This document shows, piece by piece, positions 1-32,000 of a stretch of 32,000 nucleotides of DNA. Location: positions 90,001 to 122,000 of the forward strand of contig JBHLMI010000002.1 in NCBI GenBank assembly GCA_048938295.1, written 5' to 3'. How positions within the stretch are numbered: the first letter of the stretch is position 1; the number at the start of each line of letters is the position of its first letter. Both the position numbers and the translations under genes were made by a program. The notes below the pieces were generated by a model. It saw only the letters and a list, made by a program, of their open reading frames with translations. It was not told the DNA's origin and did no database searches. The DNA comes from Promethearchaeota archaeon (lineage in GTDB: Archaea; Asgardarchaeota; Hermodarchaeia; Hermodarchaeales; Hermodarchaeaceae).

Positions 1-1
1 G

Positions 2-739
2 AGGAGACGGCCAGTTCCGTTTCTTACTTGTCTCTATATGGTCGCCGATTATGGCACGGACTGCACTGGCCCAGAGAATCTGGTCTTTGCTGAGACCGGT
101 CCAGATGATGCTCTTAGCCGCTTTGCGAACATCACGGTCAGGATCCTCGAAGAGGGCATGAATCTGGGTGAACGGCATTTGCTTCAGCTCTCCTTCGATT
201 TCGATTTCAAACATCCGAGTCGAGAGCCAGTCACCATGAAGTTGCTGCCAGGAGTTGATGCCGAACTGATCCTTTTGAATAATTAATTGCTCGAGCTCTT
301 CGCTTAGCATATGAGGTGCGGTACGAGCTGCTTTTTCAAGAGCATGTTTGTATTCAGCTAGCTCAGGATTCTCGATAAGTTCAGGTTTCGCCGCTACTAA
401 CTGGGCGAGTTCGATTTCCGTGAAGGCTAAAAGTTGCCCTATCTTCGAGCCCATTCGTCTTGCCAAATCGGCTGTCTGTTTGGCATCCTCGTCGAGCGAA
501 TTGGCTTGGTATGCAAGATACGCATATTTGAATGCCCCTTCACGTTTCAAATACTGGTCCTGGGTTTTTTCCAAGAACTCCAGTAATTCCTTTGGGTTCA
601 GCTTCCCGATTTTTCCTTTATACTTGGATGCTAATATTTCTGCATCTTGGACTGCTTTTTCCATTTGCCTTTTCAAACTGTCGAGTTTCGTCGAAGATAC
701 CATTGGGCCTAAGTCCCACGACTCTCCTTTAATTGTCAT
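2..739 (-). CDS. pepF: Oligoendopeptidase F (peptidase M3B), N-terminal part; runs off the left edge of the window
   Basis: Absent from the ORF track because no stop lies in the window. My translation of the minus strand from ATG 739 is open to position 2: MTIKGESWDLGPMVSSTKLDSLKRQMEKAVQDAEILASKYKGKI...YAYLAYQANSLD...LAFTEIELAQL...PELAEYKHALEKAARTAPHMLSEELEQLI...FEDPDRDVRKAA. The N-terminal WDL, the PH.LSEE.E and the DPDR.VRK.A segments are typical of M3B. In-frame alternative ATGs lie at 754 and 757. The HEXXH motif would fall outside the window. Confidence 0.85.
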   Translation of the reverse strand, partial: MTIKGESWDLGPMVSSTKLDSLKRQMEKAVQDAEILASKYKGKIGKLNPKELLEFLEKTQDQYLKREGAFKYAYLAYQANSLDEDAKQTADLARRMGSKIGQLLAFTEIELAQLVAAKPELIENPELAEYKHALEKAARTAPHMLSEELEQLIIQKDQFGINSWQQLHGDWLSTRMFEIEIEGELKQMPFTQIHALFEDPDRDVRKAAKSIIWTGLSKDQILWASAVRAIIGDHIETSKKRNWPSP

Positions 740-839
740 AATAGTTCGCCCCATCATGCAGTGAGGTTTCTGGTTAAAAGTTACGTGGATGAATAAGCTT
801 TGACTAAATGGGCTGTGGAGAAGCTGGTTTCAATTCCTG

Positions 840-2372
840 TTAGGTATTAAGTTGATAGCAGACCCCACTGAACTGGTCGAAGATAGAACGGAATGCTTTG
901 TAGAGTTTATTGTAAGTGGCCACCTGCTCTGGGTCAGGCTTAACCTCTCGATCATAGGTGAAGAGACGTTGGAGGTCATCAAAGGATTTGAACTCGCCTA
1001 AGGCTACTGCAGCCATTAACGCCACCCCCACGGTCCCAGCATCTTGAAGAGTAGTCACGCGCTTCAAGGATACATTGAGTACATCGGCGAATATCTGCAT
1101 CCACAGATCACTTTTAGCTCCACCCCCACAGATGTTTAAGCTAGTGAAGGAGTGACCCATACCCTCTAGTATTTCTTTGACCCACCGTGTGTTATAAGCT
1201 ACGCCTTCCAGTACCGCTCGGACCATATGGGCTCGTCGATGGTCAAAACTCAGATTCAAGAAAGCACTGCGGATGAAAGGGTTGATGAAAGGACAGCGCT
1301 CGCCAATGGGCCAAGGTAAGTATATGAGATTTCGACTCCCAGGAGGAACTTGTTTTGCATTCTCGGTAATGAGATCATAGACATCAACGTTGGCAGTGGA
1401 GGCTTCCTCCTTCTCAGCAGTGCACACATTGTCTACTAGCCATGCTAAGCATGCCCCGGCACTCTCCATATGTCCAGTCAATAGTAGTCGACCGGGAATG
1501 GCACTCTCTACAGTTCCTGCTCCGGCTAGGTCAAATTGTGGCTCATCTTGGTGTTGGGCAATCCAACCTGATGAACCGACATATAGGTGAGGTTCCTTAG
1601 GCTTCAACGCACCAGACCCAATCGGAACGGCCACCATATCACCACAGCCGCACACAATCTGGGTTTCAGCTGTCAGTCCCATCTGTTTAGCCGCTTCAGG
1701 TGAAAGGGTGCCTAAAATATCAGTAGTCTTTTTGATCGTTGCCAACTGGTCCATGGAAAGCCCTAGCCCCTCTTCGATGATTTCAGGTTGGGGTTCATGA
1801 TGATCAATCCGAAAATAATTCCACAAACATGCATGACTCCAATCGGTATAGAAGTCACCTACGCCGGCCTTGAAGAGGATCCAGTCTTTGACATCTACGA
1901 ACTTAGCGGCTTTTTTGAAAATGTGTGGTTCTTCATGCTTTACCCATAGAATCTTAGGTAGGGGATCTTTTGCGGAGGCGACCGGGATGATATTCTTTGC
2001 CAGCATATCTGGAATAGTAAACTGGTTCATCAAAGGAGTTACATAGTCAACAGATCGTACATCAAGCCACAAGATCGTCTTTCGAAGTGGACGCCCCTCC
2101 TTATCCACCGGAATCACCGAGGCCATCATGGCGTCAACTGTGAACGCGGTAATTGAACGGGGATTGATACCGGTTTGGTTAATGATCTCCCGTGATGTAG
2201 TGGTGATTGCATCCCAATAGACCTGTGGATCTTGTTCCGCCCATCGCTCCTTGGGGTACTCAACCTGATAGGCTTGCGTTGCAGTGCCCTGAACACAGCC
2301 TTGCATATCAATGATACTGGATTTAGTAGCACTGGTGCCTAAATCACAGGCAAGAATATAGTTGGCAGACAT
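840..2372 (-). CDS. FGGY-family carbohydrate kinase (xylulokinase-like)
   Basis: DLGTSATK phosphate-1 motif, AEQDP, ILWLDVRS, GCGD, GERCP, VLEGVAY, GGGAKSDLWMQIFADV. GGGAGG RBS at 2380-2385. Substrate cannot be determined from sequence. Confidence 0.9.
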   Translation of the reverse strand: MSANYILACDLGTSATKSSIIDMQGCVQGTATQAYQVEYPKERWAEQDPQVYWDAITTTSREIINQTGINPRSITAFTVDAMMASVIPVDKEGRPLRKTILWLDVRSVDYVTPLMNQFTIPDMLAKNIIPVASAKDPLPKILWVKHEEPHIFKKAAKFVDVKDWILFKAGVGDFYTDWSHACLWNYFRIDHHEPQPEIIEEGLGLSMDQLATIKKTTDILGTLSPEAAKQMGLTAETQIVCGCGDMVAVPIGSGALKPKEPHLYVGSSGWIAQHQDEPQFDLAGAGTVESAIPGRLLLTGHMESAGACLAWLVDNVCTAEKEEASTANVDVYDLITENAKQVPPGSRNLIYLPWPIGERCPFINPFIRSAFLNLSFDHRRAHMVRAVLEGVAYNTRWVKEILEGMGHSFTSLNICGGGAKSDLWMQIFADVLNVSLKRVTTLQDAGTVGVALMAAVALGEFKSFDDLQRLFTYDREVKPDPEQVATYNKLYKAFRSIFDQFSGVCYQLNT

Positions 2373-2406
2373 ATCAAGGCCTCCCAGGTATTAGGGGGAG
2401 ACACTT

Positions 2407-2415
2407 GGTTAAAGG
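2407..2415 (-). promoter_or_regulatory. Candidate archaeal TATA box (CCTTTAACC) for the FGGY kinase
   Basis: TTTAA box about 35 nt upstream of ATG 2372, followed by a GGGAGG RBS. A similar CTTTTAACC lies at 772-780 upstream of pepF. Confidence 0.4.
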
Positions 2416-2433
2416 CTTATTCTCGCTGAGCGC

Positions 2434-3531
2434 TTACTGCCTAATCGCGTTTTTTAGAGAGTTCACACAGGCTTCATTTTGTTCTTGTGTGCCAACAGTG
2501 ATGCGAATGAATTGCCCTACTAATCCAGTTTTTCCAGTATAGTCTCGGACGAGGATACCATCTTGTAAGAGTTTCTGGGAAATTTTGTTCGAATCAGCAT
2601 CTGATGCAGTAAATTGCGTTAGTACAAAGTTGGTTCTTGAGGGAAAGACTCTGACATTGGGTAGTTCGTTGAGTGACTTTTCCAAGAATTCACGACCAGC
2701 CTTGATTTCTTTTTTCACATAACTCAGATATTGAGTATCAGCTAGCGCTGCAACAGCAGCAGCGGCGGTGATGCGATTAACGGGAAAGTGGTGTATGACC
2801 TTTGCGAAATAATCTGCTAAATCGGGGTTGGTGAGGGCATAACCGAGGCGTAATCCTGCAAACCCGAATGCCTTAGCCATGGTCCGGGTTACGATGAGAT
2901 TTGAGTGTTTGTGAATGAAGTGTGCGAGGCTGGTGTCAGCGAAGTCGAAATACGCTTCATCAACAACAATAAGCAAATCCAGGTCAAGTAAACGTTTGAA
3001 CTCACTTTCGGGAATACAGTTGCCTACAGGATTATTCGGACTCACTAAAATGATTTCTTTGGTGGCGGGTGTAATCGCATCGAAGACATGATCAAGGTTC
3101 CAGGTGTAATCGGGAGGGAGACGTGGGGCGAGTTGAGCAGTTCCACCGAAGATAGCGAGACGTAGTTGGTAGGGCCCGTAATCGGGAGGAATGAAAAGCA
3201 CGGCTTCTCTGGGATTAAGGAAGCCGTGATAGAAGGCATCGATGAATTGAGTCGATCCATTTCCAACAACAATATGAGTGGTGGGAAACCCCGTGTAGAT
3301 GGAAAGAGCCTGTTTGAGTTCATAATAGGAGGAGTCGGGGTACAGGTGGGCGTTATCCAAGGCTTTGATGGCCGCTTGCCGGGCCTGAGGTGAGATCCCG
3401 AAGGGAAGCTCATTGCCCATAAGCCGGACATAATCATCGCGAAGCTCGTACAATTTCCTGAGGACGGCTGTGGGGCTGTATGCGACGCCTTTCTGAATGT
3501 GAGGTTTTAGCAGATGTGAAATGTCACCCAT
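2434..3531 (-). CDS. hisC: Histidinol-phosphate aminotransferase-like PLP enzyme (class I/II, HisC/CobD family)
   Basis: NE.P, YPDS, GNGSTQFI, SPNNPVGN, VDEAY, TRTMAKAFGFAGLRLGY (PLP lysine), SRTNFVL, IRITVG. It could instead be an aromatic amino-acid aminotransferase. Confidence 0.8.
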   Translation of the reverse strand: MGDISHLLKPHIQKGVAYSPTAVLRKLYELRDDYVRLMGNELPFGISPQARQAAIKALDNAHLYPDSSYYELKQALSIYTGFPTTHIVVGNGSTQFIDAFYHGFLNPREAVLFIPPDYGPYQLRLAIFGGTAQLAPRLPPDYTWNLDHVFDAITPATKEIILVSPNNPVGNCIPESEFKRLLDLDLLIVVDEAYFDFADTSLAHFIHKHSNLIVTRTMAKAFGFAGLRLGYALTNPDLADYFAKVIHHFPVNRITAAAAVAALADTQYLSYVKKEIKAGREFLEKSLNELPNVRVFPSRTNFVLTQFTASDADSNKISQKLLQDGILVRDYTGKTGLVGQFIRITVGTQEQNEACVNSLKNAIRQ

Positions 3532-3659
3532 CGTGTATTCTCACCCTTGACCGATAATGGTGGTGAGCTCTTTCAGTTGGGGGATATCTTAAAGCCGATG
3601 GTTGTACCGAAATCTGATTCCATCGGTTGAGTACAGATTTTTTCCGCTATCCGGCTCGC

Positions 3660-3667
3660 TTTTAAAC
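3660..3667 (+). promoter_or_regulatory. Candidate TATA box (TTTTAAAC) for a leaderless M32 transcript
   Basis: TTTTAAA ends 22 nt before ATG 3689, which is typical leaderless archaeal spacing. Confidence 0.45.
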
Positions 3668-3688
3668 GGGGCTAACACAGTCTTGAGC

Positions 3689-5206
3689 ATGGCGGTCTAT
3701 GATGATATTATGGTAAAGTACCGTGAGGTGGCCTTGGCTGAATCTGTGATTTCCACCATGCAGTGGGATCAGGAGGTGTATTTGCCCCCCAAAGGATACC
3801 CGTTGAGAGGCGAACAAATGGGATTACTATATCAAATGCGCCAACGGATGCTCTCAAGCCCTGAAATTGGTCAACTACTCGACAAGGCGGAATCCGAATC
3901 TGAATACGCCAAACTTGATACAGTCCAAAGAAGGAATCTCTACTTGTTACGACGCCAATATGACATCATGGTAAAGATTCCGGAAGAACTCACTGGAGCA
4001 ATTTCTAAACAGGCAACAAAAGCGGTCGGCATTTGGAAACAAGCAAAGTCGAAGAATGATTGGAAGCTCTTTAAACCTGAACTAGCAGAGCTAATCACAT
4101 TGCTCCGAAAACGGGGAGAAATCCTGATGGAGGTCCGAAATACGCCCACACTCTACGATGCACTCATAGATACCTTTGAACCAAAGATGACGCAAGAAAA
4201 AATATCCAAAGTATTCACTGAGGTTCGAGACGACCTAATTCCGCTGGTCGACAAATACAGTACTTTAGTGAAAGATAAGGACTTTTCTTTCCTGAAGCGC
4301 AAAGTACCCGTTGAACAACAACGCAAAATCGCAACAGCACTCTGCGAGTATATCAAATATGATACTACCTCGGACCAGGCAGGCGGGCGAATCGATGAAA
4401 CCGAACACCCATTCACCAGTGGTTACTATGATGATGTCCGAATAACCACCCACTACCATGAGAATAACTTCATATCCGCGTTCTATTCCGTGTTACACGA
4501 AGGCGGACACGCGTTATACGACCAGAACATGCCACCTGAAGGGAAATTCCAACCTTGGGGCGATTCAGTCAGTTATGGGTTCCATGAATCTCAATCAAGG
4601 TTCGTCGAAAACGTTCTGGGGCGATCAAAGGAGTTCATCTCATACTTCTATCCAACACTCAACAAACTAACGCATAATACCTTCAAGGACATCAGCTCAG
4701 ATCAATTGACTCAAGCAGTCAATAAGGTTGAACGCTCAAAGATTCGTATCGAAGCGGATGAGGTAACCTACTCACTTCACATCATTATTCGGTTTGAAAT
4801 AGAACGCGATCTCTTTGCGGACAAAGTCGATGTCGCAGATTTACCAAATGTTTGGAACGAAAAATACGAAAAATATCTTGGTGTAACTATTAAAACTGAC
4901 ACTGAAGGGGTCTTACAAGACACACACTGGGCATCTGGATACCACGGATACTTCCCCAGCTATGCTCTCGGTAACGTCTACGGTGGCCAGCTACTCACCG
5001 CGATGGAAAAGACACTACCAAATTGGCTCGACCTCGTTGCTTCAGGAGACTTTGGACCCATCAAGGAATGGATGGTGACCAAGGTCCACCGGAAAGGAAA
5101 CCTCTATGACCCCGAAGATCTCTTGAAACAGATTACTGGCGAAGGACTTAACGCAAAACCATTCATCTATTATTTAACAGCCAAATACAAGAAGATCTTC
5201 GGCTAG
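3689..5206 (+). CDS. Carboxypeptidase M32 (Taq/Pfu-type)
   Basis: WDQEVYLP, HPF, DVRITT, HEGGH zinc motif, HESQSRF, IRIEADE, DTHWASG, GYFPSYALG. Start moved from TTG 3602 to ATG 3689 because of TATA spacing. Confidence 0.95.
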   Translation: MAVYDDIMVKYREVALAESVISTMQWDQEVYLPPKGYPLRGEQMGLLYQMRQRMLSSPEIGQLLDKAESESEYAKLDTVQRRNLYLLRRQYDIMVKIPEELTGAISKQATKAVGIWKQAKSKNDWKLFKPELAELITLLRKRGEILMEVRNTPTLYDALIDTFEPKMTQEKISKVFTEVRDDLIPLVDKYSTLVKDKDFSFLKRKVPVEQQRKIATALCEYIKYDTTSDQAGGRIDETEHPFTSGYYDDVRITTHYHENNFISAFYSVLHEGGHALYDQNMPPEGKFQPWGDSVSYGFHESQSRFVENVLGRSKEFISYFYPTLNKLTHNTFKDISSDQLTQAVNKVERSKIRIEADEVTYSLHIIIRFEIERDLFADKVDVADLPNVWNEKYEKYLGVTIKTDTEGVLQDTHWASGYHGYFPSYALGNVYGGQLLTAMEKTLPNWLDLVASGDFGPIKEWMVTKVHRKGNLYDPEDLLKQITGEGLNAKPFIYYLTAKYKKIFG

Positions 5207-5408
5207 AAGGGAAGAAATGACACCAACCCGCAACTAGATTCACCAATAGTAGAAGAGTAGGATCGGAAAATCGAGTGAAAATAATCAATTCTTCGAAAAA
5301 CGCATCAAAAATCTAGCTTCAAGAGACCAACTAAAGCTTTCTTAAAGGCATTTTTCAATAAGCTACCTGAGGAGCGATACCAGTCCCTGGAAGGGGTAGC
5401 GATAAAGG

Positions 5409-6257
5409 ATGATCCATCACGTCTTCATAATTGATGCACGAGACACTGTGGTCGTGCAGAAGAAATTCTGGATCATCGAAGTCGACAAAGAAGAAATCCG
5501 ACGATTTGCCTTTCGGGTAAAAACGAATCAGATGCTATTGATCGAAGAAATCGGGTCAATAAAATGCATTGGCCAACCACTCGGACGAGGTGTTGTCATT
5601 CTATGCGCTGAGTTCATCGACGAAGATACAACACTGATGGAAAAAATCGAAAAAGTTACCTTCGAGTTTCGTCGAGTTATCAGCTACGAAGAGGAATTCG
5701 ATACATTCATGCGAAAACTCGACACCTATGTTACGACCAAACTGAAAATCAGCTTACTCGGTTATGGTGGCGTCGGCAAGACCACAATACTCCATCTCCT
5801 TAATGGCGGTAAGATACCCCAAACCTATATTCCGACTATTGGGGTTGATATCCAAAAAGTTGAGGGAACTCGAATTGGCACCTATGAACTTCTGTTATGG
5901 GATTTTGCTGGGCAGGAAAGATTCAGGAAGTTGTGGAAGACGTTGTTCTCCCGCTGTCGAATCGTATTCTTAGTCACCGATTCCACTCTGGAGAATGTTT
6001 TGCAGAGTAAAGATATTTTGGAATTTTTGAAAGAACAGGATTCGCTGAATGATGTGGTAATAATCGCTAACAAGCAGGATTTGCCTGGAGCCCTTCAACC
6101 ATCGATTGTACAACGATTATTGGGAAGAAAGGCGTTCGGACTTATTGCAATCGATCCTAATGATCGCTTGAAAGCCTTAGATATCATCCAAAAAAGCCTC
6201 GAACGTGATGTAGACTGGGCAAAGATGGAAATCAATTCCATCGATTTGCTTCCGTAA
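5409..6257 (+). CDS. Small Ras-superfamily GTPase (Arf/Rab-like) with an N-terminal ~110-aa longin-like domain
   Basis: G1 GYGGVGKT (5760-5783), switch I YIPTIGVDI, G3 WDFAGQERFR, G4 NKQDLPGA. The N-terminus MIHHVFIID...VVQKKF resembles the first beta-hairpin of longin domains; that domain call is inference. Confidence 0.9.
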   Translation: MIHHVFIIDARDTVVVQKKFWIIEVDKEEIRRFAFRVKTNQMLLIEEIGSIKCIGQPLGRGVVILCAEFIDEDTTLMEKIEKVTFEFRRVISYEEEFDTFMRKLDTYVTTKLKISLLGYGGVGKTTILHLLNGGKIPQTYIPTIGVDIQKVEGTRIGTYELLLWDFAGQERFRKLWKTLFSRCRIVFLVTDSTLENVLQSKDILEFLKEQDSLNDVVIIANKQDLPGALQPSIVQRLLGRKAFGLIAIDPNDRLKALDIIQKSLERDVDWAKMEINSIDLLP

Positions 6258-6344
6258 CTACACTGTTATTGTTTAATCGTAATTGTTTGTAAAGCCAGCG
6301 AATTTAATTAGGCAACGCCATCTCAGAATGCATTAGTGAATAAT

Positions 6345-7214
6345 ATGGCAACCCAAACCGAAGCTTCAACGGATCCAAAACCTAACAAGTTTCTTGTGAG
6401 TAAAGTTCGCGCCTCAGAGAATCTTCGAGTGGATATCGAAAAAGCAGTCGGACTCATTGGCGGATTTGATTCTTTAATCCAATCTGATGATTTGGTGACC
6501 ATTAAGCCAAACTTGAATACCGCTGACCCTTATCCAGCCTCAAGTGATGCGAATTTCATTCAAGCACTAGGTGAAGCCTTGTTAGCTGCAGGAGCGGGGA
6601 AGCTCCAGATTATGGATGCATCCACCCAGCGCGTCTGTACCCGAGATGTGGGCGAAGCCATTGGTATTTGCGACGTGGCATTGGATTTGGATGCTGATTT
6701 CATATCCCTTGATGAGCACTCCTGGATCAAACAGTCATTCCCCAAAGGAAAGTACCTAAAAAGCGGGCACATTGGCGAGCCTGCCCTGAATCTTGGCAAA
6801 TTGGTCATTGCCCCATGTTTGAAAACCCACTTCATAGCAAAATTCACAGCGAGTATGAAGGTGTTGATGGGGTTGCTAAAACGCCAAGACCGCCTAAAAA
6901 TGCACCTCCGAAACCTCGAATACAAAATCGCAGACCTTGCCTCCTACTTCCACCCAACACTGGTAGTAATGGATGCTCGGAAAGTCTTCGTGACAAAAGG
7001 TCCTGCTTCCGGACACATTGAAACGCCCAACCTCATTTTGGCAAGCCACGATATGGTGGCTATCGATGTCGTGGGTGTTCGGCTGCTTCAAAGTTATAAC
7101 GCCCAAAATAAACTCGACGTACCCGTTTGGGAGCTAAACCAAATTACCCGAGCCAAGGAAATCGGGTTCGGAGCTACAAGTGATGATGAAATTAAAGTCA
7201 TCGAACAGATTTGA
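6345..7214 (+). CDS. DUF362 domain protein
   Basis: VTIKPN, LKTH...TASMK and LVVMDA...GP...G...PNLILASHDMVAIDVV motifs. Probable start ATG 6345 (track GTG 6336). No fused ferredoxin domain. Confidence 0.85.
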   Translation: MATQTEASTDPKPNKFLVSKVRASENLRVDIEKAVGLIGGFDSLIQSDDLVTIKPNLNTADPYPASSDANFIQALGEALLAAGAGKLQIMDASTQRVCTRDVGEAIGICDVALDLDADFISLDEHSWIKQSFPKGKYLKSGHIGEPALNLGKLVIAPCLKTHFIAKFTASMKVLMGLLKRQDRLKMHLRNLEYKIADLASYFHPTLVVMDARKVFVTKGPASGHIETPNLILASHDMVAIDVVGVRLLQSYNAQNKLDVPVWELNQITRAKEIGFGATSDDEIKVIEQI

Positions 7215-7267
7215 GTGCCAAACTGCTCATTGAACTCGAGTTTGAACTTCCCGACGAATTGGAGCTT

Positions 7268-7738
7268 TTAATGTGACACCTTAATGATATCATCATAGTG
7301 TCCGTCGCGGATCTTGTTGAGGACCACGAAGGATCGGGTTTTTTCGATGAAGTCTTGATTGCGGATTTTTTCGATGATTTCCTCAAAGCAAGGAATGTCT
7401 CGGCAGACGATTTTGATGATGAGATCAAACTCGCCGGTCACTGTGTAGATTTCAACGATGTTGTCGATGCCTTGAAGGGCTTTGGCTACCTTGGGTCCGG
7501 GCATTCGGCCGGCGTTGACTCCCATGAGGACCGTGATGGGATTGTCAGCTTTCTCATAATCAATATCGACAGTGAAGCGTTTGATGACGCCAGTTTTGGT
7601 AAGTCGATCGATACGGCGACGCACTGCGGATTCATTCAGCCCAAGGGTGCGGGCTAATCCAGCAACAGGTTGTCGGGCATCGCGCACAAGGTGTCGAAGG
7701 ATCCGCCGGTCGGTTTCATTAAGAATAGATTGAGTCAA
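7268..7738 (-). CDS. Lrp/AsnC-family transcriptional regulator
   Basis: N-terminal HTH (DRRILRHLVRDARQPVAGLARTLGLNESAVRRRIDRL..GVIKRF) and C-terminal RAM domain (VTGEFDLIIKI). Divergent from ilvE. Confidence 0.95.
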   Translation of the reverse strand: MTQSILNETDRRILRHLVRDARQPVAGLARTLGLNESAVRRRIDRLTKTGVIKRFTVDIDYEKADNPITVLMGVNAGRMPGPKVAKALQGIDNIVEIYTVTGEFDLIIKIVCRDIPCFEEIIEKIRNQDFIEKTRSFVVLNKIRDGHYDDIIKVSH

Positions 7739-7756
7739 TTTGTCACATCCGCAACA

Positions 7757-7835
7757 TTTTAAGGAGGACTTGAGCGAGCTCGAAAACCAAGGGTTTATGA
7801 GCCATTTCTAGCCTGTTTCAGTCAGCTCCTTAAAA
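7757..7835. repeat. Perfect 10-bp inverted repeat TTTTAAGGAG...CTCCTTAAAA with a 59-nt spacer
   Basis: 7757-7766 and 7826-7835 are exact reverse complements, in the lrp/ilvE divergent intergenic region. Confidence 0.75.
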
Positions 7836-7914
7836 GGTATTGGTGGTTCATACATTCTTAGTCTAATTTCCTGGCGGATTCTCAGGTTCTCTTATATTAT
7901 ATTGGTGGATTTCA

Positions 7915-8802
7915 ATGGCAGAGGATCCAGTTGTCTACATTGATGGTGAATTTGTGCTGAGTCAAGAAGCGAAGATTTCGGTGTTTGACCATGGCCTCCT
8001 ATACGGTGATGGGATTTTTGAAGGTATCCGCGTCTATTCGGGTGTGGTCTTCAAGTTAGATGCTCACTTGGATCGGTTGTATCGAAGTGCTAGGGCGATG
8101 TGGTTGACGATTCCCCTGGAAAAATCAGAAATGAAGGCAGCAGTTCTGGAGACACTGCGACGTAACGGGTATCAGGACTCGTATATCCGATTACTAGTGA
8201 CCCGGGGGAAGGGCGATTTGGGTGTGAATCCGAAGAAATGTTCGAAGGCGTCAGTGGTGATTATCAACATCCAGGTAGAACCCATGCACGGACATGGCAA
8301 AGCCAACGGGATAACCACAATCATTTCAAGCATTCGGCGACAGGCCCCGGATTCAACGAGCCACGAAATCAAATCCCTTAATTATCTGAATAGTGTCTTG
8401 GCTACGATTGAGGCGAATCGACAGGGGGCGGATGATGCAATCATTTTGGACCAACGAGGGTTCGTTGCAGAAGCGACAGGTACCACGCTCGTGGCGATCT
8501 GGGATGGTGCGTTGCATGCACCTCCGCTGACAGCCAGCATCTTGGATAGCATTACCCGACGCTTTGTCCTGAAAATGGCGGAAGAACTCGGTTATCCAGT
8601 TCATGAAAGAGATATGACGCCATTCCAGTTGTTGATGGCCGAAGAGGTGTTTCTCTGTGGAACCATGGGTGAGATAACACCAATACGCAGCATCAACAAT
8701 CAAGAAATCGGCTCTAAGACACCTGCCCCTATCACAGAGCGATTAATCGCTGAGTATCAGAAGCGTCGGAAAGATCCCAAGAACGGCACACCGATTAGCT
8801 AA
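7915..8802 (+). CDS. ilvE: Branched-chain amino-acid aminotransferase (class IV PLP)
   Basis: YGDGIFEGIR, HLDRL..SA, YIRL.VTRG, EIKSLNYLNS (PLP lysine), L.SITR, EVFLCGTMGEITPI. Confidence 0.95.
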   Translation: MAEDPVVYIDGEFVLSQEAKISVFDHGLLYGDGIFEGIRVYSGVVFKLDAHLDRLYRSARAMWLTIPLEKSEMKAAVLETLRRNGYQDSYIRLLVTRGKGDLGVNPKKCSKASVVIINIQVEPMHGHGKANGITTIISSIRRQAPDSTSHEIKSLNYLNSVLATIEANRQGADDAIILDQRGFVAEATGTTLVAIWDGALHAPPLTASILDSITRRFVLKMAEELGYPVHERDMTPFQLLMAEEVFLCGTMGEITPIRSINNQEIGSKTPAPITERLIAEYQKRRKDPKNGTPIS

Positions 8803-8937
8803 GCATTCTTGAATGTAAAAGTTCTTTACCAGAAACCTAGAAGGAGGTGATGGAGGCCTGAGAGGCCTTTGGAGTTGAATAGTGTGAAAAAGAGACCGAT
8901 CGATGTAATTGCTGTAGGATTGCGGGGGTGTTTACGG

Positions 8938-9162
8938 ATGGAGCTTACAAATGCTGATTTCATCCAGGTTGCTATGGAAAACGAATTACCGATTATCCAT
9001 GTTTTAGGAACCAGAAGGCGAGGAGCGGTTTACATAGCACCTAGTTCGGGAATTGTATTTTTTACGCATGCAAGTGAGCCGCTATTCGATCTAAATGTGG
9101 ACTATATTGTTACGCGAAACAAATTCAGTATGCACGTTTGTCCTTATATTCCTAAGCTGTGA
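8938..9162 (+). CDS. Small hypothetical protein (74 aa)
   Basis: ATG 8938 has GGGGTG 7 nt upstream. The sequence MELTNADFIQVAMENELPIIHVLG...VYIAPSSGIVFFTHASEPL looks globular. No family recognised; the track starts at TTG 8869. Confidence 0.55.
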   Translation: MELTNADFIQVAMENELPIIHVLGTRRRGAVYIAPSSGIVFFTHASEPLFDLNVDYIVTRNKFSMHVCPYIPKL

Positions 9163-9176
9163 AAAGAAACATTGTC

Positions 9177-9350
9177 CTAAATCAGTACAATTGTTGCTTT
9201 CAACGTTGAAGAGACAGGACTATGCTGGGCAAAATAGTCCTTTAGAGCCAGTCCCTTCTGGGTTACCAAGGGGTTCAGTTGATTTTTATCTATTCTCATG
9301 GTGATACTTGAGGGTTCTAATAAGAGAGGATGTATAGTTTCTAACCACAT
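9177..9350 (-). CDS. Possible 57-aa hypothetical protein (below the ORF-track cut-off)
   Basis: My translation: MWLETIHPLLLEPSSITMRIDKNQLNPLVTQKGLALKDYFAQHSPVSSTLKATIVLI*. It starts 11 nt after the stop of 9362..9628, has TGAGGA just upstream and fills the gap. Confidence 0.3.
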   Translation of the reverse strand: MWLETIHPLLLEPSSITMRIDKNQLNPLVTQKGLALKDYFAQHSPVSSTLKATIVLI

Positions 9351-9361
9351 GTTCCTCAGGG

Positions 9362-9628
9362 CTAGTGAGAAGGACTGCCTTTTGATTGATGAACTTTTGA
9401 ACGTGGAAAAGGACAGGGCTGCATCGACGCCTGGACACCCTTGACGGCTTCTTTAATTAGAAAATTCCATGTTAAGGGTCCAAGATCAAGAAGAGCGTTA
9501 AAAAAAGTGTCCCAGGTTTGTTGGCCCATCCCAAGGCTCTTCTCATAGGCGATTTTCATGGCTACAAACTTGTCCTTGGTGTCGATGGTCATTCCGATAG
9601 CAGTCCATTTGTCCTTCGATTCGGGCAT
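9362..9628 (-). CDS. Small putative DNA-binding protein (ribbon-helix-helix/antitoxin-like), 88 aa
   Basis: GGAGG 7 nt before ATG 9628. KWTAIGMTIDTKDKFVAMK...QQTWDTFFNALLD follows the strand-helix-helix pattern of archaeal T.I.vS.et.e.L..lK....sfdevi..Ll proteins. Confidence 0.55.
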   Translation of the reverse strand: MPESKDKWTAIGMTIDTKDKFVAMKIAYEKSLGMGQQTWDTFFNALLDLGPLTWNFLIKEAVKGVQASMQPCPFPRSKVHQSKGSPSH

Positions 9629-9757
9629 AAGGGTGCCTCCAGGATTCGCTGGTGTATTGATGACAATACCGACTTGCATTTTTGAACTTGTCGGCTCTCA
9701 AAGGAGGCAAGAAATAAGCATTAGCTGTTCCTTTATGACGGTTTCTCTAGTCGTAGT

Positions 9758-9773
9758 AAACCATTAATGGATT
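9758..9773. promoter_or_regulatory. Palindrome AAACCATTAATGGATT (perfect 10-bp core), candidate operator
   Basis: CCATTAATGG at 9761-9770 is perfectly self-complementary and lies in the divergent intergenic region between the RHH-like gene and the nuclease-like gene. Confidence 0.35.
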
Positions 9774-9809
9774 CGGGCTAAGAAAAAGAAGTAGTTTAGG
9801 TGTTTTTCG

Positions 9810-10361
9810 ATGCAAATAAAGGCGCTCATTGCAGGGCTCACGGAATTGGTCGCAGAACTTGGTGTCGATGGATGGCAGGAGTTTCGGACACCTGATCAAA
9901 CCCGCATTGATTATGCCATTACCAAAGGTTCTCAGCGGTTGCTTGCCGTGGAATTTGAGCAGTCTCGTAAATGGCTGTTTGCTCGGGTCTTGTATAACGC
10001 GGTGAAGGCTCAGCGTGCAGAGTTTCCAGCCATCCTGTTTGTTTATCCGTTCTATGATCTACCTCGTGCAGGGCGTTCATGGGTTCCAAATTATGTAGAA
10101 GACAACTTAGGGCTCAGACTAGCTTTGTGTCATCCCCGCGATTGTCTTGTGAGTACCCGTACACTAATCTATGAGCAGTTGGATTTTCCGGTTCCAACTG
10201 AAATTACTGAGACGAATTATGTCATATCTTCGAATACACTGCCAGAATCACTGAAGGTGGGTGCAAAGGCCTGGAAGATTGTGAAACCTCGTTCAGTCTC
10301 TAAGAAACCTCAAAAACGACGAGTATCGAAATCATCAACAAAAAGAAAAAAAAGTAGCTAA
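9810..10361 (+). CDS. Putative PD-(D/E)XK restriction-endonuclease-fold protein with a Lys/Arg-rich C-terminal tail
   Basis: E24...RID (9903-9911)...LAVEFE (E at 9951 and 9957) matches the catalytic core spacing of the fold. The last 28 aa contain 13 K/R and no D/E. Confidence 0.55.
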   Translation: MQIKALIAGLTELVAELGVDGWQEFRTPDQTRIDYAITKGSQRLLAVEFEQSRKWLFARVLYNAVKAQRAEFPAILFVYPFYDLPRAGRSWVPNYVEDNLGLRLALCHPRDCLVSTRTLIYEQLDFPVPTEITETNYVISSNTLPESLKVGAKAWKIVKPRSVSKKPQKRRVSKSSTKRKKSS

Positions 10362-10444
10362 CCAAATGAAATTTAATTATTGAGGCATGAAGCCATTAGT
10401 CTAATATTACACAGTTTCGATTTCGTTTAAGCAGGGGAACAGAA

Positions 10445-11443
10445 ATGACCGAGAAAATTGATCAGGTGATATCTGATAGACTTGAAGTTCTCTCACGGAC
10501 GACCTTCCCTGTAAACTACGTTTTTTCCAAGACCTTTGAATATGCCGTTAAACATCGAGAATGTGCTTTGACAATTGTTACAAAGTCAGGTGCACAAGTA
10601 AATTTCACCGAACCAGTTAAAGTGCATCCAAAATTACTGAATCGAGAAGGAGCATTTGCATACCGAAAACGCTTATACTATGTGAAAGAACTGAAAATCC
10701 TTGATAGTTTTTTGGTTCTCACCCAAGATCAACTTAACCTACCTGAAAAGCAAGAACCGAAAGAAAACATTGGACCCTTTATAAAGGCGGTGACTCCATA
10801 TGTTAAAGCCGTGGACGAAATCATTCGCCGACGATTCGGTACGATTGTGATCCACATTTCCACTCAAGACAAGCCAATGGTCTTACATCGTCAAACGGTA
10901 AAGGGAAAACAAATTCTTACTGTCAATGAGCTTTTTGCAGAGACCAAAATTCCGCTCGAACTCAGACTTGCGATTAGGGAAACGCTATTTAGAAGTAAAC
11001 CTGGTCCTACAATCCAAGTAAAAGGTCAGAAAGAAACTGAAGAAACAACAGTGCGACCTTCTTTCTTGACATTGGAGGATGGACGAGTTATCCTTCATTC
11101 CCCCAGCGGTATTCAAGCTCAGGAATTTATTGAGCTGGGAAAGATCCCTTATCGTTTTGAAAGTGAGAAAGGTCCTGTCCCAGTCCGGGCGATTATTACT
11201 AGTTTTCTTCAATTTAAAAACGCGTCCATTGCGCAATTGCTTGAGGAATATAGCGATTTAGCATTTCTTCCCTTTTTCTTCAATCTTTACTTAGAACAGG
11301 GCGGCCCTCCAATTCGGAATGTTGCTCTCTTTGATGGAAAACTGATAATTGGTCGAACGCCAGTATCAAATGTTAATGAAGGAGAGTTTGAGATATTCTT
11401 GGCAAAATCTGGAATCGACAAACATCTTTTAAAAAGTAAATAA
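10445..11443 (+). CDS. Hypothetical protein (332 aa), no recognised family
   Basis: Long ORF with normal amino-acid composition and an AGGGGA RBS-like sequence upstream. No motif or transmembrane segment recognised. Confidence 0.75.
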   Translation: MTEKIDQVISDRLEVLSRTTFPVNYVFSKTFEYAVKHRECALTIVTKSGAQVNFTEPVKVHPKLLNREGAFAYRKRLYYVKELKILDSFLVLTQDQLNLPEKQEPKENIGPFIKAVTPYVKAVDEIIRRRFGTIVIHISTQDKPMVLHRQTVKGKQILTVNELFAETKIPLELRLAIRETLFRSKPGPTIQVKGQKETEETTVRPSFLTLEDGRVILHSPSGIQAQEFIELGKIPYRFESEKGPVPVRAIITSFLQFKNASIAQLLEEYSDLAFLPFFFNLYLEQGGPPIRNVALFDGKLIIGRTPVSNVNEGEFEIFLAKSGIDKHLLKSK

Positions 11444-11469
11444 TAACTAGCAAACTAAGAGGATTGAAG

Positions 11470-12084
11470 TTATAGATTCTTCTTGATTGCATCGACACCC
11501 AGATTAAATGCAGTGAGATTGACACTCTTAAGTCGTCGCATTTTCGTGATTTCTTGTTCAAGTACATCGACTTCTACAGGAGCAAGGTTAGCTCCTGCTA
11601 GTGCCCCGACCATAACCGTATTCATCGCCAGAGGATCTCCAGCTTGTTGAGCAAGATCCACCGCATCAAGAGTGTACAATTGAGAGCACAACGTTCGAAG
11701 TCGGTTTTCAACTTCACTGATTAGCGGATATTCAAGCTGACCTGTGAGCACTTCAATTGGATATACGGGGTGCATGTTCACAATTGCATTACTTGAAGGC
11801 TTTAGGAATTGGGCTCCTACACGGAGTGCTTCAATGGGTTCAAAACCAAGAAGCAAATGGGCTGAACGTTGTGGAATAAGAGGCCCCACATCGTGCTTGC
11901 TAATGCGAATATGTGACATGACTGACCCGCCGCGTTGAGCAGCTCCGTAGGTTTCTCCGATTGCGACAAAGTAGCCCTTAGCGATTGCTGCATTAGCGAT
12001 TAACCGCGATGATAGAACGTTTCCCTGACCACCTACACCAGCAATCACGATGTTGAAAGGATCGTCGTATTTCATGCTTCTCAT
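11470..12084 (-). CDS. iorB: Indolepyruvate (aryl-pyruvate):ferredoxin oxidoreductase, beta subunit
   Basis: NIVIAGVGGQGNVL, ETYGAAQRGGSVMSHIRI, LLGFEPIEALR, NTVMVGAL. ATGA overlap with the iorA stop. Confidence 0.93.
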   Translation of the reverse strand: MRSMKYDDPFNIVIAGVGGQGNVLSSRLIANAAIAKGYFVAIGETYGAAQRGGSVMSHIRISKHDVGPLIPQRSAHLLLGFEPIEALRVGAQFLKPSSNAIVNMHPVYPIEVLTGQLEYPLISEVENRLRTLCSQLYTLDAVDLAQQAGDPLAMNTVMVGALAGANLAPVEVDVLEQEITKMRRLKSVNLTAFNLGVDAIKKNL

Positions 12085-13991
12085 TCCTCAATAATATGGA
12101 TTGCTTGATGGGGACATACATCCACACATACACCACAACCATTACACAAAGTGGTCTCGATTCGAGCTTTATCAGATTCGTTATCCCAGACACACGCTGG
12201 ACAGTTGAATTCAACAGAGCAAATCTTACATTTTTCTCCAAAGCATTTGTCTTTCTCAACCATAAACCTAGGGGTGGGTTCTTGTCGTTGTCTCCTTTGG
12301 CGATTGGATATTAATGCACATTCTCGTCGAAAGACGATAGCTTGGCTTTCCTCGGAGTTCAAGGCCTTATAGACGGTATCGATTGATTCCTTGAGATTAA
12401 AGGGATCAACCACCATCACCGAGTGAAAGCCAATACCCTGAAGGACTCGTTCTATGGGAACAGTAGAAGCTACATCCCCTGTGGCACTAAATCCTGTTCC
12501 AGGATGTGGTTGAAATCCTGTCATTGCGGTTGCGTTGTTATCCAACACACAGACAATAGCCTTTGATTGATTGTAAACAATGTTCACTAAGGCAGGAAGG
12601 CAAGCATGGTAGAATGTCGAATCACCAACTACTGCAATTACTGGGTCCTTGAGCCCAAATTGCTCTAGCTTGCCTAGCCCACTAGCAATCCCAACTCCAG
12701 CACCCATTGAATGTTGGTTCCGCATCACACCATGATAGAATACACCTAGCGAGTAGCATCCAATATCTCCCGTGACAATCCCTTTACCTTTATTTCGTTT
12801 GATAGCTCGGTAAATGCTATAATAAGCAGATCGATGAGGACATCCTGAGCAGAAAGTGAGAAGGCGCCGTGGAACAATATTTGCAGCATCCTTCGCCATA
12901 TTGAGATACTCTTCCTGAGCGGAAGAGTAGTTGAGTTTTTTGATAGCTGCAATCGACTTGATTGCTTGGTTGATATCAACTTCTCCATAGTTTGGAACGT
13001 GTCCGGTTAATTTTCCAAAGAATTGATGAGTATAAGCGGATGGCAGTTCCACTGCAAGGCTCCGGATTTGTGTTTCTAGATAGGGATCGACTTCTTCAAA
13101 GAAGAGCACTTCAGAGGTTTTCTTCAACCGATCAAGAATCATTGCCTTGGGTAACGGTGAAATGGTACCAATCCGAAGAATGCCAACATCTTTCAATTGG
13201 AGAATATCAACAGCTTCTCGAACGTATTTCCAAGCGATACCAGATGTGATAATTAATAAGGAGGGGTTAGCGGGTCCATCATACAGATTCAATGCAGACT
13301 TTTCAAATTCCTCGACCCGAACTTTGTCTAACCGAGTATGCAAATCACCATGCCGCAAATGAGGACGAGGAAGATTATGTAAGGGAAGCTTATAATCGAA
13401 CGTAGCAGTTCTCTGAGTGCGAGACACTGTACCAAGTTTGAAAGGAGCACGACTGTGAGCTAATCGAGTTGTTTCTCTCACCATGACGATGACGCCATAC
13501 TTTTCAGATAAATCAAAGGCATAAGGAATGATCTCCTTCGCTTCTTGATGGGTAGAGGGCTCGAGCACAACAATATCGGAATAAAATCCAAGAGGGCGTG
13601 CATCGCCCTCAGTGGTGGAGCTGTGGGCAAACGGATCATCAGCGACGATCAGGACCAATCCGCCAGGTCCATGACCAGTATAGGCAATATTAATGAGCGA
13701 ATCGAGGATAACAAAAAGTCCATTGAGTTTCATGGATGCCAAGGCCCGTAGACCAGTCCAAGCCGCTGCGGTTGCCGCTTCAAACGCGACTTTTTCATTG
13801 ACACTCCATTCAACATAGATTCCAGCATCTTTAGAAATTGTGGCTAAATTTCCTAAAATCTCTGAGGATGGTGTACCAGGATATGCCGCTGCAAAATGGA
13901 CTCCTGCCTCGAGGGCTCCACGGGCAATGGCATCATTGCCTAAGCCGATAACCGTGGTACCAGCTTTTCCGGTCATTGGGGAATTACTCAT
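12081..13991 (-). CDS. iorA: Indolepyruvate (aryl-pyruvate):ferredoxin oxidoreductase, alpha subunit
   Basis: GNDAIARG, YPGTPSSEI, EWSVNEKVAFE, DDP..HSS..E.D.R, FCSGCPHR, GDIGCYSLG, TPP motif GDSTFYH...LDNNATAMTG, C-terminal CKIC...CPA and CNGCGVCVDVCP ferredoxin domain. Confidence 0.95.
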   Translation of the reverse strand: MSNSPMTGKAGTTVIGLGNDAIARGALEAGVHFAAAYPGTPSSEILGNLATISKDAGIYVEWSVNEKVAFEAATAAAWTGLRALASMKLNGLFVILDSLINIAYTGHGPGGLVLIVADDPFAHSSTTEGDARPLGFYSDIVVLEPSTHQEAKEIIPYAFDLSEKYGVIVMVRETTRLAHSRAPFKLGTVSRTQRTATFDYKLPLHNLPRPHLRHGDLHTRLDKVRVEEFEKSALNLYDGPANPSLLIITSGIAWKYVREAVDILQLKDVGILRIGTISPLPKAMILDRLKKTSEVLFFEEVDPYLETQIRSLAVELPSAYTHQFFGKLTGHVPNYGEVDINQAIKSIAAIKKLNYSSAQEEYLNMAKDAANIVPRRLLTFCSGCPHRSAYYSIYRAIKRNKGKGIVTGDIGCYSLGVFYHGVMRNQHSMGAGVGIASGLGKLEQFGLKDPVIAVVGDSTFYHACLPALVNIVYNQSKAIVCVLDNNATAMTGFQPHPGTGFSATGDVASTVPIERVLQGIGFHSVMVVDPFNLKESIDTVYKALNSEESQAIVFRRECALISNRQRRQRQEPTPRFMVEKDKCFGEKCKICSVEFNCPACVWDNESDKARIETTLCNGCGVCVDVCPHQAIHIIEE

Positions 13992-14141
13992 TGCTTTCTA
14001 CATCCGCCGAATGGGCTTAAGTATAATGGAGTAACTACGTCAGAGACCTGTGAAAATAAAACCTTTTAGACAAGGCCAACATCCTAAGAAAAATTCAAAA
14101 CCGCCATCATTACACAACTGATTAACCGTGGATGATCTTAG

Positions 14142-15014
14142 ATGAGCCCCAAGGATGTGGAAAAAATTAAAGTGGTTGATTTTCATTTGCATGTAGGAAA
14201 ACGGGAACATTGGAACCCAGCGATTCATGCACTTTTCAAACAACTAAATCCTGGACTTTATGAAATTCAAGATCAGGTTATGACACCCGAGAATATTGTT
14301 GGTATGCTCGATGATTGTGGGGTAGATTGGGCAGTTATTCTCGCGGAGATTTCGCCAGAAGTAACTGGTGTTGTAACCAACGAATTCGTTGCTGAGTTTT
14401 GTGAAAATCACTTAGATCGCCTTATACCATTCTGTTCGGTTGACCCTACTGAAGATTCCGATCCCGCTAAGACTCTTGAACATGCAATTGGAACTCTTGG
14501 GATGCGTGGTATGAAGCTCTATCCAACGTATCAGCACTTTTATCCGAATGCATATGCAACCTCCAACGAATGGGAAAAATTAAGGAAGCTATACGAAGCT
14601 GCGGAGACACTTGATGTTCCTGTTATGTTCCATACGGGAACCAGTATTTTCCCCAATGCCCGGTTAAAATATGGAAACCCGATGTTCTTAGATGATGTCG
14701 CAACCGACTTTCCAAAAATGCCAGTGATCATTGTTCATGGCGGGAGAGGTCCGTGGTTTGAAATGGCTTTTTACGTGACACGGCTTCATCCGAATACCTA
14801 CCTTGAGGTTTCTGGGTTGCCTCCGAAGAATCTACTCCGATATTTTCCGCAACTTGAAGTAATTGCTAATAAGGTGCTTTTTGGCAGTGATTGGCCAGGA
14901 GTTCCTAGCATTGCTGAAAACATCGAGGCAATTCGAAATCTTGACATCAGTGAAAAAGCAAAGAGACACATACTTGGTGAGAACGCCATCAAATTACTCA
15001 AACTGAACTCCTAA
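14142..15014 (+). CDS. Amidohydrolase family 2 metal-dependent enzyme (possibly a BzdT/BamU-like accessory protein)
   Basis: VDFHLH, GMKLYP, VMFHTG, IIVHGG, LFGSDWP. It sits next to the bzd operon. Confidence 0.88.
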   Translation: MSPKDVEKIKVVDFHLHVGKREHWNPAIHALFKQLNPGLYEIQDQVMTPENIVGMLDDCGVDWAVILAEISPEVTGVVTNEFVAEFCENHLDRLIPFCSVDPTEDSDPAKTLEHAIGTLGMRGMKLYPTYQHFYPNAYATSNEWEKLRKLYEAAETLDVPVMFHTGTSIFPNARLKYGNPMFLDDVATDFPKMPVIIVHGGRGPWFEMAFYVTRLHPNTYLEVSGLPPKNLLRYFPQLEVIANKVLFGSDWPGVPSIAENIEAIRNLDISEKAKRHILGENAIKLLKLNS

Positions 15015-15030
15015 ACACAGGATTCTCCCT

Positions 15031-15249
15031 TCATTTAGGTCTTGTAAAGATGGTGACAAGAGTACAGTCATCAGCTTCGATACACTTATCACAGGTTCGA
15101 TCAGTCTCAACTTCAGCTGTTGGTAAGATCAGCACTTCAAACCCTAATTCTTCATAATTGGCTTTGTATTCAGCAGCACGATGTTTTTCGACACTGAATC
15201 GTTTCTCCCAGCCCTGTTTTTCTAACTCTTTTTCTGTCGGATTATCCAT
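15031..15249 (-). CDS. Small hypothetical protein with CxxC; last gene of the bzd operon
   Basis: ELEKQGWEKRF...YEELGFEV...CDKC...TIFTRP. GGGTG RBS before ATG 15249; alternative ATG 15279 is 5 nt after the BzdV stop. Confidence 0.7.
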   Translation of the reverse strand: MDNPTEKELEKQGWEKRFSVEKHRAAEYKANYEELGFEVLILPTAEVETDRTCDKCIEADDCTLVTIFTRPK

Positions 15250-15284
15250 CGAAAACACCCGAAATAATTGAGAGACCATTTCGT

Positions 15285-17795
15285 TTAGAACAGGTCATCA
15301 AGTTCATCTTCTCCTGGCATTTTCCCATGATCTTGTACATACTGTTGAAGGAGTTCAGTTTCCCGTTTTGTGTACATAGGATCTTCTTCAAACTGGAAGA
15401 ATTTGGCATTAGGTTGTTGGGTCATCTTCTCTTTCAGCGCTGCTTGAAGATCACCAGTTCCCTTGATAATTAAAACCGTCTTTTTCAAATCTGCGAGTAT
15501 AAATACACCAGGTCTTGATGGAATCTGATCAATTTGCTTTTCTTCAAAGATAAGCCAAGCTTCCGGAGGCATCGTAGGCGGAGTCAATAATAATCTAAGA
15601 TCACACTGTAGACAGCGCTGAGCCTCCTTTTGTGCCACTTCAAATGGAAGGGCTAGCTCAACCTCTTCAAAGGATGAAACACGGACATGCTTAGGAAGCA
15701 AGGGCAATTCTGCACGCTCCCATTTGAAGAAGCCCTCATCACGTCCCAATTGGTGGGTGATTTTTGGTTCACCCGTAAGACTCTCAACGAGGGAGCCTGT
15801 GCCACCCAAAAAGGTATCAATCTGTGAAGCAGCTTGACGGCCATTGGCCATTGCTTCCACTACAGAGGTGGGTCCTGTTACTACATCGCCAGCCGCGAAG
15901 ATCCCACTAACCTGGGTTTCCCAAGAGTTCTCTTTCGTTGCTAGAGTTCCCTTTTCTGTAATTTTCAATTCTATTCCATTATTAATTTTGGATAGATCAA
16001 CGGATTGGCCCACCGCAAAGAAAACAGTATCTGCGTTGATGGTTTGCGTGGTTTCTTCATCAAAGCTGGGATTGAAGCAACCTTTCTCATCAAAAACACA
16101 GGTACACCTTATTAATTCAATCCCCGCAACCTTTCCACCTTCTCCAAGAATCCGTTGAGGTCCCCAGGACGTTTGAAGCTCAACACCTTCATCCACTGCT
16201 TCAGAAACTTCCCATTCATGCGCTGGCATTTCTACATCTGTTTCTAAACAGGTAAGCATCACTTTTTCAGCGCCTAAACGGATAGAGGTCCGCGCAACAT
16301 CAATTGCCACACTTCCGCCACCAACAACAATGACATCATTCCCAAGATCTGGTTTCTCTCCTGTATTCACTTTTCTCAAGAAGTCTAATCCATTAAACAC
16401 ACCGGAGAGATCATGACCCTCAATCAATAGATCTTTACCCGCTTGTGTCCCGATGGCGAGTAGTACAGCATCAAAGTCGTCTTTTAGTTGAGGAACAGAG
16501 ATTTCAACACCAATGGGAGTTTCTGTTCTAATCTTTACACCCATTTTGGTAAGAACTTGAATATCAGCATCTAACACTGTTCGTGGTAGCCGATAGGTGG
16601 GAATCCCAGATCGAAGCATTCCTCCTGGTTCCTTTTGCGCCTCAAAGATGGTTACATCATGGCCTAATCGCGCGAGGTAGAAAGCAGCACTTAGACTAGA
16701 AGGCCCAGATCCGACAATTCCTACACGTTTTCCTGTTGACGTGGAAATTGATAGCTCTGATTGCCATTGACCAGTATCATTCTCAATAGCAGTTCGTTTG
16801 AGTCCCAAAATGCATAAAGCCCCATTGAGATCTGTTCGCCGACATTTCTCTTCACAAGGATGATGGCATACATGACCTAACACGGATGGGAGTGCAGCCT
16901 TTTCGCGAATAACTGCTGTAGCTTGTGTATAATCACCTACCGCTACCAGACGGAGGTATCGTGGAATATCAATTTGCAGGGGGCAGCTATTGACACAGGG
17001 AAGCAATACAGCCTCTCGATCAGCCCAGATAACTTTTTGATCTAATAGTGCACCAGTGGGACAAACCTCTACACAAGCCCCACAGAATTTACAGCCAGAT
17101 TCACCCAGACTTTGAGCTTTTGATCCAACGATTAATTGCTTCCCGTCAAAAGCCATCCCTAATGCATCAATGCCACGAAGGTCTCTGCAGGCTCTAATAC
17201 AACGAGTGCATCCAATGCATAGATTGTAGTTGCGGATGATTAATGGTTCATCTTCAATTTTCGGAAGCTTTTGGGGAACGTAACGGGGGGTATCTTCCCG
17301 AATGCCCACATATTCTGCGACCTTCTGCAGTTCACAACGTCCAAATTTCTCGCAACATCTTTCATCAACGGGAACATTGGGTGGGCAAGGCTCACGGGCA
17401 CACCCTTCTCGTTGTGCACAGGTTAAACATGCATGGGGGTGAGTAGATAATATTGAAACTAACTTTTCTTGACGGTGTGCAACAATTGCTGGCGTGACAG
17501 TAAACACAACCATTCCTTCCTCAACAAGGGTATCACAAGCTTGAAGAATTCCATCCCGTCCTTCGATTTCAATTGCACAGAGACCACAGCCCTCATACAC
17601 TACATTCTCTCCAATGTTTTTAATTTCTTGACTCCCACGAAAGACATTACCAGTGGTTTTGGTTCCCACTCCAGATGGCAAATCGGGATGGTAACACAAG
17701 CGAGGAATGTACACATCCACAGACTCAGCTGCAATTAGTAAGTTCGAGCCCGCATCTACTTCAGCTTCTATACCATTTATTGTCAATTTTACCAT
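15285..17795 (-). CDS. bzdV: BzdV-like multi-domain Fe-S flavoprotein (NuoG/HydA-like Fe-S N-terminus, GltD/NfnB-like FAD/NAD(P) core, GIY-YIG-like C-terminal domain)
   Basis: LCYHPDL...GCGLC...QAC [2Fe-2S]; HPHACLTC...C; CIGCTRCIRAC and CKFCGACVEVCP; PCVNSCP...GHVCHHPCEEKCRR; GSGPSSL; GGGSVAID; FAAGDVVTGP; EAQRCLQC. Position after bzdM matches bzd clusters. Confidence 0.85.
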   Translation of the reverse strand: MVKLTINGIEAEVDAGSNLLIAAESVDVYIPRLCYHPDLPSGVGTKTTGNVFRGSQEIKNIGENVVYEGCGLCAIEIEGRDGILQACDTLVEEGMVVFTVTPAIVAHRQEKLVSILSTHPHACLTCAQREGCAREPCPPNVPVDERCCEKFGRCELQKVAEYVGIREDTPRYVPQKLPKIEDEPLIIRNYNLCIGCTRCIRACRDLRGIDALGMAFDGKQLIVGSKAQSLGESGCKFCGACVEVCPTGALLDQKVIWADREAVLLPCVNSCPLQIDIPRYLRLVAVGDYTQATAVIREKAALPSVLGHVCHHPCEEKCRRTDLNGALCILGLKRTAIENDTGQWQSELSISTSTGKRVGIVGSGPSSLSAAFYLARLGHDVTIFEAQKEPGGMLRSGIPTYRLPRTVLDADIQVLTKMGVKIRTETPIGVEISVPQLKDDFDAVLLAIGTQAGKDLLIEGHDLSGVFNGLDFLRKVNTGEKPDLGNDVIVVGGGSVAIDVARTSIRLGAEKVMLTCLETDVEMPAHEWEVSEAVDEGVELQTSWGPQRILGEGGKVAGIELIRCTCVFDEKGCFNPSFDEETTQTINADTVFFAVGQSVDLSKINNGIELKITEKGTLATKENSWETQVSGIFAAGDVVTGPTSVVEAMANGRQAASQIDTFLGGTGSLVESLTGEPKITHQLGRDEGFFKWERAELPLLPKHVRVSSFEEVELALPFEVAQKEAQRCLQCDLRLLLTPPTMPPEAWLIFEEKQIDQIPSRPGVFILADLKKTVLIIKGTGDLQAALKEKMTQQPNAKFFQFEEDPMYTKRETELLQQYVQDHGKMPGEDELDDLF

Positions 17796-17860
17796 TGGCG
17801 TCCACCTTCTCAGAGGATCTTCAGAGCATAAAGTTGGAATAGGTGCCGATTGTATTGTGA

Positions 17861-18172
17861 TTAGAGCATTTGTCCTTTTGCAGTACTAAGGAAATGAGTA
17901 ATAGCATGTGTAGGGCACACTGATACGCAAGGGGGCTCATCGTCCCCACTTGTTGTCTTACATGGAGCACAACTGTACTTGAGTTTGTGTCGATGTTCCT
18001 CTCGGACACCCAAGATGTCACCATCATCAATATCGAAATCATTTGGAACAACTTCTAACACTGATGCAGGACAGACTTCAACACATTTTCCACACCCATC
18101 ACATTTGTCTGTATCCAAAGTGATGAAATATTCCCCCGATCCATCCTTGTACCCGTAATTTGCAATCAACAT
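17861..18172 (-). CDS. bzdM: Benzoyl-CoA reductase-associated ferredoxin (BzdM-like)
   Basis: IANYGYKDGSGEYFITLDTDKCDGCGKCVEVCP...YSCAPCK...PPCVSVCP. Directly downstream of bzdQ, with an AGGTGA RBS. Confidence 0.88.
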   Translation of the reverse strand: MLIANYGYKDGSGEYFITLDTDKCDGCGKCVEVCPASVLEVVPNDFDIDDGDILGVREEHRHKLKYSCAPCKTTSGDDEPPCVSVCPTHAITHFLSTAKGQML

Positions 18173-18187
18173 TATCACCTGGATAAA

Positions 18188-19087
18188 TTAACCTTGAGAG
18201 CGTTCGTAGAGCACCTTAGCAAACAGCGCGGCTCCTGCAGCCCCTGCCAGCATCGGATCAAATCGTGGGTCATCACGCCATTGGTCTGGTTTGAGGGCTT
18301 GAATTCCCAACTCCTTTTCAACACGTTTGACTATTCCAATGTTTTTAGCAATCCCACCTGTGATAACAAATTCTTTCTCGACGCCCACTCGATTTAACAA
18401 GTCAACGACACGATGGGCCATAGCCTGGCAATACGCGGCCAAAACCTCTTCTTTTGACCAACCACTGCGAAGAAGGCCCACAGCTTCAGACTTAGCAAAA
18501 ACTACACAGGTACTACTCACGGATTGGGGTTCCTCTTTTACTGCGAAGGATCGGTCTCCGACTTCTTGGATTGGAACAGAAAGCAAATCGGCAAACACTT
18601 CCATGCCTCGACCAGTTCCCGCTGCACACTTATCATTCATTAGGAAATTCTGGACCTTTCCTTTTTCATCAACGCGAATGGCTTTGCAATCCTGACCACC
18701 CATATCAAGAACCGTTCGAACAGAAGGCCCCCACATAAAATTAGCCCCACGACCGTGACAGGCAATTTCAGTAATTGCCTTTTGTGCGAAGGGGATATTT
18801 ACTCGCCCATACCCAGTTCCTACAACATAATTCATATCTTTGAGTGTCAGTCCTGTGTCCTCCAGAGCCCAGTTCATTGTCCGCTCAGCACTATCCGGAC
18901 TGCTTGAGCCTGTTCGCATGACACTCTGTGCAAATACTTCTCCGTCAATCATGATTACAGTCTTTGAGCTGACTGAACCAATATCGACCCCTGCACTGAT
19001 AACTTTTCCATTCTTGGGATCAATGCCTTCGACTGTGTGTCGGTATTCTGGCCATCTCCAGAATTCTTCTTTAGTCATTTTCATCAC
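18188..19087 (-). CDS. bzdQ: Benzoyl-CoA reductase (Bzd-type class I), ATPase/activase subunit Q
   Basis: N-terminal FWRWPE, GVDIGSVSSK, MRTG.SSPDSA, GTGYGRVN, TEIACHGRGAN, DMGGQDCKAI, MNDKCAAGTGRGMEV, STCVVFAKSE. Confidence 0.92.
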   Translation of the reverse strand: MMKMTKEEFWRWPEYRHTVEGIDPKNGKVISAGVDIGSVSSKTVIMIDGEVFAQSVMRTGSSSPDSAERTMNWALEDTGLTLKDMNYVVGTGYGRVNIPFAQKAITEIACHGRGANFMWGPSVRTVLDMGGQDCKAIRVDEKGKVQNFLMNDKCAAGTGRGMEVFADLLSVPIQEVGDRSFAVKEEPQSVSSTCVVFAKSEAVGLLRSGWSKEEVLAAYCQAMAHRVVDLLNRVGVEKEFVITGGIAKNIGIVKRVEKELGIQALKPDQWRDDPRFDPMLAGAAGAALFAKVLYERSQG

Positions 19088-19860
19088 TCCTTTGTTCTTT
19101 CCTGGGCTACCAGAGCAGCCCCATAAGCACTCACGTATTCAGGAAACTCAGGCACATGAACTTCTACTCCTAATCCCCGCTTCATTGAGTCCACAAAGCC
19201 CACATCATAAGCGAGTCCCCCAACCAAAAGGACGTCCTCAGTTATTCCCAACCTTCGAACCATTGAAATCACTCGTTCTGCAATCGCATCATGTATCGCA
19301 CGAGCAATGTTTGCTTTTGGGGTCTGATTATGAATAAGTGAGACGACTTCAGATTCCGCAAAGACCGTACATTGTGCATTCATCGGAACGGCTTCTGTGG
19401 CTTTCAATGACATTTGACCTATCTCACTTAATTCAACTTCCAGTGCTCGGGACATGGCTTCAACAAATGCCCCTGCTCCCGCTGCACACCTTTCATTCAC
19501 CACAAAGTCTTCCATACCCCCGGATTCATTACATTTGACAGCCCGTGCTTCCTCAGCCCCGACATCAATAATGGTCCGAGCTGACAATAACAACTTGACC
19601 CCTGCTTTGGCATTTGCCCCGACTTCGCTAATACTATCTGCTGCAAATTCTACTGACCCTTGGCCAATTCCGGTCTCTGTGATGTGGGCAATGTCTTCGA
19701 GCTTCAACCCTGCAGCCTTTAAAGCCATCTCTGAGGCTTCTTTAGCAGCAATATTGAGATCAAAGCCTGTTGATGCTTTTCCCTTTCCAACTATCTTTCC
19801 ATCATCGAGGATGACGACTTTTACGTTCTTTGCCCCAAAGTCAATTCCGGCAGTAATCAT
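19084..19860 (-). CDS. bzdP: Benzoyl-CoA reductase (Bzd-type class I), ATPase/activase subunit P
   Basis: TAGIDFGAK, DVGAEEARAV, NERCAAGAGAFVE, NAQCTVFAESEVVSL. ASKHA (BadF/BadG/BcrA/BcrD) fold, located between bzdO and bzdQ. Confidence 0.9.
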   Translation of the reverse strand: MITAGIDFGAKNVKVVILDDGKIVGKGKASTGFDLNIAAKEASEMALKAAGLKLEDIAHITETGIGQGSVEFAADSISEVGANAKAGVKLLLSARTIIDVGAEEARAVKCNESGGMEDFVVNERCAAGAGAFVEAMSRALEVELSEIGQMSLKATEAVPMNAQCTVFAESEVVSLIHNQTPKANIARAIHDAIAERVISMVRRLGITEDVLLVGGLAYDVGFVDSMKRGLGVEVHVPEFPEYVSAYGAALVAQERTKE

Positions 19861-19873
19861 TTTTGACTTCCTC

Positions 19874-21172
19874 TTATTTGACTCCTAATAATTCCAAGAA
19901 AGAATCCACGGCTTTCTTCGTGCGTTCCAAATCGAATTCTCTTTCATCACCCATATTTCCTTCAAAAGGAAGTACTGGGATGCCCGCTTCCTTGAAAGCG
20001 AGACGGTTCTCTGCGATGTTCAACGATAAACCTTCACATCCGCGATTATAATGCAACATAACGCCATCAACGTTCCATTCTCGAACAATGCGGAGCATCA
20101 TGTCACTTTTCTTTTGAGCGGAATAGAAGTGCTGCCATTCAGGTCGAGAATGGGTCCAATCAGCTAAAATCTCGAGTGCCTGTTTTCGGGTAGTAATATC
20201 AATTCCTTGCTCTTGTGGTGTCGTTCTGGGACCCCAAGTGCCATCTTCTTTCACTTCCCATGCTCCAATCAAACTAAAAGTGTAAAGCGATCCAACGGAC
20301 ACTACACCATATGATTCGAGATATCGGAAAATTTTAAGAAAAGCCCATGGAGGTTGGGTGTCTGTAATAACCCGGCGTTGTTCATTACCCACTGCGGCGA
20401 TTTTGTTATTGACGCGATCTTGGACTTCGTCCCGAAGTTTTCGATAGAAGGCTACAATCTCAGGTCGATGTTTCATGATAGTTCCAAATACATAGAGTGA
20501 ATACATCGTCTTTTCATCGAGTGGTGCCGGGATTGTTTTATTCAGAGCACAAATCTCTGCCCACAGGGAAGTGGCTTCACATTCGTTGTAAACCGCTTGG
20601 ATTAGTTTTTGATCATCATAATCCCGGCCAGTGGTTTTTTCGAGCCAATCTATGCCATCTAGCAATTGATTCACAACGTATTCTCGACGGCGCTCATTGA
20701 AATCCTCAGTAAGTCCTGTGCTCACATCAATACAAAAGAAAGGCACGCCGCCTTCTAGGTCGCTAGCGATTTGATACCATTTTGCGTGACTACAGCAAAT
20801 GTGAGTGGTCCACATGAAATCTGGTTTGGGAAATTTGCCACCAAATACGTATTCGTCTAACACGACTGAACCAAGATAGTTTCGTAAATATGCACACAGA
20901 TCTCGAGCAAATCCTTTTGCTTCAATAGCTTCATGGCATCGTGCTGCAAATTCTTTGTTGAATGCAACTGAAGCCCCATATGGTTCTCCAGTGAGACTCC
21001 ACACATCGTCACCTAGACCAGCAGGAACCGCACTATAAGCCCAGGCTCCACCTGCCCATCGGATTCCACCTTTCTCATGAGCTTTTGCATAATTATCATA
21101 GTATTGTTGTCGTAACGCTTTCCCTTCATTCCAGATATCCAAAGGTTTAGTCTTGTATTTCATCTCAGTCAT
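19874..21172 (-). CDS. bzdO: Benzoyl-CoA reductase (Bzd-type class I), subunit O
   Basis: [62 protein letters not shown]. 2-hydroxyacyl-CoA dehydratase D-component family. Confidence 0.93.
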
Positions 21173-21181
21173 TTACTTCAC

Positions 21182-22306
21182 CTAAAACAGGTCGGGTAGT
21201 GCGAACGTTTCCAGAAACGCTTCAACACGAGTCTTAAACTGTCCAATTGGTACCGTTACATCAAATTCTAAGAAATAAGTTGGAATACCATTCTCTTCGA
21301 GCATTGAACGCAAAGCCGGCATATCTAATTCATGGGGATCACAGAACTTCTGTTGAATAACAAGGGCGCCTTCAACGTTGTAGTCTTTAGCCAGTTGCAA
21401 AATGTGTGGGAATCGTTTTCGAATAGGCCAGTCTTTACTAGGACAAGGAGGTCGATCAATGTACCTGGCAGAGATAGCAGCCAACCGGTCTTCTTGAGGT
21501 TCAACCGCGTTCCAGAAATATCGAGTGCCCGTACAATGTTCATCAACCACGAGTGTAGAATCTAATGACTCAACCATTTCCACAAATTCTGTGTCGTCAT
21601 CTTCACTTCCGATAATCATAAGACGAGTTCCAGTATTTCTGTCAAGTTTCCGAGTCGGTAATTCTTTTAGCACTTCTTCCAAAGCTTGATTGTGTTCTTC
21701 CTTATCGACCATTTGACTAGAAACAACCATGTACATTGCTTCGAGCCCAGTCAGAGGGGGATTTTCCTGTTTCCGAAACTCATAGACTTGTTTCATTAGT
21801 TGGCGATTCTTGTTCAAAACCTCGATACCTCGATCTATGTCATTATCCGAGATCGAGCGTCCAATCCATTTCTCCAAGGCTTTTTTGAAAACCTCCAGTT
21901 CTCCCCGTAAATATGGGTAAGCGTGTGGCGTTTGGACCCCATGGGGCATGTACATGTAATAACTGAAGTCTAGGGGAATGTGCTTGACCCAGCTATTGAA
22001 CGCTTGGCGGATATGCAGACACGATTGAGCAATCATGATACCATTGACGTAATCGAATCGACCTTTCAAACCTTGAGCCAAGCAGTCACGGCAAAAGGGA
22101 CAAAACATCCCAAAGATATGAGGTTCGGTTACATCCTGTGCCTCGTGACTGCCCAAGATGCGAACGGGAAGGATATCAGCAGCAAGAAGAAGTTCTTCGG
22201 GGACATAAGTACAGAAATAGCCGAGAACTTTTCCACCTGTTCGTTTTTTCCAAGCTTGTGCGTAGTCGTGTCGGTTAGTGTACCATTCTTTGAATTTTTC
22301 AAACAT
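21182..22306 (-). CDS. bzdN: Benzoyl-CoA reductase (Bzd-type class I), subunit N
   Basis: EWYTNRHDYA..WK.RTGGKV...CTYVPEEL, VTEPHIFGMFCPFCRDCLAQGL, HCTGTRYFWN, CPSKDWP, QQKFCDPHELD, GQFKTRVEAF. Probable start ATG 22306 (track GTG 22330). Confidence 0.93.
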   Translation of the reverse strand: MFEKFKEWYTNRHDYAQAWKKRTGGKVLGYFCTYVPEELLLAADILPVRILGSHEAQDVTEPHIFGMFCPFCRDCLAQGLKGRFDYVNGIMIAQSCLHIRQAFNSWVKHIPLDFSYYMYMPHGVQTPHAYPYLRGELEVFKKALEKWIGRSISDNDIDRGIEVLNKNRQLMKQVYEFRKQENPPLTGLEAMYMVVSSQMVDKEEHNQALEEVLKELPTRKLDRNTGTRLMIIGSEDDDTEFVEMVESLDSTLVVDEHCTGTRYFWNAVEPQEDRLAAISARYIDRPPCPSKDWPIRKRFPHILQLAKDYNVEGALVIQQKFCDPHELDMPALRSMLEENGIPTYFLEFDVTVPIGQFKTRVEAFLETFALPDLF

Positions 22307-22383
22307 CGGGATCTTCCTACCCTGAAACACACTTGGAGAAGGACGTGTTGTTCACGGCGTACCTGTGTGATACTCCTTAAGAA

Positions 22384-22435
22384 TTTTTGCAAAAACTTTT
22401 TATAATGATTGTTAATTATTCAACATTAATAAAAA
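22384..22435. promoter_or_regulatory. Divergent promoter region with palindromes (candidate operator and TATA boxes)
   Basis: Perfect palindrome TTTTTGCAAAAA at 22384-22395. Imperfect inverted repeat TTTTTAT-AATG-a-TTG...CAA-CATT-a-ATAAAAA at 22397-22435, whose arms are themselves TATA-like on opposite strands. Confidence 0.55.
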
Positions 22436-22477
22436 GAATTAGCATGAAGATGAACAAAACATCAAGGAGCTAATCAC

Positions 22478-22813
22478 TTGACCAATTGGTATACTCAAAA
22501 GACTCGAGACTTGCTTTCTGCAATCACTCACCCCTCACGCGTGGCGATTCTGGAATTCTTGTCTGACCGTGATTTTGGAACGAATAAATCATTTAGACAA
22601 CATCTCAAAACTTTACAACCTAAGGCTGGTGGTGATTCACCGGCAGTTGTTACCCATCATGTTGCTTTACTTGAAAAATCTGGTTTAGTTAAGCATTCAG
22701 TGGATGATGCTAGGGTTATAATTGCTACAGCGATGGGGCGTAGAATGATTCGATTGCTAAGACAAATGATATCAAATTCGGACTTAGAGCAGTCGTGGGA
22801 TCGGTCCCTTTAG
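22478..22813 (+). CDS. ArsR-like winged-helix transcriptional regulator
   Basis: THPSRVAILEFL...VVTHHVALLEKSGLV...TAMGRRMI. AGGAG RBS 8 nt before the TTG. Divergent from bzdN. Confidence 0.75.
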   Translation: MTNWYTQKTRDLLSAITHPSRVAILEFLSDRDFGTNKSFRQHLKTLQPKAGGDSPAVVTHHVALLEKSGLVKHSVDDARVIIATAMGRRMIRLLRQMISNSDLEQSWDRSL

Positions 22814-23454
22814 AGATTGAATCCTTGTTCGCGGAGCACTTGAGTTAGGTTCTTTCCTTGGTCTCGGGCTCGTTGTAGGAAAAATCGAAGGTAGCGATCG
22901 AAGAAAGGATTACTACCTTTTGCTGCGAGGGGTATTCCGAGGATCATGTCACCTTTTATTAGTCCTAATCGTTGGGCTGCCATTCCCACCGACCACATCA
23001 TTCGGTTATCGATGAAGTGTTGGGCGGCTACAGTTATTGCAGATGAGAGGGCAATCCCTAAATCCAGGATTTTAAAGGCACAAAGAGCCGTGGTTTTCTT
23101 TTGGCCAACCGCCTTTTCATAATCAGCACAGGTTTCGAATCCACAGGCTTTACAATCAAGGGTAAGGGGCGGGCGTTGGGCATGGATACCTATAAGGAAA
23201 ATGGCAGCACTTTCTTTTACAGCTTCAGCATCAGGTTCTAAAAACCAAAAGGTTTGACCAGTGAGGTCTTCTTGGCGCATCCTTTCGATTTCTTTGGCGG
23301 TTTGGTGAATTGTGGGTCCAGATACGATTTCAATTGTTAGATCATCGAAGCCTTTAGATTTGGGAGCAGTGGTTGCAGCTGCTGCCATTAGATTTGCTAC
23401 AGATTTAACTGCCTCGTTAGTGAGCGTCTCTCTTTTTGTTGGTATTTGATTCAC
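22810..23454 (-). CDS. DUF2148 / putative Fe-S protein
   Basis: AA.TAPK.KG.D, DA..V, CKACGFETC, CAFKILDLGIAL.SA, IDNRMM.SVG.AA, GIPL...G.NPFFDR. Confidence 0.88.
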   Translation of the reverse strand: MNQIPTKRETLTNEAVKSVANLMAAAATTAPKSKGFDDLTIEIVSGPTIHQTAKEIERMRQEDLTGQTFWFLEPDAEAVKESAAIFLIGIHAQRPPLTLDCKACGFETCADYEKAVGQKKTTALCAFKILDLGIALSSAITVAAQHFIDNRMMWSVGMAAQRLGLIKGDMILGIPLAAKGSNPFFDRYLRFFLQRARDQGKNLTQVLREQGFNL

Positions 23455-23497
23455 TCTTCTGAAGATTATTTTAAATGGTCGATAGTCTTGTGCGTGT

Positions 23498-24787
23498 TCA
23501 GTTCTTTGGTGCTTTCCCAGTAATGGCTTTTACAATAGCCCAGAACTCCTCTTCTTTCAAACCAAGGCGGGTTTCTCGGAGGAGCTCAGCGGCTTTATGT
23601 AATTGGCGAAGCATTTCAACCTTATCTCTGAGTTTATGCGTCTCTTTCACCTGCGATACAATTTGCTGAATTTCTTCATCAGTGGCTTCGATGTTTTCTT
23701 GCTCCAGCTTAGTTTTTACAATATGACTCCCAGTATGTTTTCCCATGTAGAATTCAGTTTTCCGTCCAACCGTTTCAGCGGGAATTGGTTCATAGGTTAG
23801 CTGGTGAGAGAGGATGCCATGAACGTGGATACCTGCTTCGTGTGAAAAGGCGTTTTCACCAGTAATGGCTTTATGGACCGGAAGGAGGATGGCAAACGCT
23901 TCACTCACCAAATCAGCCAGTTCTTGGATTCTTTCGGTTTTGATGCCCGTTCGAACGTCATAAAGGAATTCGAGTGCCATGACTACTTCTTCGAATGGAG
24001 CGTTCCCAGCACGTTCACCAAAACCAGCGACACATACATGCGGAACAGTAACGCCTTCCTCTACTGCCGCCAAAGTGTTAGCAGTGGCTAGACCAAAGTC
24101 ATTATGGTTATGAATGGAAAGCTGAACTTTACCTTTGACTTCTTGGTTAAGGCGGTCACGGACGTGAGAAACCATATATCGCATCGATTCTGGTCTTAAG
24201 AAACCTACAGTATCGGTGATTACACACCGATCTGCACCAGCTTCCAATGCAGTTTTGAAGATCTTCACCGTGTTATCAATGCTCGTGCGTGAAGTATCTT
24301 CGGAAACAAAATCAACAATAACTCCGTATTTCTTTGCATATTCAACGCAATCGGTTACAATGCTTAGTGCTTCTTCCTGGGTTTTCTTTAGCTTGTATTT
24401 CAGGTGAAGATTACTGAATGCAATAAATATAGGTACTTCTTCGGCTCCTGCCTGGATGGCAACATCAATGTCAGATCTAATTGCACGAGCTGGCGCACAT
24501 AATTTGGCTTGTTTGAAACCTTCGGCGGCTATTCGACGAACAACCTCTTCTTCATCTTTAGAAACAGCAGGAAAACCCACGTTAATTATTGCAAATCCCA
24601 TCTCATCCATGAGTTTTGCTATTTCGATCTTTTCATCAATTAAAAGACTAGTGCCTGGTGTCTGTTCACCATCACGAAGGGTTTCATCCCAAATAAGAAC
24701 TTCTTTGGGTAGATATTTTGGCTTTGTTGCAGGAACTTTGTTAAAGTTAACGATTAAGCCATCTGCCTCTAATTCGTCTAACAACAT
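23498..24787 (-). CDS. DRE-TIM acyltransferase of the LeuA/homocitrate synthase/Re-citrate synthase family, lacking the IPMS regulatory domain
   Basis: DETLRDGEQTPG, SEDTSR, DTVG, HNHNDFGLATAN, GFGERAGNA, G.NAFSHEAGIH, YEP.....VG, GKHTG. 429 aa. Confidence 0.88.
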   Translation of the reverse strand: MLLDELEADGLIVNFNKVPATKPKYLPKEVLIWDETLRDGEQTPGTSLLIDEKIEIAKLMDEMGFAIINVGFPAVSKDEEEVVRRIAAEGFKQAKLCAPARAIRSDIDVAIQAGAEEVPIFIAFSNLHLKYKLKKTQEEALSIVTDCVEYAKKYGVIVDFVSEDTSRTSIDNTVKIFKTALEAGADRCVITDTVGFLRPESMRYMVSHVRDRLNQEVKGKVQLSIHNHNDFGLATANTLAAVEEGVTVPHVCVAGFGERAGNAPFEEVVMALEFLYDVRTGIKTERIQELADLVSEAFAILLPVHKAITGENAFSHEAGIHVHGILSHQLTYEPIPAETVGRKTEFYMGKHTGSHIVKTKLEQENIEATDEEIQQIVSQVKETHKLRDKVEMLRQLHKAAELLRETRLGLKEEEFWAIVKAITGKAPKN

Positions 24788-24822
24788 TTGCTTCTGCCAT
24801 CCTGTTCAATCAATATGGATAG

Positions 24823-24851
24823 TATAGACTTAAGTTTCTTTCTTGTCTATA
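24823..24851. repeat. Inverted repeat TATAGAC-N15-GTCTATA in a divergent promoter region
   Basis: 24823-24829 and 24845-24851 are reverse complements, with an overlapping palindrome ACTTAAGT at 24828-24835. Confidence 0.45.
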
Positions 24852-24892
24852 ATGTAAAAACATTTGAACTCACATCAGGCAGGAGAAAATCC

Positions 24893-25669
24893 ATGGGTTC
24901 TGGATATACTAATGTAAGAGTTGACGTCTCAGATGGTGTAGGGCAGATTTTAGTGAATCGCCCACCCTTGAATATCCTTGATCAACAAACACTGACAGAA
25001 CTTTATATGGCATTATTGGATATGAAGACAAATTCGGGAGTGAATATCGTTCTTCTTAGAACGGCAGGTGAGCGATTCTTTTCCGTTGGGGTGGATGTCG
25101 AACAGCATCTTCCTGAACATGCCCCAAAAACTTTAGAGGCATTCAATAAAGTCTTTGAAGCCCTCATTGATGTTGATAAACCTGTCATTGCTGTTGTTCA
25201 AGGGTCAGCCTTAGGCGGCGGGTGTGAGCTGGCCTTTGCTTGTGATATTGTGATTGCCGTGGATTCAGCTAAGTTTGGTCAGCCAGAAATTCAAGTAGGT
25301 GCTGTGCCTACGGTTGCTGCCGCAGCCATGCATCATTTTATTGGTCAAAAACGAACCTTCGAATTGCTTTATACTGGAGATAGCATTTCTGCTGAAAAAG
25401 CTGTACAGATTGGACTCATTAACCATGCTGTACCAGCTGATCAGTTGGAGAAGATAGTCGATGAATTTATTACTAAACTTAAGGAGCATAGTCCAATTAT
25501 GCTTCGGTATGTTCGGCGAGCCCTGTACAAAAGTAGGCATCTCGACTTTTTGCAGGCTGTAGAAAAATCGACTGAAATTTACCTCGACTCGTTGAAAAAT
25601 ACCGAGGATGCGTCTGAGGGACTCAAGGCATTCTTAGAGAAGCGCAAACCAGAATGGAAAGGGAAATAG
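24893..25669 (+). CDS. dch: Enoyl-CoA hydratase family, probably cyclohexa-1,5-diene-1-carbonyl-CoA hydratase
   Basis: RPPLNIL, FSVGVDVEQH, ALGGGCEL, AKFGQPEI (both crotonase glutamates). AGGAG RBS before ATG 24893. Context: adjacent to had and bzdNOPQ. Confidence 0.8.
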   Translation: MGSGYTNVRVDVSDGVGQILVNRPPLNILDQQTLTELYMALLDMKTNSGVNIVLLRTAGERFFSVGVDVEQHLPEHAPKTLEAFNKVFEALIDVDKPVIAVVQGSALGGGCELAFACDIVIAVDSAKFGQPEIQVGAVPTVAAAAMHHFIGQKRTFELLYTGDSISAEKAVQIGLINHAVPADQLEKIVDEFITKLKEHSPIMLRYVRRALYKSRHLDFLQAVEKSTEIYLDSLKNTEDASEGLKAFLEKRKPEWKGK

Positions 25670-25684
25670 AGGTACAAGTGAAGA

Positions 25685-26707
25685 TTAGGGAATAACGATA
25701 TTCCGACCAAGAACCTTGCCTTCTTCGAGGAGCTTGAAGGCTTCATTAATTTCTTCAAGTGGACGTTTGCTATCGATTATCGGTTTGATTTGAATGACCC
25801 CTTGTTCTACCATCCTCAAGAGGGGAGGATAATCGACTGCACGACAGCCCAGCGATCCCCGTATTTCGATTTCTCGGTACATGACTCGCGATGCTGAGAC
25901 AGTCCAATCGGATTCGGCATAGCCTACAACAACCATCCGTCCGCCCCATTTTACTACGGCTAATGCTTGACTCATGACATCAGGAATGCCAATGGCCTCA
26001 AAGGAGATATCTACACCTCGCTTTTGGGTTAAGTCTCGAATCTGTTTGACGGGGTTCTCATCCTTGGAGTTTATCATCACAGTAGCTCCGAGTTTTTCAG
26101 CGAGTTTCAACTTCTTGTCATCAATATCGACGGCATATACAATGCCACCTGTGGCAGCAGCGATTTGCACCACATTGATACCCACCCCCCCACAACCAAA
26201 AACAGCGACCAAATCACCTGGGCGAACTTCGCCACGATTCTTTACAGCATGGTAGGGTGTAGATATTGCATCAGCAACGATACTTGTTTCTTCTAGAGGT
26301 AATGAGTCGGGAATTCGAAAGATCTCCTTCGCTGGGACACGAATGTATTCAGCATATGCGCCATCAATGTTGTTTCCCACCATTTCTTGGCGTTGGCAGA
26401 CGTTTCCACGCCCTAATCGACAATTATCACAAAATCCACAGCTAAGAACGGCAGGAATTAATACGCGATCTCCTTTAGCCCAATTATCCACAGCAGATCC
26501 AAGTTCGGCAATAGTTCCTGATGCTTCATGGCCAAGTACCATGGGAGGTTTTTTGAAAGTGGGGGTACCATGCAAATAGTGAAGGTCAGTTCTGCATACT
26601 CCACAGGCTGCCACTTTAATCAACACATCACCCGGTCCGAGTTCAGGTGTAGGTATGTCTTCGATTTGAAGCGGTTTTCCGGCGCCATAGAATACTGCAG
26701 CTTTCAC
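25685..26707 (-). CDS. had: Zn-dependent dehydrogenase, probably 6-hydroxycyclohex-1-ene-1-carbonyl-CoA dehydrogenase
   Basis: ACGVCRTDLHY, PTFKKPP..LGHE, CGFCDNC......C, DAISTPYHA, GCGGVG, GSLGCR..DYP. Probable start GTG 26707 with an AGGTG RBS. Confidence 0.82.
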   Translation of the reverse strand: MKAAVFYGAGKPLQIEDIPTPELGPGDVLIKVAACGVCRTDLHYLHGTPTFKKPPMVLGHEASGTIAELGSAVDNWAKGDRVLIPAVLSCGFCDNCRLGRGNVCQRQEMVGNNIDGAYAEYIRVPAKEIFRIPDSLPLEETSIVADAISTPYHAVKNRGEVRPGDLVAVFGCGGVGINVVQIAAATGGIVYAVDIDDKKLKLAEKLGATVMINSKDENPVKQIRDLTQKRGVDISFEAIGIPDVMSQALAVVKWGGRMVVVGYAESDWTVSASRVMYREIEIRGSLGCRAVDYPPLLRMVEQGVIQIKPIIDSKRPLEEINEAFKLLEEGKVLGRNIVIP

Positions 26708-26947
26708 TGAGAACACCTGGGCAAGTATCTGACTTAGAACCTTATATTCTTTAGCAAGATTACATTCAATAAAAAAGTGCTTTCTCTTAGCTCAAAAGAA
26801 TTAATAGATTGATTACGTGTAGTATGAAAAAAAACATCGAAGTTCAGACAAAGAACTGAAACACCTGAGGGTGCCAAGGTTGGGATCCAAAGTTAAGATA
26901 ATTAAAAGTGTATGTCGTAGTTGCTATGGTGGTTGGGGAGAGAACCA

Positions 26948-27244
26948 ATGGAAAGCGCAGATTTGGGTGTCAAAATCCGTTTGATAGGTGTGTTGAAGAT
27001 TACAACAGGAATCGAAGATGTAAAGCTGGATTTAGAGGATAATGACACAATTGATTCTATTCTCAATAGGCTAGTAGAAAGGTACCCTGCTCTTCGTCAA
27101 GAATTGTACACTGAGACTGGTGAGATTCATAAGTATCTCAACATTTTTGTTGACAACAAACCTGTTCTTCAGCAAAATCTTAATGATATCCCGATTCAGA
27201 AGCCAACGACATTAACACTGGTTATGGCAGTTGGTGGTGGATGA
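26948..27244 (+). CDS. moaD: MoaD/ThiS-family ubiquitin-like sulfur carrier
   Basis: beta-grasp pattern (YLNIFVDN) and C-terminal AVGGG. First gene of the AOR operon. Confidence 0.85.
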   Translation: MESADLGVKIRLIGVLKITTGIEDVKLDLEDNDTIDSILNRLVERYPALRQELYTETGEIHKYLNIFVDNKPVLQQNLNDIPIQKPTTLTLVMAVGGG

Positions 27245-27267
27245 CAAACCCTCTGGAATGATCTGAA

Positions 27268-29100
27268 ATGACAACAAACCAATATGCGCTTGTCAATCTA
27301 AGTAAAGATTCAGTGAAAATCACAGAAATACCAGCAAATGTCATAAGAAGCTATTTAGGCGGTCGAGGAACGAACGTCTATCATCTTAACAAGTTGCTCA
27401 GGAAGAATGTAGATCCCCTTTCTCCAGAAAACGTGCTGATATTTGGTGCTGGTTTACTTACGGGGTACCTCATCCCAAATGCGTCGCGATTCAATGTGAC
27501 AGCGAAATCCCCCGAATCCGGCTTTTTAGGTGACACTAACTGTGGAGGTTATTTTGGTCCTGAGATGCGTTATGCTGGTTTTAATCAGATTATCATACTG
27601 GGCAAAGCGAAGAATCCAAGTTACATTTACCTTCAAGATGGTTCCGTTGAAATTCGAGACGCTTCGGATTATTGGGGTCTTGATACATATGACGTTCAAA
27701 CCGAGTTACGGAAAGATCTAGGTGATGTACAGGCTGCTGTCACAGGAGAAGCTGGTGAAAAACTCGTCCGGTTTGCTAACATTCGAAACGGTGTGAAAAA
27801 CTCTGGAGGGCGGGGTGGTCTTGGTGCGGTAATGGGATCGAAGAACTTGAAAGCCTTAGTCGCCTATGGAACTCAAGGTCTTGATGTTGCTCATCGTGAA
27901 CAGCTTCTGGAGGTCACCAAAAGTATCAACGATTATGTCCTAAACTCTAAGGTCATCTCAGTCATGGGTAAACTAGGTTCTCCATATCTGTATGATGTTA
28001 GTAATGCGCTGGGGGCCATTCGCACAAAGAACAGTCAGCTGAATGCCTGGTCCGATTCACTAAACGCGGAATATTTCGAAGAGTATGCTGAGAAAATGGT
28101 TTCTTGCGCCTCTTGCATTGTCCATTGCCGGCACAGGAATACCATGGATGGAGAAGGCCCTGAATATACAACGATTGGATTACTGGGAGCAAACATTGGC
28201 TTAACTGATCCAAAACAGGTTATCGAGTTGAATAACCTCTGTAACCGCCTAGGGTTAGATACAGCATCTGCAGGGACCATACTTGCATGGACCTTTGAAC
28301 TCTATGAAAAAGGAATTGTTGACAAATCAAAGTTCCTCGGGGAGAAACTTGAATTCGAGAATTTCGAACTTGCTAAATCTCTATTAGAAAAAATTGCCCG
28401 ACGTGAGGGGCTTGGAGATGTTCTAGCGGAAAGCACTCAAGCTGTACACCATTTTGGACCAAAATCAGCAGATTATCTTATTGCTGTAAAGAATTTACCG
28501 CAAAGTGATCCCCACGATGTTCGATACATCAAGGCGTTCGCACTAGGTATAGCAACCGCTTCGAGAGGAGCGGATCACCTCCGGAGTCGACCTACCCTTG
28601 AAATCTTTCTCCGCTTACCGCAAGAAGTAAAAGAAAGCATCTATGGCCCGGGTATCTCACCTGACCCTACGTCATATGAGGGAAAGGAGAAAGCCGTTTT
28701 TTGGTCTGATAACATGTACGCAGTAATTGATGCGGTAGGAATCTGCAAATTCATCTGCCATGGTTTCAACAGCCCGCATCTCATTGGATATGAACAGGTA
28801 AAGGAATTTCTACACGCTGCAGTTGACCTCAAATTCGACGAACAAGAATTGCAGGAGGTTGGAAAACGAATTATTGACACGGAACGAATCCTCAATCTTC
28901 GATTTGGACTCACTCGGGCAGATGATTCATTACCCAAACGTTACTTTGATGACCCCGCTCCCCTGAAGACTGCAGAAGGTCATCATGTTGATCGTAAGCA
29001 GTTTCAAATCATGTTGAATCGATATTATGCCCTTCGCGGATGGAACGATGAGGGATCAGTACCTGAAGAACGTGTTAATGAATTGGAGGCGATTGAATGA
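27268..29100 (+). CDS. aor: Tungsten-containing aldehyde:ferredoxin oxidoreductase family protein (atypical active-site motif)
   Basis: DPLSPEN.LIFG, R.....KSP, GEAGEKLVRFA, GRGGLGAVMGSKNLKA, CASCIVHC (28105-28128), LG.DT, RGADH, D..GICKF, RII..ER..N, D.LPKR, YY..RGW. Confidence 0.93.
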   Translation: MTTNQYALVNLSKDSVKITEIPANVIRSYLGGRGTNVYHLNKLLRKNVDPLSPENVLIFGAGLLTGYLIPNASRFNVTAKSPESGFLGDTNCGGYFGPEMRYAGFNQIIILGKAKNPSYIYLQDGSVEIRDASDYWGLDTYDVQTELRKDLGDVQAAVTGEAGEKLVRFANIRNGVKNSGGRGGLGAVMGSKNLKALVAYGTQGLDVAHREQLLEVTKSINDYVLNSKVISVMGKLGSPYLYDVSNALGAIRTKNSQLNAWSDSLNAEYFEEYAEKMVSCASCIVHCRHRNTMDGEGPEYTTIGLLGANIGLTDPKQVIELNNLCNRLGLDTASAGTILAWTFELYEKGIVDKSKFLGEKLEFENFELAKSLLEKIARREGLGDVLAESTQAVHHFGPKSADYLIAVKNLPQSDPHDVRYIKAFALGIATASRGADHLRSRPTLEIFLRLPQEVKESIYGPGISPDPTSYEGKEKAVFWSDNMYAVIDAVGICKFICHGFNSPHLIGYEQVKEFLHAAVDLKFDEQELQEVGKRIIDTERILNLRFGLTRADDSLPKRYFDDPAPLKTAEGHHVDRKQFQIMLNRYYALRGWNDEGSVPEERVNELEAIE

Positions 29101-29552
29101 GATACATTTTCGTTTATCCTGAACGGTGCACGGGTTGCCGATTATGTTCACTTGCTTGTTCATTAACCAAATTTGGGGAATGCAACCCAAGAAAGGCAGC
29201 AATTAGTGTTGTTCGAGATGAGTTTGAACGGTTTGAGTTTCCAGTGGTATGTTTTCAATGCCAGGACGCGCCTTGTATCGCCGCATGCCCACAAAACGCT
29301 ATCACAGAGGTGGAAGGAATAACATCACGCGACGAGAACCGCTGCATTGGTTGTCGACTGTGTGCAGTTGTGTGCCCATTCTCTGCGATAACAACCCACG
29401 GTAAGGACCTAATTCGTTGTGATCTTTGTGGCGGTGATCCACAGTGCGTAAAATATTGTTCCACAAAGGCCATTGTATATGAGGAAGAAACACAGGAAGC
29501 AATGCAACGACGAAAGGTGCAATTAGCCCGGGTTCTAATTCCGGAGAAATAA
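29097..29552 (+). CDS. 4x[4Fe-4S] polyferredoxin (AOR/WOR small-subunit type)
   Basis: CTGCRLCSLAC, CFQCQDAPCIAACP, CIGCRLCAVVCP, CDLCGGDPQCVKYC. ATGA overlap with the aor stop. Confidence 0.92.
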   Translation: MRYIFVYPERCTGCRLCSLACSLTKFGECNPRKAAISVVRDEFERFEFPVVCFQCQDAPCIAACPQNAITEVEGITSRDENRCIGCRLCAVVCPFSAITTHGKDLIRCDLCGGDPQCVKYCSTKAIVYEEETQEAMQRRKVQLARVLIPEK

Positions 29553-29571
29553 TTTCTGAGTGTCGTTTTAG

Positions 29572-30807
29572 TTAAGTTTGTTTTTCTCGAGATTGCCAAT
29601 AACGTTGACCAATGAGTGTATCTTTTTTCAGAGAATCAAGGACATCTGAAATGTTGGCTCCAGTTCGATGAGCTTGCAGGATAAACCCTGAATTTCGAAG
29701 ATCTCCAATTGCTTGGTAACCTAAAACCTTGCCATCGCAAATTATGAGTTTCCGGAAAGCTTTGTTTCGGTGTATCCTGATAATGTCACATTTACCTATT
29801 TCAGTTGAAGGCTGGCCAATGCTAAGCACTGGTATCTCAAAGATGTTAATCAAATTGATGGCATCAGATCCCTGATATGAAACCTTTAGACCAAGCATAT
29901 TTTGTGCTGCGGTTCGTCCTTGATAAATGGCATTTGGCCATATTGCATTAATCCTTAATTTATTCGTAGCGCGTTCTATGGCTTCTGCGACATCGCCCGC
30001 CGCGTATACGTTTGCAACGTTGGTTTGCATATATTCGTTTACAAGAATTCCTTGATTTGTTTTAATTCGGGTTCCTTGGATAATGTCAATATTTGGACGA
30101 ACACCCACAGCTACGACGACAAGGTCACATTGTAGTTGTTTCTTACCAATTTGTACCCCTTTGACGGCTTTTTCACCAAGAACTTTGCTAACACTTGTTG
30201 AAGTATGAACTTCTATGCCTTGTTCTTGTAAAAGCTGGCGCACGATTTCGGCCGTATCTTCATCTAACATTCGAGGTAGAAGATGATTTTCTCTTTCAAT
30301 GATTGTCACTTGGGCACCAAGGCGATGGAGAGCAGTGGCACTTTCGATGCCGACAAATCCCCCACCAATTACAACTACATGTTTTATCTTCTGTTTCGCT
30401 CTTGCTAGGATGCTTTTGCTATCTCGCAAATTCATTAGAGTGACGACACCATCTTTATCAAGCCCTTCTATTCGAGGTTTGATTGCAGATGCACCAGTGG
30501 CGATGAGAAGCTGATCATAGGTGAGTTCGTCCCCCGTTTCAAGGAAAACGGAGTTGGACTGCGGATTTACCGCTGTGACAGTTGTGGCTAGTTTCATTTC
30601 AATTCCCTCGTCTTCAAAATACTGGGGATCAAACCGATCGAGATATTGTTCATCAATTTCTCCAGCAACAAAAGAGGGAAGAGAGAACAACGCGTAGAAT
30701 CGTGTATCCTTTGTGATTAACACGACATCAAAGGTATGTTTATGTTCAATTAGTGTTTGTACTGCACTCAGCCCAGCTGCTCCGCTTCCGATTATCACAA
30801 GGCGCAT
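29572..30807 (-). CDS. FAD-dependent pyridine-nucleotide oxidoreductase (NADH oxidase/rubredoxin reductase/AorC-like)
   Basis: IIGSGAAG, YDQLLIATGA, VIGGGFVGIE, IERE (acidic, NADH-type), GVRPN, GILVNEYMQT, YAAGDVAE, W.NA..QGR.AA.NM. Confidence 0.9.
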   Translation of the reverse strand: MRLVIIGSGAAGLSAVQTLIEHKHTFDVVLITKDTRFYALFSLPSFVAGEIDEQYLDRFDPQYFEDEGIEMKLATTVTAVNPQSNSVFLETGDELTYDQLLIATGASAIKPRIEGLDKDGVVTLMNLRDSKSILARAKQKIKHVVVIGGGFVGIESATALHRLGAQVTIIERENHLLPRMLDEDTAEIVRQLLQEQGIEVHTSTSVSKVLGEKAVKGVQIGKKQLQCDLVVVAVGVRPNIDIIQGTRIKTNQGILVNEYMQTNVANVYAAGDVAEAIERATNKLRINAIWPNAIYQGRTAAQNMLGLKVSYQGSDAINLINIFEIPVLSIGQPSTEIGKCDIIRIHRNKAFRKLIICDGKVLGYQAIGDLRNSGFILQAHRTGANISDVLDSLKKDTLIGQRYWQSREKQT

Positions 30808-30931
30808 GTGAATCCACTCAACCCCAAAAATAGTCCCTTTCGCCTAAAAATACGCTTGGTAGCAGCACACAATTTTGGCGAATAACAGGTTTTTTATTAA
30901 CATCCTGCATAGCCTCTTCGAGGTGACGCTT

Positions 30932-31795
30932 TTGGAAATCAAAAAAGTCGCAGTCGTTGGCGCTGGACTCATGGGTCACGGTGTGACACAAGTTCTGGCT
31001 CAGATTGCTGGTTATGAGGTATATCTGAAAGACATCAAGCAAGAATTCATTGACACGGGTATGGGTCGTATCAAATGGAGTCTTGACAAACTTGTTGAGA
31101 AAGAGAAACTCGCTCAAGCTGATGCGGATGCAACACTTAACCGTATTCACCCTACCCTTGAAATGAAGGAAGCGATGAGTGACACAGATTTCATCATTGA
31201 GGCAGTGCCCGAAAATTTAGATCTTAAGAAGAAGATCTTTGCTGAAATGGATGAACTAGCACCTTCACATGCAATACTCGCATCGAACACTTCATCAATC
31301 AGTATTAGCCAGATAGCCGCAGCCACTAAACGTCCCGATAAGGTAGTGGGTATGCACTTCTTTAATCCTGTGCAAATCATGAAGCTTGTTGAAATTATCC
31401 GGGGAGAAAATACGTCAGATAACACCATTTCAGTGGTTGAGCAAGTATCACAGAAAATGGGTAAGGAAACCGTGCTTTGTAAGAAAGATTCACCTGGTTT
31501 CATTGTCAACCGTATCCTAGTTCCTGCGCTTAATGAAGCCATCTGGTTACTCCAAGAGGATGTTGCGGAACCTGAGGATATTGATAAGGCAATTAAATTG
31601 GGATTAAACTGGCCAATGGGACCAATCACACTCTTGGATTATGTAGGATTAGACACTACTCTTTCCATCACTAAAGTATTTCAAAAAGAGATGGATGAAC
31701 ACAAATACGCTGCAGCTCCACTACTTGGAAAGATGGTTAAAGAAGGCAAGTTAGGTAGAAAGACAAAGCAAGGATTTTATGATTGGAACAAGTAA
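30932..31795 (+). CDS. 3-hydroxyacyl-CoA (3-hydroxybutyryl-CoA-like) dehydrogenase
   Basis: VVGAGLMGHG, IIEAVPENLDLK, ASNTSSI, GMHFFNPV, KDSPGFIVNR, PMGP..L.DYVGLD, G.LGRKT..GFY. GAGGTGA RBS 5 nt before TTG 30932. Confidence 0.93.
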   Translation: MEIKKVAVVGAGLMGHGVTQVLAQIAGYEVYLKDIKQEFIDTGMGRIKWSLDKLVEKEKLAQADADATLNRIHPTLEMKEAMSDTDFIIEAVPENLDLKKKIFAEMDELAPSHAILASNTSSISISQIAAATKRPDKVVGMHFFNPVQIMKLVEIIRGENTSDNTISVVEQVSQKMGKETVLCKKDSPGFIVNRILVPALNEAIWLLQEDVAEPEDIDKAIKLGLNWPMGPITLLDYVGLDTTLSITKVFQKEMDEHKYAAAPLLGKMVKEGKLGRKTKQGFYDWNK

Positions 31796-31879
31796 ATCAC
31801 AAATCGATTTTGAACCTGCCACTGGCTCAAAAGCTCGCATTAAGGCGGAATTCCGAGCTAAGTGAGAATACATCCCGAT

Positions 31880-31999
31880 TTACTTGTCTAACTTTGCGCC
31901 ACATTTTCCGCAGTGAGTGAACTCGCTGGGGAGGTAGGTTGTGCCACAGCTTGGGCAGGTTTTTTCCCATGGCCCCCATTTGAATTCAGGTGATTTACC
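31880..31999 (-). CDS. C-terminal end of a protein with a double zinc ribbon (partial; begins beyond the right edge)
   Basis: My translation: ...GKSPEFKWGPWEKTCPSCGTTYLPSEFTHCGKCGAKLDK* (CxxC...CxxC), with stop TAA at 31880-31882. Confidence 0.65.
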   Translation of the reverse strand, partial: GKSPEFKWGPWEKTCPSCGTTYLPSEFTHCGKCGAKLDK

Positions 32000-32000
32000 A

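Follow-up and report, generated by a model that had tools for sequence, protein, structure and literature searches.

The window analysed here is a 32,000-nucleotide stretch of contig JBHLMI010000002.1 (assembly GCA_048938295.1), and at positions 5409..6257 of its forward strand it carries an ATG-initiated ORF of 282 aa plus stop, encoding a longin-fused Arf-like small GTPase, probably of the ArfL type, that belongs to an orthogroup we call 'A'. More than 100 full-length homologs sharing 35-94% identity with the product are encoded in Asgard MAGs, so this is not a chance ORF, and nearly all of these homologs begin with M-I-H-H/S at the same position, which backs the assigned start. Public records already label the protein Arf-like, and its only NCBIfam match is the generic small_GTP domain. 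[quoted passage not shown] An earlier note on this DNA had placed about 110 residues ahead of a complete G domain, in agreement with the first G-domain strand, which begins at residue 110.

No membrane segment, lipidation site, or amphipathic helix was found in the protein, and hence the longin-fused GTPase is most likely soluble. Cysteines occur at positions 53, 66, and 184 only, leaving the last 98 residues free of Cys. Gly2 is absent, and the N-terminal M-I-H-H is itself part of a beta-strand of the 110-aa longin domain. The lack of a C-terminal prenylation motif and of Gly2, both remarked upon in the earlier note, was thereby confirmed. The tail ends in D-W-A-K-M-E-I-N-S-I-D-L-L-P and was modelled with pLDDT <50 across residues 267-282. 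Its pattern is kept in 16 A-type sequences and differs in the B-type and Thor-type groups; such an orthogroup-specific disordered tail would supply a short partner-binding motif.

Residues 1-110 were predicted by AF2 to form strands at 2-8 and 14-19, a helix at 27-40, strands at 44-48, 51-58, and 61-68, and helices at 73-91 and 97-108. The resulting order, beta-beta-alpha-beta-beta-beta-alpha-alpha, with a first strand starting at residue 2 and two C-terminal helices, is exactly that used by Tran et al. (PMC10933270) to tell longins, which lack an N-terminal helix and have two C-terminal ones, from roadblocks. Modelled alone from 54 aligned N-domains, the domain reached a pLDDT of 95.1 and a pTM of 0.88; in the full-length model, built on a 46-sequence alignment with a mean pLDDT of 79, the same part scored approximately 84-93. 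Comparison with solved structures using VIA-align gave the VAMP7 longin as best match (Z 12.7, 107 of 110 residues aligned, rmsd 2.6), followed by SYBL1 (Z 12.4), synbindin (12.0), delta-COP (11.9), and Sec22, AP-3 sigma, and sedlin (11.5). All of these alignments, covering seven longin classes, span residues 1-110. Foldseek agreed, returning AP sigma, VAMP7, and AP-3 mu at E 1.6e-4 to 1e-3. Roadblocks (MglB, MglC, LAMTORs, and Asgard roadblocks) scored lower, at Z 8-10, and aligned only to about residue 92, missing the last helix; together with the lack of a helix before the first strand, this led us to reject a roadblock/LC7 identity. SRX domains scored Z 8.8-9.7. On the predicted fold the N-domain is therefore a longin rather than a roadblock, as the earlier note had supposed when proposing a comparison of residues 1-110 with both folds; the outcome it had named as refuting, a domain with neither fold, was not observed.

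Sequence searches were less telling. Pfam gave no family match over residues 1-100 of the protein, and the ESM Atlas, searched with the N-domain, returned no usable match. A profile search of the N-domain against solved chains recovered AP-3 mu1, AP-4 sigma1, and MON1, all below threshold and hence taken as suggestive without being counted. The N-domains of more distant family members do match Fuz_longin_1 (2.8e-5) and Clat_adaptor_s (9.2e-5) in Pfam, and one paralog in the same genome (C38) exceeds the Clat_adaptor_s cut-off (22.8 vs. 22.5). A Gly-Pro motif at the start of beta2 marks the GAP-type longins FLCN, SMCR8, C9orf72, and NPRL2 (PMC12290439). No Gly-Pro was present at positions 8-14 in any of the 46 homologs, the beta1-beta2 loop reading D-A-R-D-T and then V-V-V-Q-K-K, and an identity as a GAP-type longin was therefore rejected.

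The motifs quoted in the earlier note (YIPTIGVDI, WDFAGQERFR, LW, NKQDLPGA, and LIAID) were all present and conserved across an alignment of 46 homologs, from which the following counts are taken. G1, the P-loop GYGGVGKTT (aa 118-126; 5760..5786, +), resembles Ras over its first half and Arf at its K-T-T end, with G118, V122, G123, K124, T125, and T126 invariant. Switch I, Y-I-P-T-I-G-V (aa 140-146; 5826..5846, +), lies in the stretch Y-I-P-T-I-G-V-D-I (aa 140-148), carries the conserved Thr143, and is invariant at Y140, P142, and T143; the Arf1 counterpart is I-P-T-I-G-F-N. G3 and switch II, W-D-F-A-G-Q-E-R-F-R-K-L-W-K-T-L-F (aa 164-180; 5898..5948, +), align with W-D-V-G-G-Q-D-K-I-R-P-L-W-R-H-Y-F of Arf1, with W164, D165, F166, G168, R171, F172, L175, and W176 invariant and the catalytic Gln169 retained in 43 of 46. 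G4, N-K-Q-D (aa 221-224; 6069..6080, +), is followed by an Arf-like L-P-G-A-L, the two together spanning residues 221-229; N221, K222, Q223, D224, A228, L229, and P231 are invariant. G5 is degenerate, L-I-A-I-D (aa 245-249; 6141..6155, +), with A247 in 45/46 and D249 in 40/46, and both the Arf HMM and the Arf1 alignment end ahead of it. Switch I, the interswitch, and switch II are the least confident regions of the model (pLDDT 54-69). Given that G1-G4 and Gln169 are invariant or nearly so, the protein should bind and hydrolyse GTP; with all residues required for both steps conserved, it most likely switches actively between GTP and GDP states.

Affinities of the G domain were scrutinized by profile, structure, and residue-level alignment. 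In Pfam, the small-GTPase domain at residues 101-242 was assigned to Arf (83.4 bits, E 1.7e-23, cut-off 22.3) ahead of Roc (66 bits, 4.1e-18) and Ras (57 bits, 2.3e-15), although the Arf match spans only model positions 5-144 of 174; SRPRB was just above its cut-off (27.6 vs. 25) and Gtr1_RagA below (19.2 vs. 22). The best 60 solved chains by sequence were all Arf/Arl, and the solved Asgard ArfRs scored no better than eukaryotic Arfs (8oun, 69.7 bits; Arf3p, 84 bits). By fold, the G domain resembled Arf6 (Z 17.5), Ras-like 12 (17.3), Rab3C (17.1), Sar1 (17.1), Rab6 (17.0), SRbeta (15.9), and RagD (15.3). As Arf, Rab, Ras, and Sar all fell within Z 17.0-17.5, structural comparison of the full model gave no means of telling these families apart and was set aside for classification. 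FeoB and Roco chains ranked lower (Z 14.1-14.7), and with Arf the best family by sequence, the grouping with bacterial Roc/MglA/FeoB-type GTPases that the earlier note had named as refuting was not found.

The mixture of Arf-like and Ras/Rab-like motifs suggested in the earlier note was evident in both the homolog and the Arf1 alignments. I-P-T-I-G, R-x-L-W-x-x-x-F, and A-N-K-Q-D-L-P-x-A are Arf-like, and the conservation of R173, L175, W176, F180, and N-K-Q-D-L-P-G-A-L means that the Arf switch II and G4 signatures are present. In contrast, G1 reads G-Y-G-G-V-G-K-T-T against G-L-D-x-x-G-K-T-T in Arf, and G3 reads D-F-A-G-Q-E-R-F-R against D-V-G-G-Q, its A-G-Q-E-R-F-R form being Ras/Rab-like and A167 occurring in 44 of 46 homologs. 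The interswitch, the beta2-beta3 hairpin, is three residues longer than that of Arf1. Zhu et al. (PMC11914678) name four Arf-specific marks, namely an amphipathic helix, Leu-Asp as the second and third residues of G1, Gly as the third residue of the D-x-x-G in G3, and an interswitch of typical length; the protein has none of them. A Rab GTPase was rejected because a C-terminal Cys prenylation motif is lacking and the Ras HMM scored 57 bits against 83 for Arf, over model positions 1-117 of 162, and a Rag/Gtr GTPase proper because only the 17-aa disordered tail follows the G domain and Gtr1_RagA remained at 19.2 against 22. Two kinds of Asgard Arf-related protein have been described: ArfR/AArf, true Arf relatives of typically ~180 aa that bear an amphipathic helix, and ArfL, an Asgard-only 'Arf-like' group with some longin-fused members, which has no direct kinship to eukaryotic Arfs and is placed close to Rag and Rup2 by published trees (PMC11914678; 10.1101/2024.02.28.582541). 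The absence of the Arf-specific marks, the architecture, and the taxon range together make ArfL, rather than ArfR/AArf, the type that fits the G domain best, an assignment reached by exclusion and by architecture.

Profiles of the family were used to search the Hermod-type source genome (2.52 Mb, 66 contigs), which encodes five longin-G proteins, on C8 (the ORF described here), C54, C65, C38, and C1. Their fused G domains scored 160-296 bits against the family profile, whereas all other small GTPases in the genome scored at most 56. In a G-domain tree, all 23 short GTPases of the genome were split from the longin-G family by a single branch (SH-aLRT 98). Orthologs from other MAGs group with each of the five paralogs, which hence represent five old orthogroups. 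The A-type gene groups with P0006, P0028, and P0029 (support 99); its sister group is the B-type (C54, P0053, and others), which evolves more slowly and with which it shares 64.5% identity. N-domain profile matches occurred in 117 of 151 sampled Asgard genomes (61 of the 72 high-quality genomes; 39 of 52 genera), including three to nine in every genome of the window's genus. The family extends across archaea labelled Thor, Loki, Hermod, and Hod, with Thor and Loki the most frequent labels. Among its most distant members, N-domain identity falls to 16-22% against 48-54% for the G domain, so the longin diverges faster yet is always retained. Many relatives carry an additional C-terminal extension of 150-450 aa, for which no Pfam match was obtained. 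These data support well the membership of the protein in an Asgard-restricted, two-domain family in which an N-terminal longin is joined almost without linker to an Arf-like G domain. Separately, Fuz/Mon1-like longin genes overlap Ras-family (RasL) GTPase genes in the same genome; being paired with RasL rather than ArfL, they were rejected as 'split forms' of the longin-Arf fusion.

The gene is surrounded by ORFs encoding an aminotransferase, an M32 carboxypeptidase, a DUF362 protein, an Lrp/AsnC regulator, and a class IV aminotransferase, the DUF362 gene lying 79 nt downstream on the same strand. Only A-type orthologs with at least 71% identity retained the block M32 carboxypeptidase-GTPase-DUF362-AsnC/Lrp-class IV aminotransferase. 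Genes of the B-type and the near-basal P0034 instead adjoin those for an MBL-fold hydrolase, a thioredoxin, and a DEAD helicase. Because the block is absent from both, the metabolic neighbourhood reflects lineage synteny and gives no clue to function, and a link to amino-acid sensing was rejected. The A (C8) and B (C54) paralogs are not adjacent in this genome; elsewhere, longin-G paralogs occur near each other, as a tandem pair on a Thor contig, a GTPase array (L017), and adjacent pairs in the sister genus.

In the AF2 model, the last longin helix (97-108) joins beta1 of the G domain (110-118) through a one-residue link. In small GTPases generally, beta1 leads into the P-loop, so that the nucleotide pocket and the start of beta1 are at opposite ends of the strand. 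By chain connectivity and this general geometry, the longin should thus sit on the 'back' side of the G domain, far from the nucleotide. A position on the side of the Arf amphipathic helix is in line with the Arf HMM match, which starts at residue 101 (model position 5) inside helix 97-108; Arf1 residue 17 aligns to residue 108, and the helix occupies the sequence place of the Arf N-terminal helix.

Our preferred reading, to which we give an even chance, is that of a soluble GTP/GDP switch of the ArfL type whose longin serves as an assembly platform. The longin would be fixed to the N-terminal 'back' of the G domain, where Arf has its amphipathic helix, and would pair with itself or a paralog or dock onto a partner complex, while the switch face of the G domain would report its nucleotide state. 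The logic would be that of Rag/Gtr, a G domain combined with a roadblock-superfamily platform, with the domain order reversed. The one-residue linker, the clustering of paralogs elsewhere, and the constant retention of the N-domain despite its fast divergence all point this way. The separate positions of the A and B genes in this genome, and a neighbourhood that offers no functional hint, speak against it. Rag-like pairs are adjacent in MK-D1, a parallel to the clustered longin-G paralogs, and Tran et al. assign such longin-G proteins to a Rag-like/Arf-like class, modelling them in dimeric form (PMC10933270). A prediction with two copies of the protein scored 0.00 against a mark of 0.42 and was counted neither for nor against a homodimer. 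Rag/Gtr pairs (RagA-RagC and Gtr1-Gtr2) have in common with the protein a small G domain joined to a roadblock-superfamily domain, the occurrence as paralog pairs, and the lack of a lipid anchor; unlike them, the protein has the reversed domain order, a longin instead of a roadblock, a Gtr1_RagA score below the cut-off, and an Arf-like switch II.

Rather unlikely, in our view, is a longin that acts as a built-in GEF-, GAP-, or effector-like regulator of the attached G domain, either in cis or, in a head-to-tail dimer, in trans. Its models are the longins of TRAPP, Mon1-Ccz1, folliculin, and SRX-SRbeta, and no modules partner small GTPases more often than longins and roadblocks (PMC10933270, PMC12290439). 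The genome itself holds longin-GTPase partnerships in its overlapping Fuz/Mon1-like and RasL genes. Fusion of two domains often marks a direct interaction. In close orthogroups the longin also carries Arg loops, D-A-R-D at 9-12 (R11 in 33/46) and P-L-G-R-G at 57-61 (R60 in 33/46), that could in principle provide an arginine finger; however, neither Arg is kept in more distant family members. A GEF or GAP role in cis is unlikely on the model, since the one-residue link sets the longin at the end of beta1 opposite the P-loop, remote from the nucleotide pocket, and since no GP motif of the GAP-type kind precedes beta2 (PMC12290439). The systems that inspire this idea (SRX-SRbeta, TRAPP-Rab1, Mon1-Ccz1-Rab7, and folliculin-Rag) likewise combine a longin fold with a small GTPase, but they are separate polypeptides in which the longin contacts the switch face and acts in trans, whereas here one chain links the domains at the opposite end of beta1.

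We consider unlikely an Arf-style 'front-back' switch, in which the longin, via its last helix, replaces the N-terminal amphipathic helix of Arf, so that GTP binding would shift the interswitch and free or re-orient the longin, exposing a binding surface in the GTP state only. The start of the Arf HMM match within helix 97-108, the equivalence of Arf1 residue 17 and residue 108, the invariant Arf-type R-x-L-W-x-x-x-F, and the low model confidence of the switch and interswitch regions are all in keeping with such a device. Against it stand the three additional interswitch residues relative to Arf1, a G3 of D-x-A-G rather than D-x-G-G, and the published trees that set ArfL apart from Arf (PMC11914678; 10.1101/2024.02.28.582541).

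Less probable still is a true Arf-family member (ArfR/AArf) with a longin N-terminus. Arf is the best Pfam family and the best solved chains are Arf/Arl, N-K-Q-D-L-P-x-A and I-P-T-I-G are Arf-like, and some AArf N-termini are longin domains (Zhu et al., PMC11914678). Indeed, Arf1/Arl and the ArfR/AArf structures (8OUM, 8OUN) are the best sequence matches, with I-P-T-I-G, R-x-L-W-x-x-x-F, N-K-Q-D-L-P-x-A, and the catalytic Gln in common. Unlike these, the protein lacks the amphipathic helix and Gly2, has G-Y-G-G rather than G-L-D-x in G1, D-F-A-G rather than D-V-G-G in G3, and the longer interswitch, and its G5 and last helix are unaligned. Moreover, solved Asgard ArfRs did not outscore eukaryotic Arfs, and AArfs derive mainly from Gerd-, Heimdall-, and Hodarchaeales (PMC11914678), whereas the longin-G family is commonest in Thor- and Loki-labelled records. 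A fused SRX-SRbeta-like module for co-translational protein targeting is very improbable: the marginal SRPRB match and the fold similarity to SRX (N-domain) and SRbeta (G domain) are surpassed by generic longins (Z 12.7) and Arf (83 bits; Z 17.5), the N-terminal membrane anchor of SRbeta is absent, no SRP/FtsY genes were among the neighbours examined, and five paralogs per genome are unlike a housekeeping receptor.

The architecture itself is not new. The earlier note had offered the protein as a model for how longin-GTPase pairs arose, a claim that does not hold as a novelty given that Asgard longin fusions to Arf-like and Rag-like GTPases have been published repeatedly since 2016. Five Lokiarchaeum longin domains fused to Arf-like GTPases are mentioned in PMC4917890, citing Klinger 2016; Rag-family GTPases with a fused longin were reported by Liu et al. 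2020/21 (bioRxiv 10.1101/2020.10.19.343400); MK-D1 GTPases 'predicted to be Arf from sequence', structurally Rag-like/Arf-like and fused to longin and/or roadblock domains, by Tran 2024 (PMC10933270); and longin N-termini among AArfs by Zhu 2025 (PMC11914678). As summarised in PMC4917890, the Lokiarchaeal longin-fused 'Arf-like' ArfL has the same longin-then-G order, is Asgard-only, and is without lipidation signals. The protein here, likened to it by architecture rather than by tree, differs in being of a Hermod-type A orthogroup with its own conserved C-terminal tail. The MK-D1 'L-G' proteins (PMC10933270) were also annotated as Arf by sequence, are longin-fused with an AF2-predicted fold, and were suggested to dimerise; that study covered a single Loki genome, and the 150-450 aa extensions seen in longin-G relatives are absent from the protein here.

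With the architecture published and the records already Arf-like, the locus opens no new question, and its value lies instead in two corrections. By the marks in G1, G3, and the interswitch the protein is no bona fide Arf and fits ArfL best, and regulation in cis appears sterically unlikely on the model. Further afield, the longin may be a nucleotide-gated output, re-oriented or released via the interswitch, with longin-longin pairing of the conserved A/B or tandem paralogs giving a heterodimeric sensor, Rag-like but permuted. We hold this combination to be quite improbable; if true, a nucleotide-gated longin would be a third coupling of a small G domain to a roadblock-superfamily module, after the membrane insertion of Arf and the pairing of Rag through C-terminal roadblocks. 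In eukaryotes, membrane traffic and nutrient sensing are organised by longin-GTPase partnerships, and the Asgard fusions are among the few clues to their origin. The protein is a well-defined example, short, without extra domains, with an almost rigid domain junction, and belonging to one of five old orthogroups. These properties, and the presence of the family in most sampled Asgard genomes, make it a convenient target for biochemistry and crystallography.

Two loops of the longin domain each carry an arginine: D-A-R-D, between beta1 and beta2 (aa 9-12, window 5433-5444), and P-L-G-R-G, in the beta4-beta5 hairpin (aa 57-61, window 5577-5591). Both loops are kept in 33 of the 46 aligned homologs, corresponding to the A-type orthogroup, which includes the gene under study, and its B-type sister, and neither is conserved in distant members of the family. 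At the other end of the protein, the disordered C-terminal tail (aa 266-282, window 6204-6254) has its own conserved version in each orthogroup, ending V-D-W-x-K-M-E-I-D-T-I-D-F-L-P in A-type, A-P-K-E-E-x-V-A-P-K-P-E-M-T-F in B-type, and L-P-x-D-D-L-L-R-F-T-D-E-D-E in Thor-type proteins. These orthogroup-specific tails look like short linear partner motifs. Many family members continue past the longin and G core for an additional 150 to 450 residues (relatives P0128, P0133-P0135, P0151, P0158, P0161, and P0196). These extensions matched no Pfam family, and the proteins may represent what Tran et al. describe as 'longin-G-roadblock'.

A gene encoding a DUF362 protein (window 6336-7214, +) lies 79 nt downstream of the longin-G gene on the same strand, and this pairing was present in all examined A-type orthologs (loci L001-L003 and L007). 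Co-transcription is possible. The pairing is not kept in other longin-G orthogroups, and a functional link between the two genes is unlikely. Elsewhere, a Thor-labelled contig carries tandem longin-G paralogs of 306 and 296 aa (L009:5001-5921 and 6058-6948, respectively), and on a different contig three genes for Arf-like GTPases form an array (L017:2662-8420), one of them encoding a 781-aa protein with an SCP2 lipid-binding domain and two G domains.

The window's own genome also harbors two gene pairs (C61:59103-60634, +, L010:504-2035; C32:23603-24966, -, L011:504-1867), in which the gene for a longin-like N-domain protein (326 or 272 aa) overlaps the start of a Ras-family (RasL) GTPase gene by 4 nt. 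The GTPases (182-184 aa; Ras scores of 166-174 bits) were sisters in the tree. The 326-aa protein matched Pfam Fuz_longin_1 (8.5e-5), the first longin of FUZ/MON1/HPS1, while the 272-aa protein matched no Pfam family, its sole match being the N-domain profile of the longin-G family (3e-5). Both pairs look like operonic pairs of a Mon1/Fuzzy-type longin and a Rab-like GTPase.

Follow-up and report, generated by a model that had tools for sequence, protein, structure and literature searches.

The bzdNOPQMSTUVWXYZA operon of Azoarcus/Aromatoleum sp. CIB encodes the BzdNO whose crystal structure was described by Fuchs et al. 2025 (PMC11971306; PDB 8s02). ATP-consuming class I enzymes of the Bzd type, accompanied by a ferredoxin and bzdV, also occur in strict anaerobes: Ferroglobus placidus and marine Anaerolineae/Dehalococcoidia (PMC5736913). 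Zhang et al. 2021 (ISME J, PMC8163825) reported a bcr/bzd cluster in the Hermodarchaeota MAGs h02s_80, h02s_68, h03m_104 and h02s_26: one contig carried bcr subunits, BzdV, a ferredoxin, Dch, Had and regulators, trees were given for bcrN/O/Q, a transfer involving Chloroflexi/Anaerolineales was proposed, and, for transcripts, only those with >60% identity were found.

The locus studied here lies in a window of 32,000 nucleotides, the whole stretch of DNA that was analysed. Lineage and cluster are those of Zhang et al. 2021: among the loci compared are bins H03M_Hermod_104 and H02S_Hermod_124, with BzdO identities of 93% and 83%. A sequence-only reading of the window had stated that a benzoyl-CoA pathway was already predicted for Hermodarchaeota, which is indeed the case, down to this very cluster; consequently, our results are of low novelty, a confirmation and not a discovery. 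Beyond Zhang et al. 2021, they offer a residue-level comparison with the 2025 structure, the observation that Bathyarchaeia are equally close kin, a formal test that rejects one common origin in Asgard archaea, a six-gene core module across phyla, and a ~27-kb presence/absence block with estimates of selection. We observe which genes are present and to which families they belong, the conservation of residues, the host, purifying selection and the presence or absence of the block; these make it very probable that the operon is functional and encodes a class I, ATP-dependent benzoyl-CoA reductase of the Bzd (Azoarcus) type, and that this Hermodarchaeota genome carries it through horizontal gain.

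Table 1. Features of the window, in window coordinates.
Feature	Coordinates	Strand	Remarks
Arf-family GTPase	5409-6257		in window
iorB + iorA, indolepyruvate-type 2-oxoacid:ferredoxin oxidoreductase	11470-13991	minus	left edge of block
Amidohydrolase_2 family protein	14142-15014	plus	PF04909 145 bits; first gene of the block lacking in the congener
ORF, 82 aa	15031-15279	minus	5 nt downstream of bzdV
BzdV-like iron-sulfur flavoprotein	15285-17795	minus	presumed NAD(P)H:ferredoxin oxidoreductase
BzdM-type 2x[4Fe-4S] ferredoxin	17861-18172 (or 18178)	minus	presumed electron donor; Fer4 family Pfam matches
bzdQ	18188-19084	minus	ATPase/activase subunit
bzdP	19084-19860	minus	ATPase/activase subunit
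bzdO	19874-21172	minus	catalytic subunit: aqua-[4Fe-4S] cluster and benzoyl-CoA site
bzdN	21182-22306	minus	electron-transfer subunit, double-cubane [8Fe-9S] cluster
Divergent intergenic region	22307-22477	.	likely operon promoter
ORF, 111 aa, possible ArsR-like regulator	22478-22813	plus	divergent from bzdN
DUF2148 ferredoxin-domain protein	22810-23454	minus	PF09918 92 bits
Isopropylmalate/homocitrate-synthase-like (HMGL) protein	23498-24787	minus	PF00682 and HCS_D2
Enoyl-CoA hydratase, dienoyl-CoA hydratase (Dch/BzdW) candidate	24788-25669	plus	PF00378 189 bits
Zn-dependent alcohol dehydrogenase, Had/BzdX candidate	25685-26716	minus	top match TIGR03201
ThiS/SAMP-like protein, AOR-family tungsten enzyme, 4Fe-4S protein, PadH-like flavoprotein (minus)	26921-30807		
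AOR-family enzyme	27268-29100		within the 26921-30807 set
3-Hydroxyacyl-CoA dehydrogenase (lower pathway)	30875-31795	plus	NF004474 377 bits vs cut-off 408
MenB/BadI/Oah-like crotonase, 3' end	31880-32000	minus	345 aa; extends beyond window (contig 121880-122917); ring-opening hydrolase candidate

Five co-directional genes, bzdN, bzdO, bzdP, bzdQ and a two-cluster ferredoxin, fill the interval 17861-22306 in the order N-O-P-Q-ferredoxin of the CIB operon (Table 1). The gaps are 9 nt between bzdN and bzdO, 13 nt between bzdO and bzdP, and 9-15 nt between bzdQ and the ferredoxin gene; bzdP and bzdQ overlap at their stop and start codons, the ATG of bzdQ sharing one base with the stop codon of bzdP and having AGGAG upstream. 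A Shine-Dalgarno-like motif (GGTGA, AGGAG or GAGGAAG-like) precedes every start, in agreement with the earlier description of tightly coupled genes with ribosome-binding sites in the Azoarcus order. We place the start of bzdN at the ATG preceded by GGTAGGAAG; the listing of open reading frames lengthens the gene to a GTG at 22330. The divergent intergenic region, the likely promoter, has a TATA-like 'cattataaaaag' in an AT-rich stretch, ~95 nt before the start codon of bzdN. Contrary to the CIB operon, this one sits in an archaeon and lacks bzdS, T and U, with bzdV directly after the ferredoxin; there is neither a BzdR-type regulator nor a bzdA ligase, and the hydratase, dehydrogenase and hydrolase are divergent, falling under equivalog cut-offs, and lie outside the reductase transcription unit.

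Families were assigned with NCBIfam equivalog cut-offs, Pfam domains and matches to PDB sequences. Three subunits pass their Bzd models: bzdN (TIGR03190, 517 bits vs cut-off 453.8), bzdO (TIGR03191, 622 vs 448.6) and bzdQ (TIGR03192, 407 vs 380.2). No curated BzdP-specific model was matched in the NCBIfam scan; bzdP has a full-length PF01869 match and scores 193 bits with TIGR00241 (cut-off 125). The sequence-only reading had itself raised the possibility that N and O group with 2-hydroxyacyl-CoA dehydratases, in which case N, O, P and Q would be a dehydratase and its activator serving amino-acid fermentation, with no arene reductase. The Pfam families HGD-D and BcrAD_BadFG are indeed common to both, the closest solved relative of BzdP is the HgdC activator (167 bits), and genes for aminotransferases and IOR lie close by in a host that likely ferments peptides. 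However, the HadB model reaches only 133 bits (cut-off 750) and the HadC model 175 (cut-off 700), and the full-length PDB matches are to 8s02, with 594 bits for BzdO (8s02_A) and 499 for BzdN (8s02_B), versus 98 to HadB and 159 to HadC. Two distinct ATPase subunits are present, as in benzoyl-CoA reductases, and BzdN keeps the double-cubane cysteines with their Arg/His shell, so that the dehydratase reading, to which we give hardly any credence, is effectively refuted. The 3-methylbenzoyl-CoA reductase MbdONQP (PDB 9g87/9gai) and the Thauera-type BcrABCD share the four-subunit architecture and the Pfam families, but are only distant relatives: MbdO and MbdN give 38 and 108 bits with BzdO and BzdN, the BcrB model (cut-off 487) scores 44 bits, and that of BcrC (cut-off 421) 133. 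The top PDB match of bzdQ is MbdQ (9gai_D, 209 bits).

All the cluster-ligand, acid/base and benzoyl-binding residues described for 8s02 are conserved here, including the Glu/His catalytic pair and the thioester-binding residues. In BzdN, C40, C77, C80, C104, C266, C296, C330, R57, R270, R293 and H333 are kept in 81-82 of 82 homologues; in BzdO, all 82 rows agree at C93, C126, C379, E63, H129, W44, Y95, Q273, Y297, L301, E380, G381 and L382. The cluster-bridging cysteines of BzdP and BzdQ are invariant as well (C125 and C164 of BzdP in 78 rows, C154 and C194 of BzdQ in 70). In the second shell, there are two differences from the crystallised enzyme: Ser44, which partners the catalytic Glu, is replaced by Gly here and in 80 of the 82 environmental homologues, and Gln124 is Thr, a change confined to the clade of Hermodarchaeota, Bathyarchaeia and Anaerolineae, whose 17 rows are exactly those with the Thr122/Thr123 signature. 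These two substitutions might point to a Bzd-like reductase for another aromatic thioester, such as methyl-, hydroxy- or amino-benzoyl-CoA or a breakdown product of an aromatic amino acid. IOR, aminotransferases and an unusual AOR-family enzyme among the neighbours lean the same way, as does the search for a benzoate-CoA ligase, in which none scored above cut-off (best 262 vs 375 bits). We nevertheless consider such a substrate unlikely: the first-shell ring and thioester contacts W44, Y95, Y297, Q273, L301 and L382 are identical, and the reductase specialised for 3-methylbenzoyl-CoA is only a very remote relative.

Benzoyl-CoA thus remains our preferred substrate, and genes adjacent to the operon suggest how its reductase would be supplied with electrons. 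In 72 loci from different phyla, bzdQ has a homologue of this ferredoxin as its neighbour; these homologues conserve an N-terminal NYGYKDGSGEYFI motif, and their second cluster motif has an insert of ~10 residues. The BzdV-like protein combines N-terminal 2Fe-2S and NuoG/HydA-type FeS domains with a GltD/NfnB-like core (9bov_A 392, NfnA 9n5u_A 360, NfnI 5jca_L 210 bits), and in every phylum most bzdNOPQ loci carry its gene too, at 39-54% identity. Many phyla thus have the six genes BzdV-ferredoxin-BzdQPON in common as a module. The 82-aa ORF next to it is kept at 77-82% in Hermodarchaeota loci and had no match in the family search. At the edge of the block, iorAB scores 599 bits with IOR_alpha (cut-off 651) and 169-179 bits with IOR_beta.

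Activity, substrate, electron route and the source of benzoyl-CoA are inferred, and the mechanism that we propose follows the characterised enzyme. The BzdM-type ferredoxin would receive electrons either from NAD(P)H, via the BzdV-like flavoprotein (NfnB/GltD type) encoded next to it, or from the 2-oxoacid:ferredoxin oxidoreductase encoded nearby. One at a time, the electrons would go on to the [4Fe-4S] cluster that bridges the two ATPase subunits, BzdP and BzdQ. ATP hydrolysis would bring the electron to very low potential and drive it through the [8Fe-9S] double cubane of BzdN to the [4Fe-4S] cluster of BzdO that carries a water ligand, where benzoyl-CoA may be converted to cyclohexa-1,5-diene-1-carbonyl-CoA via hydrogen-atom transfer, with Glu63 and His129 assisting. 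An ATP-costly reductase in a presumed strict anaerobe calls for an energetic explanation; Ferroglobus, which respires Fe(III), and marine Chloroflexi are precedents.

Follow-on degradation genes surround the operon in a ~27-kb block. The sequence-only reading had named dch, had and a hydroxyacyl-CoA dehydrogenase nearby: the genes are present, but the first two fall under their equivalog cut-offs (TIGR03189, 143 vs 292.5 bits; TIGR03201, 266 vs 338.65). Homologues of the Dch candidate adjoin bzd in many phyla at 25-51% identity, those of the Had candidate in other Asgard and in Acidobacteriota loci at 49-57%. The crotonase scores 172 bits with Oah, 198 with BadI and 207 with MenB, each under its cut-off, and in other Asgard lineages its orthologues (61-63% identity) adjoin the bzd cluster. 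Ring opening would be carried out by this Oah-like hydrolase with the hydratase and the Zn-dehydrogenase, and beta-oxidation by the products of thiolase/DUF35, hydroxyacyl-CoA dehydrogenase and hydratase genes. Minus-strand ORFs at 30818-31629, overlapping the hydroxyacyl-CoA dehydrogenase gene, have no family matches and were judged spurious.

The remaining neighbours are conserved within Hermodarchaeota. The Amidohydrolase_2 gene is 81-89% conserved in their bzd loci, where the set at 26921-30807 is kept too; the DUF2148 gene (dN/dS 0.05-0.15) and the HMGL gene, whose product reaches 414 bits with TIGR02090 (cut-off 485), are confined to these loci. The AOR-family enzyme is nearest to P. furiosus AOR (1aor, 385 bits) and gives just 219 bits with BamB (4z3w), which rules it out as a class II benzoyl-CoA reductase. 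A full local assembly with IOR, BzdV, a tungsten enzyme and its own regulator had been proposed: the first three are present, but the regulator is only weakly ArsR-like, with sub-threshold matches to HTH_20 (E 9e-4) and HTH_5 (E 9.5e-3), in an ORF that is 74-87% conserved in Hermodarchaeota and missing from the other loci compared.

That this assembly is one unit, as had also been proposed, is upheld by a congener that cleanly lacks the whole block and is colinear with both of its flanks. At the ior position, the pair found in this congener is just 41-53% identical; flanking genes are 66-78% identical. All parts are under strong purifying selection: among Hermodarchaeota species, dN/dS is 0.01-0.10 at dS 0.4-1.9, and 0.02-0.04 for bzdO. 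The operon is missing in ~6 of 15 species of the genus and is therefore dispensable, and this, with the failure to find a ligase or peripheral pathway, could suggest another role for an intact operon, in detoxification or in a biosynthetic or reverse reaction, with no growth on aromatics. There is little chance of this, even less than of another substrate, given that the block is gained or lost as a single unit, holds candidates for every downstream ring-opening and beta-oxidation step, and is under such selection throughout.

The operon belongs to its host. The nearest relatives of its BzdNO outside Hermodarchaeota are in Bathyarchaeia and Anaerolineae, and the contamination of the MAG is estimated at 4.3%, so one could suspect that the contig is chimeric or mis-binned and derives from a Bathyarchaeon or a bacterium. 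But the block lies inside a 164.6-kb contig with colinear flanks; its GC content is 45.1%, against 45.7 +/- 2.0% for the genome, and its tetranucleotide distance falls in the 58th-74th percentile, both typical of the genome. The genome is in the same GTDB genus as named Hermodarchaeota MAGs, and the same synteny recurs in nine named or related Hermodarchaeota assemblies. An Asgard-type GTPase had been noticed on the contig; this is the Arf-family gene of Table 1, and in three other independently assembled MAGs, bzdO and an Arf-like GTPase gene share a contig, ~16 kb apart. The contig studied here comes from Hermodarchaeota and is not chimeric: mis-binning, which we consider extremely improbable, is effectively refuted.

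In an unrooted BzdNO tree, which has no Azoarcus or Ferroglobus rows, the sequences of Hermodarchaeota form a group with those of Bathyarchaeia and of some Anaerolineae, separate from other Asgard BzdNO, and an AU test rejects a single origin of the Asgard BzdNO (p = 1.2e-5). Asgard archaea thus gained BzdNO at least two times. The acquisition by Hermodarchaeota would be independent of that of the other lineages: the module was very probably acquired horizontally, from a gene pool shared with Bathyarchaeia and Anaerolineae, prior to the split of the two genera of Hermodarchaeaceae.

The segment 17861-22306 holds five co-directional genes on the minus strand, in the order bzdN, bzdO, bzdP, bzdQ and ferredoxin, as the sequence-only reading had described it, and we predict with good confidence that it encodes a benzoyl-CoA reductase of the Bzd type that works in its Hermodarchaeota host. 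Spacers of 9 nt and 13 nt separate bzdN from bzdO and bzdO from bzdP, the stop of bzdP and the start of bzdQ have one base in common, and 9-15 nt lie between bzdQ and the ferredoxin gene. Each of the five start codons is preceded by a GGTGA, AGGAG, GAGGAAG or AGGTGG motif. At the far end, an 82-aa ORF follows 5 nt beyond the BzdV-like gene; at the near end, bzdN is preceded by an AT-rich spacer of 170 nt with a TATA-like element, past which lies a divergent ORF of 111 aa. The operon had been credited with its own regulator: the divergent ORF is indeed present, but its match to an ArsR-type helix-turn-helix is sub-threshold only. The window corresponds to positions 90001-122000 of contig C8 in genome G000, a MAG of 2.52 Mb in 66 contigs with an estimated completeness of 91.6% and contamination of 4.3%.

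Features of the window and its right flank, with dN/dS of the source genome against five other Hermodarchaeota species (dS 0.4-1.9)
Feature	Position	Strand	Remarks	dN/dS
Arf-family GTPase	5409-6257			
iorBA	11470-13991			
BzdV-like iron-sulfur flavoprotein	15285-17795	minus	836 aa; 65 nt after ferredoxin	0.08-0.12
ferredoxin	17861-18172	minus	103 aa counted from ATG	0.04-0.14
bzdQ	18188-19084	minus	298 aa counted from ATG	0.01-0.03
bzdP	19084-19860	minus	258 aa	0.05-0.10
bzdO	19874-21172	minus	432 aa	0.02-0.04
bzdN	21182-22306	minus	374 aa counted from ATG	0.02-0.05
DUF2148 ferredoxin-domain and isopropylmalate/homocitrate-synthase-like genes	22810-24787			
ORF, probably a shadow ORF	30818-31150	minus		
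3-hydroxyacyl-CoA dehydrogenase	30875-31795	plus	377 bits	
ORF, probably a shadow ORF	31147-31629	minus		
MenB/BadI/Oah-like crotonase	G000:C8:121880-122917		345 aa; beyond the window end (L104:1880-2917)	

The family assignment rests on several kinds of models. In Pfam, two PF06050 and two PF01869 matches fall in four adjoining co-directional genes, the layout of a four-subunit class I enzyme with two HGD-D-family proteins (N and O) and two BcrAD_BadFG ATPases (P and Q). Three of the subunits pass the cut-offs of NCBIfam equivalog models: BzdN with TIGR03190 (517 bits against 453.8), BzdO with TIGR03191 (622 against 448.6) and BzdQ with TIGR03192 (407 against 380.2); no curated model specific to BzdP surfaced in the NCBIfam scan. 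Among solved structures, BzdO and BzdN match over their full length the crystallised BzdNO of PDB 8s02, with 594 and 499 bits. Other members of the superfamily fare much worse. The models of the Thauera-type BcrABCD, TIGR02259-02263, give 44, 133, 159 and 124 bits where 313-578 would be needed, and the 3-methylbenzoyl-CoA reductase subunits MbdO and MbdN give 38 and 108 bits to BzdO and BzdN. The sequence-only reading would have failed if N and O grouped with the 2-hydroxyacyl-CoA dehydratases (HadBC/HgdAB). The HadB and HadC models, for 2-hydroxyisocaproyl-CoA dehydratase, yield 133 bits against a cut-off of 750 and 175 against 700, and the HadB/HadC structure, PDB 3o3m, yields 98 and 159 bits against the 594 and 499 of BzdNO. 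The Bzd family scores, the matches to 8s02 and the retention of the active-site residues, detailed below, thus refute a grouping with the dehydratases and make benzoyl-CoA the most likely substrate. The predicted activity is that of a Bzd-type class I enzyme, the ATP-dependent two-electron reduction of benzoyl-CoA to 1,5-dienoyl-CoA.

Residue conservation was scored in an alignment of 82 homologues and read against the crystal structure (Fuchs et al. 2025, PMC11971306). There, three cysteines of BzdO, Cys95, Cys128 and Cys380, ligate the aqua-[4Fe-4S] cluster, and Glu65 and His131 lie beside its water; Trp46, Tyr97, Leu302 and Leu383 line the benzoyl pocket, while Tyr97, Tyr298 and Gln274 bind the oxygen of the thioester. 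In our sequence these correspond to C93, C126 and C379 with E63 and H129, to the pocket residues W44, Y95, L301 and L382, and to Y297 and Q273 at the thioester: all are invariant in 82 of 82 rows. For the [8Fe-9S] double-cubane cluster of BzdN, the structure has six Cys ligands and a shell of Arg53, Arg267, Arg290 and His330 (PMC11971306). The shell aligns to R57, R270, R293 and H333, and BzdN has seven conserved Cys, at 40, 77, 80, 104, 266, 296 and 330, for a described site of six ligands. BzdP and BzdQ each keep two invariant Cys, spaced as one would expect if they bind the bridging cluster found in activase-type ATPases. Only two of the described positions differ from 8s02, both of them in the second shell: Ser44 is replaced by Gly, as in 80 of the 82 environmental homologues, and Gln124 by Thr. 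In the crystal structure, Gln124 lies beside a solvent molecule hydrogen-bonded to the catalytic Glu (PMC11971306). BzdO positions 122-123, which adjoin the cluster-binding CCSH motif, read Thr-Thr/Ser in exactly 17 rows, those of a clade of Hermodarchaeota, Bathyarchaeia and Anaerolineae, and Gln-Asp in every other row. A catalytic machinery nearly identical to that of the 2025 structure, but for two second-shell positions, adds both confidence and testability to the prediction. The dN/dS ratios of the table indicate, moreover, that the bzd genes are under strong purifying selection and are not relics.

The name BzdV follows Zhang et al. 2021 (PMC8163825) and PMC5736913, and the roles of the Azoarcus genes are those given in PMC5658619. 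Next after bzdQ, in this operon as in most loci of all phyla, come a 2x[4Fe-4S] ferredoxin and an NfnB/GltD-type flavoprotein, the putative counterparts of Azoarcus BzdM and BzdV. The ferredoxin belongs to a distinct family that adjoins bzdQ in 72 loci across phyla; its members share an N-terminal NYGYKDGSGEYFI motif, and their second cluster motif is interrupted by an insert of about ten residues. The core of the BzdV-like protein resembles NfnB/GltD-type NAD(P)H-oxidising subunits and thus fits the published label of a putative NADPH:ferredoxin oxidoreductase. Its C-terminal 90 or so residues form a DUF7508 domain (30 bits).

Which organism carries this operon? Among GTDB species representatives, the BzdO loci closest to ours (83-95% identity) belong to nine MAGs, which go by the names Candidatus Hermodarchaeum yapensis, Candidatus Hermodarchaeota, H03M_Hermod_104 or H02S_Hermod_124, the last two being bins of Zhang et al. 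2021 (PMC8163825), or bear generic archaeal labels. Since the kinship of BzdO alone is a circular argument when the gene may be transferred, three independent lines were used to establish the host. Genome-wide classification places the source genome in one genus with G095 and G104, two genomes of the same phylum whose bzd loci have match profiles identical to those of Hermodarchaeota MAG YT2_032 and ERP108616_co2_263. The Arf-family GTPase of the window has an orthologue on the same contig as bzdO, at a distance of 15-16 kb, in three other assemblies, G094, G104 and G106. The GC content of the operon is 45.1%, against 45.7 +/- 2.0% for the genome; when 5-kb windows are ranked by tetranucleotide distance from the genome mean, the operon comes at the 58th-74th percentile. 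Synteny, finally, runs across nine Hermodarchaeota loci. The concern that the contig might be chimeric or come from outside the Asgard archaea is thus dispelled by genus placement, GTPase linkage, base composition and synteny: the contig is not chimeric, and its host is a member of the Hermodarchaeota. Two loci labelled 'Candidatus Odinarchaeota archaeon H3S.115' (L003) and 'Promethearchaeota archaeon H2M.135' (L005) have a BzdO 94-95% identical to that of the window and nest within the Hermodarchaeota clade, so that the public naming of these records is probably imprecise.

When every protein of the window is compared by tblastn with 95 loci, two layers of conservation emerge. The first is a six-gene core, BzdV-like, ferredoxin, BzdQ, P, O and N, which recurs in Bathyarchaeia, Thermoplasmata, other Asgard lineages, Anaerolineae, Aminicenantes, Gemmatimonadota, Planctomycetota, Ignavibacteria and others. 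The second is a longer arrangement specific to Hermodarchaeota and kept at 71-97% identity: iorBA, an amidohydrolase, the core, the ArsR-like ORF, a DUF2148 protein, an isopropylmalate-synthase-like protein, an enoyl-CoA hydratase, a Zn-dehydrogenase, a ThiS-like protein, an AOR-family enzyme with FeS and flavoprotein partners, and a 3-hydroxyacyl-CoA dehydrogenase. Immediately beyond the window end lie the 345-aa crotonase, two thiolase/DUF35 pairs, an acetyl-CoA-synthetase-like ligase, an F420-type oxidoreductase and another hydratase. The DUF2148 and isopropylmalate/homocitrate-synthase-like genes, which sit between bzdN and the hydratase gene, occur in every Hermodarchaeota bzd locus and in that of no other phylum among the 95 loci. 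Both are under purifying selection; in the ESM Atlas, the DUF2148 protein retrieved generic archaeal and bacterial DUF2148 clusters only, and no functional lead. The two minus-strand ORFs at 30818-31629 have no family matches and overlap the plus-strand dehydrogenase gene.

The sequence-only reading had placed dch and had nearby. Hydratase and Zn-dehydrogenase genes are present, with scores below the equivalog cut-offs: 143 bits against 292.5 for the Dch candidate (TIGR03189) and 266 against 338.65 for the Had candidate (TIGR03201). The Oah candidate, the 345-aa crotonase, likewise has 172 bits against 464.45 (TIGR03200). What makes these three genes candidates for the lower pathway is only that their place beside bzd clusters is conserved across several phyla. 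Orthologues of the 345-aa crotonase, at 61-63% identity, adjoin the bzd clusters of other Asgard lineages, and thiolase/DUF35 pairs accompany bzd in several phyla. The crotonase is extended at its C-terminus by a stretch that gives weak zinc-ribbon matches (E 6e-4), a feature unusual for its family. No benzoate-CoA ligase was found above cut-off in the whole genome. One might also ask whether the AOR-family neighbour is a hidden class II reductase of the BamB type: it is nearer to the Pyrococcus furiosus AOR (1aor, 385 bits) than to AorB (8c0z, 240 bits) or BamB (4z3w, 219 bits), and is consequently not a class II reductase. Two loci of another Asgard family, f10 (L086 and L090), likewise have an AOR-family enzyme within 10 kb of bzd, together with the FeS partner; identity to the pair in the window is 38-41%.

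A congener that has no bzd genes, G100 (89% complete), shows how these genes are bounded. One of its contigs is colinear with contig C8 of the source genome from 90.4 to 100.3 kb, and then again from C8:131,046 on to 148.6 kb; between the two parts, it holds a divergent IOR pair and one unrelated gene. The block wanting in G100, as one piece, is about 27 kb long (C8 ~104.0-131.0 kb, from window position ~14,000 to past the window end, at C8:131045) and carries the whole benzoyl-CoA gene set. Such presence or absence as a single block bears out the earlier impression of an unusually complete unit. A search for direct repeats at the edges returned only chance-level matches of at most 19 nt, with no sign of a mobile-element boundary. 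At the left edge, iorBA is 41-53% identical to the co-located IOR pair of bzd-less congeners, the genes flanking it are 66-78% identical, and a 332-aa orphan gene is on the opposite side of the IOR pair in those congeners; to all appearances, a paralogue has been replaced or the DNA rearranged where the block begins.

Of 400 sampled genomes of the phylum, 57 have a TIGR03191 match above cut-off, among them nine of the 15 species of the source genus and at least one of the sister genus. A concatenated tree of BzdO and BzdN (82 rows, 810 columns; LG+C20 PMSF, SH-aLRT support; midpoint root for drawing only) was built; the genome-contig search kept the best 80 loci, and the tree has no rows from Azoarcus, Aromatoleum or Ferroglobus. 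The Hermodarchaeota clade is fully supported, and H02S_Hermod_124, of the sister genus, branches first within it. Together with Bathyarchaeia and two Anaerolineae it forms a 17-row clade with 100% support, whose inner order is unresolved and whose sister group, in this unrooted tree, is Anaerolineales. Ten rows from three other Asgard families stand apart, in a clade of their own with full support beside Aminicenantes and 'Eubacteriales' rows, and constraining all Asgard rows to a single clade costs 99 log-likelihood units (p-AU 1.2e-5). In our reading, the module would have entered the Hermodarchaeaceae before its two genera split, from a gene pool common with Bathyarchaeia and Anaerolineae, and would later have been lost in some species; other Asgard lineages would have obtained BzdNO separately. 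The phylogeny that had been called for to test the direction of transfer brings out separate Asgard origins; since it is unrooted and without Azoarcus and Ferroglobus references, donor and direction are only inferred. At least two separate origins of Asgard BzdNO caution against calling the trait ancestral to Asgard archaea. One genome of the phylum, G032 (family f7), has three full-length BzdO copies on contigs C341, C373 and C388, with matches starting at bases 414-975, near the contig starts, which suggests a strain mixture or mis-binning and not a true triplication.

That Hermodarchaeota have a Bzd-type cluster is already known: as the sequence-only reading noted, the pathway was predicted for them, and the claim has been in print since 2021. 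Zhang et al. 2021 (PMC8163825) described the Hermodarchaeota and reported collocated bcr genes, which in bin h02s_80 share their contig with BzdV, ferredoxin, Dch, Had, two regulators and an NADP-dependent oxidoreductase; in their bcrN, bcrO and bcrQ trees the subunits were closest to an Anaerolineales bacterium, and horizontal transfer was proposed. Class I reductases have also been published for Bathyarchaeota, Thermoplasmata and Lokiarchaeota MAGs, and for marine Chloroflexi. What the present check contributes is confidence and testability, through the residue match, the purifying selection, a firm host and a discrete block.

It is tempting, if rather doubtful, to conjecture that the block is a self-contained catabolic island for the fermentation of aromatic acids or aromatic amino acids by a non-respiring Asgard archaeon, in which the IOR of the block itself and the unusual tungsten oxidoreductase would supply the ATP-driven reductase with both aryl-CoA precursors and low-potential electrons. 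A six-gene BzdNOPQ-ferredoxin-BzdV cassette, circulating among sediment anaerobes of more than ten phyla, would on this view have brought such islands into Asgard lineages on at least two occasions, each time from another donor. The presence or absence of the block between sister species offers a natural comparison for field studies. Anaerobic degradation of aromatics has its bottleneck at benzoyl-CoA reductase: if the enzyme is active in Hermodarchaeota, Asgard archaea would have a role, in anoxic sediments, in degrading aromatics derived from lignin and petroleum, or aromatic amino acids.

Follow-up and report, generated by a model that had tools for sequence, protein, structure and literature searches.

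Gene organization of the worL region

The window analyzed in this study is a stretch of 32,000 nucleotides from a Hermodarchaeota contig, and the gene of interest lies at 27268..29100 on the plus strand. Its translation of 610 amino acids contains both the AFOR_N and AFOR_C domains (Pfam E-values of 7e-71 and 3e-100, respectively), and the protein, here named WorL, is an AOR/WOR-family catalytic subunit of the pyranopterin/[4Fe-4S] type in which threonine occupies the position of Glu313 of P. furiosus AOR (Thr313 type). Upstream on the same strand, with 23 nt between its end and the start of WorL, is WorX (26948..27244), a MoaD/ThiS-like small protein of approximately 98 amino acids from the ATG with a GGG end, which matches Pfam ThiS and NCBIfam SAMP1/MoaD_arch and whose position is conserved in the Hermodarchaeota loci. 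Downstream is WorS (29097..29552, plus strand), whose ATG overlaps the WorL stop codon (ATGA). WorS is a 151-amino-acid polyferredoxin with 16 cysteines in four cluster motifs, and its best relatives of solved structure are 9mqx_E (3e-33) and AorA 8c0z_C (1e-27). WorN (29572..30807, minus strand), an AorC/PadH-like FAD/NAD(P) oxidoreductase of 411 amino acids, converges on WorS with a 19-nt gap, and this convergent position is conserved in Hermodarchaeota and Thermoplasmata. It contains a Pyr_redox_2 domain and matches the PadH model with 251 bits and AorC 8c0z_E at 5e-47. A four-cluster WorS adjoining WorL is a feature of class III WORs, and WorN, an AorC homologue next to WorLS but on the opposite strand, is a candidate complex subunit. 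Judging from these homologies, WorX (predicted maturation protein), WorL, WorS (four predicted [4Fe-4S] clusters) and WorN form an AorABC-like module.

A gene cluster of the benzoyl-CoA pathway occupies 15285..22330 on the minus strand. BzdN (21182-22330), BzdO (19874-21172) and BzdQ (18188-19087) score 517, 622 and 407 against NCBIfam equivalog cut-offs of 454, 449 and 380, respectively, and the fourth subunit, a BzdP-like ATPase (19084-19860), matches the activase model only. The cluster is completed by a ferredoxin (17861-18178) and a BzdV-like Fe-S flavoprotein of 836 amino acids (15285-17795), and the cluster is supported by Pfam hits as well. With three subunits above the equivalog cut-offs and a second ATPase subunit, the cluster is assigned by sequence as a genuine class I benzoyl-CoA reductase of the Bzd type. 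The stretch that separates this cluster from the WOR module carries genes for DUF2148 (22810-23454, minus), an HMGL/isopropylmalate-synthase-like protein (23498-24787, minus), an enoyl-CoA hydratase (24788-25669, plus) and a Had-like Zn alcohol dehydrogenase (25685-26716, minus), and the gene order from 22810 to 26716 is identical in the Hermodarchaeota loci L017-L019 and L027. The reductase cluster is flanked on its other side by the indolepyruvate:ferredoxin oxidoreductase subunits IorB (11470-12084, minus) and IorA (12081-13991, minus) and by an Amidohydro_2-family protein (14142-15014, plus). Beyond WorN, a 3-hydroxyacyl-CoA dehydrogenase is encoded at 30875..31795 on the plus strand (NCBIfam, 377 bits), in agreement with the gene call in locus L001, and the antisense ORFs 30818-31150 and 31147-31629, which overlap this gene region, were rejected as spurious. 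Besides these genes, the island contains further enoyl-CoA hydratases, thiolase/DUF35 pairs and an AMP-forming ligase. Partners of the BamC-I type (HdrA-like, NuoEFG-like) were absent among the ORFs of the window.

Overall fold and cofactor ligands of WorL

WorL belongs to the AOR/WOR family of pyranopterin oxidoreductases. Among solved structures, P. furiosus AOR (1aor) comes nearest to it both by sequence (phmmer, E-value of 6e-114) and by predicted fold, the AlphaFold model (pLDDT of 96) giving a TM score of 0.92 to 1aor. The C-x-x-C-x-x-x-C segment at 28105..28128 (plus strand; C280, C283 and C287) provides three of the four [4Fe-4S] ligands and C493 (28744-28746, plus strand) the fourth, and all four cysteines are invariant columns in an alignment of 80 family sequences. 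By homology, the metal site would be a bis-pyranopterin site with W (or Mo), probably tungsten.

Replacement of Glu313 in the second shell

Aldehyde-oxidizing WORs are defined by the second-shell residue Glu313, together with Thr243 (or Ser), Tyr427 and His448 (P. furiosus AOR numbering), and Glu313 is kept in every characterized enzyme of this kind, where current mechanisms assign it the role of a base or of a proton relay (PMC12096430, PMC13328260). Our literature search found no mutagenesis of Glu313. Translation and raw DNA (gaa tat aca acg) agree that WorL carries GPEYTT at 28156..28173 (plus strand), where the characterized aldehyde-oxidizing members show EYE. This motif keeps the equivalents of Glu311 and Tyr312, and the phmmer alignment with 1aor places Thr301, encoded by ACA at 28168-28170, opposite Glu313. 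The ACA codon is two base changes apart from a Glu codon. Thus, the observation of the original prediction that the canonical glutamate is lacking was confirmed, and by the Glu313 criterion WorL falls outside the aldehyde-oxidizing WORs (AOR sensu stricto, FOR and GOR).

Other positions of the second shell are altered as well. In the RGADHLRSR segment (28564..28590, plus strand) His437 is aligned opposite His448, while Arg439 replaces Lys450 and Arg441 replaces Tyr452. The Tyr427 position is most probably occupied by His416 of a P-H-D segment (28510..28518, plus strand), as judged from the alignment of 80 sequences and from the register to His437, which is free of gaps, and this assignment was preferred to Ser413, the counterpart in the phmmer pairwise alignment. 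The exchange of Tyr427 for His is a variant found in active enzymes (PMC12096430), and Ser238 at the Thr243 position is a conservative change. We also considered Asp436 of RGADH as a compensating acid and ruled it out, since 'DH' is equally frequent in Glu313-containing WORs. Among the side chains that were changed, one negative charge is lost and one or two positive charges are gained; therefore, the sequence suggests that the substrate or product is anionic and may be handled without the usual Glu base.

The original prediction had correctly located GGRGTN (27358-27375), LGSP (27973-27984) and RGADH (28564-28578) and had rightly considered the RGADH histidine and the four Fe-S cysteines as kept. 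The TN of GGRGTN is a Hermodarchaeota peculiarity (relatives have GGRG[LIM]N), and the conservative exchange of Thr243 for Ser in LGSP is likewise specific to the Hermodarchaeota copies, the Thermoplasmata orthologues retaining Thr. WorL has no Cys between C287 and C325 and hence no metal ligand of the BamB/YdhV type (Cys322 in BamB and Cys336 in YdhV). In one BLASTP alignment YdhV Cys336 falls on Thr301, a placement that is approximate because a fast multiple alignment differs, and the middle region of BamB gave no alignment to WorL residues 215-330.

Phylogenetic distribution of Thr313-type WORs

GPEY[T/S] was observed in 120/120 of the closest database homologues, and Glu313 is kept in each of the eight further WOR paralogues that this Hermodarchaeota genome encodes, indicating that the threonine is neither a chance substitution nor a sequencing error. 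In a WOR tree in which genome paralogues and E. coli YdhV served as proxies for AOR, FOR, WOR5 and BamB, WorL falls in a superclade of 37 tips with a support of 1.00, in which none has Glu313 and nearly all have DH-x-R-x-R. Arg at the 452 position correlates with the loss of Glu313, being found in 14/21 Thr/Ser313 WORs, in 13/51 of the other non-Glu sequences and in 1/85 Glu313 sequences of the tree sample. Two WorL lineages that are linked to the reductase have the nine-residue active-site signature T-E-Y-T-H-D-H-R-R in common, although they are only 42% identical. Most tree lineages between these two groups differ at 313 or 427, some have Thr or His there, and the two intermediate lineages that were examined (P0140 and P0277) have no reductase linkage. 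Based on these observations, WorL sits in a deep, uncharacterized WOR superclade with a rebuilt second shell, as the original prediction of a distinct WOR lineage had proposed. A strictly conserved WOR type without the residue that underlies all aldehyde-oxidation mechanisms would be a natural test of those mechanisms and is a candidate for new tungsten chemistry. The Thermoplasmatales MAG entries of the published 92-clade scheme that were compared are other paralogues, of 774 amino acids, in clade 7.

Conserved linkage with the Bzd-type reductase

The association with the benzoyl-CoA pathway, which had been predicted from this window, proved to be conserved in Asgard archaea and Thermoplasmatota. 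In Hermodarchaeota the reductase is followed, after a gap of approximately 5 kb, by WorXLS and the convergent WorN. In Thermoplasmata BzdNOPQ, ferredoxin, BzdV, WorL and WorS lie on one strand, accompanied by WorN, again convergent, and by an ApbA-family reductase and an AMP-forming ligase. A comparison of the Hermodarchaeota and Thermoplasmata proteins gives identities of 55-68% for WorL, WorS and the Bzd subunits. In other Asgard families, 42%-identical WorLS is found 1.5-20 kb from BzdNOPQ-Fd-BzdV, with had and dch homologues, and the reductase beside this lineage is orthologous (64-68% identical); in one of these families (f10) the WorL gene lies within the bzd core, between had/dch and bzdN. 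The putative electron partner varies: Hermodarchaeota and Thermoplasmata encode WorN, and the other Asgard families have an HdrD-like CCG protein instead. The HMGL-like gene adjoins WorL repeatedly, in three lineages.

When WorL and BzdO were counted in genome samples, where common ancestry and physical linkage on one island inflate the numbers, both, WOR only, BzdO only and neither were found in 10, 0, 1 and 8 genomes of the Hermodarchaeota family, in 14, 4, 5 and 378 of the Thermoplasmatota sample, and in 52, 19, 6 and 323 of the Asgard sample, respectively. Accordingly, Thr313-type WorL is present in 52/58 BzdO-positive Asgard genomes, and same-contig WorL-BzdO pairs there have loci at most 30 kb apart in 31/33 cases, and it is present in 14/19 BzdO-positive Thermoplasmatota genomes, some with the two loci unlinked. 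These results establish Thr313-type WorLS as a conserved genomic companion of the Bzd-type ATP-dependent benzoyl-CoA reductase in anaerobic sediment archaea, which is a new observation; archaeal bzd clusters with a WOR were not described in any paper found by our literature search, nor are they mentioned in the published reconstructions of these lineages that were consulted. Since WorL travels with the ATP-dependent ring-reducing enzyme across two archaeal phyla, the uncharacterized enzyme seems to be part of archaeal anaerobic aromatic breakdown. Its conservation in Hermodarchaeota, in other Asgard archaea and in Thermoplasmatota suggests that current reconstructions of anaerobic aromatic degradation in archaea lack a component. 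This component may account for the way in which strict anaerobes provide or regain the low-potential electrons that the ATP-costly ring reduction requires.

Comparison with known WOR systems

A close parallel is AorABC of A. aromaticum (PDB 8c0z), an NAD+-linked class III WOR whose AorB, AorA and AorC correspond to WorL, WorS and WorN and which also has a MoaD-like accessory gene. AorABC is tied physiologically to aromatic degradation, oxidizing phenylacetaldehyde and benzaldehyde en route to benzoyl-CoA (PMC12096430, PMC6365974). However, the identity between WorL and AorB is only about 30%, and AorB retains Glu313, Tyr427 and the remainder of the second shell. Moreover, the FAD subunit WorN is encoded convergently, and the genomic tie of the WorL module is to the reductase itself. 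P. furiosus AOR has 36% identity to WorL, equal length and the same Fe-S ligands, Glu311, Tyr312 and His448, but forms a homodimer that includes neither WorS nor WorN, and its Glu313, Tyr427, Lys450 and Tyr452 are Thr, His, Arg and Arg in WorL. P. furiosus WOR5/ASOR and C. formicoaceticum AOR have His for Tyr427 as WorL most probably does, and the small subunit of WOR5 is a polyferredoxin as well, but both enzymes retain the Glu313 equivalent (Glu328 in WOR5).

BamB belongs to one family with WorL, lacks the aldehyde-type Glu, acts in benzoyl-CoA metabolism and has the N-terminal GG(L/R)GTN in common with it, and the GGLGTN motif that the original prediction gave for BamB is correct. On the other hand, WorL has neither the Cys metal ligand nor the BamDEFGHI partners nor the approximately 40 extra residues of BamB, and it is tied to an ATP-dependent class I reductase, whereas BamB is tied to a class II enzyme. 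The suggested position between AORs and BamB was therefore not upheld, as P. furiosus AOR is nearest and BamB ranks only sixth among the solved-structure matches.

Possible function of WorL

We tentatively favor, at somewhat less than an even chance, the reading that this AorABC-like Thr313 WOR oxidizes an aldehyde, aromatic or anionic, which serves as an input to the benzoyl-CoA pathway. The substrate would be an aldehyde arising in the funnel to benzoyl-CoA. Candidates derived from phenylpropanoids or aromatic amino acids are benzaldehyde, hydroxybenzaldehyde and phenylacetaldehyde, and some other aldehyde with an anionic group is a further candidate; the product would be the matching acid. 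Two low-potential electrons would leave the metal by way of the WorL cluster and reach WorS, and from there would go to the cluster-encoded ferredoxin consumed by the reductase or via WorN to NAD(P)+. Several points count against this reading. To our knowledge, the textbook benzoyl-CoA pathway has no aldehyde-producing step. Canonical Glu313 AORs are efficient on aromatic aldehydes, so that a specialized Glu-less copy is not obviously needed in a genome with eight such paralogues, and the electron partner is not constant between lineages. In addition, the absence of a residue that is kept in characterized aldehyde-oxidizing WORs argues against ordinary aldehyde oxidation.

A broader reading, which we consider rather doubtful, is that the Thr313/Arg452 WORs constitute a new functional class of tungsten enzymes, the obligate partner of the archaeal ATP-dependent benzoyl-CoA reductase. 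Such an enzyme may convert a thioester of the pathway, with dehydroxylation and alpha-oxidation as examples, or may oxidize an aldehyde from a non-canonical retro-aldol ring or side-chain cleavage, which the HMGL-like gene could supply; aldehyde oxidation would then restore exactly the two low-potential ferredoxin electrons spent in ring reduction. That WorL is specifically a non-aldehyde enzyme, performing low-potential redox chemistry on a CoA thioester in a new pocket formed by Thr313, His427, Arg450 and Arg452, appears unlikely, although it has concrete candidates in the reductive dehydroxylation of hydroxybenzoyl-CoA, the redox conversion of dienoyl- or monoenoyl-CoA and the alpha-oxidation of arylacetyl-CoA. 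The proposed catalytic Glu is lost in both divergent reductase-linked lineages, and this is the only non-conservative change that they share. BamB and YdhV, the only other WOR clades known to be without second-shell residues, are non-aldehyde enzymes or of unknown function (PMC12096430). The approximate placement of YdhV Cys336 on Thr301, the extra Arg residues that might bind the CoA phosphates, and family f10, with its gene in the bzd core and an HdrD-like CCG partner recalling BamD, point in the same direction. However, the proximity to P. furiosus AOR rather than BamB in sequence and fold, the AOR length and the retention of the aldehyde-site residues Glu311, Tyr312 and His448 count against thioester chemistry, and Glu313-less sister lineages occur in unrelated gene contexts.

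The aldehyde oxidation that we prefer should also be compared with a generic one. All AORs are read as ordinary detoxifying enzymes in published metabolic reconstructions of Hermodarchaeota (PMC8163825), and WorL might accordingly be a broad-range AOR that detoxifies aldehydes from side reactions of 2-oxoacid oxidoreductases such as the nearby IorAB, its residue changes being neutral drift, of which the His at 427 known from active enzymes could be an example, and its linkage reflecting joint horizontal transfer of the island, as the identities between Hermodarchaeota and Thermoplasmata suggest. We regard this as quite improbable, since co-occurrence holds with unlinked loci (e.g., in genomes G552, G188 and G067), the second WorL lineage combines the same signature with an orthologous reductase, Thr/Ser313 and Arg452 are strictly kept across more than 120 sequences, and the generic role is already covered by the eight canonical paralogues. 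There is very little to recommend a dedicated electron-input module, whose metal site would oxidize H2 or a small donor and charge ferredoxin for the reductase and neighboring BcrAD-type activases. Hydrogenase activity at the tungsten site of A. aromaticum AOR (PMC9295118, PMC12096430) and the recurrent neighbors, namely BzdNOPQ and HGD-D proteins that occur singly beside a BcrAD activase, which all need low-potential ferredoxin, are consistent with it, but a WOR specialized in this way has no known precedent, the donor has no support and a ferredoxin is not adjacent in every locus. Finally, the missing catalytic Glu could mark a dead or decaying paralogue, comparable with WOR4 of P. furiosus, whose second shell is also altered and which proved inactive (PMC12096430). 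This is hardly credible, as the reading frame is intact, the cofactor ligands and the new residues are all conserved across phyla, and the translational coupling to WorS is retained.

WorL is a variant of the aldehyde:ferredoxin oxidoreductase family

The catalytic subunit WorL (27268-29100, + strand) is 610 aa long and carries both of the domains by which Pfam describes the aldehyde:ferredoxin oxidoreductase (AOR/WOR) family, and its quoted motifs all lie where the original prediction had placed them. An alignment of 80 family sequences shows no variation at the ligand residues C280, C283, C287, and C493, and the AlphaFold model built from this alignment is very confident (pLDDT 96). The top structural match of the model was P. 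furiosus AOR (1aor, TM 0.92), followed in order by the bifurcating WOR 9mqx, C. autoethanogenum AOR, FOR, and AorB, with BamB only at rank six. Based on this ranking, the proposed position of a WOR clade between AOR and BamB is not supported, although the clade is indeed distinct and tied to aromatic metabolism. BamB does have the motif GGLGTN given in the original prediction; the TN of GGRGTN in WorL is specific to the copies from Hermodarchaeota, and many family members have N as the sixth residue.

Thr243, Glu313, Tyr427, and His448 (1aor numbering) are the four second-shell residues that a 2025 review gives as conserved in characterised aldehyde-oxidising members, with Tyr312 and Tyr452 named in addition as part of a proton relay (PMC12096430). 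In the phmmer alignment, Glu313 and His448 correspond to Thr301 and His437 of WorL, and the predicted change of Glu to Thr after Glu-Tyr is confirmed by the DNA (gaa-tat-aca-acg, Thr codon ACA). WorL retains the equivalents of His448, Glu311, and Tyr312, while the Thr243 position is conservatively occupied by Ser238, with Thr kept in Thermoplasmata orthologues. At the Tyr427 position, pairwise alignment suggested Ser413, which was dropped in favour of His416 on the basis of the multiple alignment and of the gap-free distance to His437. His at this position is a variant found in active enzymes too (PMC12096430). In addition, Lys450 and Tyr452 are replaced by Arg439 and Arg441. The pocket therefore has one negative charge fewer and one or two positive charges more. 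Among sampled cluster representatives, Arg at 452 is found in 14 of 21 Thr/Ser313 sequences, 13 of 51 other non-Glu sequences, and 1 of 85 Glu313 sequences. Asp436 was rejected as a specific compensation for the missing Glu, since 'DH' is common both with and without Glu313. WorL contains no Cys matching the BamB/YdhV metal ligand; the YdhV ligand Cys336 aligns on Thr301 by BLASTP in an uncertain register.

Conservation and phylogeny of the Thr313 type

The 120 closest relatives of WorL in a large database (62-92% identity), which come from Hermodarchaeota, other Asgard MAGs, and many Thermoplasmata, all carry GPEY[T/S], and RGADH is present in 120 of 121 sequences. In the FastTree phylogeny, which was rooted on YdhV and comprised 50%-identity representatives, paralogues, and added Asgard sequences, WorL falls in a superclade of 37 tips with a support of 1.00. 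No member of this superclade has Glu at position 313, where T, S, G, A, V, Y, or H occurs instead, and nearly all members share a DH-x-R-x-R motif. Two published WOR reviews contain no characterised enzyme with this residue make-up. WorL is a genuine and conserved variant within a known family of enzymes, and its type is worth biochemical follow-up.

The window's own 2.5-Mb genome (G000), a Hermodarchaeota MAG by its nearest named relatives, holds nine WorL paralogues (L006-L014), eight with Glu313 and only the window copy with Thr; the L006 paralogue resembles AOR sensu stricto and that of L011 looks FOR-like (DYEN/IGAHH). A Syntrophaceae sister-clade WorL (EYS) lies within a type II polyketide-like cluster (L033 4544-15882) with a radical SAM gene, ApbA, two ketosynthases, ACP, cyclases, and Amidohydro_2, which is unusual for a tungsten enzyme.

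The WorXLS-N module

WorX (26948-27244), a MoaD/ThiS-like protein with a GGG end, is encoded 23 nt upstream of WorL. WorS is a 151-aa polyferredoxin whose four cluster motifs contain sixteen Cys and whose start overlaps the WorL stop; among solved structures, it is closest to the small subunits of A. aromaticum AorABC and 9mqx. The 411-aa FAD/NAD(P) oxidoreductase WorN is convergent on WorS, and AorC ranks a close second among its solved relatives. This arrangement is kept from Hermodarchaeota to Thermoplasmata, and the module is a class III-like WOR by a recent classification (PMC13328260). Elsewhere in Asgard archaea, there are families in which WorN is replaced beside WorLS by an HdrD-like CCG-domain protein (L035 4000-5553, L044 4964-6523). 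In family f20, the genes directly after WorLS encode an ApbA-family reductase and an activase of the BcrAD type, and a single HGD-D protein, MaoC, and EtfAB are encoded close by.

Association with benzoyl-CoA reductase

In the Bzd-type class I reductase cluster (15285-22330, - strand), BzdN, BzdO, and BzdQ score above NCBIfam equivalog cut-offs, and their genes are followed by those for another ATPase subunit, a ferredoxin, and a BzdV-like protein of 836 aa. A DUF2148 gene (22810-23454, -) and an HMGL/isopropylmalate-synthase-like gene (23498-24787, -) lie between reductase and WOR. The Hermodarchaeota bzd cluster has already been described with the WOR not mentioned (PMC8163825), and the partnership of WorL with the reductase is unexpected and previously unremarked.

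Five Hermodarchaeota loci have the common gene order reductase, DUF2148, HMGL-like protein, hydratase, Had-like dehydrogenase, WorXLS, and convergent WorN. Three Thermoplasmata loci read BzdN-O-P-Q-Fd-BzdV-(MBL)-WorL-WorS on a single strand, with WorN, an ApbA-family reductase, and an AMP-forming ligase convergent on the clusters. Two other Asgard families have a WorL only 42-43% identical to that of the window, again with GPEYT(S) and RGADHLR[SG]R and its own WorS, 1.5-20 kb from an orthologous reductase (BzdO 64-68% identical) with Had- and dch-like genes alongside. The nine-residue signature T-E-Y-T-H-D-H-R-R is common in full to both reductase-linked WorL lineages; in the tree, most lineages between them have other residues at 313 or 427, and the two examined (P0140, P0277) lie in other genomic contexts.

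With WORs counted at E 1e-150, which also admits non-Thr superclade members, WorL and BzdO occurred together in 10 of 19 genomes of the Hermodarchaeota family (BzdO only 1, WorL only 0, neither 8), in 14 of 401 sampled Thermoplasmatota genomes (WorL only 4, BzdO only 5, neither 378), and in 52 of 400 Asgard genomes (WOR only 19, BzdO only 6, neither 323). The loci are unlinked in half of the 14 Thermoplasmatota genomes, and 31 of 33 Asgard same-contig pairs are at most 30 kb apart. These counts are non-independent, as relatives share ancestry and the loci are often one island. Nevertheless, since the association repeats across lineages, unlinked loci, and non-orthologous WorL lineages, it argues for a functional tie.

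Possible reactions of WorL

Family, fold, cofactor ligands, subunit set, residue changes, and genomic partnership are established for WorL, but any reaction is an inference. The best-precedented role would be AorABC-like, in which WorL would oxidise an aldehyde en route to benzoyl-CoA. Cinnamoyl-type thioesters can undergo a CoA-dependent, non-beta-oxidative cleavage that is known to give aromatic aldehydes, which need oxidation and re-activation, and the electron potential of the aldehyde/acid couple is low enough for ferredoxin reduction. The aldehyde-derived electrons could then supply the ferredoxin required by the reductase. In A. aromaticum, both phenylacetaldehyde and benzaldehyde are substrates that AorABC oxidises in routes leading to benzoyl-CoA (PMC12096430, PMC6365974). 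However, the Glu invoked by all aldehyde mechanisms is absent from WorL, eight canonical paralogues are at hand in the same genome, and the more cationic pocket is left unexplained. We therefore give aldehyde oxidation slightly less than an even chance.

The next candidate, with perhaps one chance in four, would be a reaction that involves no aldehyde and has a thioester of the pathway as its substrate. That WorL is an ordinary AOR merely hitch-hiking on the island seems rather unlikely, and a dedicated electron-input role for the module is more improbable still. We consider it very improbable that this conserved protein is a dead paralogue.

Other features of the island

The island around WorL also encodes IorAB, hydratases, a 3-hydroxyacyl-CoA dehydrogenase, thiolase/DUF35 pairs, and acyl-CoA ligases. 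The dehydrogenase (30875-31795, +) is a real gene, and two antisense ORFs (110 and 160 aa; 30818-31629, -) were rejected, as their apparent conservation comes only from overlap with it. Past the window, the island (L047, G000:C8:121001-135000) goes on to encode two enoyl-CoA hydratases, two thiolase/DUF35 pairs with an architecture like that of BbsAB, an AMP-forming acyl-CoA synthetase of 649 aa, and a luciferase-like oxidoreductase. The place of the HMGL-like gene in an aromatic island is puzzling; in two further Asgard families (L041, L043), it is again a neighbour of a Thr/Ser313 WorL. A small GNAT acetyltransferase gene lies upstream of bzdN in Thermoplasmata (L030-L032) and Asgard family f10 (L035 8833-9321). 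In a Hermodarchaeota relative (L001 1520-9447), the module adjoins a second WOR operon and a set of proteins for corrinoid methyl transfer (MtrH, RACo, B12-binding, and URO-D-like), a setting that hints at methoxylated aromatic substrates; the reductase is 18 kb off on the same contig. Finally, a 282-aa Arf/Roc/Ras-type small GTPase (5409-6257, +) agrees with the contig being of Asgard origin.
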